From Candidatus Latescibacterota bacterium (lineage in GTDB: Bacteria; Latescibacterota; UBA2968): 64,000 bases of DNA. Within the stretch, counting starts at the first letter, position 1; each line of letters starts with the position of its first letter. The notes beneath the pieces were generated by a model. It worked only from the letters and a program-made list of their open reading frames with translations. It ran no database searches and had not been told where the DNA came from. Below, one piece after another: positions 1 to 64,000 of this stretch. The stretch spans positions 1,856,001-1,920,000 of the forward strand of contig OZ240241.1 in NCBI GenBank assembly GCA_965198115.1. The letters run 5' to 3'. The position numbers and the translations under genes were made by a program.

Positions 1-4
1 CAAC

Positions 5-36
5 GGAGTGTCCAAGAAAACCCCGGGGCGCTGGAC
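5..36. mobile_element. Probable terminal inverted repeat of an IS3-family element (rest outside the window)
   Basis: Minus strand reads GTCCAGCGCCCCGGGGTTTTCTTGGACACTCC, resembling IS629/IS6110-type ends (TGAACCGCCCCGG...GGAGACTC). Flippase homology stops here. Confidence 0.4.
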
Positions 37-39
37 CCT

Positions 40-734
40 TACTGCGCACGGCACCATACGACCAAGTGAAATCACAATGCGGCCATGCCTGCGAACGAGC
101 AGGGCCATCAGATGCACAGGAACAGCAGAAGCCAGTAGTGATAGACGAAAAGCACCCAGAGGTCTCGACTTGCGTTCAGAAACACGACCAGGACAAGGAT
201 GAGACCCAGGATCCTCCGATAGGTTCTCGTTTTCTCTCCTTCTACGGTAAACCCGTAGGCATCGACGAAGTGATTGAGCAGCACGGTGGCTGCCCCAAGG
301 AGAGCCCAGACCAGCGCCATCCAGATGTAGGGCGTTTCCTGACCCGGCCAAACCCACTCCTGAAGGCCTGTCCAGTCGATGACGAGAACAAGCAGCGGCG
401 TTACCGCCGCTACTCCCAGAAAGAACGACCAGTAGAAACGGATCAGCCCCACCTCCCCTGGCCGTTGACTGAGCTTTGTGTAGAAGCAGAGCGGAGTGCC
501 GAGACTCAAGAAGTCCCACATCTCCGTGAAGAACCGCGTCAGGAAACTGAAATCCCCGTACGCGGCGGGACCGAGTGATCTCGGAATCAACGCGGTGGCC
601 GCGACTCGAGTTGCGCCGACGACTACGCCCGCACTGAGTTTGTGTAGATACCGTGTTGATAGTGGGATCTCCGGGTCCAGAACTCTATCGCCCACAGGGC
701 GTGCTCTTGGATTCTCCATCCGTGTCAGCTTCAA
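40..734 (-). pseudogene. wzx: Wzx-type oligosaccharide flippase, disrupted paralog of 3898-5436
   Basis: PRSLGPAAYGDFSFLTRFFTEMW is nearly identical to the intact copy. TGA at 108-110 replaces Gly, then a frameshift (shifted frame WALLVRRHGRIVISLGRM matches WARIVLSDGHVLFSLGRI), then truncation at the IS-like end. Confidence 0.85.
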
Positions 735-938
735 GGCACCGAGCTTCCCGCTTCAGAATATGCATCCAACGGCTACTCCAGCCTGCCTCGGCCAGGGCAT
801 ATCGTCGTACGAAGAGTTCCTTACTGATTGTACATCAGTTTCATACCACCATTCTGCCGGATCCTGTTGGCACCTTGTTGCAGCATCTTCGACTCGATGG
901 AATAGGATGCCTGCAGACGAAGCTTGTCGAAGTAAGGT

Positions 939-1580
939 GTCATGACCTCCGGCAAAGCCGGAGGCTTGAAAACTTGTGAACCGCTCAAAGCGGTTGGAAA
1001 CCAAGCGCCACCTAAAGGTGGCGATTACCTGAAAATGTTGAGCTGGTCGAGACTCAGGTCCTCCCGCTCCTGGTTCTGGATATACTCCCGAACCGTCTGT
1101 TCATCCTTGCCAACGGTGGAGACCCAGTAGCCTCTTGCCCAGAAATGCTGCCCGGTGAAGTTCGACCTAACCTACGTCCCAGATAGTTCCGAGCAATGTG
1201 AATCGCACTCTTTCCTTTGATGAACCCTACCGTCTGAGCTACTGAGTGCTTCGGCGGGATCGAAATCAACGTGTGCACATGGTCGGATCGCAGGTGACCC
1301 TCTTCCACACGGCATTCCTTCTGTGCGGCCAGATCCCGAATCACCTCGCCCAGATAGCGACGAATTTCACCATACAACACTTTTCTACGATACTTCCGAA
1401 CCCAAACAACGTCATACTTGCACTCCCAAACCGTGTGACGTAGACTCCTTACGTTGTTCATTAGAGAGCCTTCCTTCCGTGTGCTTTGAGCGGTCCACGG
1501 CAAGGGAGGCTCTTACATATTTCTGGAACTGTCAAACTCTGGGAGTCTCCCCGGCAGAGCCGGGGGCTTACCAAGGTTTA
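939..1580 (-). mobile_element. IS200/IS605-family element, tnpA-only
   Basis: Subterminal hairpins CCCCGGC-TCT-GCCGGGG (left) and CCTCCGGC-TTT-GCCGGAGG (right). Inserted after TAAC, ends in TGAC, no target duplication; removal restores host codons GTA ACA CCT TAC TTC. Confidence 0.9.
1025..1461 (-). pseudogene. tnpA: IS200-family Y1 (HUH) transposase, frameshifted
   Basis: HTVWECKYDVVW, KYRRKVL, DHVH, GFIKGKS in one frame; FWARGYWVSTVG...YIQNQ in the shifted frame after a 5-bp duplication at 1165-1174. Confidence 0.9.
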
Positions 1581-1832
1581 GTTACATCAGGCCGTTCTTC
1601 CCAGGTGTCTCTGGACCAAACGAGGACTGTGGGCACGTTCGCAAGCAACGATTCCAGCATTGTCGTAGGACAATGATCAATGACCAGTAGCCTATATTTT
1701 CCAAGCTTCTATGCGACAACAGGCCATCATCCCATCCAACATCTGGAAACCTTGTCTGGATCCTGCTTCGAAACGTACTGATCACAATCCTCGTGATATG
1801 GGCGGGACACAACCTTTCGTCTGAATTGCTTA

Positions 1833-3095
1833 TTACTCCTGTTCTCAAATACGGTGACGTATTCTAAGCAGACTTTGCCAAGGGCGTATCGTAGAACCTG
1901 AGTTTGTCGATCATCTCCGCGAGATCTGTTCGTGTGAACTTCCATTTGAAGGGTGTGGCGATACGTCCGTAGCGTTCCTGAAAACCGAGGATTCTTGCCT
2001 CAAGCTCTTCGAGCGATGCAAATTCGATAGGTGTCAGAGCCTTGCGTTTGAGGATCGAGAAGTAGATCTCGATCTGATTGAGCCAGCTTGCGTGGATCGG
2101 AAGGTGAACGGGGTGGATGTTTGGCCACTTCCCCTGGATACGGTCGATGCATGTTTGCCCTCGGTGCGAGGAGCCATTATCCACGATGAGGTAGACTTTC
2201 TTTGCCGAGCAATAGGGTTTCCGGCTCATGATCAGGCTCAGGAGCCGGTTGAAGGGCTCGATACCCGAAGAAGACTCACAGAGACCGAAGATTCGACCAT
2301 TGTGCACGTCGAGAACAGCCAGATAGGCCAGGGCTCCTTTCCGCTCGTATTCGTGTTTCAACGCGTGCCGCTCTGTTCGAGGCTGGCGGTAGGGTAACGT
2401 GCTTGCGAGCTCGTGCTTGAATACTGGTCTTTTCGTCGGCAGAAAGTACATATTCCCTCGGCCCTAAAGGCTTTCCTTGCCATTGGCGGTGATACAGATC
2501 AAGGACTCTACCTGCTTTGGTTTGGAAGTCCGGGTCCCGTGGGAAAATCCAGGAGCGATGATACCAAGGACGAATCGCGTCCTCGTTCAACCAGCGCCAG
2601 ACAGTGGCGCCGCTGATCTTGGCAACGAAGCCCCTTTGCACTGCCTCGGCGGCAATCTCGGAACAGCTGAACCGCGAGAGCGGTATCCCGCTCTCGCTCG
2701 GTAGTTCACACGCCAGCGCCTTGATCTGAACGACCACCTGAGGGGGGAAAACCGGGCGGGCGCCCGGGACGAGATCTATCTTCGAGTCCCGAAAGACGCT
2801 CTTCGAAAAAGCGCTTACGCCATTTGCTTACGATCGGACGCGGGACATCCAACCGTTGGGCGATAATCTTGTTGGATAATCCCTCGGCGGCGAGAAGCAC
2901 GATTTTCGATCGGATCACTTTATAATACGGTAACGTATATTGTCCAGCCATTCGCTCGAGGTCGACCCGTTCCTTCTCAGACAGTAGCACCACATAAGGC
3001 GAACGTCTTGGCATTGTTCTCCTCCTTTTGAAGGAGAACATAAGCTACAAATAATGTTCAGGACATACGTAATAATATTTATTAAACCATGCACT
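1833..3095 (-). mobile_element. IS630-family insertion sequence
   Basis: Flanked by duplicated TA (1831-1832 and 3096-3097); removal restores host codons CCT AAG CAA TTC. Weak terminal IRs share AAATA...ACGTA. Confidence 0.88.
1864..3014 (-). pseudogene. IS630 transposase in three frames (HTH orf, likely programmed shift near 2745, extra 1-bp insertion near 2357)
   Basis: HTH part SKWRKRFFEERLSGLEDRSRPGRP; DDE motifs SADEKT, IVDNGSSH, HASWLNQIEIYFSIL. Confidence 0.85.
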
Positions 3096-3317
3096 TAGGC
3101 AGCAGGGAGAAAAACCTAACCTGTCGCTGAAAGTAGTCCTCCGATAGATCGCCTACCGAACCGACGTCGAATCGTTAGAAAAACCGAGGTTGCGTCGTCG
3201 AGACGTAAAGCACTAAATCTGAGTGATACTTCGCCAGCACCTTGGTGCGTTTCAAGATACATTCGGACAATTCCGGGTCGGGCACGTTCAGACTCACGCC
3301 CTCCTTTTCGTTCGCCC

Positions 3318-3894
3318 TCGGCAGAAATGCGCGGTCGTAGCGTCGGACCGCAACCGCCTCGCCGCCGAACGCCTCGGCATAGCATCCGACAAGACGGTCC
3401 CAATCGAAGGCATCCGAACCGAAAGACGCGGCATAGGACTGGAAGCTCGCGGAACAGCCCGAATGAACCTTCTGTGTGTGGAGCGACTCCAGGAACTGGT
3501 CCTGTCGACGCAGGTACACGATTGGGGTGTCGGCGAACCCCGCCGTCACTTCCCTGGCCTGGGTCGCCACCACCGGCGCGTTCTCATAACGTGTGTCGGG
3601 GTCACCAGACAGCTCCTCGTGGCTCACCTGATACGTCGCGTGCGCTCGCCTGGCCACGCGCCGGATCTGGGCCGTCAGCCGGTCGACCAGCTTGGCGTCC
3701 CGCTGACGGGTTCGCATCAGGGCCCGGACGTCGGTTGCATCCAGCGGGATGGGGGCAGCGCCTGCCCGTTTGGGCGCCCGCCTGCTCTCCCAGATCGCGT
3801 GCTGAATAGCGGTCGACCCGGTCTTGTGCGTCCAAATATGGAGCAGCAGGCGGGGTCCCGTACGTGCATCTGAATCAGGCGACATACCCAACAC
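3318..3894 (-). pseudogene. Sulfotransferase-like P-loop protein, C-terminally truncated and fused to the transferase remnant
   Basis: LLLHIWTHKTGSTAIQ (family pattern LHIGxxKTGST), SHEEL, IVYLRRQDQFLES. ORF 3175-3894 switches to LIC12162-like sequence after RAFLPR. Confidence 0.65.
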
Positions 3895-3897
3895 CTG

Positions 3898-5436
3898 TCA
3901 GGAACCGCGGATCGCCGCGCGGATCCGCGAGACCGCCCCGTGAATGTCCCGCCGCTCGATCAGGAAGACTTGTGGCAGGGCATAGACTACGACAGAACAG
4001 AAACTCACGTGGAGCGCCCCTCCGGCAGCGAACGAGAGAAGCGGAAGCCCGATCACGTGGGAGGCGAGCCGGGTCGCGCCCAGGGCGGACAGACCGAACA
4101 CGACGATGCACGCGAGCTGATGCCGAAGAAGGGGCCAGAACTCCAGGCTCAGATATCGGGTGCTGAACCAGAGTCGCACATTCGAGAACGCAGCGGCGGC
4201 GACGACGGTCTTGAGCGCCAATCCCACGGCCCCCAGGCTGAGCCCATACCAGGACGTCGGCGCCAGAAGCCAAACCGTCAGCGCGAGCCGGAAGGCCATC
4301 TGCCACAGTCCCAGATCCTTGTGCAACCGTGTCTGCGCGGTCCCGTAGTAGAGTGCACCCAGCATCTGCGAGTACGACCGGAAGAGCGGGTGGATACACA
4401 TCAACGACACCGCCAACCCGGCCTGGGCATACGCAGAGCCACCCAACAACACCGATACGTTTCCCCCTTGTGACGCCATAAACAGCCCAATCAGCGCAGC
4501 AAGGGCGAAAACCACGGGCACGTAGCGGGCAAACAGGCGGGCCATGGCCTCGGTATCCTCTTGCCCGTGGGCTTTCGAGAACTCTCGCATCAGCAGCGGG
4601 GTCAGGGACAACGAGAAGAACGAGCAGAGCAGCCCGACGTCCTGGGACAGGGCAAACACGCCCTGCTCCGCCGACCCGTGGAGTTTCTGGAGCAACCAAC
4701 GCTCCACCACGGTCGTCAGGAATCCCGCGACCGTATAGACGACTAACGGCGAGGAATACGCGTAGAACTCCCTCACGTACCGGGCAGCCTCCGGCCGGTC
4801 GATTCTACCGAGCGAGAACAGGACGTGCCCGTCGCTTAGCACGATCCGTGCCCAGCCGATACACAGGAAAACCAGCAGCAGATAGTGGTAGATGAAGTAC
4901 GTCCACAGGCTGCGGTCCGCGGTGCGAAACACGGCGACTACGAGGACAATGCTCAGGAGCCCCCGATAGACTCTCGTCCGCTCTCCGGCGATAGTGAGAC
5001 CGTAAGCATCGATGTGGTGGTTGAGCAACGCGCTGAGCGCACCCAGCACACCCCAGCCGAGCCCCATCCAGACGTATCCGGATTCCTGCCCCGGCCACAC
5101 CCAGGCCCCCAATCCAGCCCACTGGACCCCGAGAAGCAGGAGCGAGGAGACCGCCGCGACCCCGACGAAGAACGTCCAGTAGAACCGGACTAGCCCCGTC
5201 TCGTCGGGCCGTTGGCTGATCTTGGTGTAGAAGCACAGCGGCGTTCCCATGCTCAGGAGGGACCACATCTCCGTGAAGAACCGGGAGAGAAAGCTGAAGT
5301 CCCCGTAAGCCATCGGGCCCAAGGACCGTGGCACCAGGGCGACCGCCACGAACCGGGCCGCGCCGCCAAGGAGACCGGCGCCCAGTTTGGACAGATACCG
5401 CGAAGAGAGCGGGCTCTCCTCTCCAGCTTCAGACAC
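3898..5436 (-). CDS. wzx: Wzx-type oligosaccharide flippase (MOP superfamily)
   Basis: About 510 aa, many TM segments, PRSLGPMAYGDF motif. Likely GTG start at 5436 overlapping the upstream stop (ORF track start 5475). Confidence 0.85.
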   Translation of the reverse strand: MSEAGEESPLSSRYLSKLGAGLLGGAARFVAVALVPRSLGPMAYGDFSFLSRFFTEMWSLLSMGTPLCFYTKISQRPDETGLVRFYWTFFVGVAAVSSLLLLGVQWAGLGAWVWPGQESGYVWMGLGWGVLGALSALLNHHIDAYGLTIAGERTRVYRGLLSIVLVVAVFRTADRSLWTYFIYHYLLLVFLCIGWARIVLSDGHVLFSLGRIDRPEAARYVREFYAYSSPLVVYTVAGFLTTVVERWLLQKLHGSAEQGVFALSQDVGLLCSFFSLSLTPLLMREFSKAHGQEDTEAMARLFARYVPVVFALAALIGLFMASQGGNVSVLLGGSAYAQAGLAVSLMCIHPLFRSYSQMLGALYYGTAQTRLHKDLGLWQMAFRLALTVWLLAPTSWYGLSLGAVGLALKTVVAAAAFSNVRLWFSTRYLSLEFWPLLRHQLACIVVFGLSALGATRLASHVIGLPLLSFAAGGALHVSFCSVVVYALPQVFLIERRDIHGAVSRIRAAIRGS

Positions 5437-7225
5437 GTCTGCGGCCCGTAGGAAGGAACGGCCGCTGCAGGCCACGCTGGACTTCCCTCCTCAGGAAGCG
5501 CACCCACTGTCGGGGCCACTCACGGTCGGCCTTCGCATACCGGTCGACGAATCGCTCGCGGGCCCTCTGCACCTCGCACGACCACCACCAGGATGGGTCC
5601 TGCTGGATGCGGCTGGCGGCTTCCGTCGGGTCGTGCAAGAGTACGCCAGACGCACGGAGCCTGTCGAAGAACGGCTGTGCTTCCGGCCGCTCCTCCCACG
5701 CTTCCCTGGACCACACAAGCACCGTTGGGACGTTCGACACGAGCGCCTCCAGCACCATCGTGCCACAATGATCGATCACCAGCAGGGCGTGCTTCCTGAG
5801 ACGGTCCGCTGACCGTTTCCCGTCGTCCCACATCAGGTTCGGCACCGCCTCGGTGATCCGATCGCGCACGCACTGGTCGTAGTCCGACGCGAACGGACAG
5901 TAGACGATCCTCGAGACGACGTGGTCGGGCAAAGCCTTGAGGACCTCGATCTGCCGGCCGAAGTAGGTTTCCGCCTGATCCCCTACCGGGGCGACGTTGA
6001 ACCGGCTGAGAAACCGCGAATGCGCGGAAGAAACGAACAGAATGGTCTCGGCTGGAGCAGCGTGCGCCCGTGGGTTGGGCCTCAGGATCTCCGACAGCTC
6101 CGGATCCGGAAGGTTACGTGTTCCTGCCTTCGATCCCGCCCATCCCCAGACCGCGAACACGTCGCTCAACCGTCGCTCGTGGCGTTCGGGAGCGGTGTAC
6201 CGATACTGGCCATAGCCGCCGCCGTGCTGCAAGGCGACCAGACGGGTTCCCCTCCCCGCACGATCGGCGATCACGAATTTGAGGAGGCTGTCGCGATACC
6301 AGCCCGTGGCCGAAACCACGACGGGGGGCACCCGTCTGTAGACCCTGCGGCTCTCTCGCACAGCCTCGGAAAAGCCCTCCAGATAGACCGTCGGCAGGTG
6401 CGAAGGAAGCATCGTCAGCCAGAGCCTCGTGAACTCGTCCGTCCCCGTGAGGTCGCCGAGCGATCTCCGCAGTGCGTGATCCGGACGGGGTTGACCTTGA
6501 GGAAGCGGCGCTTGAGGAATGGGCAACACCCGGAGACCCGAGCCAATCGCGAACCGCGCGTGGATACACAGGTCGCTGTGCATCCCCCACAGCCCCACGT
6601 GCCAGTGCTTCGCCCAGGCCGCTGTCATGATTCGGGACGAGTGGGTAGCTGCCCGCCCCAGGAGGTATCTGACCAAGAGCTTCCACGGCCGCCCGGGCGC
6701 CGGAATCCCGAACGCGTAGTCCTGCGTGCGGAAACGGCACCCGAGAAAAGCCAGGATCTGCGAAGCGATCTGAAGGTTATAGACATCCCTCGAAACGTGC
6801 AGCTGGTAGTCCTTGTAGTCTTGAGGACAGACGAAGGAGGTCGGGGCGAGACACAGCGAATCCAGGTCCGGATACTTGCTGAGTGCGTCCTTTATCATCG
6901 TGTAGCGATCGAACACGACGTGGACGAAATGCACAAGCCACGGACCCAGGAGGATGCGCCAGTAGCGATCGTCCCGACGGATGCCGTGCACCCGGTTCAA
7001 CGCGGACGCAACTGTCGACAGAAGGGACTCCGCCGTTTGGTCGAGTTGCTCGGCGGTCTCGAAGAATCGCACGCGATCGTTCCACGGGTTCCCGAGGACC
7101 TCGTAGTTAAAGCCCTTCAGCCTACCCCGTCGCGAGTAGATCAGACAACTCTTGGTCAGGAACAGGAGGGGCCGACTCACATCCCAGAACTCCTCGAGTG
7201 CCGTCGTGGCCAGAAAGCGTGCCAC
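5429..7225 (-). CDS. LIC12162-family putative transferase
   Basis: N-terminus FLATTALEEFWD, LNRVHG...RYWRILLGPWL, LQHGGGYG, VWGW. Real start probably GTG 7225, not 7483. Confidence 0.75.
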   Translation of the reverse strand: MARFLATTALEEFWDVSRPLLFLTKSCLIYSRRGRLKGFNYEVLGNPWNDRVRFFETAEQLDQTAESLLSTVASALNRVHGIRRDDRYWRILLGPWLVHFVHVVFDRYTMIKDALSKYPDLDSLCLAPTSFVCPQDYKDYQLHVSRDVYNLQIASQILAFLGCRFRTQDYAFGIPAPGRPWKLLVRYLLGRAATHSSRIMTAAWAKHWHVGLWGMHSDLCIHARFAIGSGLRVLPIPQAPLPQGQPRPDHALRRSLGDLTGTDEFTRLWLTMLPSHLPTVYLEGFSEAVRESRRVYRRVPPVVVSATGWYRDSLLKFVIADRAGRGTRLVALQHGGGYGQYRYTAPERHERRLSDVFAVWGWAGSKAGTRNLPDPELSEILRPNPRAHAAPAETILFVSSAHSRFLSRFNVAPVGDQAETYFGRQIEVLKALPDHVVSRIVYCPFASDYDQCVRDRITEAVPNLMWDDGKRSADRLRKHALLVIDHCGTMVLEALVSNVPTVLVWSREAWEERPEAQPFFDRLRASGVLLHDPTEAASRIQQDPSWWWSCEVQRARERFVDRYAKADREWPRQWVRFLRREVQRGLQRPFLPTGRRRV

Positions 7226-7230
7226 CCTCT

Positions 7231-7899
7231 CTACCACCTCTGGCGGAGAATCTGGAACGCCTCCGCCGATCGGAGGTTGGCCGCCATCCCGCGACAGGAG
7301 GCCATCACCTTGACCCCTTCGGCGGAGCGGGGGTTCGGAAACGCTCGGGCCTCCTCGACGTAACAGGCCAGAGCCTTCTGCTTCCGCTCCAGAAAGTCCT
7401 CGATATCCACGAAAAAGTTCGGGTGAAAGGCGCACTCCACGAGCGGAGGCGATTGCTCGGTTGAGGAGGGGACCTCGTAGCACGCGACCATCTCCAGCCC
7501 GCTATGCGCGCCGCTGATCGAGCGCAGACTGATCCACCCCGCTTCGAACGCCGACTGGTGGTCCTGGTGCGGGTCGCCGCGGTGGTTGATGTAGATCCTC
7601 TGGGGATCGAAGTCGGCTACGGCGGTCTCGATCACGCGGAGCACGTCCGAAAAGTGATCCCGCAGCCGCTCGTCAGGAAGCCGCGCGAACTCGACATCCT
7701 GGTAGCCCAAGACCTGCTTGGCATCCAGAGCGTTCGACTCCTCCCGCGCCAGACGCGCCTCGTCGAGCTGGTGGTCGTACACCCGGTTCGCCAGGAAGAG
7801 CACCTTGACACGATCGCCGGCCTCGAGGTGCCTGCAGATCGTACCACCGACCCCAAGGACCTCGTCATCCATGTGGGGCGCAATCACCAGGACCTTCAA
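7231..7899 (-). CDS. PIG-L/LmbE-family N-acetyl-sugar deacetylase
   Basis: VLVIAPHMDDEVLGVGG, DPHQDH, YEVPSSTE, AEAF. Likely TTG start at 7899. Confidence 0.9.
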   Translation of the reverse strand: MKVLVIAPHMDDEVLGVGGTICRHLEAGDRVKVLFLANRVYDHQLDEARLAREESNALDAKQVLGYQDVEFARLPDERLRDHFSDVLRVIETAVADFDPQRIYINHRGDPHQDHQSAFEAGWISLRSISGAHSGLEMVACYEVPSSTEQSPPLVECAFHPNFFVDIEDFLERKQKALACYVEEARAFPNPRSAEGVKVMASCRGMAANLRSAEAFQILRQRW

Positions 7900-7955
7900 T
7901 ACACACTCCAGTAAGGCTTGTCGGTCCCGTCGCGCAGGTCCGTGACGGCCGAACG

Positions 7956-8816
7956 TTACGGATAGTAGGCGCTGCACCTCGGGGCGAAGAACGCGTCGAG
8001 CCTATCCCTTGCGTCTTGGGTGATCACCCGCTCGCGCCCGATGATCCGCTCGTCGACAAGCCCGGCTCCCACCTCGGCGCCATCCTCGTAGAATCGGCCG
8101 AGGAAGGCGGCCATGTTCTCCTTCCGCCTTGCCGCCACGGACTCTGCTGGCAGTCCCTCGAGCACCTTGGTCAACGCCCTCGCCTCGACATCCTCGAACA
8201 GCACACCAAGAAATGCCCCTACCCGCTCCATGAAGCACGTCGGAGACGCGACGAGCTCCTCATACTTGACCACCAGCACATCGGGCTCCGAGAACAGCCG
8301 ATGGTAGTAGTCGAGGACCTCGTCGTAGAAGTAATCAGGCAGGAAGATCGGCTTCCGCTTGGGCAGCGCGAAGGGCGTCCGGGACCAGTCGAGATAGTCT
8401 TCGAATGGCAGGCTCCAGAGTCCCTCTCTTACCCAATGCTTGTAGAGAGACTCCAGCAGCGACACCGGATGCCGGAGGACGATCATAATCCTGGGAGAGC
8501 CGAAGGTCTCCCGGATACGCTTCGCCTGGCTGTAGATGCTGCTCGGATTCACGAAGTTCTCGGACGACAGCAGGTTCACCCGATCCGGGCTGAGCAGGGC
8601 TCGGACCCGCTTTGAGATCTCCGGACGTTCCTGCTCAAACCGGTAGTCGTCGAGGTAGTGCAGCTTGATCAGCCAGTCAGGATAGTTCCCGCAACTCCGC
8701 CCAAGGTAATTCAGATTCGGGTGGCCGTTGAACATCACGTCCTGAAGCCAGCTCGAGGCCGCCTTGCCGAATCCGACGTGTATACACAGTCGGCCCGTCT
8801 CAGTCGGTGTCGTCAC
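7956..8816 (-). CDS. Sulfotransferase-family protein
   Basis: IHVGFGKAASSWLQ (5'-PSB-like), LSSENF, IVLRHPVSLLESLY (3'-PB-like), VKYEEL. Confidence 0.8.
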   Translation of the reverse strand: MTTPTETGRLCIHVGFGKAASSWLQDVMFNGHPNLNYLGRSCGNYPDWLIKLHYLDDYRFEQERPEISKRVRALLSPDRVNLLSSENFVNPSSIYSQAKRIRETFGSPRIMIVLRHPVSLLESLYKHWVREGLWSLPFEDYLDWSRTPFALPKRKPIFLPDYFYDEVLDYYHRLFSEPDVLVVKYEELVASPTCFMERVGAFLGVLFEDVEARALTKVLEGLPAESVAARRKENMAAFLGRFYEDGAEVGAGLVDERIIGRERVITQDARDRLDAFFAPRCSAYYP

Positions 8817-9471
8817 GCGATCCGCCCTGGCTGCCCTCGGCCATCCGTCGCTCGAGGACCTTCTCGGCAAGCCAGAGATCGAAGTCGTCATCGATCTCGA
8901 TATTGCAGTCCCTCGGCACGATCATCGTACCAAGCCGATCACCATACTGTCGTCCTGACCGGATGACCGATGCGTCGACCACGTACACATTCCCGTCATC
9001 ACAGAAGAATCCCTTGACATCCTGACGCCGGTAGACGTCGTGAACCCCGTCCTCGACCTCGCCGAAGGGCTTGTCCTTGCTGATGAACCCGGTCGCCAGA
9101 CAGCTTGGTCTCGTGCTCTCGAACAGAGCGATCGCCCGGTCGATCAACCCGTCGTCGCGTATCGGAGATGTGGGATAGAGGTTCACGAGGATCTCGGCGG
9201 GGCACACGTCGAGGGCGTGGGCCCATACGCTCAGCGAGGTCGCCTCGTCCGTCGCCAGCTCCGGGGGCCGATCCACCACCTCTGCGCCTGTCGACCGCGC
9301 CACGCACGCGATCTCCTCGTCGTCCGTCGAGACGAGAAACCTGTCGAGCCGCGTAGCTTTCTGGGCGGCCTCAATCGTCCAGACGATGAGGGGTTTGCCC
9401 GCGATAGGCTTGACGTTCTTCCTCGGAAGTCCTTTCGATCCGCCGCGGGCGGGGATGAGACCGAGCGTCAA
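8800..9471 (-). CDS. Acylneuraminate (nonulosonate) cytidylyltransferase, NeuA/PseF family
   Basis: LIPARGGSKGLPRKN, VSTDDEEIA, PTSPIR, EIDDDFDL. Confidence 0.92.
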   Translation of the reverse strand: MTLGLIPARGGSKGLPRKNVKPIAGKPLIVWTIEAAQKATRLDRFLVSTDDEEIACVARSTGAEVVDRPPELATDEATSLSVWAHALDVCPAEILVNLYPTSPIRDDGLIDRAIALFESTRPSCLATGFISKDKPFGEVEDGVHDVYRRQDVKGFFCDDGNVYVVDASVIRSGRQYGDRLGTMIVPRDCNIEIDDDFDLWLAEKVLERRMAEGSQGGSRDDTD

Positions 9472-10416
9472 CAGGCTGTTGGGCTCGCTTTCTCTAAGAC
9501 CACGAAATCATAACCCCCTTCGGGATTATCCCGCTCACTTTCATAAATTGGCAGGAGCAATTCCTTGCAGATAGCAATCCACTCACGCTTGTGCCTGCGC
9601 CGTGATTCTCGTTCCATGGAATTCGCCATGCTGATTAAGACCGGCGAAAGCGGACGCAACCCGATATCCCAGATCTGAAGCACTAAGGGGGAAAGATATT
9701 TGCGGTGTTGGATAGGACGGAGCCCCAACCGACCGGCCAGACCTTCCACCTCGTCAATCGCGAGTTGCCAGAACGTTGAATCTGACCGCCCTTCGATTAA
9801 GACGCTGGAGCAGCCGGGCGTAATCTGGCCAATCCGCGCTTCTGTAGGATGGGCAATAACGTTCGAAATCAAGAGATTGGAGGCACAGAAACGCTCGTCC
9901 ACCAGGACTTAGAACCCTGGCTACCTCCGAAAGACAGTGCTCGGGGTTAGGTAGCCAGTAGAGCATGTTGGAGAAAAGGGACTTGATCGACTCGCTCTCG
10001 AATGGCCAAGTCTCAGCCGCGTCGCCAATTTTGTATTCTCCATACAAGTGGAGGAAGTCGGCCTGTCTTCTGAGGTTCTCCTTGTGATCTAGTGCAAAAT
10101 CGTAGACCCACTCAGGCTCTCGCACAATTTGCTCGGTCGACCCGAACCCTGAGTAGTTATCGTAGATGTCTGCGTTTTCCCAGAAGGCATCTAAATGACC
10201 AGCATTAAGGAACTGATCGTAGTCATGACTGAGGGCTCCCCCCGCACACGTAAAGCTGAACAAGCCGTTTCCGGCTCCCACGTCAAGAGAAGGACCTTCG
10301 ATCGCAAAGCCGCAGTTTCGAACGGCTATGGCGTCCCACAGTGCACTCTCTGGTCGAAGCCATTGCAGGTTGAGGAAGTCCTCAAGGAATGTGTCTGAAT
10401 ACGGATCTGAGCTCAA
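9468..10416 (-). pseudogene. Class I SAM-dependent methyltransferase, frameshifted near 9790
   Basis: SLDVGAGNG, EVARVLSPGG. An extra base in AAT CGA A GGG CGG moves the C-terminus (GRSDSTFW...WDIGLRP...FVVLEK) into ORF 9468-9902. Confidence 0.75.
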
Positions 10417-11492
10417 ACCCCAACCGCCTGTTCACGACCAGCCAGCTGACTGACCTTCGCCTTTCCGCCTCCGACGATCTCGATCTCACCTTCCTCCTCC
10501 GACTCACGAGGCAAATAGCAAGCCTGACAGGCCGAGTAGGCCTCAACTCCGAGAGTCTTCCTGTGCAGTTCCCGAGCTTCACGGAACGCGCGTCCATTCC
10601 AGATCTCCAGAATCGTGGATTCACGCACGTCTCCCATGACGTGATCTTCATAGAGGTCGTTGTGGCAAAGGCAGGCTTCGCCTTCGGCGGTGATGAACAG
10701 ACGCTGCCACGGGACGTGGCAGACGAAGTTCGGCTTGTAGGTGATCTGCTCGGGATCATCCTCGCCCAGATAATCGACGAGCGCCCCGCTCGCGACCATA
10801 TCCACGAAAGGGCCGTACGCATCGAAGAAGGCTTGGGGATCATCCTTGATCGCGGGCCAGACGCCCTGGATTTTCACGACCGGCTTAGCAGATCCGAGTC
10901 GCTCCTTAATCGCCTTGAACGCCTTGAGTTTCTCGATCAGCTCGTCATACTTCGCCGGGTACCGGATCTCGTTGTAGGTTTCACCGATTCCGTCCGCGCT
11001 GATCGTGATCCAGTCCATCCCGATTCGGACGAACTTCTCGAACAGCTCCGGCGTGAGCTTGGTTGCATTCGTGAGCGTAGAAACCTCCCGGATTCCCACC
11101 TCTTTCGCCAAGCGGGCGGCTTCATAGAACTGTGGATGAAGAGATGGCTCTCCCCTGAGGCTTAGCCGAATCGAGAAGACGCCTCCCTTCCCGGCCTCGT
11201 GCATGATCTTCTCGATCAGATCCCAGTTGAGAAGCTGTGCCGTTACGTCCTTTTTGAACCTTTCCGTAATGGTGTAGCACATGGGGCAGCGAAGGTTGCA
11301 AACAGCCGCGAGTTCCATGTCGATGTGCTCGGGATACCGCCTCGGCCATCCGAACCTAGGGAAGTAGTGCCACCGAAAACGGTTTCCGATGTAACCGAGC
11401 AGGTGGCCTTTTCCACGTTTCAGGTGGAATCGAAAACTGTCCAGCTTCGAGGACAACGTGAGCATGTCCCTGTTTATGCTAAAAGTAGCCAC
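10413..11492 (-). CDS. Radical SAM protein with SPASM/twitch domain
   Basis: CNLRCPMC, GEPSLHP, TNATKL; C-terminal CHVPW...CLC...CQAC. Confidence 0.92.
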   Translation of the reverse strand: MATFSINRDMLTLSSKLDSFRFHLKRGKGHLLGYIGNRFRWHYFPRFGWPRRYPEHIDMELAAVCNLRCPMCYTITERFKKDVTAQLLNWDLIEKIMHEAGKGGVFSIRLSLRGEPSLHPQFYEAARLAKEVGIREVSTLTNATKLTPELFEKFVRIGMDWITISADGIGETYNEIRYPAKYDELIEKLKAFKAIKERLGSAKPVVKIQGVWPAIKDDPQAFFDAYGPFVDMVASGALVDYLGEDDPEQITYKPNFVCHVPWQRLFITAEGEACLCHNDLYEDHVMGDVRESTILEIWNGRAFREARELHRKTLGVEAYSACQACYLPRESEEEGEIEIVGGGKAKVSQLAGREQAVGV

Positions 11493-11495
11493 CCT

Positions 11496-12530
11496 CTACA
11501 CACCTCTTGATAGCAGCTGTTGTCGAACGATGTCCAGAGTCCTCTGACATCCGTCTCCCGGAACGATCTGTTTCCCCGTCCGCGAGTGCCTACTCAGAAC
11601 GCACGGGTCATCCAGCACCTTAATCGAAGATCGAATGACCTCCAGAGAGGTGTTCAGTCCGTTTCCAGCGCAAATGCCAAAACCTCTCCGTTCGAATTCC
11701 TCGCCCTGAAGTCGCTCGTGCTCATCTTCGTAGAGCACGACCGCAGGTGTCCCTACGCACGCCATCTCGTAGAGCGTGTTGCCGCCCGCGGTGATACCCA
11801 TATCGGAATCAAGCAGAAAATCGCTCAGCTCGGGCGGACACACGTGAGGGTGAATGTGTGATCTCGGTCGCGCGAATTCGAGCACCTCATCCCCAAACTC
11901 GAATCCCGGCCCGATAACCACGTCGACTTGGAGCGATTCTTCATCAGACAGTGATTCCAAGACTCTCATCGTAGTCCGTAACCTGTCGACTCCACCCATC
12001 GAAACGACGATCTTTCGCACGCCTGCGTCGAATGCCCGTTCTTCAAGCCGCAATCTTTGAAACCGCTCGTTCAAGCTCAGGAATTCGGCGCCAGCGAAGA
12101 CTTCGGCCGTCGAACCGGGGTAGTCGTGAAAGGAACGAACGATCGAAGTACTGATGATGACGTCCGGGTTAATCGTCCTTCCACCCAGTTCATCGATGCA
12201 CACAACGCAGCCCGCCCAGTTACGCAGCGCCTGAATCTGTTCCTCCGACACCGAGCGAAAGTTCGTCACCGCGATCCTGGCCCCCTCGGCGCATGGATCT
12301 TCGCCCAGGCGACTCAGCACATCGGGCTCCACCGAGCTGAGTGGACGCGCCCAGTCGGCAATCGGCGCCAAATCGGGGTCTACGTGGGCGTATCCTACGG
12401 CTTCCAAGCACGACCACGTGGCTGCTTGAAAAAGGCCGCCCATCTCCACTATATGTCCGGATCCGATCTCGCTAGTGCCCTCAGATAGGAGGACCACGCG
12501 CTGGGACTCGGACACTAAAGATCGTCCCAC
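11496..12530 (-). CDS. PseG/SpsG-family UDP-sugar hydrolase (GT-B fold)
   Basis: IGSGHI, VCIDE, VVSMGGVD, VVIGPGF, ITAGGNTLYEMACVGTP; adjacent to the NeuB-like gene. Confidence 0.8.
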   Translation of the reverse strand: MGRSLVSESQRVVLLSEGTSEIGSGHIVEMGGLFQAATWSCLEAVGYAHVDPDLAPIADWARPLSSVEPDVLSRLGEDPCAEGARIAVTNFRSVSEEQIQALRNWAGCVVCIDELGGRTINPDVIISTSIVRSFHDYPGSTAEVFAGAEFLSLNERFQRLRLEERAFDAGVRKIVVSMGGVDRLRTTMRVLESLSDEESLQVDVVIGPGFEFGDEVLEFARPRSHIHPHVCPPELSDFLLDSDMGITAGGNTLYEMACVGTPAVVLYEDEHERLQGEEFERRGFGICAGNGLNTSLEVIRSSIKVLDDPCVLSRHSRTGKQIVPGDGCQRTLDIVRQQLLSRGV

Positions 12531-13546
12531 GTGATCGGATGGTCCGCCGCGACGTCGCGCCTGAGCGTTCGTCCCAAAGCGATATCCAGGTTCTGCGGAG
12601 CGATACCGTGGCCCGGTCTCTTGATGATCACGTCATCGGCCGACAGGACGTCATCTCTGCTGAGATCTTGAGTGGCGACGAGGCCTTTCCTCGTGTCGGA
12701 TCGCATCTCCGTCTCGGTGGCCGCCGGATTCTTGAATCCGGTACCCAGCATAGACTCCGCCTCCCGTACACTCTCGACGAGGCGTTTCATATCACCCGGA
12801 TCTGCCGAGAAGAAGGCGTCTGGAACATCGAGGTCTCGGCTCAAGACAAAGTGCTTCTCGATCGCCACGGCGCCGAGGGCGACAGCGGCGACCGCGGCCG
12901 TATTCGAACGCGTGTGATCGGACAGACCGACGTGGACGGGAAACGCCCTCGAATACATATCGATCACGCGCAGATCGAGCTGGGACGGGTCTTCGATCGG
13001 GTAATTGGACACGCACTGGAGAACGACTAGGTCCTCGCTCCCCGCTTCGCGATAGGCACGAACGGCGTTGTCCACCTCGGCGAGTGTGGCCATCCCCGTC
13101 GAGAAAATGACCGGCTTTCCAAGCTCACCGACGTGACGAATGAAGGGAAAGTTCGTCAGATCGTCCGACCCGACCTTGTGCACGGACACACCCACACGTT
13201 CCAGCAGGGCTACGTCATCCGGATGACTCGGCGTCGAAAAAGGTACCAGCCCCCGTTCCCTGCAGCGGTCAAAGATGAGACGATGAAGGTCCTCGGAAAT
13301 CTCGTACTGAAGGAATTCCTCGAACTGGTTGACACCGCCTGCTTCGTTCGGGAAGTCCACGTCTCTTGTCGTGATCGTTTCCGCGCGAAACGTCTGGATC
13401 TTCAGCGCGTCCACACCGCATTCAGCTGCAGCGTCGACCGACTCGAGCGCTTCGGCTTCGCTGCTGAAGTTGTAGCCGAGCTCCGCGATCACGAAAACAG
13501 GATGGCCGGGGCCGATGGTCTTTCCTTCGATGTGTATGTCACGCAT
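12515..13546 (-). CDS. Nonulosonate synthase (NeuB/PseI/SpsE family) with C-terminal SAF/antifreeze domain
   Basis: VFVIAELG, KIQTF, KVGSDDLTN, STGMATL, CVSNYP, GLSDHT, IEKHF, KRPGHGIAP. Likely ATG at 13546. Confidence 0.93.
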   Translation of the reverse strand: MRDIHIEGKTIGPGHPVFVIAELGYNFSSEAEALESVDAAAECGVDALKIQTFRAETITTRDVDFPNEAGGVNQFEEFLQYEISEDLHRLIFDRCRERGLVPFSTPSHPDDVALLERVGVSVHKVGSDDLTNFPFIRHVGELGKPVIFSTGMATLAEVDNAVRAYREAGSEDLVVLQCVSNYPIEDPSQLDLRVIDMYSRAFPVHVGLSDHTRSNTAAVAAVALGAVAIEKHFVLSRDLDVPDAFFSADPGDMKRLVESVREAESMLGTGFKNPAATETEMRSDTRKGLVATQDLSRDDVLSADDVIIKRPGHGIAPQNLDIALGRTLRRDVAADHPITWDDL

Positions 13547-14258
13547 GTTCAGAAAATGCGCCGTCCAAAACACACCTGTAGCAGTCATAAACAAGGTTCG
13601 CGTTCGATCCGCTGAACAAGAAATCAAGGGCTGACATGTGTGAGATGAACGGCTCGTTGGTCTGAGGATAGGTCGGATGAATGAAATCGTGATAGACGAC
13701 TCGGATCCCTCTCGTCTTGAAGGCGTCGAAGTCCAGATAGTTCCTTCCGTCAGGTCCTGAGATGTAGACGGACGCCCCCGTCGCGAGGCACAGCCGAAGG
13801 ATGAGATCGCTTCCGCTGCACTCGGGTTTTGCGATCTCCGAGGAGAGTCGCGTTACTGTATCGATTCCCAGCGCGAGTGCGAGTCTCCGTGAAAGTGACA
13901 GGTTCAGGTCGACGAGTCGCTCGTGATGGGTCTCGATGACCTCGGAGATCCACGGGAAACACGTTGCGAAACCGGGTGCCGATCCGTAGTGCGTAGAAAG
14001 CGCCGTCAGGTATTTCCTGCGCCAGTTGCTCTGTTCGTCGATCAGGACCTCGTTAATCCTCTGAGTGTAGCGTCCCTTCGTCTGCACGGGCACGGTGATC
14101 CACTGCGTTCCGTCCCTGGTTCTTATTTTGTTGCGGTTCTCGAAGTAGCGCTTCTTGAACTGCACATCGTCCAGGTGCACGAATAGATCGACCTGGCTCA
14201 TCTTGTTAAAGTATCCGATCCAAGGCGCGTGCTCGGGCTGTTGTATGGCGACGATCAT
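13539..14258 (-). CDS. WbqC-family protein
   Basis: IQQPEHAPWIGYFNKM, DDVQF, NRNKI, WITVPV, YISGPDGRNYL, YPQ...FISHMSALDFLF. Confidence 0.92.
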   Translation of the reverse strand: MIVAIQQPEHAPWIGYFNKMSQVDLFVHLDDVQFKKRYFENRNKIRTRDGTQWITVPVQTKGRYTQRINEVLIDEQSNWRRKYLTALSTHYGSAPGFATCFPWISEVIETHHERLVDLNLSLSRRLALALGIDTVTRLSSEIAKPECSGSDLILRLCLATGASVYISGPDGRNYLDFDAFKTRGIRVVYHDFIHPTYPQTNEPFISHMSALDFLFSGSNANLVYDCYRCVLDGAFSEHA

Positions 14259-14278
14259 TGAGGGTCTTAGTAGGTTGT

Positions 14279-15232
14279 TTAGAGCCCGCTCCGAATATGG
14301 TCCGCTCCCTTTTCCTCTTCCTCCTGCCTCTGAGCCCGCTCTCTGTACCAGTCAATGTACCGACGGACCCCCTCTTCGAAAATCGTCTGCGGGACCCAGC
14401 CCAGCTCCTGCTTCGCACGCTCGCTGGAGATCTCCTTGCCCGAGAAATCCCCGGGCCGGGCTGGGACGTGTTCGATCTCCACGTTGCCGAGAATCTTCTT
14501 GATGGTTTCCGCTATCTGTAGAATGGAAACCTTCTCGGAGCCGTCGAGATTGTATATGCGGTGCTTCTCAGTGCATTTCAGCGCCTTGACGTTCCCGAGC
14601 GCCAGGTCCTCGACGTAGACGAACTTGCGGAACTGAAGACCGTCACCCGCAATCGTCAGGGGTTCGCCGTTCAGGGCTTTGTTGACGAAGATCGGAACGA
14701 CAGCGCCGTCGCGGGCTCGCGGGCCGTAGGGAATCCCATAGCGAAGCACTGTGGTCTTGATGTCATACAGTTCCGCATAGCTTTTGGAGTAGTACTCGCC
14801 GACGATCTTGGTTGCCGTATAAAGATGTGATGGAGAGTGCAGTGGAGTCGATTCATCCACGTCACTGCTGTCTGCCTCGCTATATACCCACGTTGTACTG
14901 CCGTAGATAACCTGGCGAATGTCCGTCCGCCGCGCCGCCTCGAGCACATTGATGGTCCCGCGGACGTTGATCTCCTCCGAGTAGTGCGGCGCTTCGAAGA
15001 CATCCTTGACGTCCGCGATCGCCGCAAGGTGAAACACGGCATAGACGCCTGACATGGCGCCGATCAGAGCCTGGAGATCGAGAATGCTGCCAGGCACATA
15101 CTCGACGTCGGGTCGCTTCAGATACGTGTTATGAGTAAGGTCGAAAACCCGTACTTCGATTTCGTTGTCTCGTAACTTGTCGACAACGTGGGACCCGATG
15201 AATCCCAGTCCCCCCGTAACCAGAACCTTCAC
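14279..15232 (-). CDS. NAD-dependent nucleotide-sugar epimerase/dehydratase
   Basis: VLVTGGLGFIG, HLAA, YTATK, LRYGIPYGPR. Likely GTG start at 15232 with GAGG RBS. Confidence 0.9.
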   Translation of the reverse strand: MKVLVTGGLGFIGSHVVDKLRDNEIEVRVFDLTHNTYLKRPDVEYVPGSILDLQALIGAMSGVYAVFHLAAIADVKDVFEAPHYSEEINVRGTINVLEAARRTDIRQVIYGSTTWVYSEADSSDVDESTPLHSPSHLYTATKIVGEYYSKSYAELYDIKTTVLRYGIPYGPRARDGAVVPIFVNKALNGEPLTIAGDGLQFRKFVYVEDLALGNVKALKCTEKHRIYNLDGSEKVSILQIAETIKKILGNVEIEHVPARPGDFSGKEISSERAKQELGWVPQTIFEEGVRRYIDWYRERAQRQEEEEKGADHIRSGL

Positions 15233-15251
15233 TGTCCCTCCTCGATCTTCG

Positions 15252-16271
15252 TTATTCCGCGCCGTGGTAGTAGAGCGGCACGCACCAGTGGTTCTCGGCG
15301 AGCCAGTCCGTGTTCGGCAGCACCGTGTCGTGACCCAGAATGCGATGGCAGGGCTGGCCATAGACCTTGCCCGTCGACTTCTCGATGGGGTCGAACGTGA
15401 TGTACTTGTATAAACCCGACGTCATCCCGTCGGGAAGCACCAGTCTGCCCGGATGCGCGTGGTCCAGTTCGCTCCGCGCGTAGTCGTTCTTCCATCGTAC
15501 GATCTCCTCCATCCGCTCCGCCTGGACCACGCCGACGGCCGCCGTGATCTCGCTCATGCGGAAGTTCAGGCCGGTCACTTCGTGCTCGAACTTCCCGTAA
15601 TTCCTGAACTTGCGGGCATAGGCCTCGAGCTCGCTGTCCCCTGTCACCAGCATGCCGCCTTCGCCTGTGGAGACCGTCTTCGTGGCGTAGAAGGAGTACA
15701 CGCCGGCATCCCCCCACGTCCCGGGCTTCTTGCCGTTCCAGTCGGCGCCGTGGGCGTGGGCGCAGTCCTCGAGCAGCCTGATATCATTGTCCCTGCAGTA
15801 GGCCGCGATCTTTTCGATCTCGAAGGCGATGTGCCCCCCGATGTGCACGACCCACGCGGCTTTCGGTCTGTGCATCTCTGCTTTCCGAACGAAGTCGTCG
15901 AACGAGACGCACAGGTCGTCCCGGTTACAGTCCACGAAGACGACCTCGCCTCCAGCGCTGAGGACCGCGTTCGGCGTGGCCATAAACGTGTTGGACGGAC
16001 AGAGCACCTTGTGGCCGGTTACTTCGTAGAAACTGAGTGCCGCAAGAGCGCCACCCGCCCAGCTCGAGAAGGCGACGGATGGCAGTCCGTTCCACGCGCC
16101 CCACTGGGCCTCGAATTGCTCAGTCAGCCGTCCCTCGGACCAGCGCTGGGATTCGAACACCTCATCGATCAAACCGTGCACACGGTCGCGATCTCTCTGA
16201 TCGAACCCGATTCTGAACTGGCTGGCATCCACCGCTTGAATCGTCTGAGTCACGTTCCCCTCGCCGTTCAC
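15252..16271 (-). CDS. DegT/DnrJ/EryC1/StrS PLP-dependent sugar aminotransferase
   Basis: EDCAHAHGA, YSFYATKTVSTGEGGM (PLP lysine), GLNFRMSE. Confidence 0.92.
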   Translation of the reverse strand: MNGEGNVTQTIQAVDASQFRIGFDQRDRDRVHGLIDEVFESQRWSEGRLTEQFEAQWGAWNGLPSVAFSSWAGGALAALSFYEVTGHKVLCPSNTFMATPNAVLSAGGEVVFVDCNRDDLCVSFDDFVRKAEMHRPKAAWVVHIGGHIAFEIEKIAAYCRDNDIRLLEDCAHAHGADWNGKKPGTWGDAGVYSFYATKTVSTGEGGMLVTGDSELEAYARKFRNYGKFEHEVTGLNFRMSEITAAVGVVQAERMEEIVRWKNDYARSELDHAHPGRLVLPDGMTSGLYKYITFDPIEKSTGKVYGQPCHRILGHDTVLPNTDWLAENHWCVPLYYHGAE

Positions 16272-16888
16272 GAAAGCTTCCAGATCAGCCGTTCCTCAAC
16301 GCCGACATCGATCAGTTGGTGCTCGGAATCGTCGAGGTTTTCCAGGTCCGTGATGAGCACCGCATCGAATTCCAGTCCGGAGAGCTGCGCCTTCCGTCGG
16401 ACTGGAAGCCCGAAGCAGTCCTGGCCGTCTGTCTTGTCGTCGACCACCCCAACCAGGCGAATGTCCGCCAGCTCGGATTCCACGCCCACCAGAATGCGGA
16501 CGATGTCGCTTGCTCCATAGAGCAACACATTCCGTACACCGTCGGCCGCCATGCTTCGGATGCAGTCGCGGAGCTTCGACTCGACACGCGAATAGAAGTC
16601 TAACGTGAATCGCAGGAAGCCGTACGTCAGCTGCGACTTCATCTTCATCCCCGCGGGCGTGAGGATATACAGATACGCGCGCTTGTCTGGATTCTGGCGC
16701 ACACGCTGAAACTTGACGTAACCCTTTTCCAGGAGCTTGTGCAGGCAGTAGTTGACCTTCTTGAGGTTGAGCCCTGTCTCTTTCGCGAGCTCGCGCTGCG
16801 TCGTGTTCTCGCGATTCTCAAGGGCCTCCATGACGGCGAGCAGGCCGAGGTCGTCTCTTGTCTGAGAGCTTTGTTTGAGGATTTCCAT
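16268..16888 (-). CDS. MarR-family EPS-associated winged-helix regulator with C-terminal Rossmann-like domain
   Basis: TQRELAKETGLNLKKVNYCLHKLLEKGYVK...YLYILTPAG; then VLLYGASD, VGVVDD. Confidence 0.88.
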   Translation of the reverse strand: MEILKQSSQTRDDLGLLAVMEALENRENTTQRELAKETGLNLKKVNYCLHKLLEKGYVKFQRVRQNPDKRAYLYILTPAGMKMKSQLTYGFLRFTLDFYSRVESKLRDCIRSMAADGVRNVLLYGASDIVRILVGVESELADIRLVGVVDDKTDGQDCFGLPVRRKAQLSGLEFDAVLITDLENLDDSEHQLIDVGVEERLIWKLS

Positions 16889-16893
16889 GGGTC

Positions 16894-17835
16894 TCAGGCC
16901 GCGCGCGGGAGAAGGTCGGAAACCGTACGGGCAACACCTTCCTGGACGGACGTCGTAGGCGACCAATCCAACGTCTTCATCGCCAGCGCGTTGTCCAGCA
17001 CACTTCTCGACAGATCTCCGGCCCGAGGGCCGCACTCGTCGGGCTGAACGCCGGGCCTGTCGAGTGCCTGGACGACAAGACTCAGAAGATCCCTCGTCGT
17101 CGTCTCGACGGACGTCGAGATGTTGACCGTGGTACCGTCCCCGGCCGATAAGGCCGCCACGTTGGCATCGGCCACTTCACCAACGTAGACGTAGTCCCGC
17201 GTACACCCTTCATCTCCCGCTGCTCTGGCGCCATAGAGGGTGGGGCGGGATCCACCGAGGATCGCATCGCAGAAAAGCGCCACGACGCCGGCTTCGCCCG
17301 CTGCGCTCTGCCGGGGTCCGTAGACGTTGCTGTATCTCAGGATGGTGTAGGCCAGACCGTGATGGCGCTCGAAGAACTGCACATACGACTCACAGGTCGC
17401 CTTCGAGATCCCATAGGGCGTCGACGGACGGAAAGGTGCGCCCTCTGGGGTCGGGAAAACATCCGCATCCCCGTAGACCGTTCCCCCCGACGAGGCGAAA
17501 ATGACTTTCTCCACACCCGCGGCAACGCTCTGCTGGAGAACGTTTATCGTGCCGGCGATGTTGATGTCGGCGTCCTCGGCGGGATGCCTAACGGAGTAGG
17601 AAACGCTGAGCTGAGCGGCCTGGTGATTCACCAGTTCCGGTTGAAAGTCCAAGAACAGATCACCCAGGTCCGCGGATCTGATGTCCAGTTCGGAGAACCG
17701 GCAACCCGGGTTCACTTTTTCCCGGCGACCGCTGGACAGGTCGTCCACGACGATTACCTCGTGGCCCAGCCTCACGTAGGCGTCGACCACGTGAGACCCG
17801 ATGAAACCCGCGCCACCGGTAACCAAGATCCTCAT
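16894..17835 (-). CDS. UDP-glucose 4-epimerase-like extended SDR
   Basis: ILVTGGAGFIGSH, HQAAQLSV, SSGGTVYG, YGISK, RYSNVYGPRQ, GEAGVV. Confidence 0.9.
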   Translation of the reverse strand: MRILVTGGAGFIGSHVVDAYVRLGHEVIVVDDLSSGRREKVNPGCRFSELDIRSADLGDLFLDFQPELVNHQAAQLSVSYSVRHPAEDADINIAGTINVLQQSVAAGVEKVIFASSGGTVYGDADVFPTPEGAPFRPSTPYGISKATCESYVQFFERHHGLAYTILRYSNVYGPRQSAAGEAGVVALFCDAILGGSRPTLYGARAAGDEGCTRDYVYVGEVADANVAALSAGDGTTVNISTSVETTTRDLLSLVVQALDRPGVQPDECGPRAGDLSRSVLDNALAMKTLDWSPTTSVQEGVARTVSDLLPRAA

Positions 17836-17859
17836 AGACAGGGAACACTCCGATCAGGA

Positions 17860-17901
17860 TGTAATGTTTCCAATGGTAACATTACACAAGCCCTGTGTCA
17901 A
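17860..17901 (-). promoter_or_regulatory. Sigma70-type promoter with overlapping 27-bp palindromic operator
   Basis: Minus strand TTGACA (17901-17896)-N17-TACCAT (17878-17873); dyad TGTAATGTTTCCA-A-TGGTAACATTACA at 17860-17886. Confidence 0.75.
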
Positions 17902-17949
17902 GTGGATGTTACCTTCCGCAACACCAACCGCATGCCGCACGGGACGCGC

Positions 17950-18978
17950 TCACACGCGCTGCGCTACAATGCGCAGGTTTCCGGCCAGACCCAGTCTGCT
18001 TGGCAGCAGGTCCACGAGAACGAAAAATGCCATCAGAACGGGGTTGTTCAGGTTGAATGCGGGGGCCAACCACGATCCCGCACTACTGTCCTGAAGGGCA
18101 TGGTTGATCGACCAAAGCCAGATGATGGGTGCCACGTAGGTTGAGAGCGACAGCACTCGGAAGCCGTGGCTCCTCAGTAGATGTTCGACCGTGGCCTTGT
18201 TCCAAAGGGTCCAGTGTCTCGGAAAGTAGAATCCCGCCCATTGGGGATCGCGAAAGAAACGTCTGTCCCAAGAATCGACATTCGGCGTCTCGATCAGCAG
18301 GTGTCCGCCCAGCCGCATAGCTCGCCAGACCTTCTTCAGTACCTCAGATGGGTCGGCAACGTGCTCGAGGACCTGCAAGATCGTAACGACATCGAATGCG
18401 TCTCGACGCAGATCTGAGTCCTCGATTCGCCCGGGCAGACTGCGGAATCCCTGGGCACGCAGTTTTTCAGTCGCATGGGGCCCGAAGTCATTGCCAACCA
18501 GGTTGCTGGGTGGAACGCCCAGCGAACGGAAGACTTCCAGAGTGAACCCGTCCCCGCAACCGATATCCAGAACGTTCAGCCCCTCCCTCTCGGCGTACCC
18601 TGGAAGGATCCGGCCGATTTTACGTCGATCTCGGTAAGCTCGAAACCGCCGCACGAGTGGATTGCCGGCCTTGCTGAAGCTGTAGGAGTAGTAGTCTGCT
18701 GAGTATAGCTTTTCCAGTGACTCCGCTGTCGGTCGTGGATTCAGGTAGTAGGTGGCGCAATCGCAACACGCTACCATTCTGAATCGCTGTTCCTTCGGAC
18801 ATCCTCCCTCATAGTCCCTTCCGACTGCCACTATTCTGAAGTCCGTGCCTCCACACGCGGGGCACGCTACTTCCTCAACGGCCAGCTTTTTGACCAAGTC
18901 ATTTGACTCAAACGGTTCACTCGCTGTGGGATGATCGCACAAAAGTCGAGTGCTATCGGCCTGATGCTGGACCGGCAT
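17950..18978 (-). CDS. Class I SAM-dependent methyltransferase with N-terminal Cys/Zn motif
   Basis: CPACG...CCDC...YLNPRP, VLDIGCGDG, QVLEHVADP, IETPN, PRH. Start may be TTG 18897. Confidence 0.88.
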   Translation of the reverse strand: MPVQHQADSTRLLCDHPTASEPFESNDLVKKLAVEEVACPACGGTDFRIVAVGRDYEGGCPKEQRFRMVACCDCATYYLNPRPTAESLEKLYSADYYSYSFSKAGNPLVRRFRAYRDRRKIGRILPGYAEREGLNVLDIGCGDGFTLEVFRSLGVPPSNLVGNDFGPHATEKLRAQGFRSLPGRIEDSDLRRDAFDVVTILQVLEHVADPSEVLKKVWRAMRLGGHLLIETPNVDSWDRRFFRDPQWAGFYFPRHWTLWNKATVEHLLRSHGFRVLSLSTYVAPIIWLWSINHALQDSSAGSWLAPAFNLNNPVLMAFFVLVDLLPSRLGLAGNLRIVAQRV

Positions 18979-19939
18979 CTGGGGGAGCCACGCTTATGCC
19001 GAATCCCGGGTTCGAAGAGAGCTGCCAGATCGTATTCACGTACCCATCGACCCACTCGAAAACGCGCCGATCGTAGTAGCCCCGCGACTGAAGCGTACGT
19101 CGCAGCTCCGGCAGCTTGTGAAACGGGATTCCTGGTGTTAGGTGATGCTCGTGGTGGTAGTGGAAACCGACTGGGGCGATCAGAAAACGCTCGAGGAAAC
19201 CGGCTCTGACGCATCTGGTCACCGCTGGAACCTTGACCAATCCGACATCGCAGACATCGCTGCTCGGCTGGTGCTCGACGGCGGTCCGGAGGTTAACGAT
19301 CAGCATACCCACAGCAAAGAGGGGCAAGCCCCACAGAAGGAAGTAGAGATACCAGTAGCCCTGGGACGCACAGAGGGCGAAGACACCGGCGTTCCAGATC
19401 ACGAATCCAACGCACGAGGTGAACGTACGCCTCGGCATCTCTTGCTCAGCGCGCGCTTCGCCGAGCATTCGGTACCGTCTCAGGATTCTTAGCAGAGAGT
19501 CGCCCCCGAGATGGCGTAGAACCTCAGTGAACAAGGTGCCGCCCCTTAGACAGACCCACGCAGCGAGGTCGATCTCGCGATCCGGATCCCCCAGGTATCG
19601 GTGATGTCGTAGATGCTGCCATCGGTATTGCCGAACGGCAAGGCCCAGACTACCAGAGACGGACATATCCGCGATCAGATCGTTCAGCCCTCTGTTTCGT
19701 GTCAGATTGTAGTGAGACGCTTCGTGGTTCCACGACACGAGCCGGTTCTGAACGCAGCCCATGGCGATGAAGCACAGCGCCCAGGCGTAAGGGGACGGCA
19801 CATAGATCGCGACCTGCAGTATAGCGAACACCGCTAACCACGTTGCCACGATGCCACCTACCACACGGATCGGGCTGATTCTGTTCAGGGAATCGAGCTC
19901 ATCCTGCGTGAGCCAGGCGTTGATGTTGCGATCGTTCAC
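18953..19939 (-). CDS. Membrane fatty-acid desaturase family protein
   Basis: Three His boxes HEASH, HLRHH, HHEHH, plus VEH, TM segments and PGIPFHKLP. Confidence 0.88.
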   Translation of the reverse strand: MNDRNINAWLTQDELDSLNRISPIRVVGGIVATWLAVFAILQVAIYVPSPYAWALCFIAMGCVQNRLVSWNHEASHYNLTRNRGLNDLIADMSVSGSLGLAVRQYRWQHLRHHRYLGDPDREIDLAAWVCLRGGTLFTEVLRHLGGDSLLRILRRYRMLGEARAEQEMPRRTFTSCVGFVIWNAGVFALCASQGYWYLYFLLWGLPLFAVGMLIVNLRTAVEHQPSSDVCDVGLVKVPAVTRCVRAGFLERFLIAPVGFHYHHEHHLTPGIPFHKLPELRRTLQSRGYYDRRVFEWVDGYVNTIWQLSSNPGFGISVAPPDAGPASGR

Positions 19940-19990
19940 GACCGAGTCACTCCCACGCCGTTTTCATCTGGCAACCGACACTACCACACC

Positions 19991-21441
19991 CTACACGAAC
20001 TTTATCTTCCTAAGCGCAAAGACCGTCATCTTCAGGAGCAGCCACCCGTGCTGAATCCGCCGGATCTGCGTATCTCCGTAGGTCCTGGCCTTGTATCGGA
20101 TTGGGACCTCTATAATCTTCATCCTCAGTTTGGCCGCCCCAAACAGCAGATCGAAATCCCCGAATGGATCGAAATCTCCGAAGTAGCTCCGTCCTTTTGC
20201 GATCCGCTCGTAGTCTCGCTTGAGGAGTACTTTTGTCCCGCACAGGGTGTCTCGAATCCGCTGTTCGAGGATGTAAGTGAAGGCGATGCTGAAGAACTTG
20301 TTGCCAATCAAATTCAAGAACCGCATCGCGTGTCGTTCCATGGAATAAACAAGCCGGCTGCCGTTGATCAACTCACCCTTCCCCCTAACGAGCGCGTCGA
20401 AGAACTTCACCAGGTCTTCAGGCGGTACCGTCAGGTCTGCGTCAAGAATCATCAACACGTCGCCCGTCGCACGCGCGAACCCTCTCCGTACAGCGTCCCC
20501 CTTCCCACGGCCGTTCCCTTGGAGAACCAACTTGATATCCCGCTCGGGATGATCCTCGATGCATCTTCTGATTTCCTCTGCTGTCCCATCTTCCGACCCA
20601 CCCTCGACGAAGATCAACTCGGTGTGTGATCCCATCCTCGGCACACGATGGACGGCCTGGTCGATGTTTCCCCTCTCGTTCCGACAAGGGATGACCACCG
20701 AACACGTTACGTCAGGGTCGATCTCACTGGAGGCGGGCTTGGCAACCAACACCTGCGTTAGGCACAGCTTCCTCAGAAAGGGGAATCGTGCCAGGTAGGT
20801 GTTTGCGACGTGAGAAACAAGCGGGATCCACTTGGGAAGGAGGAATCGATAGCCTGTCGTCACCACCTCGAATCCAGCAAGATCGAGGAGGTTTTCTATG
20901 TCCCCCATAGGCAGCCAGTTCTGAACCGGGCACGGCATCTTGAGCCCGAGCTGATCGCCCAACCGTAGTACCGGCTCCCAGAGGTAGTTGTAATAGGTGA
21001 TCAGGATGCGTGAGTGGGAGCTTGTGATGTGGTGAAGCTGTTCAAAGGCCTTCTCGATGTCATAGAGATACCCGATGAGGTCCGAGAGAATGACATAGTC
21101 GAATGCTTCGTCAAGATGAAGATCCTCGATATCGCCGACGCTGAAATCGAGTGAAGGGTACTTGACCCGCGCGATTTCAATCATGTTCGTACTCAGGTCT
21201 ATCCCCAGACCCCTCGATGGTTCTACGCCTGCGAGAAGGTCGCCTGTCCCGCAGCCAATCTCCAGAACGCTGGAACCCTTGGGAATCACCGATCGACAGT
21301 AGGATGTGAGGCCGGAGTAGTAGTAGCGGTTCTTGCGATCCACGTGTCTCGATCCGCCGCCAACGCGTCGAAAAGCTGCGAGACGCTCTCCGAGCCCAGC
21401 GTATCTCCCCGCCGGCGCGCATAGGAGACCCAGGTGCTCAC
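19991..21441 (-). pseudogene. Methyltransferase-GT2 glycosyltransferase fusion with probable N-terminal frameshift near 21336
   Basis: VLEIGCGTGDLL; VVIPCRNE, GKGDAVRRGF, ILDADL, DTLCGTK. The reading from GTG 21441 (FDALAADRDTWI) joins KNRYYY only if one base is added. Confidence 0.7.
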
Positions 21442-22376
21442 GGTCGCTGCGCCTCGAACCAGCGGATCGTCTCACCGAGTCCCTGCCTCAGCGCCGTTTC
21501 CGCAACGAACCCGAAGAGGTCCCTTGCCCTGGACGTATCCAGGCATCGTCTGGGTTGCCCATTTGGCCTGGTCCTGTCCCAAACGACTTCGCCGTCGAAC
21601 CCGGTCAGCTCGGCGATGAGGGTTACAAGGTCACGGACAGATATCTCCTTGCCCGTACCAAGATTCACAGGCTCGCCTCCGTCGTAGTGCTCGGCTGCAC
21701 GTACGATGCCTTCGGCCGCGTCCGGGGCGTACAGAAACTCTCTTGTGGGTGAACCGTCGCCCCAACAGGTGATGCTGTCTCTTCCCTCATTCCTGGCCTC
21801 GAGACATTTGTGGATGAGCGCCGGTATGACGTGTCCAGTCTGCAGATCGAAGTTGTCGCGAGGGCCGTACAGATTCACGGGAAGCAGATAGACACCGTTG
21901 AGGCCATACTCCTGACGATAAGCCTGGAGCTGCGTCAGAATCATCTTCTTCGCCAGACCGTACGGAGCGTTCGTCTCCTCTGGATAGCCCTCCCACAGGT
22001 GCACCTCCTTGAACGGGACGGGTGTCATCTTGGGGTATGAGCAGATGGTGCCGACGACGACGATCTTCTCCACGCCGAACAGCCGTGCCGCTTCCACGAG
22101 TTCGAGCCCCATGACAGCATTTTCATAGAAGAACAATCCCGGATGCTCTCTGTTGGCTCCGATGCCTCCGACAACACCGGCCAGATGGAAGACAACCTGA
22201 GGTTTGACCGAATCGAACAGGCTTCGGACGCACGCACGTTCTCGAAGGTCGCACTCGGCGCGTGTGGGCAGGATGAGCTCCCCCGCTTGCCCGGACTCGA
22301 GTCTTTCGACGACGTGACTGCCCAGGAAGCCGTGGGCTCCCGTCACCAGAACTCGTTTTTCTTTTAGCCTAAGCAA
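21438..22376 (-). CDS. fcl: GDP-L-fucose synthase
   Basis: [60 protein letters not shown]. Confidence 0.93.
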
Positions 22377-22419
22377 CCACGTGTTTCCTGGTCTGCCATT
22401 AGCAGTGGCGGATACTGAC

Positions 22420-22790
22420 CTATCGGGGGTCAGACTGCAGCCGTTTTACCCAAGCCAGCCCCCCAACCACAACATGAAACGCGAAATACATCGACAACGC
22501 ATAGACAAACGGCAGAGCAGGCATTGAATAACGACCGCCCTGCGGGGCGCTGAATGCCGAGGGGATAATGTAGGCATTGGCGATCCAGAGCCCCAGGCAA
22601 AGGAACGATCCCGGATCGACTCGTTTATCCTGGCCAATGGAGTGAACGACACACAGAATGAATCCAGGCACGAACAGCCAGAGACAAGCGTTGAAAAGTC
22701 TACCGGGTATGGAAATGAGCAGGATTTTTTGGACTGCCCTGACGTAGAGCCCCGCGTTCATCAGGCTGGACGTACTCACGCGGAAGAAAT
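22420..22790 (-). pseudogene. C-terminal fragment of a polytopic membrane protein (GT-C-like), cut by IS256
   Basis: TM helices ending GRYSMPALPF; the frame runs into the IS256 left IR at 22791. Confidence 0.5.
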
Positions 22791-24178
22791 GGTGAGGTCC
22801 CTATCCTAGTTGAAACTTAAAGGGCTCCAAACTTACGTTGTGGGTAGACGTGTGAGAGCGTGTACCCGTAAGAAAGGAGCCCACGATGGAGAAGCTATTT
22901 GCAGGGGATGGCGAAGTCAAGGTTGGGTCAGACGTTATGGATTTGGAGACGCGTTTATCGGTGATCCGGGCGCTGATTCCGCTGGGTCTGGAGGCCGTTG
23001 CCGACGTGCTCCAGCAGGAGGTGGAGCAGCTCGCAGGCGTTCGGTATGCGCGTAAGGGTTCAGAGCAGTCGCATCGTCGATGGGGAAGCCAGAAAGGGTC
23101 CGTGTATCTGATGGACCAGAAGCTGCCGGTGGCCGTTCCCCGTGTGCGCGACGTCGAGTCCGATACGGAGGTTTCTCTGGCCGCATACCGGGGGATGCAG
23201 AGGCCCAGAGCGATGGATGAGAAGCTGCTGCTTCGTGTGCTCAAGGGAATCTCCTGTCGCAACTACAGAGCCTGTGCAGAGTCGGTACCCGAAGCGTTCG
23301 GAATCTCGGCATCCTCCGTCTCGCGACGGTTCATCAAAGCCACCGCAAAGAAGCTGAAGCAGTTCCAGGAACGACCGCTCGACGACTACGACTTGGTCGC
23401 CCTGTTCATCGACGGAAAGAGCTTTGCCGACGAAGAGATCGTGATCGCTCCGGGCGTCACGACGGACGGCCAGAAGATCCCCCTGGGCTTCGTCGAATCG
23501 GCGACGGAGAACGAACGGATCTGCCGTCAGCTGATCCAGGATCTCATCCGGAGAGGCCTGTGCTACGACCAGGGCCTTCTCGTTGTGCTGGACGGCTCAA
23601 AGGGACTCCGCAGTGCCGTCACCAAAGCCCTCAAAGGGGATGTGTGCGTGCATCGCTGTCAGTGGCACAAGCGCGAGAACGTCGTCAGCTACCTCCCGGA
23701 GGCAGAACGTCCAAGAGTTCGACGGAAACTTCAGAAAGCCTATGACTGCGACACCTACGAGGAGGCAAAGGCCGCACTCGAATCACTCAAACCCGAACTC
23801 AAGCTGATGAATCAGTCTGCCGTGGCAAGCCTCGAGGAAGGACTGGAGGAAACCCTGACCCTCCACCGGCTGGGGATGCTCCCGTTCTTGAAGCGAAGCT
23901 TCCGAACCACCAATTGCATCGAGGCGCTCAACAGCATGACCGGCAACCTGATACGGAAGGTCAACCGCTGGAACAACTCTCCTCAGCGACACAGATGGGT
24001 CGCGGCCGCACTCCTCGACATCGAACCACGCCTGCGACGCGTGAGCGGATACAAACACCTCCCGCTGCTCAGGCAAGCACTGAAAAACAACCTGAATCTC
24101 GGCGACAATCAAGATGCTCGGCAGAGAGCATGAATACCACGGAGCCCGATGAGTTTCAACTGACTATGGGACTTGACC
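22791..24178 (+). mobile_element. IS256-family insertion sequence
   Basis: Imperfect 27-bp IRs GGTGAGGTCCCTATCCTAGTTGAAACT (22791-22817) and reverse complement GGTCAAGTCCCATAGTCAGTTGAAACT (24152-24178); no flanking direct repeat. Confidence 0.9.
22886..24133 (+). CDS. IS256-family (mutator-type) DDE transposase
   Basis: VPRVRD, FIDGK, VLDGSKGL, RCQWHK, RTTNCIEALN; AAGGAG RBS. Confidence 0.93.
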   Translation: MEKLFAGDGEVKVGSDVMDLETRLSVIRALIPLGLEAVADVLQQEVEQLAGVRYARKGSEQSHRRWGSQKGSVYLMDQKLPVAVPRVRDVESDTEVSLAAYRGMQRPRAMDEKLLLRVLKGISCRNYRACAESVPEAFGISASSVSRRFIKATAKKLKQFQERPLDDYDLVALFIDGKSFADEEIVIAPGVTTDGQKIPLGFVESATENERICRQLIQDLIRRGLCYDQGLLVVLDGSKGLRSAVTKALKGDVCVHRCQWHKRENVVSYLPEAERPRVRRKLQKAYDCDTYEEAKAALESLKPELKLMNQSAVASLEEGLEETLTLHRLGMLPFLKRSFRTTNCIEALNSMTGNLIRKVNRWNNSPQRHRWVAAALLDIEPRLRRVSGYKHLPLLRQALKNNLNLGDNQDARQRA

Positions 24179-24330
24179 TTACGATCAGCATCGGTGTGGG
24201 AACGTTGACGGAAGAGATGGAGTCCGAGGAGAAGCTGCTCGACGCTGCCGACAGGGCCGTGTATCTCGCGAAGCAGAAGAAAGACATGGTTTGGCCCCAC
24301 ATCAACGCTCAAGAGCAGCCAGCCGCTTAG
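24179..24330 (+). pseudogene. C-terminal remnant of a GGDEF (diguanylate cyclase) domain
   Basis: LTISIGVG...LLDAADRAVYLAKQK is the typical GGDEF C-terminus; it begins at the IS256 right IR. Confidence 0.8.
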
Positions 24331-24337
24331 CTACCGC

Positions 24338-24366
24338 TTGACAGTCATGTTGACCTTGTGTAGCTT
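24338..24366 (+). promoter_or_regulatory. Sigma70-type promoter of tRNA-Gly
   Basis: TTGACA-N17-TAGCTT with TG just upstream of the -10. Confidence 0.7.
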
Positions 24367-24391
24367 CAAAAATCGTGACAGCTGACAAGAA

Positions 24392-24467
<76 letters not shown>

Positions 24468-24479
24468 AAATATTCGAGC

Positions 24480-24518
24480 AAAAGTCCGTTAAACTTCCCC
24501 CCGTTTAACGGACTTTGC
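24480..24518 (+). terminator. Hairpin terminator after tRNA-Gly
   Basis: AAAGTCCGTTAAAC-loop-GTTTAACGGACTTT. Confidence 0.7.
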
Positions 24519-24582
24519 TGTATGCGGCTGACGCCCACGACGCGACATTCGTCGATGACTTTTCGGACACCAAGAGGGTGAT

Positions 24583-25722
24583 GTGACGCAAGATCTGAAG
24601 AACCGATTGGCCAGCCTCGCCTTCCCCCACATTCGTCTCCTCGCACCCGGTCCTCACGGTCTGACTCCCGCGGTGACCAAGGTGCTCCAAAACTACACCG
24701 CACGCTTTACTCACCGGGCTGATGACTTTAAGACGTGCTACGCTCGAACAGTCGATCTGCTCAACGAACTGTTTAACATACCCGACGCATTCACACCCCT
24801 CGTGTTCGGTCACACGGGCAGCTACAACTGGGAGATGGTCGCCGCCAACACACCCGATCGATTTCGAACGCTCGGTATCGACATCGGATCTTTCTCGAAG
24901 CGATGGGCTCAGGTCTTCAACGACCGAGGACGACACGCCGATGTCATCTCGGCAGATTGGGGTGAGGGCATCACACCGAACGGAATACGGGAGGCGATGT
25001 CCGCGGGCTACGACCTGGTCCTCCTCATTCAGAACGAGACGTCGACGGGCGTTGCATTAGATGTCGGAGCGCTCTCGGAGACCATTCGATCGGTCAATCC
25101 CGAAGCCTACATCGGCATCGACGCCGTCAGCATCGCCGGAGCTGTGGAGGTCGATATCGGCCGTCTGCAACCAGACTACTACCTGTGGAGCTTGCAAAAG
25201 GACTTTTCCATACCCACGATCGGTTCGGTGATGATCGTTTCCGATCGCGCGGCGGAATTGGCAGAAACCGTTCCCGACCGGGGCTATGTATTGGACGTTG
25301 TCGAATGGTTGAGCCGTGCCGCGAACGCGCAGACTCCCATGACCGTCGCGGATCTGACCCTGCAATGCATCACCGCCAGGCTCGAGGAGATGAAGGCGGA
25401 GGGAAGTGCCCGTTTCGATCGACACGCTGCGATCGCGGCCAAGCACAAAGCGTGGGCAACGGAACGTGGACAGTCGCTCCTCGCCAGGAAGGGGTTCGAG
25501 TCACCGACCGTGAGCGCCATTTCCCTGCCCGACGGCATCACAGGGCCGGAGCTCACCGCCCGGACTCGCGAATGGTTGAACGCCCAGATCGCACCCGGCT
25601 ACGGCACGACGGCAGATGGTTACATCCGAATCGCCGCGATGGGCACGACGACCGTCGAGGACACCGATCGGCTGCTGGAGGGTCTGGGGCTGCTGATCGA
25701 TCACTGGGATGAGCTTACATGA
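24583..25722 (+). CDS. Class V PLP aminotransferase (serine/alanine-glyoxylate type)
   Basis: LLAPGP, QNETSTGV, IDAVS, SLQK (PLP lysine), QTP, YIRIAAMG. Confidence 0.87.
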   Translation: MTQDLKNRLASLAFPHIRLLAPGPHGLTPAVTKVLQNYTARFTHRADDFKTCYARTVDLLNELFNIPDAFTPLVFGHTGSYNWEMVAANTPDRFRTLGIDIGSFSKRWAQVFNDRGRHADVISADWGEGITPNGIREAMSAGYDLVLLIQNETSTGVALDVGALSETIRSVNPEAYIGIDAVSIAGAVEVDIGRLQPDYYLWSLQKDFSIPTIGSVMIVSDRAAELAETVPDRGYVLDVVEWLSRAANAQTPMTVADLTLQCITARLEEMKAEGSARFDRHAAIAAKHKAWATERGQSLLARKGFESPTVSAISLPDGITGPELTARTREWLNAQIAPGYGTTADGYIRIAAMGTTTVEDTDRLLEGLGLLIDHWDELT

Positions 25723-25872
25723 AGCGGTGTTCAGTGTTCGGTGTTCCACAGCCTGCTGGAGGGGCTTCGAGGCTTCTTCGCACCCAATTCCCATTCGGGC
25801 CTGGATCTTCCTCCGAATTTTCGACCCTCGGTGTCCTCAGTGTTCTCCGTGGCTGTCCTTGGTTTTCACGAC

Positions 25873-26703
25873 ATGAATAGACCAACGAGCATGATTTGCC
25901 CGAGCTGCGGGAACCTCATCAGCACGGAGGAGACGGAGTGCCCGATGTGCGGGGCACGTCATCCCAACCTCTTCGGCATCGGGCCTTATCTCAACCGGCT
26001 GTTTGGCCAGCAGATCGACATCCTCACTCTGATCCCGACCGCCTGTATCGCGCTTTTCGTTCTCAGTCTGGTCCTCGATCTGAATGCAGCCTTGAGCGGG
26101 GGCGGGGGGATCTTCGGGATGCTGAGTCCCGGCGCCCGCCCGCTCTATCTCCTTGGTATGACGGGTGGATTGGCTCGCGGGGACTGGTGGACGGTGCTCA
26201 CGGCAACCTACCTACACGGCAGCTTACTCCACATCGTTTTCAACGTGATGTGGATTCGGCAGCTCGGCCCCGAGGTCGGTGGTATCTACGGTCCCGCCCG
26301 GTTCTTCATCATATTCACGGCTGGGGGTGCCATCGGATTCATCCTCTCCAACACGCTTTCCGGCGCACCGACGATCGGTGCATCGGGCGCCATCTTCGGG
26401 CTACTCGCGGCCCTCATCGTTTACGGACGCACGCAAGGCGGAAGTATGGCGTTAATGACCCGCCAGGTCTGGCAGTGGGCCATTTTCCTGTTCATCTTCG
26501 GGTTCATGATGAGCGGCGTGAACAACTTTGCTCACCTGGGTGGATTCATCGGTGGGTGGATGGCGGCCAGGCTCCTGGTCAACGGGGCCGGGCGTCGAGA
26601 TAGCCGCAAGGTGACCATCCTCGCCATCGTCCTGCTCGTCTTAACCGGGGCTGGTTATGCGCTTTCGATCGTCAACAACGTGAGCGTGCTCTACCTCCGT
26701 TGA
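25873..26703 (+). CDS. Rhomboid intramembrane serine protease with N-terminal zinc ribbon
   Basis: CPSCG...CPMCG; HGSLLHIVFN, GASGAIFG, AHLGG. Likely ATG at 25873. Confidence 0.9.
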   Translation: MNRPTSMICPSCGNLISTEETECPMCGARHPNLFGIGPYLNRLFGQQIDILTLIPTACIALFVLSLVLDLNAALSGGGGIFGMLSPGARPLYLLGMTGGLARGDWWTVLTATYLHGSLLHIVFNVMWIRQLGPEVGGIYGPARFFIIFTAGGAIGFILSNTLSGAPTIGASGAIFGLLAALIVYGRTQGGSMALMTRQVWQWAIFLFIFGFMMSGVNNFAHLGGFIGGWMAARLLVNGAGRRDSRKVTILAIVLLVLTGAGYALSIVNNVSVLYLR

Positions 26704-26708
26704 CCACA

Positions 26709-27719
26709 TCAGATCCTGCGAATTCCATCGCTCCAACTCAGACTATCCGCGTCCCCCGTCACCCAATCCAGTTTCAATGCGACGTGATCGATCGTCACGC
26801 GATTGTTCGTGAACGTGACGTGGACCGTATCGTCAGGTCCTTGGATCACCGCCGGATAGTGAAAACGACCTTCCCCCGTCACGAGATCTTTTCGGATCGG
26901 CCACGTCGCCCCTTCGTCCTCGCTCAGCGCAACGGTGAGGGGATTCCGCTCCTCCGGATTGCTGTTCCACACGACAAGAATGCGACCATCTTCGAGTTGC
27001 ACTGCATCCAGCGCGGCGAAGGGTGACGTCAGGTCCGTCAACACCGCAGTCGACCACGTTTCTCCCCCATCGCTCGACTCGCTCTGGAGGACGTAGCCCT
27101 GACGTCCAGAGGGTCGAAGCAGAGCCAGAATCGTTCCATCCGATCTTTCGAGCAACGTCGGATGCTGGTTGCGCTCCCCTTCGATCTTCGTGATCTCCTT
27201 CCACGTCCCGCCATCGTCCCGGCTCCTCCAGATGCGGGAATGACCGTCCTTGTACTCGGTTCCAAAGAGGAAGTCCCCGTTCGATAGCTGTAGTGGTTTG
27301 CATCGCGGGACGTGCCCCCGCTCCGTGTCGAGCATCTCCACGTCGGTCCACGTACATCCACCATCCGAGGACCGCTTTCTACGCAGGTCGCACGTCACCC
27401 ATCGAACACCGGGACCGGGCTTCCCATCCAGCTTGCCGTGCATTGTCCCGTAGATCAACTGGATCTCGCCCGACGACGTTTCCACGAGTATTCCGTTCCC
27501 TTCGGGCTTTCCATCCGTATCGGCCACGATCTCGAGTGGCGCGAAACCGTCTTCGGTCTTTCTCGTCAGCACCCAGGCGGCATCCGGTCTCGCCTCACCC
27601 GATCCCGCATAATAGCCGACGAGGAGCTCGCCTGTAGACGTCTCCATCAGAACCGAACAATGACACGATGGAAACCGGTCGGTTGGTTCGGCGACTGCTT
27701 CCCAGGTTAGGATGGACAT
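26709..27719 (-). CDS. BNR/Asp-box sialidase-family beta-propeller protein (no signal peptide)
   Basis: Asp boxes SSDGGCTW, SRDDGGTW, SSDGGETW, SEDEGATW; HYPAVIQ. Confidence 0.85.
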   Translation of the reverse strand: MSILTWEAVAEPTDRFPSCHCSVLMETSTGELLVGYYAGSGEARPDAAWVLTRKTEDGFAPLEIVADTDGKPEGNGILVETSSGEIQLIYGTMHGKLDGKPGPGVRWVTCDLRRKRSSDGGCTWTDVEMLDTERGHVPRCKPLQLSNGDFLFGTEYKDGHSRIWRSRDDGGTWKEITKIEGERNQHPTLLERSDGTILALLRPSGRQGYVLQSESSDGGETWSTAVLTDLTSPFAALDAVQLEDGRILVVWNSNPEERNPLTVALSEDEGATWPIRKDLVTGEGRFHYPAVIQGPDDTVHVTFTNNRVTIDHVALKLDWVTGDADSLSWSDGIRRI

Positions 27720-27769
27720 GCGTTTGTCCTCACGCTGAACATCGTCTCAGTCCAAACACATCAGCCAAT

Positions 27770-27858
27770 GTCATCCCGGCAGGTTTCTGGCCGGGATCCA
27801 TTATCCCGTCCTTGCAGCTGGGATAAATGGGCCCCCCTTCGACAAGCTCAGGACAGGC
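27770..27858. repeat. REP-like composite palindromic element
   Basis: GTCATCCCGGC-N9-GCCGGGAT hairpin, CCATTATCCC...GGGATAAATGG hairpin, and CCCTTCGACAAGCTCAGGACAGG motif. Confidence 0.65.
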
Positions 27859-27972
27859 GGCAAAGAAGCGTACCGGGGTGGCATGGTCTATCGCAATTGC
27901 AGAAGATCCGATCGCAGTCCAAGACTGCTCCCACCCCAATCGTTTGGCACGCCTGCTCACCTCTTCGGGGTT

Positions 27973-29007
27973 TCAACCTTTCTGTGGTTTCAAAACGACT
28001 TTCACCACCTCTTCCGCTTTCTGGTCCATCAGATGGAACCCGTGAGGCGCTTCTTCCAGACTCAGGCGATGCGTGATCAGCGGATTGAGGTCGAGTTGGC
28101 CTGATGACATCAACTCAAACACAGGTTCATAGCCTTCGGGCATGCCCTGCGAGCCGATGATCGCCTTCTCAGAGAACTTGAAATCGATGATGGGGATCGT
28201 GGCGCGATTGTCCTTGAACTAACCGACGACCGTTACGAGTCCACCTGGCTTGACTGCTTCCACGGCTTGGGGTAAAGTCTCGTCCTGATCGGCACCGACA
28301 CATTCGATCACCTTGTCCACACCTTGCCCGTCCGTCAGGTCCTGGATCGGCCCCGACACGTCCTCTTTGTGAGAGTTCAGTGCGAGGTCGGCCCCCAGTT
28401 CCCTCGCACGACGACATCGGTAGTCCACGATGTCCGTCGAGATTACCCGCGCGCCAAGAAGTTTCGACAACAGCATCGCCGACAGCCCGATTGGGCCACA
28501 TCCTTGAATCAGGACCGTTTCACCGGCTTCGATCTTGGCGCGTCCGGAGACGGCGTGGTTCGCGATGCCTGCGGGCTGTGCGACAGCAGCTTCGTCGAAA
28601 GTCAGACCCTCCGGTATCTGTGCGAGGCGGCCGGCAACAACGGTCATCCGCTCGGCATAAGCCCCGTGGGCGGTGAATCCAGGGCTCCCGGGGTTTAGGC
28701 AATCGACAGGACGACCAGCGCGACACGGATCGCACGACCCACACGCCTTGCGACCGGTTCCAGCCACGCGATCGCCCACCTTCACTGAAGTCACGCCCTC
28801 GCCGATCGCCTCGACGACACTGGCAACTTCGTGCCCCATCACACGAGGAAACGTCATCTTCGGATGCCAGCCGTGCAGACCTTCCAGGTCCGATCCACAG
28901 ACGGAGCAGGATTCGATGCGCAGCCTCACTTCGCCAGCTCGCGGCTCCTCGTCGGGCAGCTCCACAAGCTCGATCTGTTCTGGCTCTCTGACCATCACGG
29001 CTCTCAC
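27973..29007 (-). pseudogene. Zn-dependent medium-chain alcohol dehydrogenase with in-frame TAG at 28219-28221
   Basis: VCGSD, GHE, CGSCDPC, GCGPIG. The same frame continues after TAG through LITHRLSLEEAPHGF...VKVVL to TGA 27973. Confidence 0.85.
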
Positions 29008-29026
29008 GTCACGGGGCTCCCTTCCA

Positions 29027-30220
29027 CTACTGAACGACCGCGAAGAAGCATTTCAAATACCGCCCTTCCGGAAAGTTCACGGGAGACGGATGATCAATGG
29101 CCTGCGTGTGCGATCTCAGGACCTGAACGGTCCTGTTCGCCGCCGTCGCTGCGTGCTTGACGATCGTGAAGAAGGCCTCGTAGTCGATCTGTGTCGAACA
29201 AGAGGCCGTGACGAGAATTCCCCCGGGCCTAAGAATCTGGATCGCCCGCCGATTCAGACTGATGTAAGCGCGTGTCGCCTGCGTCAATGCTGCTTGCGTT
29301 TTGACGAACGCCGGCGGATCAACGATCACCAGATCGTACGTCACGCCATCGGAGCGACACGCCTTCAGATAATCGAACACGTTGTCCGCCACACACGGAT
29401 GATCGTCTTGTGAGAGTCGATTCAACTCCAGATTTTGACGAGCAAGATCGATCGCTGTTTCCGAAATGTCGACGCTCGTCACGCGCAATGCCTTTCCGCG
29501 TCCGGCGTAGACACTGAATCCCCCACTGTAGCTGAAACAGTTCAACACTTCCCGATCGCGCGCGAACGACTGCGCGCCCAGACGGTTCTCTCTCTGATCC
29601 AGAAAAAATCCGGTTTTCTGTCCCCGCCGAACATCGACCAGGAATCGGCACCGGTTTTCGGAGATCTCGATCAGCTCCGGCGGATCCTCACCGGCGACAA
29701 GACCTGTCGGAAAAGTCTCCAGACCATCGGCCCGTCGGGTTCCGACATCGCTGCGTTCGAAGACCCCCGTTGGCGAAAGGGTTTCCTCCAGCGCCTCGAT
29801 GATCTCGCGCCTGACTCGCTCAATGCCCAGCGTATGGAACTGAACGACCAGGAAGTCGGCATACCGATCGACGATCAGCCCCGGAAGACCATCGCTCTCC
29901 CCGTGGACGAGACGATAGGCGTTCGTCGTCTTCCCATCGATCCATGTCTTCCGTAGCGTCGTCGCTGTCTCGATCCGGTTTCGAATGAACCGCTCATCGA
30001 TCGCCGTGTCTTCATCGCGCGTCAGGACCCGTACCGGGATCGATGACGCGGCATTGTAGTAACCCCTTCCGACGAACACGCCCTCAGAATCGCACACGTC
30101 GACGATCGACCCGGGCTTGACTTCAGCGTGATGCGCGACCGCCCCGCTGAACACCCACGGATGTCCTTCCGAGACCTTCCGTTCACGCCCCTTTCGAAGA
30201 TGTATTCGCGGATACGTCAT
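29027..30220 (-). CDS. rlmI: 23S rRNA m5C1962 methyltransferase RlmI family
   Basis: PUA-like GHPWVF, HGESDGLPGLIVDRY, GQKTGFFLDQRENR, NCFSYSGGF, DPPAF, YLK. Confidence 0.9.
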   Translation of the reverse strand: MTYPRIHLRKGRERKVSEGHPWVFSGAVAHHAEVKPGSIVDVCDSEGVFVGRGYYNAASSIPVRVLTRDEDTAIDERFIRNRIETATTLRKTWIDGKTTNAYRLVHGESDGLPGLIVDRYADFLVVQFHTLGIERVRREIIEALEETLSPTGVFERSDVGTRRADGLETFPTGLVAGEDPPELIEISENRCRFLVDVRRGQKTGFFLDQRENRLGAQSFARDREVLNCFSYSGGFSVYAGRGKALRVTSVDISETAIDLARQNLELNRLSQDDHPCVADNVFDYLKACRSDGVTYDLVIVDPPAFVKTQAALTQATRAYISLNRRAIQILRPGGILVTASCSTQIDYEAFFTIVKHAATAANRTVQVLRSHTQAIDHPSPVNFPEGRYLKCFFAVVQ

Positions 30221-30266
30221 CGCCCACTTTGGTCAATAGTCACCTGTCACTGGTCAATGAACGCAT

Positions 30267-31871
30267 TCACAACCGGGAAAGGCGTTCGCCAACAGGTTCC
30301 GGAATCCAATCCGCGTCGATACCCAAATCCGCAAGGATCACCTGCGCGCTGTTGTAGCCCGGAAGACCCGTAATGTTTCCACCTGGATGGCAACAGGAAC
30401 CGCACAGGTAAAGGCCGTCCACGTGTCCCCTGTAGTGTCCCGCGCCTGGAAAAGGCCGATCGTAGCCGATCTGCCCGTTCGTGAAGGCTCCGATCAAAAG
30501 ATCACCACGCCGCATGTTGGGAAAGGTGCGTTCGACATCCAGTGGGCTTCGAACGAACCAGTCGAGTGTGGCCTCCCTGACATTGGGCGCATACTGACAC
30601 AGCTGCTCGAACATTTGCTCACCCACTCGATCCTGTTCAGCATCCCAATTAGCCCCATTCCCTTTGATGGCATAGGGCGTCTTCTGCCACACGAAGATCG
30701 TATGACCTCCATCCGGAGCCTGACTCGGATCGAACACCGTCGGACAGCTGCCCCACATAATGGTCGGGGGATGGCTGCCCGCCACGTGCGCATCGACCAT
30801 CTCCAGATATCGATCGACGTGATTCAGACCCAAGATGGCCATGAATGTCCGGCCCAGATGGGGATGTTTCTCAGCGGCCACGAGCGACCACGGTTCGGAC
30901 AGGTTAACGTTGAGCGCGAACAGGGGCGAGATCAGGTTGTACTCGAACGCGTCGGCTCTGTCGCGCCAGTCCGCTGGTACATCGTCGCGGTCCATCAGAT
31001 CGAGAAACGTCTGGTGCGGGTTCAGCCCCGACACGACGAGTCGTGTTCCGACACGCTCGCCCTCGGTCGTCTCTACGCCCACGACCTTTTTACTTTCCGT
31101 CAGGATGCGGGCCGGTTCCGTACAAAGCCGGATCTCGCCCTCCGCCTCCTCAACGGCGCAGACCAACGCTCTCGCGAGAGCAGAAGCGCCCCCCAGGCAC
31201 ATCTGCGCTTTCCCCGTGCTCGCCAGCAGTGCGGCGATGTGATGGCCAAAGCCTGGGCACCGCAGGTCTACCTCTCGCAATCCGTTGAAGAACAGAAGAC
31301 CAGCCTGAATCACCGGGTGTTCGAACTCACGCTGCACGAATCCAAGCGGCGACAGTTCACTCACCTGCAGCAGGAGTCGCCCATTGTCCGTCCCCGACAG
31401 GATGCGGTTCCGCTCCTCGCTCGGGATCGGAGGCGCCTGCGCCTCAGGAATCAGAATCTCCTCGACGATCGGCAAAAACTGGTCGCGCCACCGCCTGAGG
31501 GTCGCCGCATCCTTCACGCTGAACTGCTCGAACGAAGAGGCCGTCTTTTCGAAATCCGTCCACCACTCGAGGGCGTCATTCGACTCCAACAAGAGGGCGA
31601 CGTTCAGCTCGGGCTCGATATACCGCGCGCCGTAGCGCTCGAGGTCGAGTTCCCGATACCACGGCATGTATGTAATGGCACGATGGTAAAAGGAGTGCGT
31701 GTTGTGGAGGTAACCGGGATGTCGTGGATCTTCGACGGTGGCGAGGCCACCACCCGCGACATCACGCCGCTCGAGACATAGGACGTCGAGGCCGGCTCGG
31801 CACAGATAAGCCTGGAGGATCAGACTGTTGTGCCCCGCACCAAGAATCACCGCATCGTATTCACAATCCAT
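30267..31871 (-). CDS. FAD-dependent oxidoreductase, phytoene dehydrogenase-like
   Basis: ILGAGHN...LERRDVAGG; GLYLCGSCCHPGGNITGLPGYNSA. Confidence 0.87.
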   Translation of the reverse strand: MDCEYDAVILGAGHNSLILQAYLCRAGLDVLCLERRDVAGGGLATVEDPRHPGYLHNTHSFYHRAITYMPWYRELDLERYGARYIEPELNVALLLESNDALEWWTDFEKTASSFEQFSVKDAATLRRWRDQFLPIVEEILIPEAQAPPIPSEERNRILSGTDNGRLLLQVSELSPLGFVQREFEHPVIQAGLLFFNGLREVDLRCPGFGHHIAALLASTGKAQMCLGGASALARALVCAVEEAEGEIRLCTEPARILTESKKVVGVETTEGERVGTRLVVSGLNPHQTFLDLMDRDDVPADWRDRADAFEYNLISPLFALNVNLSEPWSLVAAEKHPHLGRTFMAILGLNHVDRYLEMVDAHVAGSHPPTIMWGSCPTVFDPSQAPDGGHTIFVWQKTPYAIKGNGANWDAEQDRVGEQMFEQLCQYAPNVREATLDWFVRSPLDVERTFPNMRRGDLLIGAFTNGQIGYDRPFPGAGHYRGHVDGLYLCGSCCHPGGNITGLPGYNSAQVILADLGIDADWIPEPVGERLSRL

Positions 31872-31922
31872 CAGAGCCGGGACAGACGGTTCGCCTACAC
31901 ATTGGGAGCCAGCGAGGGCCGA

Positions 31923-32696
31923 TCAACTTGATATTTCGTAAGTGCTCGTCGTGTAGGTCACCGACTGGCCCGGGTCGAGGGCAGCAACCGCCGTGTTGGG
32001 TGAGAGCATACGGACATAAGACTCGAACCCCGCTATGTCAGCGGGCTGCCCGGTCGCCTCGCCATAGTGATTGGGGATCACGACATCGGGCCTGATGAAG
32101 CTGGCCGCACGCGCACCTTCACGGATGCCCATCGTGAACTTGCCTCCGACCGGAAGGATGGCGACCTGAGGACCATACATCTGGCTGATCAGCTGCATGT
32201 CACTGAACAGCGCCGTGTCTGACGTGTCGTAGATCGTGATCCCATTCGCGAACTGGAACACGAGCCCACACACCCCGCCATCTGGCTTGAAGTACTCGTC
32301 CTCCGACGGTCCACCGAGTGCCTGGTTGGGTGACATGGAGAGTGAGTGAAAAGCCTGCGTCGCCGTGACGCGTACGTTGCCTACTTCAACCGAGCCACCC
32401 GGGTTGAAAGGAAGCGCCCGATCGCCCAACTCGAGACCGTGCGCCCCGGCCACCAGACACAGCTCGTAGTTCCCGATGAACGTCGCCCCCGTCCTCTCGC
32501 ACACCGCGAACGAGTCGCCAACGTGGTCGTTGTGCCCGTGGGTCGCAACGACCAGATCCGCCTTTTCAACATCATCCACCCCGATGTCACACGTCGGATT
32601 ACCATCCAGCCAGGGATCGATGTAGATCGATTCGCCCGAGTCGGGCTCGATCAGCATCGATGCGTGTCCTAAAAGCGTCACCTTCACCTGCGCCAT
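31923..32696 (-). CDS. Metal-dependent hydrolase, MBL fold (UPF0173-like)
   Basis: LGHA, IDPW, THGHNDHVGD, DTALFSDM, LPVGGKFTMG, PNHY. Confidence 0.88.
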   Translation of the reverse strand: MAQVKVTLLGHASMLIEPDSGESIYIDPWLDGNPTCDIGVDDVEKADLVVATHGHNDHVGDSFAVCERTGATFIGNYELCLVAGAHGLELGDRALPFNPGGSVEVGNVRVTATQAFHSLSMSPNQALGGPSEDEYFKPDGGVCGLVFQFANGITIYDTSDTALFSDMQLISQMYGPQVAILPVGGKFTMGIREGARAASFIRPDVVIPNHYGEATGQPADIAGFESYVRMLSPNTAVAALDPGQSVTYTTSTYEISS

Positions 32697-32821
32697 TCTT
32701 CCTCCTTAAAGATCAACCTTACACGAATGGGAGACCTTCCAGCCCTATCTTACTCCGATTCTGTGTCCTGCCTCTGTTCGAGTCACGCTTCGACGTATGT
32801 CTTACTACCAGCTCGTGAAAC

Positions 32822-32975
32822 TTTGAACGCGAAGGCGCCAAGACACGAAGACGCGAAGAACTGCTCTTCAGAATGCTTGCCACCACGATCGGGTCGTTCC
32901 CCGGGTTTCTGGATCCACTCGATACCCAACCTGCCCATCCTTAGTGTCTTAGGCCTTCGTGTCTTTGCGTTTAAA
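32822..32975. repeat. MITE-like inverted element built of 8-bp units
   Basis: ACGCGAAG GCGCCAAG ACACGAAG ACGCGAAG (32827-32858) faces CTTAGTGT CTTAGGC CTTCGTGT CTTTGCGT (32940-32970). Confidence 0.7.
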
Positions 32976-33001
32976 CTTCCCCGGTGTCCGCAGATCTGCG
33001 C

Positions 33002-34048
33002 TCAGTCAAGGCTTACACCGACCTCCGCACCCTTCTCCGAAATCTGTCTCCACGTCTCATCGTCGATGAACACGCCGTCGGCTTCCATCTGCTTGCGCTT
33101 TCGACTTTCCAGTTCACCCGGCAGCACGATCTCGTCGAACCCCTCCATCAGTCGGGAGCTCTTGAGCCACGCCATGAATGTCTGCATATCACGCTCGAAA
33201 TCGTCCGGCGCGATGAAGGCTTGGATGTCGATCGCCATCACGAATACGCCATTCCCACCGCCCGTTGCCCCGTCGCGACTCAATCCGCCCCCACCCAAAG
33301 CACCCGACAACACATCAACAACGATCGATAACGCATAGCCTTTGTGCGCGGTGATACCTCCGAACGGCAGGATGGCCCCTCGCGGCGGACCGTAAAAACC
33401 GGCTGGCTCGGTCGTCGGGTTGCCATCGGCGTCGATCGCCCACCCTTCAGGAAGTTTCTCACCTAGGTTTCGTTTAACGCGAATTTTGCCCTCGGCGACA
33501 ACGCTGGCCGTCATGTCGACGACGACGGGGAAGTCTCCCCCTGTCGGGATGCCGACCGCGATCGGGTTGGGCGACATGCGGGCGTCGATGCCGCCGAACG
33601 GCGACTGCAACAACCCGCCGCCGTGGTTGTTGCACATCACGATCCCGATGAAGTTCTGCTCTGCCGCCGTCTCGACGTATTCGCCCAACCGCCCGATGTG
33701 GCTGCAGTTGAACACCTCCACGACAGCCACCGACCGCTTCCTCGCTTTCTCGATCGCCATCGCCATCGCCTGATGGGTGATGGTCTGACCGAAGCCCCAT
33801 CCCCCGTCCACGACGGCGGAGGCGTCCGCTTCCTTCACGATCTCGATCGTCTTGCCCGGATGCGCTCGACCGTCTTTCAACACATCGACGTATTGAGCGA
33901 CACGGACCACGCCGTGCGAGTCGTGACCAAAGATGTTCGCGAGCACGAGCGAATGCGCGATCCGCTTCGCCTCGATCGCATCCAACCCCGCGGCCACGAA
34001 CACCTTCTCACAACTTGCTTCCAACTCGTCGATCTGAAACGTCGGCAA
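33002..34048 (-). CDS. Ldh_2 family (type 2 malate/lactate/ureidoglycolate) oxidoreductase
   Basis: GHDSHGV, DGGWGFGQ, HIGRLGEY, PFGG, NPIA, HKGYAL, LPGE. TTG start at 34048 with GGAGG RBS. Confidence 0.9.
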   Translation of the reverse strand: MPTFQIDELEASCEKVFVAAGLDAIEAKRIAHSLVLANIFGHDSHGVVRVAQYVDVLKDGRAHPGKTIEIVKEADASAVVDGGWGFGQTITHQAMAMAIEKARKRSVAVVEVFNCSHIGRLGEYVETAAEQNFIGIVMCNNHGGGLLQSPFGGIDARMSPNPIAVGIPTGGDFPVVVDMTASVVAEGKIRVKRNLGEKLPEGWAIDADGNPTTEPAGFYGPPRGAILPFGGITAHKGYALSIVVDVLSGALGGGGLSRDGATGGGNGVFVMAIDIQAFIAPDDFERDMQTFMAWLKSSRLMEGFDEIVLPGELESRKRKQMEADGVFIDDETWRQISEKGAEVGVSLD

Positions 34049-34143
34049 CTGTCCTCCATTGATTATTGAAAATGTTGTATAGCTCAACACCTTCACCAGG
34101 TGCGTAACGACATGTTCTATGTTCTATCTTCCATCTTCAATGC

Positions 34144-34896
34144 CTACCCTGCTTTCGCTATTGTTTCGGCAAACTCCTTTGCGCCCTTGGCAATCCAGGG
34201 ACCGATCCCGGTAAACGCGAATCGAACTCCCAGGCTCATGAAGTGCTCGGCCGTCTCCTGCGTCATCAGGGTTCCGGCGGTTCGCCCAGAGTCGGCGATT
34301 CGCCTCAACGTGTCGTCGATCGTTTTCTGCACATCCGGATGTTGGATATTGCCGATGTGTCCCATCGATGCCGCCAGGTCAGAGGGGGCCACGAAAAACA
34401 CATCGATGTGGTCGACCGAGAGGATCTCGTCCAGATTCTGCACCGCCACGATATCTTCAACGAGCACGATCAGCAGCGTCTCGTCGTTTGCGACTGCAAG
34501 GTAATTGTCGACGCCGTAACCTTGCCGGCTTGTGAACAACCCTCGTTGCCCGATGGGTGCGAATTTCCCGCCCGCAATCACGTTCTCCGCTTCCGCCTTC
34601 GTGTTGACGTGTGGAACGACGATGCCTTGCGAGCCCCGGTCGAGGGTCCGGTAAATGAGATTCTGATCGTTCCTGTTTATGCGGGTTATGGATGTGAGCC
34701 CCCAAAGGTCGCAGGCCCGGCTCAGCTGGCTGACGTGCTCGGCATCCACACGTCCGTGCTCCCCCTCCAGCCAGACACCGTCCCACCCATTGGGCCCAAA
34801 TGAATCGATGGCGTCCGCGTCATCCATTCCAGCGACGACGAGGGCCCGTTCGCCTGCCTGAAGCTTCTGCTTTACGCGATTCGGTCGGATTTCCAT
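34144..34896 (-). CDS. HpcH/HpaI aldolase family protein
   Basis: EGEHG, LDRGSQGIVVPHV, PIGQRG, LVED, FVAPSDL. Confidence 0.9.
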   Translation of the reverse strand: MEIRPNRVKQKLQAGERALVVAGMDDADAIDSFGPNGWDGVWLEGEHGRVDAEHVSQLSRACDLWGLTSITRINRNDQNLIYRTLDRGSQGIVVPHVNTKAEAENVIAGGKFAPIGQRGLFTSRQGYGVDNYLAVANDETLLIVLVEDIVAVQNLDEILSVDHIDVFFVAPSDLAASMGHIGNIQHPDVQKTIDDTLRRIADSGRTAGTLMTQETAEHFMSLGVRFAFTGIGPWIAKGAKEFAETIAKAG

Positions 34897-34995
34897 AGTT
34901 CCCTCTGCGAGTGTTAGGTGGACAAGCGGCTGGGATAATAGCTTCTGGCGTGAAGTGGAGCAAGCTCTGGAGACTCGGCGTGGGTCCGAATGCAC

Positions 34996-35742
34996 TCAGG
35001 GTCTAGCGTATTCCCCGGCCAGGTAGCGTGTGATTTCACGATCTCCGTAGTCGAGCGCGAGTTCGACGAACCGGCTGGCTCGCTCCTCGTCCAACAACGG
35101 CCTCGCGCGTTCGAGATCCTCCTCCCATTTCCTCTTCGCTTCTTCCACACTGCCACGCCACTTCCTCATCGTCAAAAAAACCTGCTCGATCGCCCAGGGA
35201 TCCTCGACCGACGCCCAGGGCCGCGACAGAGCTAGAAAGTCGGACACGGCCCGGCACTGGATGAACCCGACGTGGTCCGCCCGATCGAACTCGCCGATCG
35301 AGCCATCTGCATCCTGATAATGTATCGGGAGTGTGTCGACCATGGACCACAGGCCGCGAACCGTGGGCCGAAAGTCATCGCCCAAGGCATGTGTTTGGTA
35401 GGTTATGGCGTCGCGAAAGGCTTCGTCGACCGTAAGATGGGAGATATAGCCGAGGATCAGCACGATGTCGCGATCGGAAAGCTTCCGTGGATCGGACAGA
35501 TCGGGATGGTGCTCGAACATGCCGCTCACCGCCTTTCCCCACGTCTCCTTCTGATCCTCAGCATAGAAGTGGGTTCCGAATTTACCGAGCTTTGCGAAGA
35601 TGCGTAGCCCATCCGGAGCGATGGACCCAGCCAACCAATGTCGGAGATGTTCATCGGCGAGATCGGCTGCTTGCGGATGCGTCTCGCGCAGTCGGCCGTG
35701 AAGACTGGATACCAGGGCGAAGTGGCAACGTCCGCGGGGCAA
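34996..35742 (-). CDS. Zinc-dependent phospholipase C-like helical protein
   Basis: N-terminal His, GSIAPD, THFY, GYISHLTVD pattern. Likely TTG start at 35742. Confidence 0.6.
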   Translation of the reverse strand: MPRGRCHFALVSSLHGRLRETHPQAADLADEHLRHWLAGSIAPDGLRIFAKLGKFGTHFYAEDQKETWGKAVSGMFEHHPDLSDPRKLSDRDIVLILGYISHLTVDEAFRDAITYQTHALGDDFRPTVRGLWSMVDTLPIHYQDADGSIGEFDRADHVGFIQCRAVSDFLALSRPWASVEDPWAIEQVFLTMRKWRGSVEEAKRKWEEDLERARPLLDEERASRFVELALDYGDREITRYLAGEYARP

Positions 35743-35890
35743 CGTGTTTCCTCTAGGGTCTTCGACCGCACTGACATCTTCACAGTGGTGGACGGTGGGC
35801 GGTGGGCAATAGACGGTAAAGACGGCGTGCGCCCCTAAAGTCGTGGACAAGGTCCGCTCTTCACTGCGACAACCTCGTGCAGAGTAGAAG

Positions 35891-35958
35891 CGAATTTCGA
35901 ACATCCAACGTCCAACTCAGAATGTCGAAGGGCACTCGGCGTTCGGCGTTGGACATTG
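35891..35958. repeat. Degenerate heptamer array with inverted arm
   Basis: CGAATTT CGAACAT CCAACGT CCAACTC AGAATGT, then CTCGGCG TTCGGCG TTGGACA. Confidence 0.6.
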
Positions 35959-35975
35959 CCTCAAGCCGCCGCCAT

Positions 35976-36773
35976 CTATCTCTTATACAATCGATCGAAC
36001 GTGTGCCTGGGCTTCCATCCCAGGATCCGTTCGGCTTTGTTCGTTCCATACTTCCCGTGAGGCAGAGTAGCACAGATATCAATGACTTCGTACAGGCTCG
36101 TCAGCTTCTCCGTCCTGAGGGCGTGGAGGAATGGTTCGCCCGTGTCTTCCCACGCGACGGAAAACGGATGGAGACCCGAGCCATCGGGCGTCGAAGGCTG
36201 GTCGACCGTTCGGAAGGAACAGTAGAGAAACGTGACCACCTCGATCTCGTGGGCCTCTGCGAACACCCGAACAATCTCGCCGCCCAGGTATTTGGTCAAC
36301 GCATACAGATCGGACCCGGGATGGAGCGGAGCCTCGTCAGGAATGCCAAAGTCGGCATAGTAGTCTCCCTCGAAGCCGAGCGTGGTATGTCGCGGCCCTG
36401 TATGAATCACGCGCTTGATGCCGCACTCGACAGCGGCACGCATCACGTTGTAGGCACCAACCATGTTCACACGGAATGCCGGCACGAGTACTGGACGCAG
36501 CACGCTCACGTTGATCAATGCGTCCATCCCGTCCGCTGCCGCTCGAACCTGCTCATAGTCCGTGATGTCGACGGATACCCACTCGTCAGGCGGCACCGGT
36601 AAGACGGGCACGGGCACCCCGGGCGATTGAGGCTCGCCTTCGAGGATCGACTCGATCGAGCGCAGATCGGTCAGTCGAAGCGTGTACTGGCCTCTCAGCG
36701 CATCGGCGGCGGCCGCACCCACGGGACCGCCGGCACCGAAGATCGCCACCCTACCTTCCGTCACGGCAGACAC
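35976..36773 (-). CDS. NAD-dependent epimerase/uronate dehydrogenase-like SDR
   Basis: IFGAGGPVG, LRLTD, VNMVGAYNV, YALTK. Confidence 0.82.
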   Translation of the reverse strand: MSAVTEGRVAIFGAGGPVGAAAADALRGQYTLRLTDLRSIESILEGEPQSPGVPVPVLPVPPDEWVSVDITDYEQVRAAADGMDALINVSVLRPVLVPAFRVNMVGAYNVMRAAVECGIKRVIHTGPRHTTLGFEGDYYADFGIPDEAPLHPGSDLYALTKYLGGEIVRVFAEAHEIEVVTFLYCSFRTVDQPSTPDGSGLHPFSVAWEDTGEPFLHALRTEKLTSLYEVIDICATLPHGKYGTNKAERILGWKPRHTFDRLYKR

Positions 36774-36776
36774 GAA

Positions 36777-37433
36777 TCAGTCCTCCTCCACGAGGGAAAG
36801 CGGCGCTTGTTTCGCTGCTCTGAACGGAAACCGCTCAGTGCCGCAGACGTGGTAGAGGAACCAGCGATAACGCGTCTCACCCAGCGGCATGGATAACGCC
36901 CGGACGATCGCCTCGAGTGCGAGATCCTGCGGCGTTCCATCTGGGCCCTCGATCTCGCCCATTCGCAGGCAGATCGAAGTGATCGGACCTTCCCTCGCAA
37001 ACTCCCTAAACGTCTGCTCCACCAGATACGGCGCGAGCGAGCCCGCCTCGGGTCGAGGTCGGGGTCGAAAGGTCTCTTCGAGCACATAATCGTCAGGGTA
37101 ATCGGCCAGAAGATCTAGCGTGCTGATCAGGATGGCGCGTTCAACGCCCGCGGTTTGTGCTTCTTCCAACATGACGTAGGCGCCCCGTACCGCATCGTCC
37201 AGAACGGTCTCATCCTTCGCGTCGGACAGGGCCGCCGTTTCGAAGACGTCCCCGTGGACGACGGCGTCGACGCCCTGGATGATCGGATTGACCCGATCCG
37301 GCTCGGGCAGCAGAACCTCATCGACACCACTGCCTGCTGCGCGGCCTACTGCTACGACTTCGTGTTCGTCACTCAGATGTCGGGCGACGCTCTTGGGAAA
37401 GGGACGGTCGCAGCCGGTTACGACGATCTTCAC
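36777..37433 (-). CDS. Degenerate NAD-dependent epimerase-like protein
   Basis: KIVVTG, GVDAVVH, GAYVML, ICLRMG; the Gly-rich loop and YxxxK are not intact. Confidence 0.6.
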   Translation of the reverse strand: MKIVVTGCDRPFPKSVARHLSDEHEVVAVGRAAGSGVDEVLLPEPDRVNPIIQGVDAVVHGDVFETAALSDAKDETVLDDAVRGAYVMLEEAQTAGVERAILISTLDLLADYPDDYVLEETFRPRPRPEAGSLAPYLVEQTFREFAREGPITSICLRMGEIEGPDGTPQDLALEAIVRALSMPLGETRYRWFLYHVCGTERFPFRAAKQAPLSLVEED

Positions 37434-37549
37434 GTTGTCTCCTACGAGCTAAACAGTATTCGAGCGTTTAGTGTTCGTGGGGAAGGTACTAACGAACCCT
37501 CAACGAGGATGTCGTCAAGAAAGGGTCGATGGTCGGGACATGAAAAGAC

Positions 37550-38395
37550 TTAATCGGACGACCGAACAGCGTATTCTTCACGTTCATCGGTCGCGATTTG
37601 AACCCAGGGCAGGTCCGGGTCGTGAGGCGTTGCTACCCACCATCCTGAGTCGGCGGCTGCCTGCAGCCACTTCTGCTTGTTGATGTAGGTCTCTCTCGGA
37701 TAGTGATCGAAGGCCATCACATACAGAGGACGCAGGTGATGGGTCGTAGGCACGAGATCGGCCGTGAAGAAAAAAACGCCATCACCCGATTCGATCAGCA
37801 CCGATTGATGGGCACGTGTATGTCCGGGTGTCAGAACCAATCGAATCGATCCGAACGAGATGTCGCCATCGATCAGATCGACGACGGATGCGGCTTCCAG
37901 AGGGTCCATCACCGACTCGCGCGGGTAGGCGTTGACCGATTGTCCATCTGCTTCGCGCGCGTCTTTCCACTCTCCGCGCTGAATCGCGTATCGCGCATTC
38001 GGAAACGTCGGGACGTAGGTACACTCGGACCCCGACGTCGCACCGCCGGCGTGGTCCTGATGCAAATGACTCAGGATCACGCGGTCGATCTGCTCCGGAC
38101 GAACGCCGACTTCCGCCAGGGCGCCAACGAGACCCGGGTCCTCCTCCAGCGCGAAAATCCCGCGCAGTCTGTCTGTGACCTTCCCCCCGAAACCGGTCTC
38201 GATAAGCGTGCACTCGCCATCGGATTCCACGAGAAAGCACCACATGACCAGCCCGATGCGGTTCTGATCATCCGCCGGAATGCGTTTCGACCAATGCGTC
38301 TTGGGAATGATCCCGAACATCCCACCGCCGTCGAGACGGAGGCGTCCCGCCTGAACGGCGGTGATTCGGATATCACCGATTTGCAGGGTGTGCAT
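37550..38395 (-). CDS. MBL-fold metallo-hydrolase (YtnP-like)
   Basis: LDGGGMFGIIPK, SHLHQDHAGG, TPGHT, ADLVP. Confidence 0.9.
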   Translation of the reverse strand: MHTLQIGDIRITAVQAGRLRLDGGGMFGIIPKTHWSKRIPADDQNRIGLVMWCFLVESDGECTLIETGFGGKVTDRLRGIFALEEDPGLVGALAEVGVRPEQIDRVILSHLHQDHAGGATSGSECTYVPTFPNARYAIQRGEWKDAREADGQSVNAYPRESVMDPLEAASVVDLIDGDISFGSIRLVLTPGHTRAHQSVLIESGDGVFFFTADLVPTTHHLRPLYVMAFDHYPRETYINKQKWLQAAADSGWWVATPHDPDLPWVQIATDEREEYAVRSSD

Positions 38396-38471
38396 TGTGA
38401 GAGGCCGGAACCGGTAGACGGTCGCTGTGGGAAGTGGGCAGTAGAGATAGGCCGCCCCCACGATCATTTCG

Positions 38472-38494
38472 GTGGGAGCAGCCTCCCGGCTGCG
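38472..38494. repeat. REP-like unit
   Basis: GTGGGA followed by hairpin GCAGCC-TCCC-GGCTGC. Confidence 0.45.
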
Positions 38495-38571
38495 GACGAA
38501 AAAGGTGAGTGACAAGAAATCACCTGGCTTCGAGCGTGTGTTCAAGTATTGCCGCTGCTAATCCCGCAGGC

Positions 38572-38610
38572 AAAAAGAAAACGCCCCCTTTAATCCGCCA
38601 AGGGAGCGCC
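38572..38610 (-). terminator. Intrinsic terminator after the HEAT lipoprotein gene
   Basis: Minus strand GCGCTCCCTT...AAGGGGGCGT followed by TTTCTTTTT. Confidence 0.65.
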
Positions 38611-38636
38611 ACGATCCGACAACTCAATTTCCTATC

Positions 38637-39080
38637 CTAATTCCCCAATTGATCTATCCCCTGCAGTGGGTTGGCCTGTGACTGGTAGAGCTGTCTGAGG
38701 ACCTGGACCACCTGGATCCGGATCCGAACGCTGTCGTCGCCCATCGCTTTCATCAAGTAGGGTCCCGCAATGTCGGCCGAGAAGTTGGATAGAGCCTTGA
38801 CGGCCTCGAAGCGTGTGTTCTCGTCCGGGTCTTTCAGGGCACGACCCAGAGCCGAGGCTGCCCGCTTCTGAACATCGGGATCGGTCATCGTGCCGAGCAG
38901 ACGGACTGCATCGAGCCTGACGATAGGGTTCTTGTCCTCCAGTGCCCGCTCGAGAACCGCTTCCATCGAGGTATCCTTTTTGGCGCCAAGCAGAGGCACG
39001 TAGCGAACGGGTGGCGCCCGCCTCACAACGCAGCCTGTGGTCGCCAGAGCACTTAGGATCAGGAGAAGGGTTTTTCGCAC
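38637..39080 (-). CDS. HEAT-repeat lipoprotein
   Basis: Lipobox-like ATTGC; repeats LEDKNPIVRLDAVRLLG, LKDPDENTRFEAVKALS. Confidence 0.8.
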   Translation of the reverse strand: MRKTLLLILSALATTGCVVRRAPPVRYVPLLGAKKDTSMEAVLERALEDKNPIVRLDAVRLLGTMTDPDVQKRAASALGRALKDPDENTRFEAVKALSNFSADIAGPYLMKAMGDDSVRIRIQVVQVLRQLYQSQANPLQGIDQLGN

Positions 39081-39156
39081 TGAATAGCACCGCTTTAGGT
39101 TAAAATGGCCGGTTCTACGTTATTTTCGGCAGAATCCCAGACTTCTCCACCTTCTT

Positions 39157-39702
39157 CTACGCTTCTTCCTCATCCTCCGCCTCATCTTTTTCCCAGAATC
39201 GCCGGTACTCATCCAGGAAGCACAGCGAGGAAGGGTCTTCCATACGATCAAGATACAGGATACCGTCCAGATGGTCGACCTCGTGCTGAATAATCCGGGA
39301 CTGCAGGCCCTCCGCCACGAACTCGACGGTCACACCTTCTCGGTCCAGCGCCTGAACGGAAATCCGGGTGTGGCGTCGTACGAGTCCTCTCAGCTCGGGA
39401 ATGCTCAGACACCCCTCCCAACTTGTTTCCGTTTCTCCATCGACCGGCTTTGCGATCGGATTGATGAGGACGCAGGGCTCGCAGTCATCCACCGACTCGG
39501 CAAACCCTTGTGTCACGAGAATCCGCAATGACACGTGGACTTGTGGCGCCGCCAACCCCGCGCCGTGATACTCATCCATCGTTTCCAACATGTCGTCGAT
39601 CAGCCGTTGCGTATCGGCTTGGGCGATCGAATTCAGGTTGACAGGTTCGGCAACTACACGCAGCACGGGATGTCCCATGCGAGACACCTTCCGTATCGCC
39701 AT
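39157..39702 (-). CDS. def: Peptide deformylase
   Basis: GAGLAAPQV, EGCLS, QHEVDHLDG. Confidence 0.96.
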   Translation of the reverse strand: MAIRKVSRMGHPVLRVVAEPVNLNSIAQADTQRLIDDMLETMDEYHGAGLAAPQVHVSLRILVTQGFAESVDDCEPCVLINPIAKPVDGETETSWEGCLSIPELRGLVRRHTRISVQALDREGVTVEFVAEGLQSRIIQHEVDHLDGILYLDRMEDPSSLCFLDEYRRFWEKDEAEDEEEA

Positions 39703-39784
39703 TCACGCCTCTCCAGGTTTTGCGTAGGGACCTGTATGCTTATCTTTCAGCGCCTGTGACACATCATCGATCGAAGGAGATGAT

Positions 39785-40552
39785 ATGCCCGTAGCACTCG
39801 TGACCGGGTCCAGCCGTGGTATCGGGCGAGGCATCGCCTACGCCCTTGCCGAAGCCGGATACGACATCCTTATCAACTACACGAGCAACGAATCGGCCGC
39901 CGCCGAAGCCGCCGACGGCGTGCGCGCCAGAGGAACCCGTGCGGAGGTCGCGCAAGCCGACGTGACCGACATCGATCAGGGTGTCGGTCTGGTCGATCGC
40001 TCGATAGAAACGTTCGGCCGACTCGACATGCTCGTCAACAACGCCGGCATCGCCCCTCGTGTTCGGGCGGACATTCTCGAGGCCACTCGGGACAGCTACG
40101 ACGACGTAATGGCCACTAATCTGCGTGGACCCTATTTCCTGACTCAGCACGCTGCGAATCGAATGATCGACCTCAAAGCCGCCGGCACGATCGACATCGC
40201 GCGGTTCGTCACCATTTCCTCGATTTCGGCCTACACCGCGTCCGTCAGCCGGGGGGAGTATTGCGTTTCCAAGGCCGGCCTGACCATGCTCACGCGATTG
40301 TTCGCCGATCGTCTGGCCGAACACGGTTTCCCGGTCAACGAAATCCAGCCCGGGATCATCCTCACGGACATGACGAATGCCGTTAAAGACAAATACGATC
40401 CTCTGATCGCCGACGGACTCACCCCCATCCGCCGGTGGGGCCGACCGGAGGACATCGGGAAGGCTGTCGCCGCGATCGGACTCGGCTATTTCGACTTCAC
40501 GACGGGCGCGGCCATTCCCGTCGACGGAGGTTTCCACCTTCATCGTCTATGA
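39785..40552 (+). CDS. Classical SDR oxidoreductase (3-ketoacyl-ACP reductase-like)
   Basis: TGSSRGIG, NNAG, YCVSK, PGIILTDM, VDGG. Confidence 0.9.
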   Translation: MPVALVTGSSRGIGRGIAYALAEAGYDILINYTSNESAAAEAADGVRARGTRAEVAQADVTDIDQGVGLVDRSIETFGRLDMLVNNAGIAPRVRADILEATRDSYDDVMATNLRGPYFLTQHAANRMIDLKAAGTIDIARFVTISSISAYTASVSRGEYCVSKAGLTMLTRLFADRLAEHGFPVNEIQPGIILTDMTNAVKDKYDPLIADGLTPIRRWGRPEDIGKAVAAIGLGYFDFTTGAAIPVDGGFHLHRL

Positions 40553-40661
40553 ATCGGCGGTTCGGACCCCGCGAACGTCCCCGAAGTTGACGGATAGGCC
40601 AACCTGACGTAATTTAGACTGTTCAGGTAATTACGACGCTCTACCATCGGGGGTCAAGCGG

Positions 40662-41441
40662 ATGCTCAGGGGCCTGTTCAAGAAAGACGAAGAGAATGGT
40701 GAACTCCAGCGCGAGAAGCAATATGTGCTGGAAGACCAGGACGAGGAGGTCGAGGAAGCGATCTCCCTGCTGGGTGGCGAGGACGGCCGCCTGGACGAAA
40801 CGATGGAGGAAATCGACGAGGCGGTGAAGGAAGCCGCCAAATCTTCCCTCCGCGACATCCGCCTGATGGAGGAAGGGCGTTGCCCATCCTGCGGTCACAA
40901 GACGAATCCCTTCCTGTTCACGACCGTCTGCGCCAACTGCGGATGGTTTTCGCACATTTCTCCCGAAGATGGCCAGTCCATCATCCACCTCAAGAACGGG
41001 GGAACGATCGAGTGCGGCTCGACCTTCGACACGAAGGATTACTACATTCTAGGCATCACGGACGGGGTCGTACGCGCCAAGGTCTCCAAGGAGAACGTCG
41101 AGTACATCGAATTCAGATGGACCGACGAGGAGATTGGAAAAAAGCGGCAGGCCCAGGTCGCGGCTCAGGCCGGTGTCGATGCGTGGACCGAGAAGCCGCT
41201 GTCCGATTACGACAGCGACAAGCAAGTCATCATCTACGCAGCCTTTGGTCAGACGCAAGAACGCTACGTCTTCGGCAATCGTGAAAACGCGGAGGCTTTC
41301 AAGAAGCAGTATCCCGTTCGCGTGCATAAAAATTGTTACAATCGTACGTGCCTCGACTGCGATCTGTGCGTCAAGAAATACTCAGCCGAAGACGAGACCA
41401 TCTTGCACGAGAGCCCGGAGGTAGTGGCTCAGCGCGGATAG
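40662..41441 (+). CDS. Hypothetical acidic, Cys-rich protein
   Basis: Acidic helical N-terminus, CPSCG...CANCG zinc ribbon, HKNCYNRTCLDCDLC; own promoter TTGACG-N17-TAATTT at 40587-40615. Confidence 0.75.
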   Translation: MLRGLFKKDEENGELQREKQYVLEDQDEEVEEAISLLGGEDGRLDETMEEIDEAVKEAAKSSLRDIRLMEEGRCPSCGHKTNPFLFTTVCANCGWFSHISPEDGQSIIHLKNGGTIECGSTFDTKDYYILGITDGVVRAKVSKENVEYIEFRWTDEEIGKKRQAQVAAQAGVDAWTEKPLSDYDSDKQVIIYAAFGQTQERYVFGNRENAEAFKKQYPVRVHKNCYNRTCLDCDLCVKKYSAEDETILHESPEVVAQRG

Positions 41442-41462
41442 CAGAAGCGCGGCCTAAATACA

Positions 41463-41496
41463 GAAGGCGAGTCGACTCGATCGACTCGCCTTCTTC
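41463..41496. terminator. Hairpin between convergent genes
   Basis: GAAGGCGAGTCGA-loop-TCGACTCGCCTTC. Confidence 0.65.
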
Positions 41497-41519
41497 CGTT
41501 TCAGGATAGGAGGGTGTCT

Positions 41520-43424
41520 CTAGACCAACTCCTCCTCCTCGGCGAACAGGAGTTCGGGCTGCGCCTGTTGCTGTTCGAACAGATCGCGATAGACACCCAG
41601 TTGGGCGGCCAGCTCGTCGTGCGTGCCCCACCCCGCCATCCGTCCGTTGTCGAGCACAAGTATCTGATCCGCTCTCTGCGCCGTGGAAATGCGATGCGTG
41701 ATCACGAAGGTCGTCCGATTGGCCATGATGCGATCGAGGGTCCGCTGAATCCGGGCTTCGGTCTTGGCATCCAGAGCCGACGTCGTATCGTCCAGCACCA
41801 AAATACTGGGATCCGTCAGCAGCGCCATCGTAAAAGCCATCCGTTGCTTTTGCCCGCCCGATAGATTCGATCCCCTCTCTCCTACTTTAGCCTCGTATTT
41901 CTCGGGTAGCGACATCACAAAATCGTGCAGCTCGCCCTGCTTGGCCGCCGTCATAATTTGATCCGGCGTTGCATCGTCGCGCCCGTACTTGATGTTCTCG
42001 GCGATCGTGCCCGAAAAGAGGATTGGCTCCTGCGGCACGACGCTGATGTGCCTGCGCAAGGAAGAGATTCGAACGTCTCGAATGTCATAGTCGTCGATCA
42101 GCACGCGACCCTGCGTCGGTTCATACAGACGGAGGAGAAGATTGACCAGCGTGCTCTTTCCGGAGCCCGAAGGGCCGACCACCGCGAGTGACTGCCCGGG
42201 CTGGACGCGAAAGCTGAGATCCTTGAGCACCTCGTCGCCCGCGTCGTTGTATCGGAAACTGACGTCTCGGAAAACGACCCTTCCCTTCACGGAATCGAGA
42301 CGAACCGCGTTGGGCCGATCAGCGATCACGACTTCCTCGTCCAGCACCTCGAAAACACGCGAGATCACGACAACCATCTGCTGCAACGTCGCGTTGACGT
42401 TCGCCAAGGACACGAAGGGATCGAAAAGATGTCCCATGGACATGTTGAAGTAGATCAGTGCGCCGACTGTCAGGTTCCCGTTTCGAACCTCGAGCGCGCC
42501 GAGGTAGAACAGAGCGGCTGTCGCGATGGCGCTGATCGCGCTGCACGTCGCCCCCAATCCCGTACTCAGCATCATACTGCGCAGCGTCAGCCGGAAAATT
42601 TGAACCAACCGGCTGAAGAAGCGGCGGTACTCGCTCCTCTCCTTCGCAAAAGACAGGAGTACCCGGATCCCACGGACCCGCTCCTCGAGAATGCCGTAGG
42701 TGTCCGCAAACGTCTCTCGCTGCCTCAGGAACGCCGTCTGGATGGCCCTCTGGAACATCTTGTAGGTCACGATGTAGGCAGGCATCGCGAGTAGCGCCAG
42801 CAAACCCAACTTCACGTCGATCGTTAGGAGGATGACCGACCCCAGAAGGATCTGCGCAACGTGTCGCGTAGTCGATACGAAGGTCCCGGTCACTTCCGAC
42901 TGAAGCAGCCCCACGTCGTCCAGCACGCGGGACATGATCTTGCCCGTCTGCTGCCGGTCGAAAAACGTCATCTGAAGCTTCTGGATCTTCTGATGCAGGT
43001 CGAGCCGAATACGAAACACGATGCGCTGTCCGACGAAGGCAATGTGGTAATTGTAGAACCAGTTGATCACCGCAAAGGTCGACCGGACCCCGAGATAGAG
43101 GAAGAAGATGAACCAGAGCCACTGAATCTTCTCCGTCCGGCTCTTTTCGTGAACGTGTGGCTGGAAGGGGTCTTTCCACGGAAGAACGGAGTGTGGGTCC
43201 CTCGTGCGAGAGCTGTTTGAGCCAACAGTCGAGGATCCAGCCGCGAGCCCCTCCACGATCGTCACATCCGGTTTGATCTGCAGAACGTTGTCGACTGTGA
43301 TCTTCGTGATGAACCCGAGGATGAAGGAATACGACGAGGTAACACCGGCCATCAGCATGACCATGACCATTCGAAACCAGAATGGACGAACATAGCCGCG
43401 AACGAATCGGATGATCAGTTCCAT
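41520..43424 (-). CDS. ABC exporter half-transporter (TMD+NBD), degenerate-site subunit
   Basis: GPSGSGKS, LSGGQKQR, LVLDDTTS (Asp in place of the catalytic Glu). Confidence 0.93.
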   Translation of the reverse strand: MELIIRFVRGYVRPFWFRMVMVMLMAGVTSSYSFILGFITKITVDNVLQIKPDVTIVEGLAAGSSTVGSNSSRTRDPHSVLPWKDPFQPHVHEKSRTEKIQWLWFIFFLYLGVRSTFAVINWFYNYHIAFVGQRIVFRIRLDLHQKIQKLQMTFFDRQQTGKIMSRVLDDVGLLQSEVTGTFVSTTRHVAQILLGSVILLTIDVKLGLLALLAMPAYIVTYKMFQRAIQTAFLRQRETFADTYGILEERVRGIRVLLSFAKERSEYRRFFSRLVQIFRLTLRSMMLSTGLGATCSAISAIATAALFYLGALEVRNGNLTVGALIYFNMSMGHLFDPFVSLANVNATLQQMVVVISRVFEVLDEEVVIADRPNAVRLDSVKGRVVFRDVSFRYNDAGDEVLKDLSFRVQPGQSLAVVGPSGSGKSTLVNLLLRLYEPTQGRVLIDDYDIRDVRISSLRRHISVVPQEPILFSGTIAENIKYGRDDATPDQIMTAAKQGELHDFVMSLPEKYEAKVGERGSNLSGGQKQRMAFTMALLTDPSILVLDDTTSALDAKTEARIQRTLDRIMANRTTFVITHRISTAQRADQILVLDNGRMAGWGTHDELAAQLGVYRDLFEQQQAQPELLFAEEEELV

Positions 43425-43427
43425 AAA

Positions 43428-45200
43428 TCAGTCTGCCGCGATATCTTCACTCGCACCGGAGAACTGCTGTTCGTAGAGTTCTTTGTATCGCCCGTCCGGC
43501 TTCTGCAGCAATGTCTCGTGATTGCCCACCTCGAGGATTTCGCCGCCATCCATCACGACGATTTTGTCGGAGTTGACGATCGTCGACAACCGGTGCGCAA
43601 TCACGAACGACGTTCTGCCCTCGAGCACGTTGGCCATCGCTTTCTGAATCAGCGCCTCGGACAGCGAATCGAGCGACGACGTCGCCTCGTCCAGAATCAG
43701 AATCCCGGGATCTGTCAGCACGGCACGCGCGATCGCCAGACGCTGCTTCTCGCCCACCGACAGCTTGATTCCCTCATCGCCCAGCAGCGTGTCGTATCCG
43801 TCGGCCGTCCTGACGATGAACTCGTGAATCTCCCCCACACGAGCGGCAGCGATGATCTCTGCCTCGGTAGCATCGGGATTCCCGTATACCAGGTTCTCGC
43901 GAATGCTCGCGTCGAACAGGACCGAATCCTGCAACACCTGCCCGATCTGCGTCCTCAACGAGCGAAGCTGAACGTCACGGATGTCGTGCCCGTCGATCCG
44001 AATCGAACCGCCAGTCACGTCGTAAAACCGCATCAGCAAACTCGTCAAGGTCGTCTTGCCACAGCCGGTATGACCGACCAGGGCGACCATTTCACCCGGT
44101 TCGACGCTGAGGCTGACCCCCTTGATGACCGGCTCGCCCTCGTTGTACTCAAACTCGACGTTCTCGAACTCGACGCCGCCCTTGACGGGGGCCAGAGCCG
44201 GGGCATTCGGTTTCTCGACGATGTCGACCTCGTAGTCCAGGATTTCGTAGATGCGGTCGACGGAAATCATCATCTGCTCGAATCGCATGGCCTCCTGCGT
44301 CAGGTTGAGTACCGGTTGAAAGACGCGCATCGCATATGCCAAAAACGCCATCACGCCCCCGTAGGTCATCTCCCCCTGGATCACGAAGTAACACCCCATA
44401 CAGAACACGATCGTGTTACGCAGACCCGACACCGCCCACACACCGGCGGAGTAACCCGCACGATAAGTCGCCGTCTGCATGGACTGGTCGAACGTTTCCC
44501 GCGTTTCTTCTGTAAAAGCCCGGTTCTCACGACGCTCCTTTCCATACGCCTTCACGAGGTGAACACCACTTAGACGTTCCTGCAACCCGACCGAAACACG
44601 ATCCATCTTCGCGCGCCACGCCCTGATGGAAACCCGGATACCGCCGCGCCATCCGAAGTAGTTGAACAGGTAGAGCGGGAGCAGGACGATCAGGATCGTA
44701 CCCAACCGCCAATTGAGCCCCAGGCAGAGACCGATCGCCACCCAGAACGTCACGAAATCCGTCACGATCGACAGCATTCGCATCGTCACCATACTTCTGA
44801 CCGTCGACACATCCCCCATCACACGCGACATAATTTTGCCCGTGCCCATCCGATCGTAGAACCCCAGCCCCAGCGACAGCATGTGGTGATACAGATGCTG
44901 CCGAATGTCCATGATCAGACGGCTGGAAATAACCTGGATGGTATACGTGTTCAGTACCCTCAGGCCGGAAGCCGTCACAGGTACGGCCAGGGTCAGAAAC
45001 AGGAAGAATTCGAGCCGGTCCCACTGTCCGCCTACGATGATGTCGTCGATGATGAACTTCATCAGCAGCGGGGGCGTCATTTGGATTGCCGTCAGGGTGA
45101 CGGTTATGCCAAAGGCGACCGCGAGACGGCGTTGGTAGGGGCGGACGAACGTCAGGAGCTTCTTTAGATTCCTGGTTTTCGACTCGCTGGGTTCGTCCAT
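43428..45200 (-). CDS. ABC exporter half-transporter (TMD+NBD), partner subunit
   Basis: GHTGCGKT, LSVGEKQR, LILDEATS, IAHRLST. Confidence 0.93.
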   Translation of the reverse strand: MDEPSESKTRNLKKLLTFVRPYQRRLAVAFGITVTLTAIQMTPPLLMKFIIDDIIVGGQWDRLEFFLFLTLAVPVTASGLRVLNTYTIQVISSRLIMDIRQHLYHHMLSLGLGFYDRMGTGKIMSRVMGDVSTVRSMVTMRMLSIVTDFVTFWVAIGLCLGLNWRLGTILIVLLPLYLFNYFGWRGGIRVSIRAWRAKMDRVSVGLQERLSGVHLVKAYGKERRENRAFTEETRETFDQSMQTATYRAGYSAGVWAVSGLRNTIVFCMGCYFVIQGEMTYGGVMAFLAYAMRVFQPVLNLTQEAMRFEQMMISVDRIYEILDYEVDIVEKPNAPALAPVKGGVEFENVEFEYNEGEPVIKGVSLSVEPGEMVALVGHTGCGKTTLTSLLMRFYDVTGGSIRIDGHDIRDVQLRSLRTQIGQVLQDSVLFDASIRENLVYGNPDATEAEIIAAARVGEIHEFIVRTADGYDTLLGDEGIKLSVGEKQRLAIARAVLTDPGILILDEATSSLDSLSEALIQKAMANVLEGRTSFVIAHRLSTIVNSDKIVVMDGGEILEVGNHETLLQKPDGRYKELYEQQFSGASEDIAAD

Positions 45201-45245
45201 TAGACTGGCAGGTAGGCTAAGATTGGAAATCCGCGTAAGTGCTTG

Positions 45246-45274
45246 AATATAAACCTATTCCTGGAATAGATCAA
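45246..45274 (-). promoter_or_regulatory. Promoter of the ABC exporter pair with palindrome in the spacer
   Basis: TTGATC-N17-TATATT; CTATTCC-T-GGAATAG at 45255-45269. Confidence 0.55.
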
Positions 45275-45429
45275 TTTTTGGCAGCCGATCAGGGCATTAG
45301 GTGCATTAATGGAACGATCGAGTTGCCACCAACCTCCCACGTGGACGGTCGGGCTTGACGCATCGGACCGTGGGAACTATGTTCGCAACAGTTCCCTCCT
45401 GGTTTCCGTTTTTCTCCCCTCCGCTACCC

Positions 45430-46716
45430 ATGCCCTCATCCATCGATCCCGGTTCAAAGACCGTCGCCGAGCTGCGCGAACTCGTTTCGAAACGACCGCG
45501 CGGCCTACAAAAGCTCCTCTCACGTCTCGAAGAAGACGAGCGGGCCGGTGTACGTGCGATCGCGGCCGCGGCCCGTCGACGGCAGCGCGCCGAACGCGCA
45601 GAACGCGCGAGGGTGGGCCGTCTGCTCAGGATCGAGCGTAGCTTGCACAAGAAGGGAATTGTCCACATCGCCGGTGTCGATGAGGCGGGGCGCGGACCGA
45701 TCGCGGGCCCGGTCGTCGCCGCCGCTGTTCTGTTTCCCGTCGAGGTGGCCATCCTGGGGGTCGACGACTCTAAGGCGCTCAAGCCCGAACAGCGTGCGCC
45801 ACTCTTCGACGAGATCCACGGAAGAGCGACCTCCATCGGGGTCGGTCAGTGCGACGCCGACGAAATCGATCGGCTCAACATCCACGTTGCGACGCTCACG
45901 GCCATGCGGCGGGCGATTCAGGCGCTTCGGCCAGCGCCCGAACGCATCCTCATAGACGGTAGCCACCTGCCCAAGAGCGGGTTCTACGAAATGGCTCTCG
46001 TCAAGGGTGATTCCCGGTCGCACGCCATCGCGGCAGCCTCCGTCGTCGCAAAAGTGACTCGCGACCGCATCCTCTGCGCGCTCGACGCCCAGCACCCAGG
46101 GTATGGACTTGCCCACCACAAGGGCTACGCCAGCGAAGACCACCTCAACGCCCTCAAGCGACTGGGTCCATCGCCGATCCATCGGCAGTCATTCCACCTC
46201 AATGGCTTTCACACACCGGCGTATCGACATTTTCGCAGCCAAATCGATCAGATTTCGCGTCCCGAGGATCTCCACGCAACGGCACACGACCTGAAAGCAG
46301 CGCGGCTGTCCCTGCCACCCCGGGCGTTCAAAGAACTCCAGGCCCACCTCCGGCAGCGGGAAACGCAGCTCAACCGAACGGGTCCGGCAGGCGAGCGAAT
46401 CGCAGAGACAGAGCTGATGCGCGACGGTTATCTGATTCTCGAACGAAATGTCCGTCTACGAGGAGGAGAGATCGACTTGATCGCGCAGACCGGAGACGTT
46501 ATTGCCTTCATCGAGGTCAAGAGCGCCGGACCCCACGGGTTCGGAGCGCCCGAGAGACGCGTTACCACCCGAAAACAGCAACAGATCGCCCGGCTCGCCG
46601 AAGCCTACCTCCACGAACACGCCACCACGCTATCCCCCCGATTCGATGTCGTATCGGTTGAGATGGCCACCGAGCCGCCGACCGCGGCCATCTTCAAAGA
46701 TGCCTTCCGCGCCTGA
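45430..46716 (+). CDS. rnhB: Ribonuclease HII fused to a C-terminal YraN (UPF0102) domain
   Basis: GVDEAGRGPIAGPV, DDSK, KGDSRS...AKVTRD, HKGY, HRQSF; then GERIA...ILERN...GEIDLIA...FIEVK...RFDVV in the same frame. Confidence 0.9.
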   Translation: MPSSIDPGSKTVAELRELVSKRPRGLQKLLSRLEEDERAGVRAIAAAARRRQRAERAERARVGRLLRIERSLHKKGIVHIAGVDEAGRGPIAGPVVAAAVLFPVEVAILGVDDSKALKPEQRAPLFDEIHGRATSIGVGQCDADEIDRLNIHVATLTAMRRAIQALRPAPERILIDGSHLPKSGFYEMALVKGDSRSHAIAAASVVAKVTRDRILCALDAQHPGYGLAHHKGYASEDHLNALKRLGPSPIHRQSFHLNGFHTPAYRHFRSQIDQISRPEDLHATAHDLKAARLSLPPRAFKELQAHLRQRETQLNRTGPAGERIAETELMRDGYLILERNVRLRGGEIDLIAQTGDVIAFIEVKSAGPHGFGAPERRVTTRKQQQIARLAEAYLHEHATTLSPRFDVVSVEMATEPPTAAIFKDAFRA

Positions 46717-46739
46717 GCCGCCCGCAAAGCGCGTCAATC

Positions 46740-46769
46740 TTGACACGTCAAGAGGTTTCTGGGTAGATT
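46740..46769 (+). promoter_or_regulatory. Probable promoter of hisS-aspS
   Basis: TTGACA-N18-TAGATT. Confidence 0.5.
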
Positions 46770-46880
46770 CGGGCCCTCGTTCGGGGTCCCGCTTCACTGC
46801 ATCAGCCAGCCGATGCGCTCATCTTTGAAACGGAGCTTCGACCAGCCCCGTCAGTGGCATGACCGAACCACCAGCGACCT

Positions 46881-48152
46881 ATGCCGGAACAGATCACCAA
46901 AGTCAAGGGTACCCGGGATTTCTACCCGGATGACTGGGGTTACCAGAAGTGGCTGAGTGGAAAACTGCTCAACGTCGGCCGGCTATTCGGCTACGAGGAG
47001 TACGAGGGCCCGATTCTGGAGCCCATAGAGCTCTACCTCGACAAGACCAGCGAGGAAATCGTTGGGCAGCAGACGTTCACGCTGACCGACAGAGACGGAA
47101 AGAGCCTCGTCATGCGTCCCGAGCTCACCCCCACTCTCGCACGCATGGTGGCTGCACGAGAAGGTCAGATGGAATTCCCCGTCCGCTGGCAGTCCTACGG
47201 GCAGTTTTTTCGCTACGAGCGCCCTCAACGAGGCCGCGGACGCGCCTTTTTTCAATGGAACGTCGATTTACTGGGCCTCGATTCGACCCTGGCGGACGCC
47301 GAGATCATCCACATTGCGTGCGAGGTGTTCAAAGCCCTCGACCTGCCCCCCGATTTGGTCGAGATCCGTCTGAATGACCGTCAAGCGCTGGAATCGTTCC
47401 TCGTCGGCGACATAGGGATTCCGTCAGACCAGATCGGAACCGTCCTGGGCCTGATCGATCGACGAGACAAGATGGGCAGCGAGAAATTCGTAGCCTCTCT
47501 AGCCGAATCTGGCATCCCGGCCTCCCAGGCGGGCGAGTTGGACGATGCTCTGTCCCGTCCCCAAAGGCTTGTCTCGCCGCTTCTCGACGAGGTGATGGGA
47601 CTTCTCTCCGCCCGTGGCGTGGAGGATTACGTTAAACTCGACCTCACGATCGTGCGTGGTTTCGACTACTACACGAGCACCGTTTTCGAAGCCTGGGCGA
47701 ACACCGACCTTCGCCGTGCCTTGTTCGGCGGGGGGCGGTACGATAATCTGACGGTTTTAGTAGGCGGTCGTAAGGAAATCCCCGGCGTCGGCTTCGCTCT
47801 GGGCGACATGGCCATTGCCGAGCTGCTGAAGGAAACGGACAAGATGCCGACACCGACGGGGGCTCCGGCCCAGTTGTTCGTGTCGGTGTTCTCCGACGAG
47901 CTCCTCACCGCAGCCACACACCTGGCCATCCAGGTCAGGGAAGCCGGCATCCCGACCGAACTCGGAACCCGACCCGGACAGCGACTCGACCGCCAGTTCA
48001 GATATGCCGATAGAAAAGGGATTCCCTTCGTGGCCGTGTTGGGCCCGGATGAGGCGACCCGAAACGAAGTGACTCTCAAGGACCTCAGAGATGGGAGTCA
48101 GCAGACCCTCAAGGCCGAGGCCCTGTTGGCGGCCTTGAAACGACAGGAATAG
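46881..48152 (+). CDS. hisS: Histidine--tRNA ligase
   Basis: KGTRDFYP, RPELTP, FRYERPQRGR, VRGFDYYT, GGGRYD. Confidence 0.96.
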   Translation: MPEQITKVKGTRDFYPDDWGYQKWLSGKLLNVGRLFGYEEYEGPILEPIELYLDKTSEEIVGQQTFTLTDRDGKSLVMRPELTPTLARMVAAREGQMEFPVRWQSYGQFFRYERPQRGRGRAFFQWNVDLLGLDSTLADAEIIHIACEVFKALDLPPDLVEIRLNDRQALESFLVGDIGIPSDQIGTVLGLIDRRDKMGSEKFVASLAESGIPASQAGELDDALSRPQRLVSPLLDEVMGLLSARGVEDYVKLDLTIVRGFDYYTSTVFEAWANTDLRRALFGGGRYDNLTVLVGGRKEIPGVGFALGDMAIAELLKETDKMPTPTGAPAQLFVSVFSDELLTAATHLAIQVREAGIPTELGTRPGQRLDRQFRYADRKGIPFVAVLGPDEATRNEVTLKDLRDGSQQTLKAEALLAALKRQE

Positions 48153-48157
48153 ACCGA

Positions 48158-49933
48158 ATGCCCGACACATTGGATGGCTGGAAGCGCACGCATCACTGCA
48201 ACGAGCTCCGCAAAAGCGACATCGGCAAAGAAGTCACCCTGATGGGTTGGGTCGGCAAACGTCGAGACCACGGTGGTGTCATCTTCGTCGATCTACGCGA
48301 TCGCGAAGGCATCACGCAAGTCGTCTTCCGTCCCGATATCGAGCCCGAGATGCACGAAAAGGCCGAGGGGATCCGAAACGAATACGTCCTCGCCGTTCAG
48401 GGAAAGGTCGAACATCGCCCCGAAGGCATGACAAACGAAAACCTCGCGACGGGAGCGGTCGACGTGGAGTGCCACTCGGTCCGCGTGCTGAACGAGGCCC
48501 AGACACCGCCATTCATGATCGAAGACGAGCAGGATCTCAGTGAGGAGATTCGCCTTCGGTATCGGTATCTGGATCTGCGGCGGCCCGAGATGCAATCCGC
48601 GCTCAAGCTCAGACATGTCACTTCACAAGAAGTCCGCAAACACCTGTCCAACAGCGGTTTCCTTGAAATAGAAACACCCTTTCTGATGAAGAGCACGCCC
48701 GAGGGCGCCCGCGATTATCTGGTCCCTTCCCGAGTGCATCCGGGTCAGTTCTACGCCCTGCCCCAGTCGCCGCAGACCTACAAACAGCTTCTCATGATCT
48801 CGGGATTCGACAAATACTTTCAGATTGTCCGATGCTTCCGCGATGAGGACCTGCGAGGCGACCGCCAGCCCGAATTCACGCAGATCGACATAGAAATGTC
48901 CTTCGTCGAGGAGGATGACGTGATGGGAATGGCAGAAACCCTCACGCGCCACCTCTTCAAAGCCATCCTGGACCTGGACATTCCCGACCCCATCCCCCGT
49001 CTGACGTTTCAGGATGCGATGGACCGATACGGCATCGACCGCCCCGATACGCGATTCGGTTTCGAAATCGTCGATCTCGAGGAGGTCGCACAAGCCTCTG
49101 AATTTCAAGTCTTTAAGAGCGTTCTGGACGGAGGAGGGCAGGTCCGAGGGATCAATGCGAAAGGATGTGGTGCCTTTTCAAGAAAACAGATCGACGACCT
49201 GGGTGTCTACGTCGGTCAATTCGGGGCGAAAGGACTGGCCTGGATCAAGACCACAGACACCGGTCTGGAGTCTTCCATCGTGAAGTTCTTTCCCGAGCAG
49301 GCCCAGACGTTAATTCGCGAAACAATGGCCGCCCAACCGGGTGATCTGCTTCTTTTTGCCGCCGATCAACCCTCGATCGTGGCCGATGTGCTCGGCAACC
49401 TGCGTCTCGAACTCGCCAGACAGCTGGATCTGCTCGACAGCGGCACCTATGCCTTCGCCTGGGTGACGCACTTTCCCCTACTTGAGTGGGACGACGAAAC
49501 CAAGCGATTCGTGGCCTGCCATCATCCTTTCACGTCGCCGCTGCCAGAGGATATGGACCAGATGGAGTCCGATCCCGCAAATGTGCGCGCAAGAGCCTAC
49601 GATCTGGTCCTGAATGGGAACGAAATCGCCGGCGGCAGCATCCGAATCAGCCAACGTGATGTCCAGGAGCGCATGTTCCGGCTTCTCGACATCGGCCCGG
49701 ATGAGGCCGAGGCCAAATTCGGCTTTTTACTCGACGCGTTGCGCTACGGGGCTCCACCCCACGGCGGCATCGCGTTTGGATACGACCGGCTGATCGCCGT
49801 CATGGCCCAAAAGTCGTTCATTCGAGACGTTATTCCGTTCCCAAAAACGAACACCGCCGCCTCCCTGATGGACAACGCCCCGTCTGGAGTTTCCGACGCC
49901 CAATTGCGCGAATTGGGCCTTCGTCTGATCTGA
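48158..49933 (+). CDS. aspS: Aspartate--tRNA ligase (probably non-discriminating)
   Basis: RRDHGG, RYRYLDLRR, TPEGARDYLVPSR, LPQSPQ, FRDEDLR, GAPPHGGIAFG. Confidence 0.97.
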   Translation: MPDTLDGWKRTHHCNELRKSDIGKEVTLMGWVGKRRDHGGVIFVDLRDREGITQVVFRPDIEPEMHEKAEGIRNEYVLAVQGKVEHRPEGMTNENLATGAVDVECHSVRVLNEAQTPPFMIEDEQDLSEEIRLRYRYLDLRRPEMQSALKLRHVTSQEVRKHLSNSGFLEIETPFLMKSTPEGARDYLVPSRVHPGQFYALPQSPQTYKQLLMISGFDKYFQIVRCFRDEDLRGDRQPEFTQIDIEMSFVEEDDVMGMAETLTRHLFKAILDLDIPDPIPRLTFQDAMDRYGIDRPDTRFGFEIVDLEEVAQASEFQVFKSVLDGGGQVRGINAKGCGAFSRKQIDDLGVYVGQFGAKGLAWIKTTDTGLESSIVKFFPEQAQTLIRETMAAQPGDLLLFAADQPSIVADVLGNLRLELARQLDLLDSGTYAFAWVTHFPLLEWDDETKRFVACHHPFTSPLPEDMDQMESDPANVRARAYDLVLNGNEIAGGSIRISQRDVQERMFRLLDIGPDEAEAKFGFLLDALRYGAPPHGGIAFGYDRLIAVMAQKSFIRDVIPFPKTNTAASLMDNAPSGVSDAQLRELGLRLI

Positions 49934-50192
49934 TGACGTACCGTTGGTCAGTCGGGGCATCGGGGTCGTCGGGTGTGGTGATTTCGGCCCCGTTTGGGGC
50001 CTTCATGAACCCTAACCAGAATGCTGCAAACGGTTTAAAAAACAACCGCATATTCAGAATTTTCACTTGACTTACGTCATGGGCTGTAGTAAGTTGGTGC
50101 AGCACGCCTATTTAGTAGGCGTCGTCTTTGCCGATTCTCTAAAATACGCAAGATCGTCGGTCGATTTCGTCGAAACCAGGAGAAGCCACTCT

Positions 50193-50468
50193 ATGTCTCA
50201 ATGCAGACTGCTGAAGCGGGCGACGGGTGTCGGGTTGGCGGTAGCAATGCTTTCGCTGCCCCTGCTTTCCGGCTGCACGTCCATGGCATCCAAAGAGCAG
50301 CTCAACATGCTTGCAGACGCTCGAAAACGAGCCGAATCGGCCGAGGCGGATCTCAACGCCTGCAAGCAGCATCGCGCACAGCTCGAACGGGAGTTGGCCG
50401 ACAAAAAGGCGCTTCTCGCCAAGCTCAGAAATGATCGTGACGTCATTAAAAAGGCGCTCGGCAAGTAA
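50193..50468 (+). CDS. Small coiled-coil lipoprotein
   Basis: Lipobox LLSGC, about 60-aa heptad helix, C-terminal Lys; promoter TTGACT-N17-TAAGTT at 50067-50095. Confidence 0.8.
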   Translation: MSQCRLLKRATGVGLAVAMLSLPLLSGCTSMASKEQLNMLADARKRAESAEADLNACKQHRAQLERELADKKALLAKLRNDRDVIKKALGK

Positions 50469-50489
50469 CGGGTGAAAGGAGCTCAAGGC

Positions 50490-51329
50490 ATGACGTTCAA
50501 AAGAATCACCGCTACGTTGCTCTGCGCCGTCGTCGCGTGTTTCGTGTTATCGGGTGTCGCTGACGCTCAGCAGGGCATGACCTACGAAGAATACAAGATC
50601 AAAACGGCCGAATACGAGAAGCGAACGGCCGATGCCCGCAGGGCGCTCATTGAGTGTAAGAAGATGGGTGAGACCGTCGATTCGGAAATCTCGGTCCTCG
50701 ACACCGACGTGGCTGCCGTCAACGAAGAGATCTACGAGGTTCTCGGCACAGATCAGACCAGTATCGACGCCTACATGTCCGAGCTCGATCGAATCGAAGC
50801 CCGTCTCATGGGGCTGTTGAACCTCTCCGACGAGGCTCTGTTCGACAAACGCGACGAAGTCAACTCGATGGAGGATCGAGTCGAGGAAATGAAGAAAGAT
50901 ATCCTCGCCAACCTCCCCGATGCGCAGATGAAATTCAAGAACATCGATCAACTGCTCGAGCGCATCAACGCGAGGATGCCACGGAAGCGCGTCAAGCCCT
51001 ACACGGTGGCGCGGGGCGACAACCTGTGGAACATCGCCAAGAAGCCGTCTATCTATAGCGACGCATACCTGTGGCCGCGCATCTACATCGAAAACCGCGG
51101 CAAGATCAAGAACCCCGATCTCATTTATCCAAATTGGGTTCTGAACGTGCCGTTCGGTGTTGATCTCAATCAGCATCTGGTCACTCGCGGACAACATCTT
51201 TCGACCATTGCCGGAGCAGTTTACAAAGATCCCACCAAGTGGCATCGCATCTTCAGGGCAAATCAGACCCAAATTCTCGATGCGAACCTGATCTTCCCGG
51301 CCCAGGTACTCGACATTCCCGCGAACTGA
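50490..51329 (+). CDS. Exported coiled-coil protein with two LysM domains
   Basis: Signal peptide ending ADA; YTVARGDNLWNIA...NPDLIYP; HLVTRGQHLSTIA...NLIFPAQVLDIP. Confidence 0.9.
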   Translation: MTFKRITATLLCAVVACFVLSGVADAQQGMTYEEYKIKTAEYEKRTADARRALIECKKMGETVDSEISVLDTDVAAVNEEIYEVLGTDQTSIDAYMSELDRIEARLMGLLNLSDEALFDKRDEVNSMEDRVEEMKKDILANLPDAQMKFKNIDQLLERINARMPRKRVKPYTVARGDNLWNIAKKPSIYSDAYLWPRIYIENRGKIKNPDLIYPNWVLNVPFGVDLNQHLVTRGQHLSTIAGAVYKDPTKWHRIFRANQTQILDANLIFPAQVLDIPAN

Positions 51330-51395
51330 CTTTCGGCCCACTCGCAAGGCTGAGACGTTCCGGCGCGAATGAAATCGACGATATAGCTCTTCAAC

Positions 51396-51444
51396 GAAGG
51401 CTCCTGCTCCCGCCACCCGTGCGGACAGGAGCCTTCTGCTTTTT
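51396..51444 (+). terminator. Intrinsic terminator after the LysM gene
   Basis: GAAGGCTCCTG...CAGGAGCCTTC followed by TGCTTTT. Confidence 0.65.
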
Positions 51445-51494
51445 CGGGACCTCAAGCACGACGCCCTCATCTCCACGGAGGCACCAGACCCTCG

Positions 51495-52565
51495 TTGAAA
51501 GACCAACCCAGCTTATCTCACCGCATTTCCATACAGGGGGCTGACCCCCTCTCGCTCTACGGTCACAACGACGCGAATCTGATCGCGCTCGAATCTCGCT
51601 ACGGGGTCAGAATCACGGCCAGGGGCGACACGATTCGCGTCGATGGGCCCCCGAGAGCCGTAAAGGCAGTATCCGCACTGATCGAAGAGATGATCTCATG
51701 TCTGCGTCGTGGCGACGACCTTGACGCGGACAACGTCCTGAACGGCTACACCGCCGACCACGATGCGAACGACGACGACGGCCGTACTGCACTCGTCACC
51801 AAAAAAGGTCTCGTCAAACCCCGGTCGCCTCGCCAGGCTGACTACATCTCAGCCATCGCCGATTATGACATCGTTTTCGGCATCGGTCCCGCCGGAACAG
51901 GCAAGACCTACCTGGCCGTTGCGTCTGCCGTGGCCGCGCTCAAACGCAAGGAAGTGAACCGTATCATCCTCACACGTCCGGCCGTCGAAGCGGGTGAAAA
52001 CCTTGGTTTCCTCCCTGGTGATATCCAGGACAAGGTCGACCCGTATCTACGTCCGCTATACGATGCCTTGAGGGATATGGTGCCGGCCGATCAGCTGGCG
52101 CGGCTGATGCAGGTCGGAACGTTCGAGATCGCTCCGCTCGCCTTCATGCGCGGCAGAACACTTAACAACGCCTTGGTGATCCTCGACGAGGCCCAAAACA
52201 CCAGCATCGCGCAGATGAAAATGTTCCTCACGCGACTGGGCGCCAACTCCCGGGCGGTCATTACGGGGGACGTGACCCAGGTGGATCTGCCCGCCGTCGT
52301 CGAGTCGGGTCTGATTCACGTGCACCGGATTCTCCAACACATCGAAGCCATCAAGTTCATCTCCTTCACAGAGCAGGATGTCGTGCGTCATCCGCTCGTG
52401 CAGGAGATTATCAACGCTTACGATGCGCGCGAAACTACACACCAGCAGGAACTGCCTCTGGCGTCGGCTGACGAAGAGGACAACGACAATCAGGGGATGT
52501 CCGAGCCTCCCGACGCGAACGCAGCGCCCCCCACGCTCGTGACCGAGGTCGAAGCCGACTCATGA
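51495..52565 (+). CDS. phoH: PhoH-family ATPase (YbeZ)
   Basis: GPAGTGKT, RPAVEAGENLGFLPGD, APLAFMRGRT, ILDEAQN, VVRHPLV. Confidence 0.95.
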   Translation: MKDQPSLSHRISIQGADPLSLYGHNDANLIALESRYGVRITARGDTIRVDGPPRAVKAVSALIEEMISCLRRGDDLDADNVLNGYTADHDANDDDGRTALVTKKGLVKPRSPRQADYISAIADYDIVFGIGPAGTGKTYLAVASAVAALKRKEVNRIILTRPAVEAGENLGFLPGDIQDKVDPYLRPLYDALRDMVPADQLARLMQVGTFEIAPLAFMRGRTLNNALVILDEAQNTSIAQMKMFLTRLGANSRAVITGDVTQVDLPAVVESGLIHVHRILQHIEAIKFISFTEQDVVRHPLVQEIINAYDARETTHQQELPLASADEEDNDNQGMSEPPDANAAPPTLVTEVEADS

Positions 52566-54871
52566 TGCTCCCCGCCAAAAGAAGCGCCCCGGGTCGCGAA
52601 CGGGCGGGGCTGGCGACACGGAGCCGACCAACCATTACGGGCGACCTGCTCGGGAGAGCGGCCATTCTGATCGCTCTAACCGCGATCCTGACGATGCTCT
52701 ACCCTGCGCGACAGACCTACGAGCTCTCCTGGTTCCTAGACAGCACCGTCGCCCTGGAAGAGGTCATCGCACCCGAGAGCTTCTACGTCTACAAAGACGA
52801 GGTGGACTACGACGCCGAGTTGAGCGAAGCCAGAGCAGGCGTTCCACCCGTCTTCCTACTCAATGCCAGAGTGCCTGTCGAACGACGGGCGGCGGCCGCG
52901 GCGCTGCTGGACGACATCGCGCTGATTCGCGCATCCGCCCTTTCAGATTCCGTCAAGACCGCACGCCTCAAAGCCAACCATCCCGAGGTCGGCCCGATCT
53001 CGGAACCCACGCTCGCCTTCATGTTGGCCGAGTCCCGCGTGCCCCAGGAGCGTCTGGAACAACTCAAACAGCTCACAGGCGAATTGCTCGCGTTCAGCTA
53101 TGGATCGGGTTTGGTCGAGAACCGCGCCACGATCGCATCGGACGCTGTGGACAGCCTGACGATCCTGAAGGCCACCGGTGAGCAACGGGTCGCCGTCGAA
53201 GACGTCCGTGACCTCGATCAGCTCTCCCTCGAGCTCCAGACGCGCATTACCGAATCTCTCCCGAACGCATCCGCGAATCAGATCCAGGCCGCCCACGAGT
53301 TGGTTGCCGCGTTTCTCGTTCCGAATCTCACCTTTTCCGAACCCGACACCAGAGCGCGTCGCAGGTCAGCAGAGTCACAGGTTCCCCGAGTCAAAGGGAC
53401 GGTGCTCAAGGGGGAGCGCATCATCGACGAGCACGAGCGCGTCACTCCCGACCACGTGGAGAAGCTCAGGTCCCTCGTCCAGCACCTGAACCAGCGGCAA
53501 CAACAAGATCCCTACCTGCCCACCTTACAAACCGTGGGCCGGTTCGTCATCAGCGGCATTATGGTGACCATGCTGTTCGCGTTCCTGGCGCTGTTCCGAG
53601 AACCCGTCTACCGACGGACGTCGAACCTTGTCCTGTTCGGCATTCTCATGTTAATGCCGGCTCTCGTCGCACACTACGCGGCTCAGCACACGGTCATCAC
53701 GCCTTTTCTCGTTCCCATTGCCTTGTCTACGATGCTGGCGACCGTTCTGTTCGATGCCGAAGTCGGTTTCGTCGTCGCTGTCGCCACCAGCATCCTGTGC
53801 TCGAGCATTCTGGGCAGCCTTCAGCACAGCGTCGTATTCATGGTGACCGGGATCGTCGGCGCCTTCTCAGTTCGCCAGGTGCTCAACCGCAGCGACTTCT
53901 ACAGGTCCATCGCGTTCCTTTCGGGCGCTTACTTTCTGACCATAGCGGCAACGGGCGTTCTGTTCTTCAACTACGCCACAATCGGCGAATTCGTCGATCG
54001 TGCACGGTGGGACGTCATATTCGGAATCTTTACTTCGTGCGGTGCGACTATCCTGGCAATCGGCCTGCTGCCGATCTTCGAGAGCACGTTCAACGTCGTC
54101 ACCAGCATCACCCTCCTCGAACTGTCGGACCTCAACCGCCCCCTTCTTCGGAACCTGGCCATTCGAGCGCCCGGCACCTACAGCCACAGCATCATCATGT
54201 CGAGCCTGTCCGAAGCCGCTGCGCAAGCGATCGGGGCCGATCCCTTGCTGTCCCGCGTCGGATGCTACTACCACGATATCGGAAAGATGATCCGCCCCCA
54301 CTACTTCATCGAGAATCAAAAGGGGATCAACCCGCACGATGAACTTCAACCGCGACTCTCCGCCCTAATCATCGTTTCACACGTGAAGGAAGGCATCGAG
54401 CTGGCGCGGGAAGAGGGATTGCCTCGCGCCATCATCGACTTGATTCCCCAGCATCACGGAACGAATGAAATTGCGAGCTTCAAGCATCGCGCAATCGAGC
54501 GTGGCGACAAACAGGCGGTTCGGGACGAAGACTTCCGGTATCCGGGCCCGAAACCTCAAACCAAAGTGGCGGGGATCATTAACCTCGCAGATGCGATTGA
54601 ATCAGCGACCCGCACGATCCCTGGCGGCGCCCCTGATCAGATCAAGGGGATGGTACAGACCATCATTCGGGGCCGCTTCACCTCGGGAGAGCTCGACGAG
54701 TGTGATCTGACGCTTCGTGACCTAACCCACATTCAGGAGGCGTTTCTGCCGATTTTGGAGGCGACCCGACACGCGCGCGTGCCCTATCCGTGGCAACAGC
54801 AGCGCCAACAGACACGGGAGCGCCGCCGTGGTGAACGACAGCAGCGGCGAGAGCGTCGAGAATCCACGTGA
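52562..54871 (+). CDS. 7TM-HDIG phosphohydrolase (PgpH-like)
   Basis: Large extracytoplasmic domain, TM bundle, LLELSD, APGTYSHS, YYHDIGK, FIENQ, QHHGT, FRYPGPKP, LADAIE. Confidence 0.93.
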   Translation: MMLPAKRSAPGRERAGLATRSRPTITGDLLGRAAILIALTAILTMLYPARQTYELSWFLDSTVALEEVIAPESFYVYKDEVDYDAELSEARAGVPPVFLLNARVPVERRAAAAALLDDIALIRASALSDSVKTARLKANHPEVGPISEPTLAFMLAESRVPQERLEQLKQLTGELLAFSYGSGLVENRATIASDAVDSLTILKATGEQRVAVEDVRDLDQLSLELQTRITESLPNASANQIQAAHELVAAFLVPNLTFSEPDTRARRRSAESQVPRVKGTVLKGERIIDEHERVTPDHVEKLRSLVQHLNQRQQQDPYLPTLQTVGRFVISGIMVTMLFAFLALFREPVYRRTSNLVLFGILMLMPALVAHYAAQHTVITPFLVPIALSTMLATVLFDAEVGFVVAVATSILCSSILGSLQHSVVFMVTGIVGAFSVRQVLNRSDFYRSIAFLSGAYFLTIAATGVLFFNYATIGEFVDRARWDVIFGIFTSCGATILAIGLLPIFESTFNVVTSITLLELSDLNRPLLRNLAIRAPGTYSHSIIMSSLSEAAAQAIGADPLLSRVGCYYHDIGKMIRPHYFIENQKGINPHDELQPRLSALIIVSHVKEGIELAREEGLPRAIIDLIPQHHGTNEIASFKHRAIERGDKQAVRDEDFRYPGPKPQTKVAGIINLADAIESATRTIPGGAPDQIKGMVQTIIRGRFTSGELDECDLTLRDLTHIQEAFLPILEATRHARVPYPWQQQRQQTRERRRGERQQRRERREST

Positions 54872-55353
54872 GCGACGAGACGGCCCTCACGAGTTCGTCG
54901 ATCACAGTCGAGCTGTGTCGACCCGACGGCGTCTCACTTTCGATTGACGAGCGCGTCCTCATCAACACGCTCATACGCGTCATTGACGAATCCGATCGCG
55001 ACGACGTCCACCTACAGGTCGTCCTGACCGACAATGCGATGTTGCAGGACCTGAATCGCACATACCGAGGCATCAATCGCACTACGGATGTACTGTCCTT
55101 CGAGATGGGCGACGATGTTCATCTCGAGGACGTGCCCCAGGGTGAGGTCTACATCTCGATCGAAAGAGCGCGCGAGCAGGCGGCCGAAGCGTCCCGAACG
55201 ATCGACGAAGAGATCGCTCACCTTGCCGTGCACGGTACGCTGCACGTGCTCGGAAGCGAGCACGACACAGACGTGGGACACGCGCGAATGACCGAGCTGG
55301 AGCAGACTCATCTCGCGCACTGGCGCGCCGCTGCAACGACCGGCACCAGCTGA
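54868..55353 (+). CDS. ybeY: rRNA maturation endoribonuclease YbeY
   Basis: LNRTYR, TDVLSF, GEVYIS, HGTLHVLGSEH. Confidence 0.93.
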   Translation: MSDETALTSSSITVELCRPDGVSLSIDERVLINTLIRVIDESDRDDVHLQVVLTDNAMLQDLNRTYRGINRTTDVLSFEMGDDVHLEDVPQGEVYISIERAREQAAEASRTIDEEIAHLAVHGTLHVLGSEHDTDVGHARMTELEQTHLAHWRAAATTGTS

Positions 55354-55389
55354 GCCCTTTTCCCGCGACCCGGGACGAATGAGAGGAGC

Positions 55390-56703
55390 GTGAGTCTCCG
55401 CTTGGACGACCCCCCGTCGAGTACCTACCTCACATTCATTCTCGCCATCCTCATTTACGTACTCCTGGCACGTCTGGCCAGCATCAACAACGCGCTCGGC
55501 CGATCCACGGTCGAACGCCTGGTCGAAATCGGAATCAAGCGTGCGGGTGTCCTGCTGTCGATGTTCAGCCCCCGCTACGTCCTGGGACACGTTATCACCC
55601 TTGGCCAGATCACTGCGCTCGCCCTCGGGTGTATTCTCTTCCTACAGATCACTCAGGGCCTCAGATCCAGCTTCGACGCCGGATGGGCCTACCTGGATGA
55701 CATCATCGTCTCGAGCGCCTATGTCTTCTTCGCCCTACTCGTGACGAGCATCATTCCCCCCTACCGCCGTGAGGAGGGTTCCGAGGCCCCCCTTCCGCGG
55801 GTCATCGTCGCGTGCTACCCGCTCTACCTGCTATTCGTCGTGCCCGCCATCTTCATCCAGCGCGCGCAGACCATCTTCGTCAGCGAGGACGATCTCAGCG
55901 CTATCAAGGAAGAGGAACTCCGGAACATCGTGGAGTCCGAGACGGAAGAGGGCACGATCGAAGCGGAAGAACGCGAGATGATCGAAGGAATCTTCGACTT
56001 TGGCGATACGACCGTGCGGGAAGTCATGGTACCCCGCATCGATATGGTGTGCGCCGACATCGAGAGCCCACCCGACGAGATTCTGGATCTCCTGCGGAAA
56101 ACCCGCCACTCACGTATTCCCGTCTACGAGGAACGAGTCGACCACATCCAGGGACTCGTCTACGTCAAGGACCTGCTCCACGCCATTAGCGCGGGTGAAG
56201 CGTGGGAGACACGCAAGATCATGCGTCCACCCCACTTCGTGCCCGAAAACAAGACGATCGACGACCTCCTCGCCGAGTTCAAGAGCACACGTATACACAT
56301 GGCCATCGTGCTCGACGAATACGGGGGAACGGCCGGCCTGGTGACCCTCGAAGACCTGATCGAGGAAATCTTCGGCGAGATTCAGGACGAATACGACGAA
56401 GAGGCGCCGCTGTTCGAATGGGTAGACGACCAGCATCTCGTCGCCGACGCCCGGATCGCCATCGACGACCTCGGTCTCGTACTCGGTGTTGAACTCCCAC
56501 AGGAGGGTTACGAAACGCTGGGCGGTTTCATCTACGATCAACTGGGCCACGTGCCTAACGCGGGAGAATCGCTCGAATACGGGACGCTGGTTATGCAGAT
56601 CGACGACGTGGAAGGACAACGAATCACGACCGTTCGCATCGAAAAGCGCGAAGTCGAAGAAGCGGAAGCGACCAACGGCGATCCGGCCGAGGGAAAGGCG
56701 TAG
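55390..56703 (+). CDS. CNNM/CorC (hemolysin-family) CBS-domain protein
   Basis: N-terminal TMs, VREVMVPR, HSRIPVY, VLDEYGGTAGLVTLEDLIEEIFGEIQDEYD, ETLGG. Confidence 0.92.
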   Translation: MSLRLDDPPSSTYLTFILAILIYVLLARLASINNALGRSTVERLVEIGIKRAGVLLSMFSPRYVLGHVITLGQITALALGCILFLQITQGLRSSFDAGWAYLDDIIVSSAYVFFALLVTSIIPPYRREEGSEAPLPRVIVACYPLYLLFVVPAIFIQRAQTIFVSEDDLSAIKEEELRNIVESETEEGTIEAEEREMIEGIFDFGDTTVREVMVPRIDMVCADIESPPDEILDLLRKTRHSRIPVYEERVDHIQGLVYVKDLLHAISAGEAWETRKIMRPPHFVPENKTIDDLLAEFKSTRIHMAIVLDEYGGTAGLVTLEDLIEEIFGEIQDEYDEEAPLFEWVDDQHLVADARIAIDDLGLVLGVELPQEGYETLGGFIYDQLGHVPNAGESLEYGTLVMQIDDVEGQRITTVRIEKREVEEAEATNGDPAEGKA

Positions 56704-56785
56704 CTGCAGGCAATAACGTGGCTTTTCCACATTAGTCTTGACACATCCCGGCGTTTTTGGCACTTTTTTCACGTTGTTACAGGGT

Positions 56786-56862
<77 letters not shown>

Positions 56863-56870
56863 AACACACG

Positions 56871-56905
56871 AAGGGCCGACGAGAAATCGTCGGCCTTTTC
56901 TTTTT
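56871..56905 (+). terminator. Intrinsic terminator after tRNA-fMet
   Basis: GGCCGACGA-GAAA-TCGTCGGCC followed by TTTTCTTTTT. Confidence 0.85.
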
Positions 56906-56922
56906 CATCGACGCTTCAGCTG

Positions 56923-56951
56923 TTGACAGGGCGCCCCACAGCTTGCATAAT
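56923..56951 (+). promoter_or_regulatory. Promoter of the DASS transporter gene
   Basis: TTGACA-N17-CATAAT. Confidence 0.7.
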
Positions 56952-57076
56952 GCAACACTGCCCCGCCGGAGGAATCCGAGCGGGGCTGTTCCTTTTAGGG
57001 GCTCCATCGTGCTCACCGCTGGAACTTTCTTTGGAGCCTTGACTGACTGTCCGGTCCATTCTCGAGGAGGCCACAA

Positions 57077-58486
57077 TTGGAACGATCCGCGCTGATACGG
57101 TTGGGGATTTGTGCGATGATCGGGGCACTCGGTTGGGTGGTTCCCGCGCCCGACGGGATCTCCACGAACGGGTGGCACCTGGTTGGGATTTTCATCGCCA
57201 CGATTGCCAGTTTCATCATCAAACCGTTAGCCATGGGGCCCATGGTCCTTCTGGGACTGCTTGCGCTTTCGACCACAGACACCATCGAATTCAAGGTCTT
57301 GCTGCACGGATTCGGGGATAAAACCGTGTGGCTGGTGGTCGCTGCTTTCCTGATCGCAGGCACGGTTGAGCGAACCGGGTTCGGCAGGCGCATCGCGTTG
57401 TTGTTGGTCAAGCGCCTCGGCCGATCCATGGTGGGGCTTGGCTATGCACAGTGTGGTGCGGAACTCATCCTTGGTCCTGTGGTGCCATCCAACACGGCGC
57501 GTGGCGGCGGGATTCTCGCGCCGATCGCCCAATCCCTCGCGAGATCGCTGCAATCGGAACCAGATATACAGACCCGCGAAAAAGCCGGAGCCTACCTGTC
57601 CCTGGTGGGTGCCCACGCCAATCTGATCACAGCGGCAATGTTCATGACCGGTATGGCGGCGAACCCCTTGGTAGCCAAGGCGGCTGGAGATGTATTCGGT
57701 ATCGAATTCAGCTGGGGTACGTGGGCGCTCGGTGGTCTGGTGCCCGGGCTGGTCGGTCTGGGCCTGCTGCCTTGGTGGATGCGTTTTCTGTCTGCGCCGG
57801 AGTTGACGAGCACCGCGGAGGCTCAAGAACGATCCGCACAAGAGCTCAGCGGGATGGGCAGTTTCTCGCGAAAGGAGAAGATTACGGGAGGCGTTTTCGT
57901 GCTCCTGCTGGTTCTGTGGTCGACGTCGCCCCTGCACGGAATGGTTGCGTCACTCGTTGCCTGGATCGGCGTGCTGGTACTCCAGTTGACCGGAGTCGAC
58001 ACCTGGGAGGACGTCAAGAATAATGCCAAGGCCTGGGACTGTTTCGTATGGCTTGGCGGTCTGCTTGCGATGGCGAACGCCCTTAAAGATATGGGCGTCA
58101 TCGACTGGTTTGCCACGTCCGTTCAGACCCAGATCTCCGGGCTTTCCGGGATCGTCGTCGTCGTGGCGTTGGGCCTCGTTTATTTCTATTCGATGTACGG
58201 CTTCTCCATGCTGACGGCCCATATCTCCGCGATGGTGGCAGCGTTCTTTGCGGTCGCCCTGGCCGTAGACGCCCCACCGTTTTTGACCGTGGCTGTGCTC
58301 GCCTACTTCTCGAACCTGTGCGCCTGTACGACGAACTACTCAACAGGGCCGGTCATCATCTATTTCGGCCTCGGTTACGTAGAGCCCGGCAAATGGTTTC
58401 GGATCGGCTTCCTCACATCACTGTTCCATCTCGTGATCTGGTTCGGTGTGGGTATGGCGTGGTGGAAGCTACTTGGATGGTGGTAG
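57077..58486 (+). CDS. DASS-family anion transporter (CitT / 2-oxoglutarate-malate translocator-like)
   Basis: WLVVAAFLIA, TGFGRRIA, PSNTARGGG, MFMTGMAANP, TAHISA, WWKLLGWW. Confidence 0.93.
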   Translation: MERSALIRLGICAMIGALGWVVPAPDGISTNGWHLVGIFIATIASFIIKPLAMGPMVLLGLLALSTTDTIEFKVLLHGFGDKTVWLVVAAFLIAGTVERTGFGRRIALLLVKRLGRSMVGLGYAQCGAELILGPVVPSNTARGGGILAPIAQSLARSLQSEPDIQTREKAGAYLSLVGAHANLITAAMFMTGMAANPLVAKAAGDVFGIEFSWGTWALGGLVPGLVGLGLLPWWMRFLSAPELTSTAEAQERSAQELSGMGSFSRKEKITGGVFVLLLVLWSTSPLHGMVASLVAWIGVLVLQLTGVDTWEDVKNNAKAWDCFVWLGGLLAMANALKDMGVIDWFATSVQTQISGLSGIVVVVALGLVYFYSMYGFSMLTAHISAMVAAFFAVALAVDAPPFLTVAVLAYFSNLCACTTNYSTGPVIIYFGLGYVEPGKWFRIGFLTSLFHLVIWFGVGMAWWKLLGWW

Positions 58487-58500
58487 GCCGGCCCGCCTTT

Positions 58501-59043
58501 TCAAATCTCCGCGCCAAACTTCATGTCGAACGCCGGTCGTCCGTCATCGTAGGCCAGTCTCAGGAACTTCGTCATATCCGGGAACCGATCCTTGATAAAC
58601 TTGAATGTCTTATTCAGAAGGTCCACGCGGTTTTTCGGCTCGAGCTCGTCCCACGGTTCCGATTTCACTGTGATTTCGATCGTGTGGACGCCTTCGGCGT
58701 GCTCGAGTTCATTCGGGCTCAACGCGTGCCCATCCTCGTGCAGAAACCGAACGCTCAAATAGATACCCGGCGCGAGTGCGAGCAGTCCCTCCTCGAGGGT
58801 CAGGAAGACATCTTCCTTTTCGGGCGTTTTCTCGATCGCCCTTTCCTGCTGGACGATCTCGCGTTCGACCTCCTCGGTCTTCTCCTGCCGCTCCTTCGCC
58901 TTCCGGTAGCTTCGCTTCATCACCGGATCTTCGCAGGTCTGGATAAATAGTAGGATCAGAAGCGCCGGAATCATGGAGCCCACGAGACCCAAGATGGCCA
59001 TCAGTGCGAGCGATCCACCTTGCTTTTGAGGTTGTTCTGCCAA
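58501..59043 (-). CDS. Hypothetical membrane-anchored protein
   Basis: One N-terminal TM helix, charged coiled segment, GAGG RBS. Confidence 0.65.
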   Translation of the reverse strand: MAEQPQKQGGSLALMAILGLVGSMIPALLILLFIQTCEDPVMKRSYRKAKERQEKTEEVEREIVQQERAIEKTPEKEDVFLTLEEGLLALAPGIYLSVRFLHEDGHALSPNELEHAEGVHTIEITVKSEPWDELEPKNRVDLLNKTFKFIKDRFPDMTKFLRLAYDDGRPAFDMKFGAEI

Positions 59044-59085
59044 GTCCTCTCTCCGACGCTACGAAGTTCAAATTTCTCGATGTTG

Positions 59086-61143
59086 CTACGGTAGATCCCC
59101 GAACGCGATTGCCTTCGGGACGATAGCGTCGTACGGCCAGTTGACACACCAGCTATCTAGCAGCGATGCATACGAGATCTCCTGACCGGTCTCACCGACC
59201 AGCGTCACATCATCCTCGAGCAATGCGACCAAACGAGCCAGAACGAGGGCGCCCGGTTCGTTCAGGGGTCGATCCAGCTCGATTGCATCTTCGACATCCC
59301 TGGATTGACTCGTCAGGGCTTCCACGTTGATGACATCGGCTGGCACGTCGTCCCTCGCCCTCAGGTAGGCGATGACCGATCGCAGGTCCCTCACCTGGAG
59401 CCCGACGATCGTCTCCCCCAGCAACAGCGCCGTCGCCGCTCTTCTGCTACCGTTGCTCTGCGGAACCCGTGCGTGATCCGTCGTGGCTTCCCCCACGCCA
59501 CGTACATCCACCAGACACACCGGCCCACTTTCGAGACTGCCTCTGATCTGCTCCGATTGGGTCTCCAGGGCGGCCGCCTTCCCCCCTGCCAGGATTAGCT
59601 TGAGTGGCCCATTTCCGGATCCTCGGAGAAGCAGCACCGGGACCACGACCTCCTCGTCTACAGCAAGACCGAATCGCTCAACGGTCTGCCCACCGACCTC
59701 CTCTTCCGCCGGATGGATAACCTCCGGGGACAGGGCAGGCTCGCAGTTTCCCAACAACTCGACCCAGGCCTGACGCAAAGCCACATCCGCTTCTGCTGAA
59801 GACCGCCACGCGAGGGAACGCCTGAACTGACCACCACGTGTCTGACCGATGAGCTTGAAAACGGATCGATACCCCTCTTCCAGCTCATCCGAATCACCGC
59901 CAGAATCGGTCTTCGGACCATCTCCCTCCCCGAAACAGAACAGCTCCGATTCTTCCCGACGTGCTTCTTGATCTTTCGTTATCTCGACTCCCAACCAGCG
60001 GTTCAGCGCTGCGTGGATGCGCTTTCGATGAGGCGGGCCCACGTTATTGCAGTGGGAGGCCTCCGGCGGGCGTCCCTTCAGAAGCCCGAACCCGATCGCG
60101 TGATCCAGTCGGTCCTCTGCCCCATACCAGCGATAAATTGTCTGCAATCGCTGCCACACGGGATCCCGCTCCTGGTCCCAGCTGAACTCGTGCGCGTAAA
60201 TCAGGTGCCGGGGTGCAATAGATCCCACGATCACCCACGGCAGGAATCCATCCCTCCCCGACCACGCAAGGTTCCGGGTCGTCTCCCAGCCACCCGTGCC
60301 CAAATAGTTGAACGACATCTCCGCATCGTCTGGCAACGGATAGACCGTCTCGGGCTGGGGTCCCCCGAAATTGAAGGGAATGGCCACGCTCACGCGATCG
60401 TCCAACGCCGCCGCGACAGCACACGGGTCGCCCCCACCCGCGACCGACCCCATCATCACCACCGGGCCGACCTGGTATTGCTGTTCCAACACGTCGATCC
60501 CACGCCGGATATCCCACACCATCCACCCCATCAAGCTGTCTCCGATCAACTGCAATTGGATCCCCGTGTTGTAGCGGTTCCAGTAGTCGTGGCGTGGACC
60601 GGGCGGGTGCTGCCTTCGCTCCCCGTAGGCGAACTGATCGATCACGAGAACCACACAACCGACCTTCGCCCACATCGCACCCATATCCTGCAGTTCGGGT
60701 TGGGTTCTCGGATTGTGATGGCTATGTACGAGGACGAGGCCCGTCACCTCGTTCTGTGCCAGACCGAGTTCGCGCATCATCTCGTGCTGTGACTGTCCGC
60801 CTTCATCTTCAACTCTGGGTGGCCGATACACATTGGCTGTCAGCAGGATGTGATCACGCGATGCGTAAACCACCTTATCGATCTCGTAGCCGTCGGCCTC
60901 GATCGTGCCCGTCACTTCGCAATCGATCGTGTCCGGTACGCGGGGAAACCTTCCGAGCGACCGTTCGAGCGCCTTGATACGGGGCTTCTTGAACGCTTCC
61001 CATTCGTCCCGTGAAGACAAGGCGTTCCAAGCTTCGATATCCTGCGCGTTTACCTCCGAAACACGGCGCTCGAGATACCGATCGAAGCCTGAGGATACTC
61101 TTTCTCGGTCGGATTCGGGGAAGACGTATGGGTTGATGTTCAT
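59086..61143 (-). CDS. Tandem alpha/beta-hydrolase (acetylxylan esterase-like)
   Basis: TANVYRP, IDQFAYGER, WDIRRGIDVL, GSVAGGG; second module VDVRGVGE...DLRSVIAYL. Confidence 0.75.
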   Translation of the reverse strand: MNINPYVFPESDRERVSSGFDRYLERRVSEVNAQDIEAWNALSSRDEWEAFKKPRIKALERSLGRFPRVPDTIDCEVTGTIEADGYEIDKVVYASRDHILLTANVYRPPRVEDEGGQSQHEMMRELGLAQNEVTGLVLVHSHHNPRTQPELQDMGAMWAKVGCVVLVIDQFAYGERRQHPPGPRHDYWNRYNTGIQLQLIGDSLMGWMVWDIRRGIDVLEQQYQVGPVVMMGSVAGGGDPCAVAAALDDRVSVAIPFNFGGPQPETVYPLPDDAEMSFNYLGTGGWETTRNLAWSGRDGFLPWVIVGSIAPRHLIYAHEFSWDQERDPVWQRLQTIYRWYGAEDRLDHAIGFGLLKGRPPEASHCNNVGPPHRKRIHAALNRWLGVEITKDQEARREESELFCFGEGDGPKTDSGGDSDELEEGYRSVFKLIGQTRGGQFRRSLAWRSSAEADVALRQAWVELLGNCEPALSPEVIHPAEEEVGGQTVERFGLAVDEEVVVPVLLLRGSGNGPLKLILAGGKAAALETQSEQIRGSLESGPVCLVDVRGVGEATTDHARVPQSNGSRRAATALLLGETIVGLQVRDLRSVIAYLRARDDVPADVINVEALTSQSRDVEDAIELDRPLNEPGALVLARLVALLEDDVTLVGETGQEISYASLLDSWCVNWPYDAIVPKAIAFGDLP

Positions 61144-61197
61144 TGGACCTCGTGTCAGAGGGCGATTCGCCCTTACGGTAACCGTAACGTGATGGAC

Positions 61198-63153
61198 TTA
61201 GGTCACATATTGTGCGAACCAATCGACCATTCGCTGTAAGTACTCCTCACGGAACTTCGGATGCCCTTCTCTTCTAAAACCGTGGGAACATCCCGGGAAT
61301 CGAACGAACTCGACAGTCTTCCGTTGCCGCTTGAGGGCCACGAAGAACTGTTCGGCCTGCTCGATGGGACAGCGATAGTCCTCCTCGCCGTGCATCAGGA
61401 GAACGGGTGTCCGAACCTCTTCGGCGTATGTCAAAGGCGACCGATCGTGCAATAGCTCGACGCGTTCGATGGACGATCCACCCCACTGGTTTTCCCCGAA
61501 ACTGACACCTATGTCGGATGTGCCGTACATACTGTGAAGGTTGATGCAGGGCGCCCCCACGACTGCGGCCTTGAAGCGGTGATCGTGACCGACAATCCAG
61601 CTGCTCATAAAACCGCCATAGCTGTAACCGTGTACACCCAACCGATCGCTGTCGACATACAGGCGTTCACACAGAAGATCAACGGCAGCCATTAGATCGA
61701 GAAAGTCCTCACCACCCCAGTCACACAGCACGGCTTTCAGGAAATCCGGACCGTATGACGAGGACCCTCGGGGGTTGACGGCGAGAACGATGGAACCTGT
61801 CCCCACCAGGATCTGCTGCGTAAAATCGTAGGAATCCGAATATCGTCCGTTGGGCCCCCCGTGAATGTCGAGGATCATCGGATAGCTCTTCGAGGCGTCG
61901 AAATCGGGAGGAAAGAGGATGCGTGCCTGGATTTCCTCTCCCACTCGCACGAAAGCGACTTTCTCGAGGGCAGCAGGAGGATGGGATTCCGTGAAATCCG
62001 AGCTCGCACGGGTCACCGCGACCTGGGATCCGATCGAGTAGTCCACGACCTCGATCTCGGTTGGCGAATCGAACGTCGTCCACGTCAGAGCCGCACGGTC
62101 CAATGCACTCAGATCCAGAGATGTCATCACACACACGCCGCCCAGGATCGTCTCCCCGCTCATGCCGTCCTCGTCCGCCTTCACACGGCATAGATAGGAC
62201 TCGCCCGCGCGATCTCCGATGAACACGATCGTCCCGTCTTCACGCCACGCACGAGTCGCAACGGGCTGAACCAGCGTGTGAATGTCGTCCGAAACCTGAC
62301 GCGCAGGTTTTCCATCCTCGAGCACGAACAGCCAAGACTGCCGGGGGTCCCAGATGTCTGAATCACGCGAACCGCCGGCAGCCAAGCGCTTTCCGTCGGG
62401 TGACCAGGCAACCGATCCCACACGAGACATCCCCTCGGACCAACGCGAAACCTCCCCGCTCGTCGTGTCGATGACACGGATCTCAGACGCACGCACGAAA
62501 TCTCGATCTTCCACTTCGTCACACACGAAAGCAATGCGCTGACCATCCGGTGACCAGGCGGGCGCCTCGTGGTTGCCTTCGGCATTCGTCAGCTGACGCG
62601 CATCTCCCGAAGCGACATCCACGACGAACAGCTGTGTGAATCCATCGCCGCGCCAGCCGTCGCCGTCGTCGCGATATCGGACCCGTCTGGCGACATAGGT
62701 GCGCGGTGCCTTCTTCTCGTCGTGATCCACCGTCACACACTCAGGATCGACCCACGCTACGATGACCAGCGAGCCACCGTCGGGCGACCAGGCAAGGTCC
62801 CGCACCTCGCCGAAGAGCGGCTGCCCCTTTTCGTCATCCGGCGCGGGATTCGTCAGCTGACGGGCCTCTCCTCCGTCCACCGCAATGAGATGAACCTGTT
62901 TCCCGTGGGCGTCCGTCGAGCGCAGAAAAGCAACGGACCTGCCGTCTGGCGAGATGGTGGGATGACCGTCGGACGGGCCAGACGTGAACGCTTCGTCTTC
63001 ACCGTCAGGCAGGCGTCGCCGCACCAGACAGGAGGATAGGTCCATCACACGCCGCTCCGTATGCGTCCGGACGTAAATGACGAAAGACCCGTCCGGCGAG
63101 AGCGCAGGTGCCGAAAGGTTGATCAGATCGTGAACATCAGAGGGTTTGGGCAC
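61198..63153 (-). CDS. S9-family (acylaminoacyl/dipeptidyl) peptidase
   Basis: WSPDG propeller repeats, IHGGP, NPRGS, GYSYGG, HGEEDYRC, SHGF. Confidence 0.93.
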   Translation of the reverse strand: MPKPSDVHDLINLSAPALSPDGSFVIYVRTHTERRVMDLSSCLVRRRLPDGEDEAFTSGPSDGHPTISPDGRSVAFLRSTDAHGKQVHLIAVDGGEARQLTNPAPDDEKGQPLFGEVRDLAWSPDGGSLVIVAWVDPECVTVDHDEKKAPRTYVARRVRYRDDGDGWRGDGFTQLFVVDVASGDARQLTNAEGNHEAPAWSPDGQRIAFVCDEVEDRDFVRASEIRVIDTTSGEVSRWSEGMSRVGSVAWSPDGKRLAAGGSRDSDIWDPRQSWLFVLEDGKPARQVSDDIHTLVQPVATRAWREDGTIVFIGDRAGESYLCRVKADEDGMSGETILGGVCVMTSLDLSALDRAALTWTTFDSPTEIEVVDYSIGSQVAVTRASSDFTESHPPAALEKVAFVRVGEEIQARILFPPDFDASKSYPMILDIHGGPNGRYSDSYDFTQQILVGTGSIVLAVNPRGSSSYGPDFLKAVLCDWGGEDFLDLMAAVDLLCERLYVDSDRLGVHGYSYGGFMSSWIVGHDHRFKAAVVGAPCINLHSMYGTSDIGVSFGENQWGGSSIERVELLHDRSPLTYAEEVRTPVLLMHGEEDYRCPIEQAEQFFVALKRQRKTVEFVRFPGCSHGFRREGHPKFREEYLQRMVDWFAQYVT

Positions 63154-63505
63154 GGGATCTCCAGCGAACTGAAGTTTGCCAGTTGTGAGGGCTCGTTAGC
63201 ACGGAAAGGAGAAGTAGCCCATAAATCAAGGCGTGATGAGTGTCCGTGCCGGCCGCAAAGGCCAGTAGTCGGCAAACTGGGATAGTCGTCTTAAAAGTGG
63301 CCCCGGGGCCACTTTCTCGAGCTCAACCTCAGCGACGACCAGTGCCACGCCTGCCTGGCCGCCGGAGCACACTCGCGAAGGTGGGCTCTCCTGCTCGCCA
63401 AAATCTTGGCTCCGTAGGGCGAGGTCACTAAGTATGGCCAAACCGCGACTCCCTTCGTATCCTCGATCCCCTTCCCCCCCTAATTCCTTGAAGGAGCCTG
63501 TCTTC

Positions 63506-64000
63506 GTGAAGCTGCTCGCTACCGAATGGTCCGAATCCAGGGTCGCTGAGACCCAGGCTGCTTTCCCCGATGTCGAATTCGTTCGCGCGCCCGACCAGGA
63601 GACGGTCTTGCGCGAAATCGCCGACGCTGAGGTGGTGTTCGGACACATAGACGCGGAAGCGTTCAAAACTGCGAAGGCGTTACGCTGGATTCAGTACGGC
63701 GGCGCAGGCGTTGAGAAGGTGCTGAAGTCGAGGGAGATCGTGGAAAGCGAGGTGATCCTCACCAACACGAGTGGAGCCCACGCAGCCACGATCGCCGAAC
63801 ACGCCTTCGGAATGCTGGTGTATCTAGCGCGCGGATTCCAACAGCTAACTGCTGCCCAGGCCGATCGGACTTACGTCCCCCTACGCGACTACCATCCCAT
63901 CGGATTGGCAGGCACGACGATGGGCATCATCGGACTCGGGAACATCGGCCGCGCCATCGCCCATCGCGCTCGCGCCTTCGAGATGGACGTGGTTGCAGTC
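63506..64000 (+). CDS. D-2-hydroxyacid dehydrogenase, partial (runs off the window; absent from the ORF track)
   Basis: AAGGAG RBS then GTG; LRWIQYGGAGVE, LTNTSG, IAEHAFG, GIIGLGNIGRAIA. Confidence 0.9.
   Translation, partial: MKLLATEWSESRVAETQAAFPDVEFVRAPDQETVLREIADAEVVFGHIDAEAFKTAKALRWIQYGGAGVEKVLKSREIVESEVILTNTSGAHAATIAEHAFGMLVYLARGFQQLTAAQADRTYVPLRDYHPIGLAGTTMGIIGLGNIGRAIAHRARAFEMDVVAV

Follow-up and report, generated by a model that had tools for sequence, protein, structure and literature searches.

A Latescibacterota operon with a probable, previously undescribed route to a sialic-acid-like surface sugar

A cluster of nonulosonate-type genes in the window (the whole 64,000-nucleotide stretch of DNA analyzed) raises the question of which sugar it makes and by which route. 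We conclude that its probable product is a sialic-acid-like sugar of the cell surface, made by a pathway not described before. The direct evidence consists of gene content, synteny, family placement, catalytic motifs and predicted folds, from which we infer the pathway steps. If the pathway is true, the sugar bears an amino acid in place of the N-acetyl group and an extra amine, made through enzymes related to those of hygromycin B synthesis.

Results

Organization of the operon

An ORF and profile scan located all the genes named in a sequence-only reading on the minus strand, at the expected places. In minus-strand order, the features are as follows (NCBIfam scores in bits).

16894..17835, minus: SDR2, GalE-like extended SDR (PF01370; best NCBIfam galE, 159.8 vs 262.3)
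16268..16888, minus: MarR_EPS-type winged-helix regulator (TIGR04176, 84.9 vs cut-off 88; homologue in 3 of 23 related loci)
15252..16253, minus: DegT-family aminotransferase, HygL-like clade (PF01041; PLP-site Asp163 and Lys192 present)
14279..15232, minus: core SDR, HygJ-like extended, predicted NAD-dependent sugar dehydrogenase (trees; Thr113, Tyr138, Lys142, Trp115)
13539..14258, minus: WbqC, predicted BshC/class I aaRS-like amino-acid ligase (PF08889, 230 bits; fold model)
12515..13546, minus: NeuB-family ulosonate synthase, distinct clade (PF03102 and SAF; metal and PEP ligands retained)
11496..12515, minus: PseG/SpsG-like GT-B protein, predicted NDP-sugar hydrolase (TIGR03590, 91.5 vs 153.55)
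10413..11492, minus: BtrN-like radical SAM/SPASM enzyme with four-Cys auxiliary cluster, predicted dehydrogenase (PF04055 and PF13186)
9468..10416, minus: class I SAM methyltransferase, frameshifted near 9792 (two overlapping frames)
8800..9471, minus: NeuA-like CMP-ulosonate synthetase (PF02348; PseF, 110.2 vs 205.7)
7956..8816, minus: sulfotransferase-like accessory gene (PF00685/PF13469)
7231..7899, minus: PIG-L/BshB-like de-N-acetylase, metal motifs intact (PF02585; best NCBIfam BshB1, 56.4 vs 182.5)
5429..7237, minus: LIC12162-family protein, C-terminal GT-B fold (TIGR04331, 377.8 vs 225)
3898..5436, minus: membrane protein, probable Wzx-type flippase (hydrophobic segments; weak profile match)

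The intergenic distances between the chosen starts and stops range from -17 to +56 bases, 13 of 14 being 20 or less, and the operon is genuine and tightly packed. It continues beyond the proposed left edge into the membrane-protein gene and a further ORF (3175-3894). SDR2 is probably the first gene of the transcription unit, preceded by a promoter-like site at 17901-17873 (2 such sites found vs 1.7 expected); it is separate from the core SDR in trees and lies outside the conserved core. The LIC12162 protein exceeds its NCBIfam cut-off. The PseG-like and NeuA-like (on PseF) proteins fall under theirs, as does NeuB on the NeuB (285.6 vs 399.65) and PseI (257.3 vs 340.25) models. Directly downstream of the operon are transposases and fragments of membrane-protein and LIC12162 genes.

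Conservation of the gene set

The gene set was found again in bacteria of several phyla. We compared 12 related loci (5 kb each side) with 41 control NeuB loci. Given that the thresholds were scored on the window proteins and the related loci are kin, the following contrasts are inflated: core SDR, 10/12 vs 0/41; HygL-like DegT, 11/12 vs 0/41; radical SAM, 12/12 vs 0/41; LIC12162, 11/12 vs 0/41; WbqC, 12/12 vs 4/41; PIG-L, 11/12 vs 8/41; PseG-like, 12/12 vs 4/41; PseB, 0/12 vs 5/41; LegB, 0/12 vs 26/41; NeuC, 0/12 vs 36/41; and NeuD-like, 0/12 vs 20/41. Close NeuA homologues occur in 10 of the 12 related loci, hexapeptide acyltransferases in three and PseH in none. The WbqC-NeuB-PseG-radical SAM-NeuA-LIC12162 synteny is conserved. 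The rhizobial sister cassettes begin with LegB and a nucleotidyltransferase.

The sequence-only reading had recognized no N-acetyltransferase at the locus, and this was borne out: a scan of the 28 ORFs from 108 to 30220 gave no match to a GNAT or hexapeptide family. Genome-wide, the best scores for PseH (41.2 vs 93.1), NeuD (137.5 vs 160.8; a NeuD-like gene outside the operon) and PseB (173.4 vs 407.75; a PglF-like gene outside the operon) were below cut-off. The sole 2-epimerase in the genome passes the non-hydrolyzing WecB model.

The synthase forms a distinct clade

The window NeuB, the only one in the genome, falls in a separate clade (20 of 112 rows, SH-aLRT 99) apart from PseI, LegI-like and NeuB synthases; its best solved relative is SpsE. 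This placement and the synteny support the earlier proposal of a non-canonical ulosonic-acid pathway. The window protein has the signature Tyr25-Asn26-Phe27, and clade-wide changes include His27 to Phe, Phe107 to Ser/Ala and a gained Asp128. Tyr25 and Glu77 occur in 52/52 rows of the HygJ/L-type group and are missing in all five 6-deoxy-type members. Glu68 lies at the site that binds O6 of ManNAc; since three of the five 6-deoxy-type members also have it, it is no marker of a C6 amine. The Arg that binds the N-acyl carbonyl, a role described in the available part of PMC11339185, is retained (Arg310, 51/52 rows).

The front end resembles a hygromycin B-type pair

The sequence-only reading had proposed an epimerase/dehydratase front end, which our comparison does not favor. 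The core SDR has an intact Thr-Tyr-Lys triad and reads Thr-Thr-Trp at 113-115, against Thr-Ser-Glu in the LegB-type dehydratases of the comparison set, so that Trp115 replaces the dehydratase Glu. It groups in a 39-row clade (SH-aLRT 99) with the SDR of a hygromycin B-type cluster; in a careful tree, this grouping received 91/68 for 13 rows and 98/96 with one more row. The core SDR is probably not a 4,6-dehydratase. The window DegT shares a 26-row clade (SH-aLRT 95) with a DegT of the hygromycin B-type cluster, whose second DegT belongs to a different clade.

The Streptomyces cluster with the adjacent SDR-DegT pair also has APH(7'') at 95%. We take this pair (Streptomyces sp. SAT1, NZ_CP016083) to be HygJ and HygL from the cluster content. 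The heptose of hygromycin B carries an amine at the exocyclic C6, and the substrate of HygJ is a heptose, not a hexose. HygJ and HygL reportedly act in the destomic-acid step, as a 2020 study by Li et al. is said to describe. The identity to the window proteins, 33% for both the SDR (L179) and the DegT, is near background for these families, and the L179 SDR has Met at the position of the window's catalytic Lys. With the hygromycin-type SDR as whole-genome query, the core SDR was the best match (162 vs 116 bits); by BLAST, a GalE-like paralogue scored about as high, and the DegT lead was slim (156 vs 155 bits).

WbqC and PIG-L as a candidate N-acyl exchange pair

The WbqC model (pLDDT 91.6) best matches BshC (Z 14.7, rmsd 3.1, 225 aligned), followed by LysRS (Z 12.1), and also resembles class I tRNA synthetases and MshC. 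This predicted fold makes the aminoacyl transfer suggested earlier plausible, and on this basis WbqC and PIG-L likely exchange the N-acetyl group for an amino acid. For Ca. Kuenenia, the available part of bioRxiv 2026.04.20.719630 reports a deacetylase-acyltransferase exchange at the nucleotide-sugar level.

The suggestion that WbqC stands in for the N-acetyltransferase was not supported. L021 carries PseB, PseC and a GNAT-PseG fusion alongside WbqC and PIG-L; L254 and L256 combine WbqC and PIG-L with LegB and show no aminotransferase across the region examined. WbqC is thus no plain replacement for PseH. The sole DegT of L235, another LegB locus, lies upstream among rml-type genes. WbqC and PIG-L thus accompany the synthase clade with any front end, PseB/PseC/GNAT, LegB or HygJ/HygL-like, which points to N2/N5, the sole nitrogen common to all, as their target.

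Remaining conserved enzymes and the membrane protein

The PseG-like family profile matches PseG (3hbm, E 5e-11) but also glycosyltransferases; the window protein retains a His where many relatives have Asp. The best solved relative of the radical SAM enzyme is BtrN (E 8e-12); seven Cys occur in 51/51 rows, and the eighth invariant Cys is absent. The LIC12162 model (pLDDT 85) resembles GT-B proteins over residues 210-592 (Z up to 15.2), in keeping with the fold suggested earlier. The suggested sialyltransferase likeness did not appear among the matches listed, which UDP-GlcNAc 2-epimerases head. The protein is likely the ulosonate transferase. The membrane protein had no match in Pfam or NCBIfam; it has at least seven hydrophobic segments, a weak, composition-biased profile match to the flippase BpsH and a homologue in 5 of 23 related loci, and is probably a Wzx-type flippase.

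Proposed pathway

Acting, by analogy, at the exocyclic C6, the HygJ-like SDR would oxidize an NDP-HexNAc without dehydration; the HygL-like DegT would aminate the resulting carbonyl, with no dedicated acetyltransferase capping the new amine. PIG-L would strip the N2-acetyl and WbqC would join an amino acid, with glycine as a candidate, to the freed amine, by analogy with BshB/BshC and MshB/MshC. The BtrN-like enzyme may act on the sugar or on the newly attached aminoacyl group, oxidizing a CH-OH or CH-NH2 there. These three steps could occur in any relative order. The PseG-like protein would free the sugar, the divergent NeuB would then condense it with PEP, NeuA would form the CMP-sugar, LIC12162 would transfer it and the membrane protein would flip the unit. 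We are fairly confident that an aminoacylated ulosonate is formed without a 4,6-dehydratase. Our single best guess for the product, a 9-amino, 5-N-aminoacyl nonulosonate, is tentative in its C9 amine, to which we give somewhat less than an even chance.

Discussion

Several known systems share parts of this set. Like the pseudaminic pathway (PseB, PseC, PseH, PseG, PseI, PseF), the window has an NDP-sugar oxidoreductase, DegT, PseG-like protein, PEP synthase and CMP synthetase, and neither uses a hydrolyzing 2-epimerase; however, it lacks PseB, PseC and PseH over cut-off, its synthase is outside the PseI clade, and it adds PIG-L, WbqC, radical SAM and LIC12162. The legionaminic pathways (C. jejuni LegB/C/H/G/I/F; B. 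subtilis SpsM/C/D/G/E/F, PMC7439481) have the back end in common, with a PseG-like protein in sps too, whereas the window variant lacks LegB, LegC, NeuD and NeuC/LegG and its synthase is outside the LegI-like group. The hygromycin B pair is likewise adjacent, in the window genes' clades and with common motifs, but serves a heptose of a secreted antibiotic rather than a surface-glycan precursor, and its SDR differs at the catalytic Lys. Bacillithiol and mycothiol synthesis (BshB with BshC, MshB with MshC) also couples a PIG-L-type deacetylase to a BshC/MshC/class I aaRS-fold partner; WbqC, in contrast, has 239 aa against 540 in BshC at 12% identity, and the predicted window substrate is a nucleotide-sugar. 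BtrN, of butirosin synthesis, shares CxxxCxxC, the four-Cys auxiliary cluster and the lack of the extra invariant Cys, but overall similarity is weak and the window-type enzyme also occurs in aminotransferase-less cassettes. The Ca. Kuenenia cluster deacetylates and re-acylates within a nonulosonate pathway and yields free-amine products, but has a Leg-type front end and a formyltransferase/formyl group; the available part of that preprint does not mention WbqC or radical SAM.

The main competitor to C6 chemistry, possible although we doubt it, is that the SDR and DegT oxidize and aminate C4, giving a 5,7-diamino nonulosonate with its 9-hydroxyl retained and with N5 or N7 bearing the aminoacyl group. 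Extended SDRs and DegT enzymes usually act at C4, 2,4-diamino sugars are normal substrates of PseG-like hydrolases, and the intact triad with its replaced Glu agrees with this chemistry. The Acidimicrobiia loci inspected, with the SDR-DegT pair upstream of a GT2 in an Arn-like layout, would fit C4 amination equally. Against it, the trees place both enzymes beside the hygromycin B-type pair and away from PseC/LegC and GalE/UXS-like rows. The same layout, with UXS structures among the PDB matches of the SDR (E 5e-33) and a Trp115 that could occupy the C6 pocket, could indicate an ArnA/UXS-like oxidative decarboxylase converting UDP-HexNAcA to a 2,4-diamino-pentose and thence an eight-carbon ulosonate. 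We consider this very unlikely: the UXS/ArnA-like paralogues (labeled by their motifs) sit on other branches, and the UDP-sugar 6-dehydrogenase family is absent from 111 neighbor proteins scanned.

An NDP-heptose substrate, as for HygJ/HygL, which would give a ten-carbon, 9-amino ulosonic acid, is unlikely. The sole anchored relatives use NDP-heptose (a sugar type that appears in the available part of PMC13707489), and Magnetospirillum has C10 CMP-ulosonates described as of unknown genetic origin. Outside the operon, the genome holds a heptose-isomerase-like gene, and in L121 a nucleotidyltransferase-HAD gene is found 4 kb upstream; yet heptose isomerase had no match in 60 related loci, and both PIG-L and the Arg that binds the N-acyl carbonyl speak for an N-acetyl sugar. 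Least probable is a standard product, di-N-acetyl Pse/Leg or Neu5Ac, for which genes at other sites would provide the dehydratase and acetyltransferase, as happens in B. subtilis sps, whose genes make Leg according to the available part of PMC7439481. SpsE as best solved synthase relative and the PglF-like and NeuD-like genes elsewhere in the genome speak for it; a synthase that branches apart and differs in its pocket residues, the dedicated deacetylase, ligase and radical SAM enzyme retained across phyla, and the genome-wide lack of PseB, PseH and NeuD over cut-off, with only a WecB-type 2-epimerase, speak against it. A decaying cassette that makes no complete glycan in the window strain, whatever its relatives do, is very improbable too: the frameshifted methyltransferase and the fragments and transposases downstream suggest it, but all nine core genes run full-length and encode catalytic motifs, and the methyltransferase is optional.

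The earlier proposal of sulfate and methyl tailoring was not supported for the conserved system and the window strain, respectively. No sulfotransferase homologue was found in 60 related loci, and sulfation is a local extra outside the conserved system. A one-base frameshift near 9792 splits the methyltransferase, of which 11 homologues are uninterrupted in a single frame. Contigs of two runs, from one sample that is possibly the source of the window DNA, have identical letters at the frameshift and no gap. The gene is a probable pseudogene in the window strain, where methylation has probably been lost; with homologues in 7 of 12 related loci, it is an optional cassette member.

Gene organization of the operon

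The source genome is a single contig of 8.43 Mb with a GC content of 59%. Fifteen tightly packed genes run along the minus strand from 17835 to 3175, with intergenic gaps of -17 to +56 bases. Pfam and NCBIfam searches bore out the gene labels of the sequence-only reading, namely two extended SDRs, MarR_EPS, DegT, WbqC, NeuB with a SAF domain, a PseG-like protein, radical SAM/SPASM, a methyltransferase, a cytidylyltransferase, a sulfotransferase, PIG-L and LIC12162. LIC12162 was the only operon protein to exceed an NCBIfam cut-off. The cytidylyltransferase is of the CMP-ulosonate synthetase type (PF02348, 88.4 bits). The main genes are as follows.

15252-16253, minus strand, DegT
14279-15232, minus strand, core SDR
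13539-14258, minus strand, WbqC
12515-13546, minus strand, NeuB-type synthase
11496-12515, minus strand, PseG-like protein
10413-11492, minus strand, radical SAM enzyme
7231-7899, minus strand, PIG-L
5429-7237, minus strand, LIC12162

The methyl tailoring proposed earlier was not supported for this strain, as the reading frame of the methyltransferase gene breaks near 9792 and continues in a second frame. Eleven methyltransferase homologues are uninterrupted in one frame, and the break region has identical letters in contigs of two sequencing runs (X1 and X2) of one sample, possibly the source of this DNA. Promoter and terminator scans gave nothing above shuffled sequences. Among the sequencing runs listed as carrying this DNA, none was of RNA.

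The synthase belongs to a separate clade

The window genome has one NeuB only (PF03102, 247.8 bits, plus SAF). E22, K49, Q51, K124, S209, H211, E230, H232 and D243 were invariant in 52 of 52 synthases and R310 in 51; the enzymes keep their ligands for the metal and for PEP, together with the Arg that binds the N-acyl group. A homologue search with this protein gave 119 relatives at 53-67% identity, which have Tyr-Asn-Phe in common at the position of x-Asn-His in NeuB enzymes. A motif scan of metagenome contigs yielded 71 loci and the genome collection at least six more, from MAGs of Deltaproteobacteria, Nitrospira, Elusimicrobiota and Acidobacteriota. In a quick 112-row tree (every third group member, rows under 290 aa dropped, PseI references as annotated by NCBI), the synthase fell into a 20-row clade (SH-aLRT 99) apart from PseI, NeuB and the LegI-like group, in line with the sequence-only reading. 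Three pocket changes, His27 to Phe, Phe107 to Ser, Ala or Gly, and Asp128, occur in all or nearly all of 57 clade members; the active-site residues for comparison came from the accessible parts of PMC6795526 and PMC11339185. The idea that Glu68 marks a C6 amine was rejected on the synthase residue table. Viral contigs held 10 NeuB loci (32-39% identity), and those put in the tree lay outside the clade.

The distribution of the cassette is patchy, since no clade-level NeuB was found among 24 same-family genomes, one was present in a same-order genome, and the DegT type occurred in 3 of the 168 genomes of the phylum. That same-order genome (G036, loci L014-L015) has four NeuB genes, and the region of its clade member also holds a second, unrelated NeuB.

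A conserved cassette surrounds the clade synthases

Merging the related loci at 90% NeuB identity left 60 (a deeper clade member, L021, was set aside), and 12 of these had 5 kb on both sides. The controls were 41 NeuB loci of the same span, from which the archaeal locus L075 was left out because it belongs to the clade.

Gene content of the related and control NeuB loci (number of loci with the gene)
Gene	Related (12)	Control (41)
Core SDR (front end)	10	0
DegT type (front end)	11	0
Radical SAM	12	0
WbqC	12	4
PIG-L	11	8
PseG-like	12	4
LIC12162	11	0
Methyltransferase	7	0
Sulfotransferase	0	0
PseB	0	5
LegB	0	26
NeuC	0	36
NeuD-like	0	20
Hexapeptide type	3	19

The synteny looked for around the clade NeuB was thus present, with WbqC, PseG-like and radical SAM genes at every related locus and LIC12162 at all but one, a contrast that is descriptive only because the loci are kin and the thresholds were set on window proteins. 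A looser neighbour count agreed. The sulfate tailoring envisaged by the sequence-only reading was not part of the conserved system, as the sulfotransferase was absent from both sets of loci. Variable neighbours in the related loci were B12 radical SAM enzymes, carbamoyltransferases, more methyltransferases and a formyltransferase. Two related loci (L108:3795-6350 and L137:2600-9164) lack the SDR beside their HygL-like DegT and carry additional radical SAM genes, possibly as substitutes for the oxidase.

The cassette fails the defining tests of the Pse and Leg/Neu pathways

The system resembles the working of a Pse or Leg pathway, yet it fails the defining tests of both. On the Pse side, the window SDR scored 49.3 on PseB against a cut-off of 407.75 (whole-genome best 173.4), and the whole-genome best for PseH was 41.2 against 93.1; neither gene occurred in any of the 60 related loci. 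The synthase reached 257.3 on the PseI model (cut-off 340.25) and lies outside the PseI clade. The PseG-like protein scored 91.5 against 153.55, and its profile matches PseG and glycosyltransferases alike. For the Leg/Neu route, the window SDR scored 134.5 on LegB (cut-off 475), and LegB and NeuC were each absent from the 60 related loci but present in 26 and 36 of the 41 controls. No hydrolysing 2-epimerase of the NeuC/LegG type was seen in the genome; its one UDP-GlcNAc 2-epimerase scores above the cut-off of the non-hydrolysing WecB model. The family scan found no NeuD/LegH-type acetyltransferase within the operon. A distant NeuD-like gene (137.5, cut-off 160.8) and a sub-cut-off PglF-like gene lie elsewhere in the genome, and it is possible that these two functions are supplied in trans.

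A HygJ/HygL-like pair as the probable front end

In the core SDR the Thr-Tyr-Lys triad is intact and Trp stands where dehydratases have Glu; judged by these residues, the enzyme is probably not a dehydratase. The dehydratase front end first assigned to the operon was therefore not upheld; the SDR groups with a hygromycin B-type pair. A plasmid search with DegT led to an adjacent SDR-DegT pair in Streptomyces sp. SAT1, which we infer to be HygJ/HygL because its neighbours (an APH(7'') gene at 95% and genes for a DHQ-synthase-like protein, a dioxygenase and an SIS isomerase) mark a hygromycin B-type cluster. The window and SAT1 SDRs shared a 39-row clade in a tree of 102 rows (SH-aLRT 99), and the two DegT proteins a 26-row clade of 97 rows (support 95). 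A careful 45-row SDR tree that also held RmlB, GMD, Fcl and PseB gave 91/68 for 13 chosen rows and 98/96 with one more. The window SDR and DegT genes are adjacent, and each falls in the clade of the hygromycin B-type pair with support from 91/68 to 99, depending on tree and row set. The two genes also sit side by side in 12 of the 13 loci from Acidimicrobiia (the 13th is cut off at a contig edge) and in Anabaena, and the pair is therefore a mobile module.

HygJ and HygL oxidise and aminate an NDP-heptose and place the amine at the exocyclic C6. Both are required for hygromycin B, according to the accessible part of PMC7481536. By analogy, the extra amine of the window product may sit at C9, an assignment that we hold tentatively. 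Several points speak against carrying C6 amination over to the window pair: its identity to the SAT1 pair is 33%, the SAT1 SDR has Met for the catalytic Lys, the DegT margin within the genome is one bit, and the neighbourhood in Acidimicrobiia is Arn-like. As to the substrate, the 60 related loci gave no heptose isomerase hit, and a hexosamine is therefore favoured. A decarboxylase route to an octulosonate is a minor alternative.

The HygL/HygJ-like pair is recurrent in Acidimicrobiia (L204-L216), with the SDR in 14 of 251 genomes. At two inspected loci the pair is followed by a GT2, as in Arn-type amino-sugar lipid modification. On an Anabaena cylindrica plasmid (L178:12001-17009) it is found with a sulfotransferase, GalE and a NUDIX hydrolase, possibly a small amino-sugar pathway.

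WbqC and PIG-L as a putative deacetylation and aminoacylation pair

Five deeper clade members retain radical SAM, WbqC, PIG-L, PseG-like and cytidylyltransferase genes, and their front end differs. L021 has PseB and PseC over the cut-off and a GNAT-PseG fusion, and PseB-like SDRs occur in the archaeal L075. Rhizobium sp. WYJ-E13, Neorhizobium galegae HAMBI 1141 and a third genome (G582) have LegB, which exceeded the cut-off in both of those tested, together with a reductase-like SDR and an MptE/Maf-like gene instead of LIC12162, with no aminotransferase inside the cassette. Because WbqC is kept whatever the front end, including beside the GNAT of L021, it is not a stand-in for PseH, and the claim that it replaces the N-acetyltransferase was not supported.

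Compared with 48,161 chains, the WbqC model (pLDDT 91.6) was closest in fold to BshC (Z 14.7, rmsd 3.1, 225 aligned), followed by class I tRNA synthetases (LysRS, Z 12.1) and MshC (Z 7.4); these matches, like those of LIC12162, come from VIA-align. The model has a Rossmann fold like that of class I aaRS enzymes. A PDB sequence search with the WbqC profile gave no match under E 0.5, and the ESM Atlas no usable match beyond the WbqC family. The best NCBIfam model for PIG-L was BshB1, far under the cut-off. In the BshB/BshC and MshB/MshC systems, the substrate is deacetylated and then aminoacylated. The simplest reading is that PIG-L would deacetylate, and WbqC then aminoacylate, the one nitrogen common to all variants. 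This pairing is supported by a second WbqC-PIG-L-DegT group in the same genome (L002:9666-13493, contig position about 3,514,700-3,518,500), in which PIG-L is apparently cut by an insertion element. Its DegT belongs to the clade of the second aminotransferase seen in 7 of the 60 related loci. Glycine, the candidate amino acid of WbqC, is suggested by O-antigen genetics, and the literature searched gave no support for a glycine-transfer link. A deacetylase and a formyltransferase perform such an exchange in Ca. Kuenenia, as described in the accessible part of bioRxiv 2026.04.20.719630.

The radical SAM enzyme is predicted to oxidise a sugar

The best solved relative of the radical SAM family in the PDB was BtrN, which the accessible part of PMC13707489 describes as a dehydrogenase working with a DegT-type aminotransferase. 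CxxxCxxC and a fully Cys-ligated auxiliary cluster were present, with seven Cys invariant in 51 of 51 rows. The next-best column had Cys in 28 of the 51 rows and is Ala in the window. An extra H-donor Cys is the mark of NeoN/HygY-type radical SAM epimerases; oxidation is therefore predicted over epimerisation, as the family has no eighth invariant Cys. An epimerase of that type was further disfavoured by an identity of 26% over 113 residues to the radical SAM protein of the SAT1 locus. A deoxygenating radical SAM-SDR pair of the AprD4/AprD3 type was also disfavoured by L021, where 21 kb of sequence hold the radical SAM gene but no spare SDR. The substrate may be the aminoacylated sugar, since the enzyme is kept where there is no aminotransferase (the LegB-bearing cassettes L254 and L256) or no spare SDR (L021).

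LIC12162 is a candidate ulosonate transferase

The LIC12162 model (pLDDT 85) showed a GT-B fold across residues 210-592, with Z from 15.2 to 10.7 over the 50 GT-B matches listed. The GT-B fold expected by the sequence-only reading was thus found. No sialyltransferase was among the 50 matches listed, though LIC12162 may still be sialyltransferase-like. ESM Atlas matches were to LIC12162 clusters only. The top fold matches were UDP-GlcNAc 2-epimerases, which makes an epimerase role possible; PglH-type enzymes, TagF/TarL and a CMP-bound capsule polymerase came next. Replacement of LIC12162 by Maf-like genes in the sister cassettes supports the transferase role. A Nitrospirota locus (L258:2572-13845) carries LIC12162, the counterpart of the operon's membrane protein (36%), a radical SAM gene that is more distant, and a sister SDR, with no NeuB in 20 kb.

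Proposed product of the cassette

We consider it likely that the product is an aminoacylated ulosonate and that no 4,6-dehydratase takes part in its synthesis. In the proposed pathway, WbqC and the deacetylase would place an amino acid on N5, the BtrN-like enzyme would oxidise the sugar, HygJ/HygL-type chemistry would add a free amine at C9 in the branch of the window, the dedicated synthase clade would build the ulosonate, and LIC12162 would transfer it. Taken whole, the scheme would make these sialic-acid-like pathways one modular, widespread family with tRNA-synthetase-like WbqC, an aminoglycoside-type C9 amine in this branch and a new GT-B transferase family, and in that form it is doubtful. 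If it is true, the product would be a ulosonic acid whose backbone belongs to a new class and which is cationic or carries no net charge. Surface charge would be altered by a sialic-acid analogue that bears an amine, and such an analogue could also affect the binding of phages, lectins and peptides.

No paper describing the cassette was found in a literature search that covered a minority of the subscription carbohydrate-chemistry journals; a solved structure may exist in the others. No paper was found joining nonulosonic acid with radical SAM, WbqC with BshC, or 9-amino or glycyl nonulosonates with O-antigen, and no mention of the cassette was seen in the accessible parts of PMC8208679 and PMC4758666. 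Mass-spectrometric surveys report many bacterial ulosonic acids for which no genes are known, among them forms with a free amine and forms with ten carbons (accessible parts of bioRxiv 2026.04.20.719630 and PMC8157484). With a defined gene set that occurs across several phyla, the cassette predicts one new class among such gene-orphan acids. For three orphan families it suggests first functions that can be tested: amino-acid ligation of the BshC kind for WbqC, ulosonate transfer by a GT-B enzyme for LIC12162, and a role in the synthesis of surface glycans for the BtrN-like radical SAM enzyme. Sister cassettes in the cultured rhizobia WYJ-E13 and HAMBI 1141 already allow the shared core to be tested.

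Genomic surroundings of the operon

Downstream of the operon (window 1-3900 and L001:15400-20000) a second copy of the membrane-protein gene is present in fragments (65% identity), alongside pieces of LIC12162 and several transposases; beyond them the glycan region resumes with genes of the sulfotransferase, B12 radical SAM and FAD-oxidase types. Upstream, a minus-strand block (17950-22376) encodes a methyltransferase, a fatty-acid-desaturase-like protein (best NCBIfam GntB, far under the cut-off), a methyltransferase-GT2 fusion and a GDP-fucose-synthase-like SDR. Elsewhere on the contig (2870558-2872531), 20 tRNA genes form an array on one strand, typical of mobile-element tRNA arrays.
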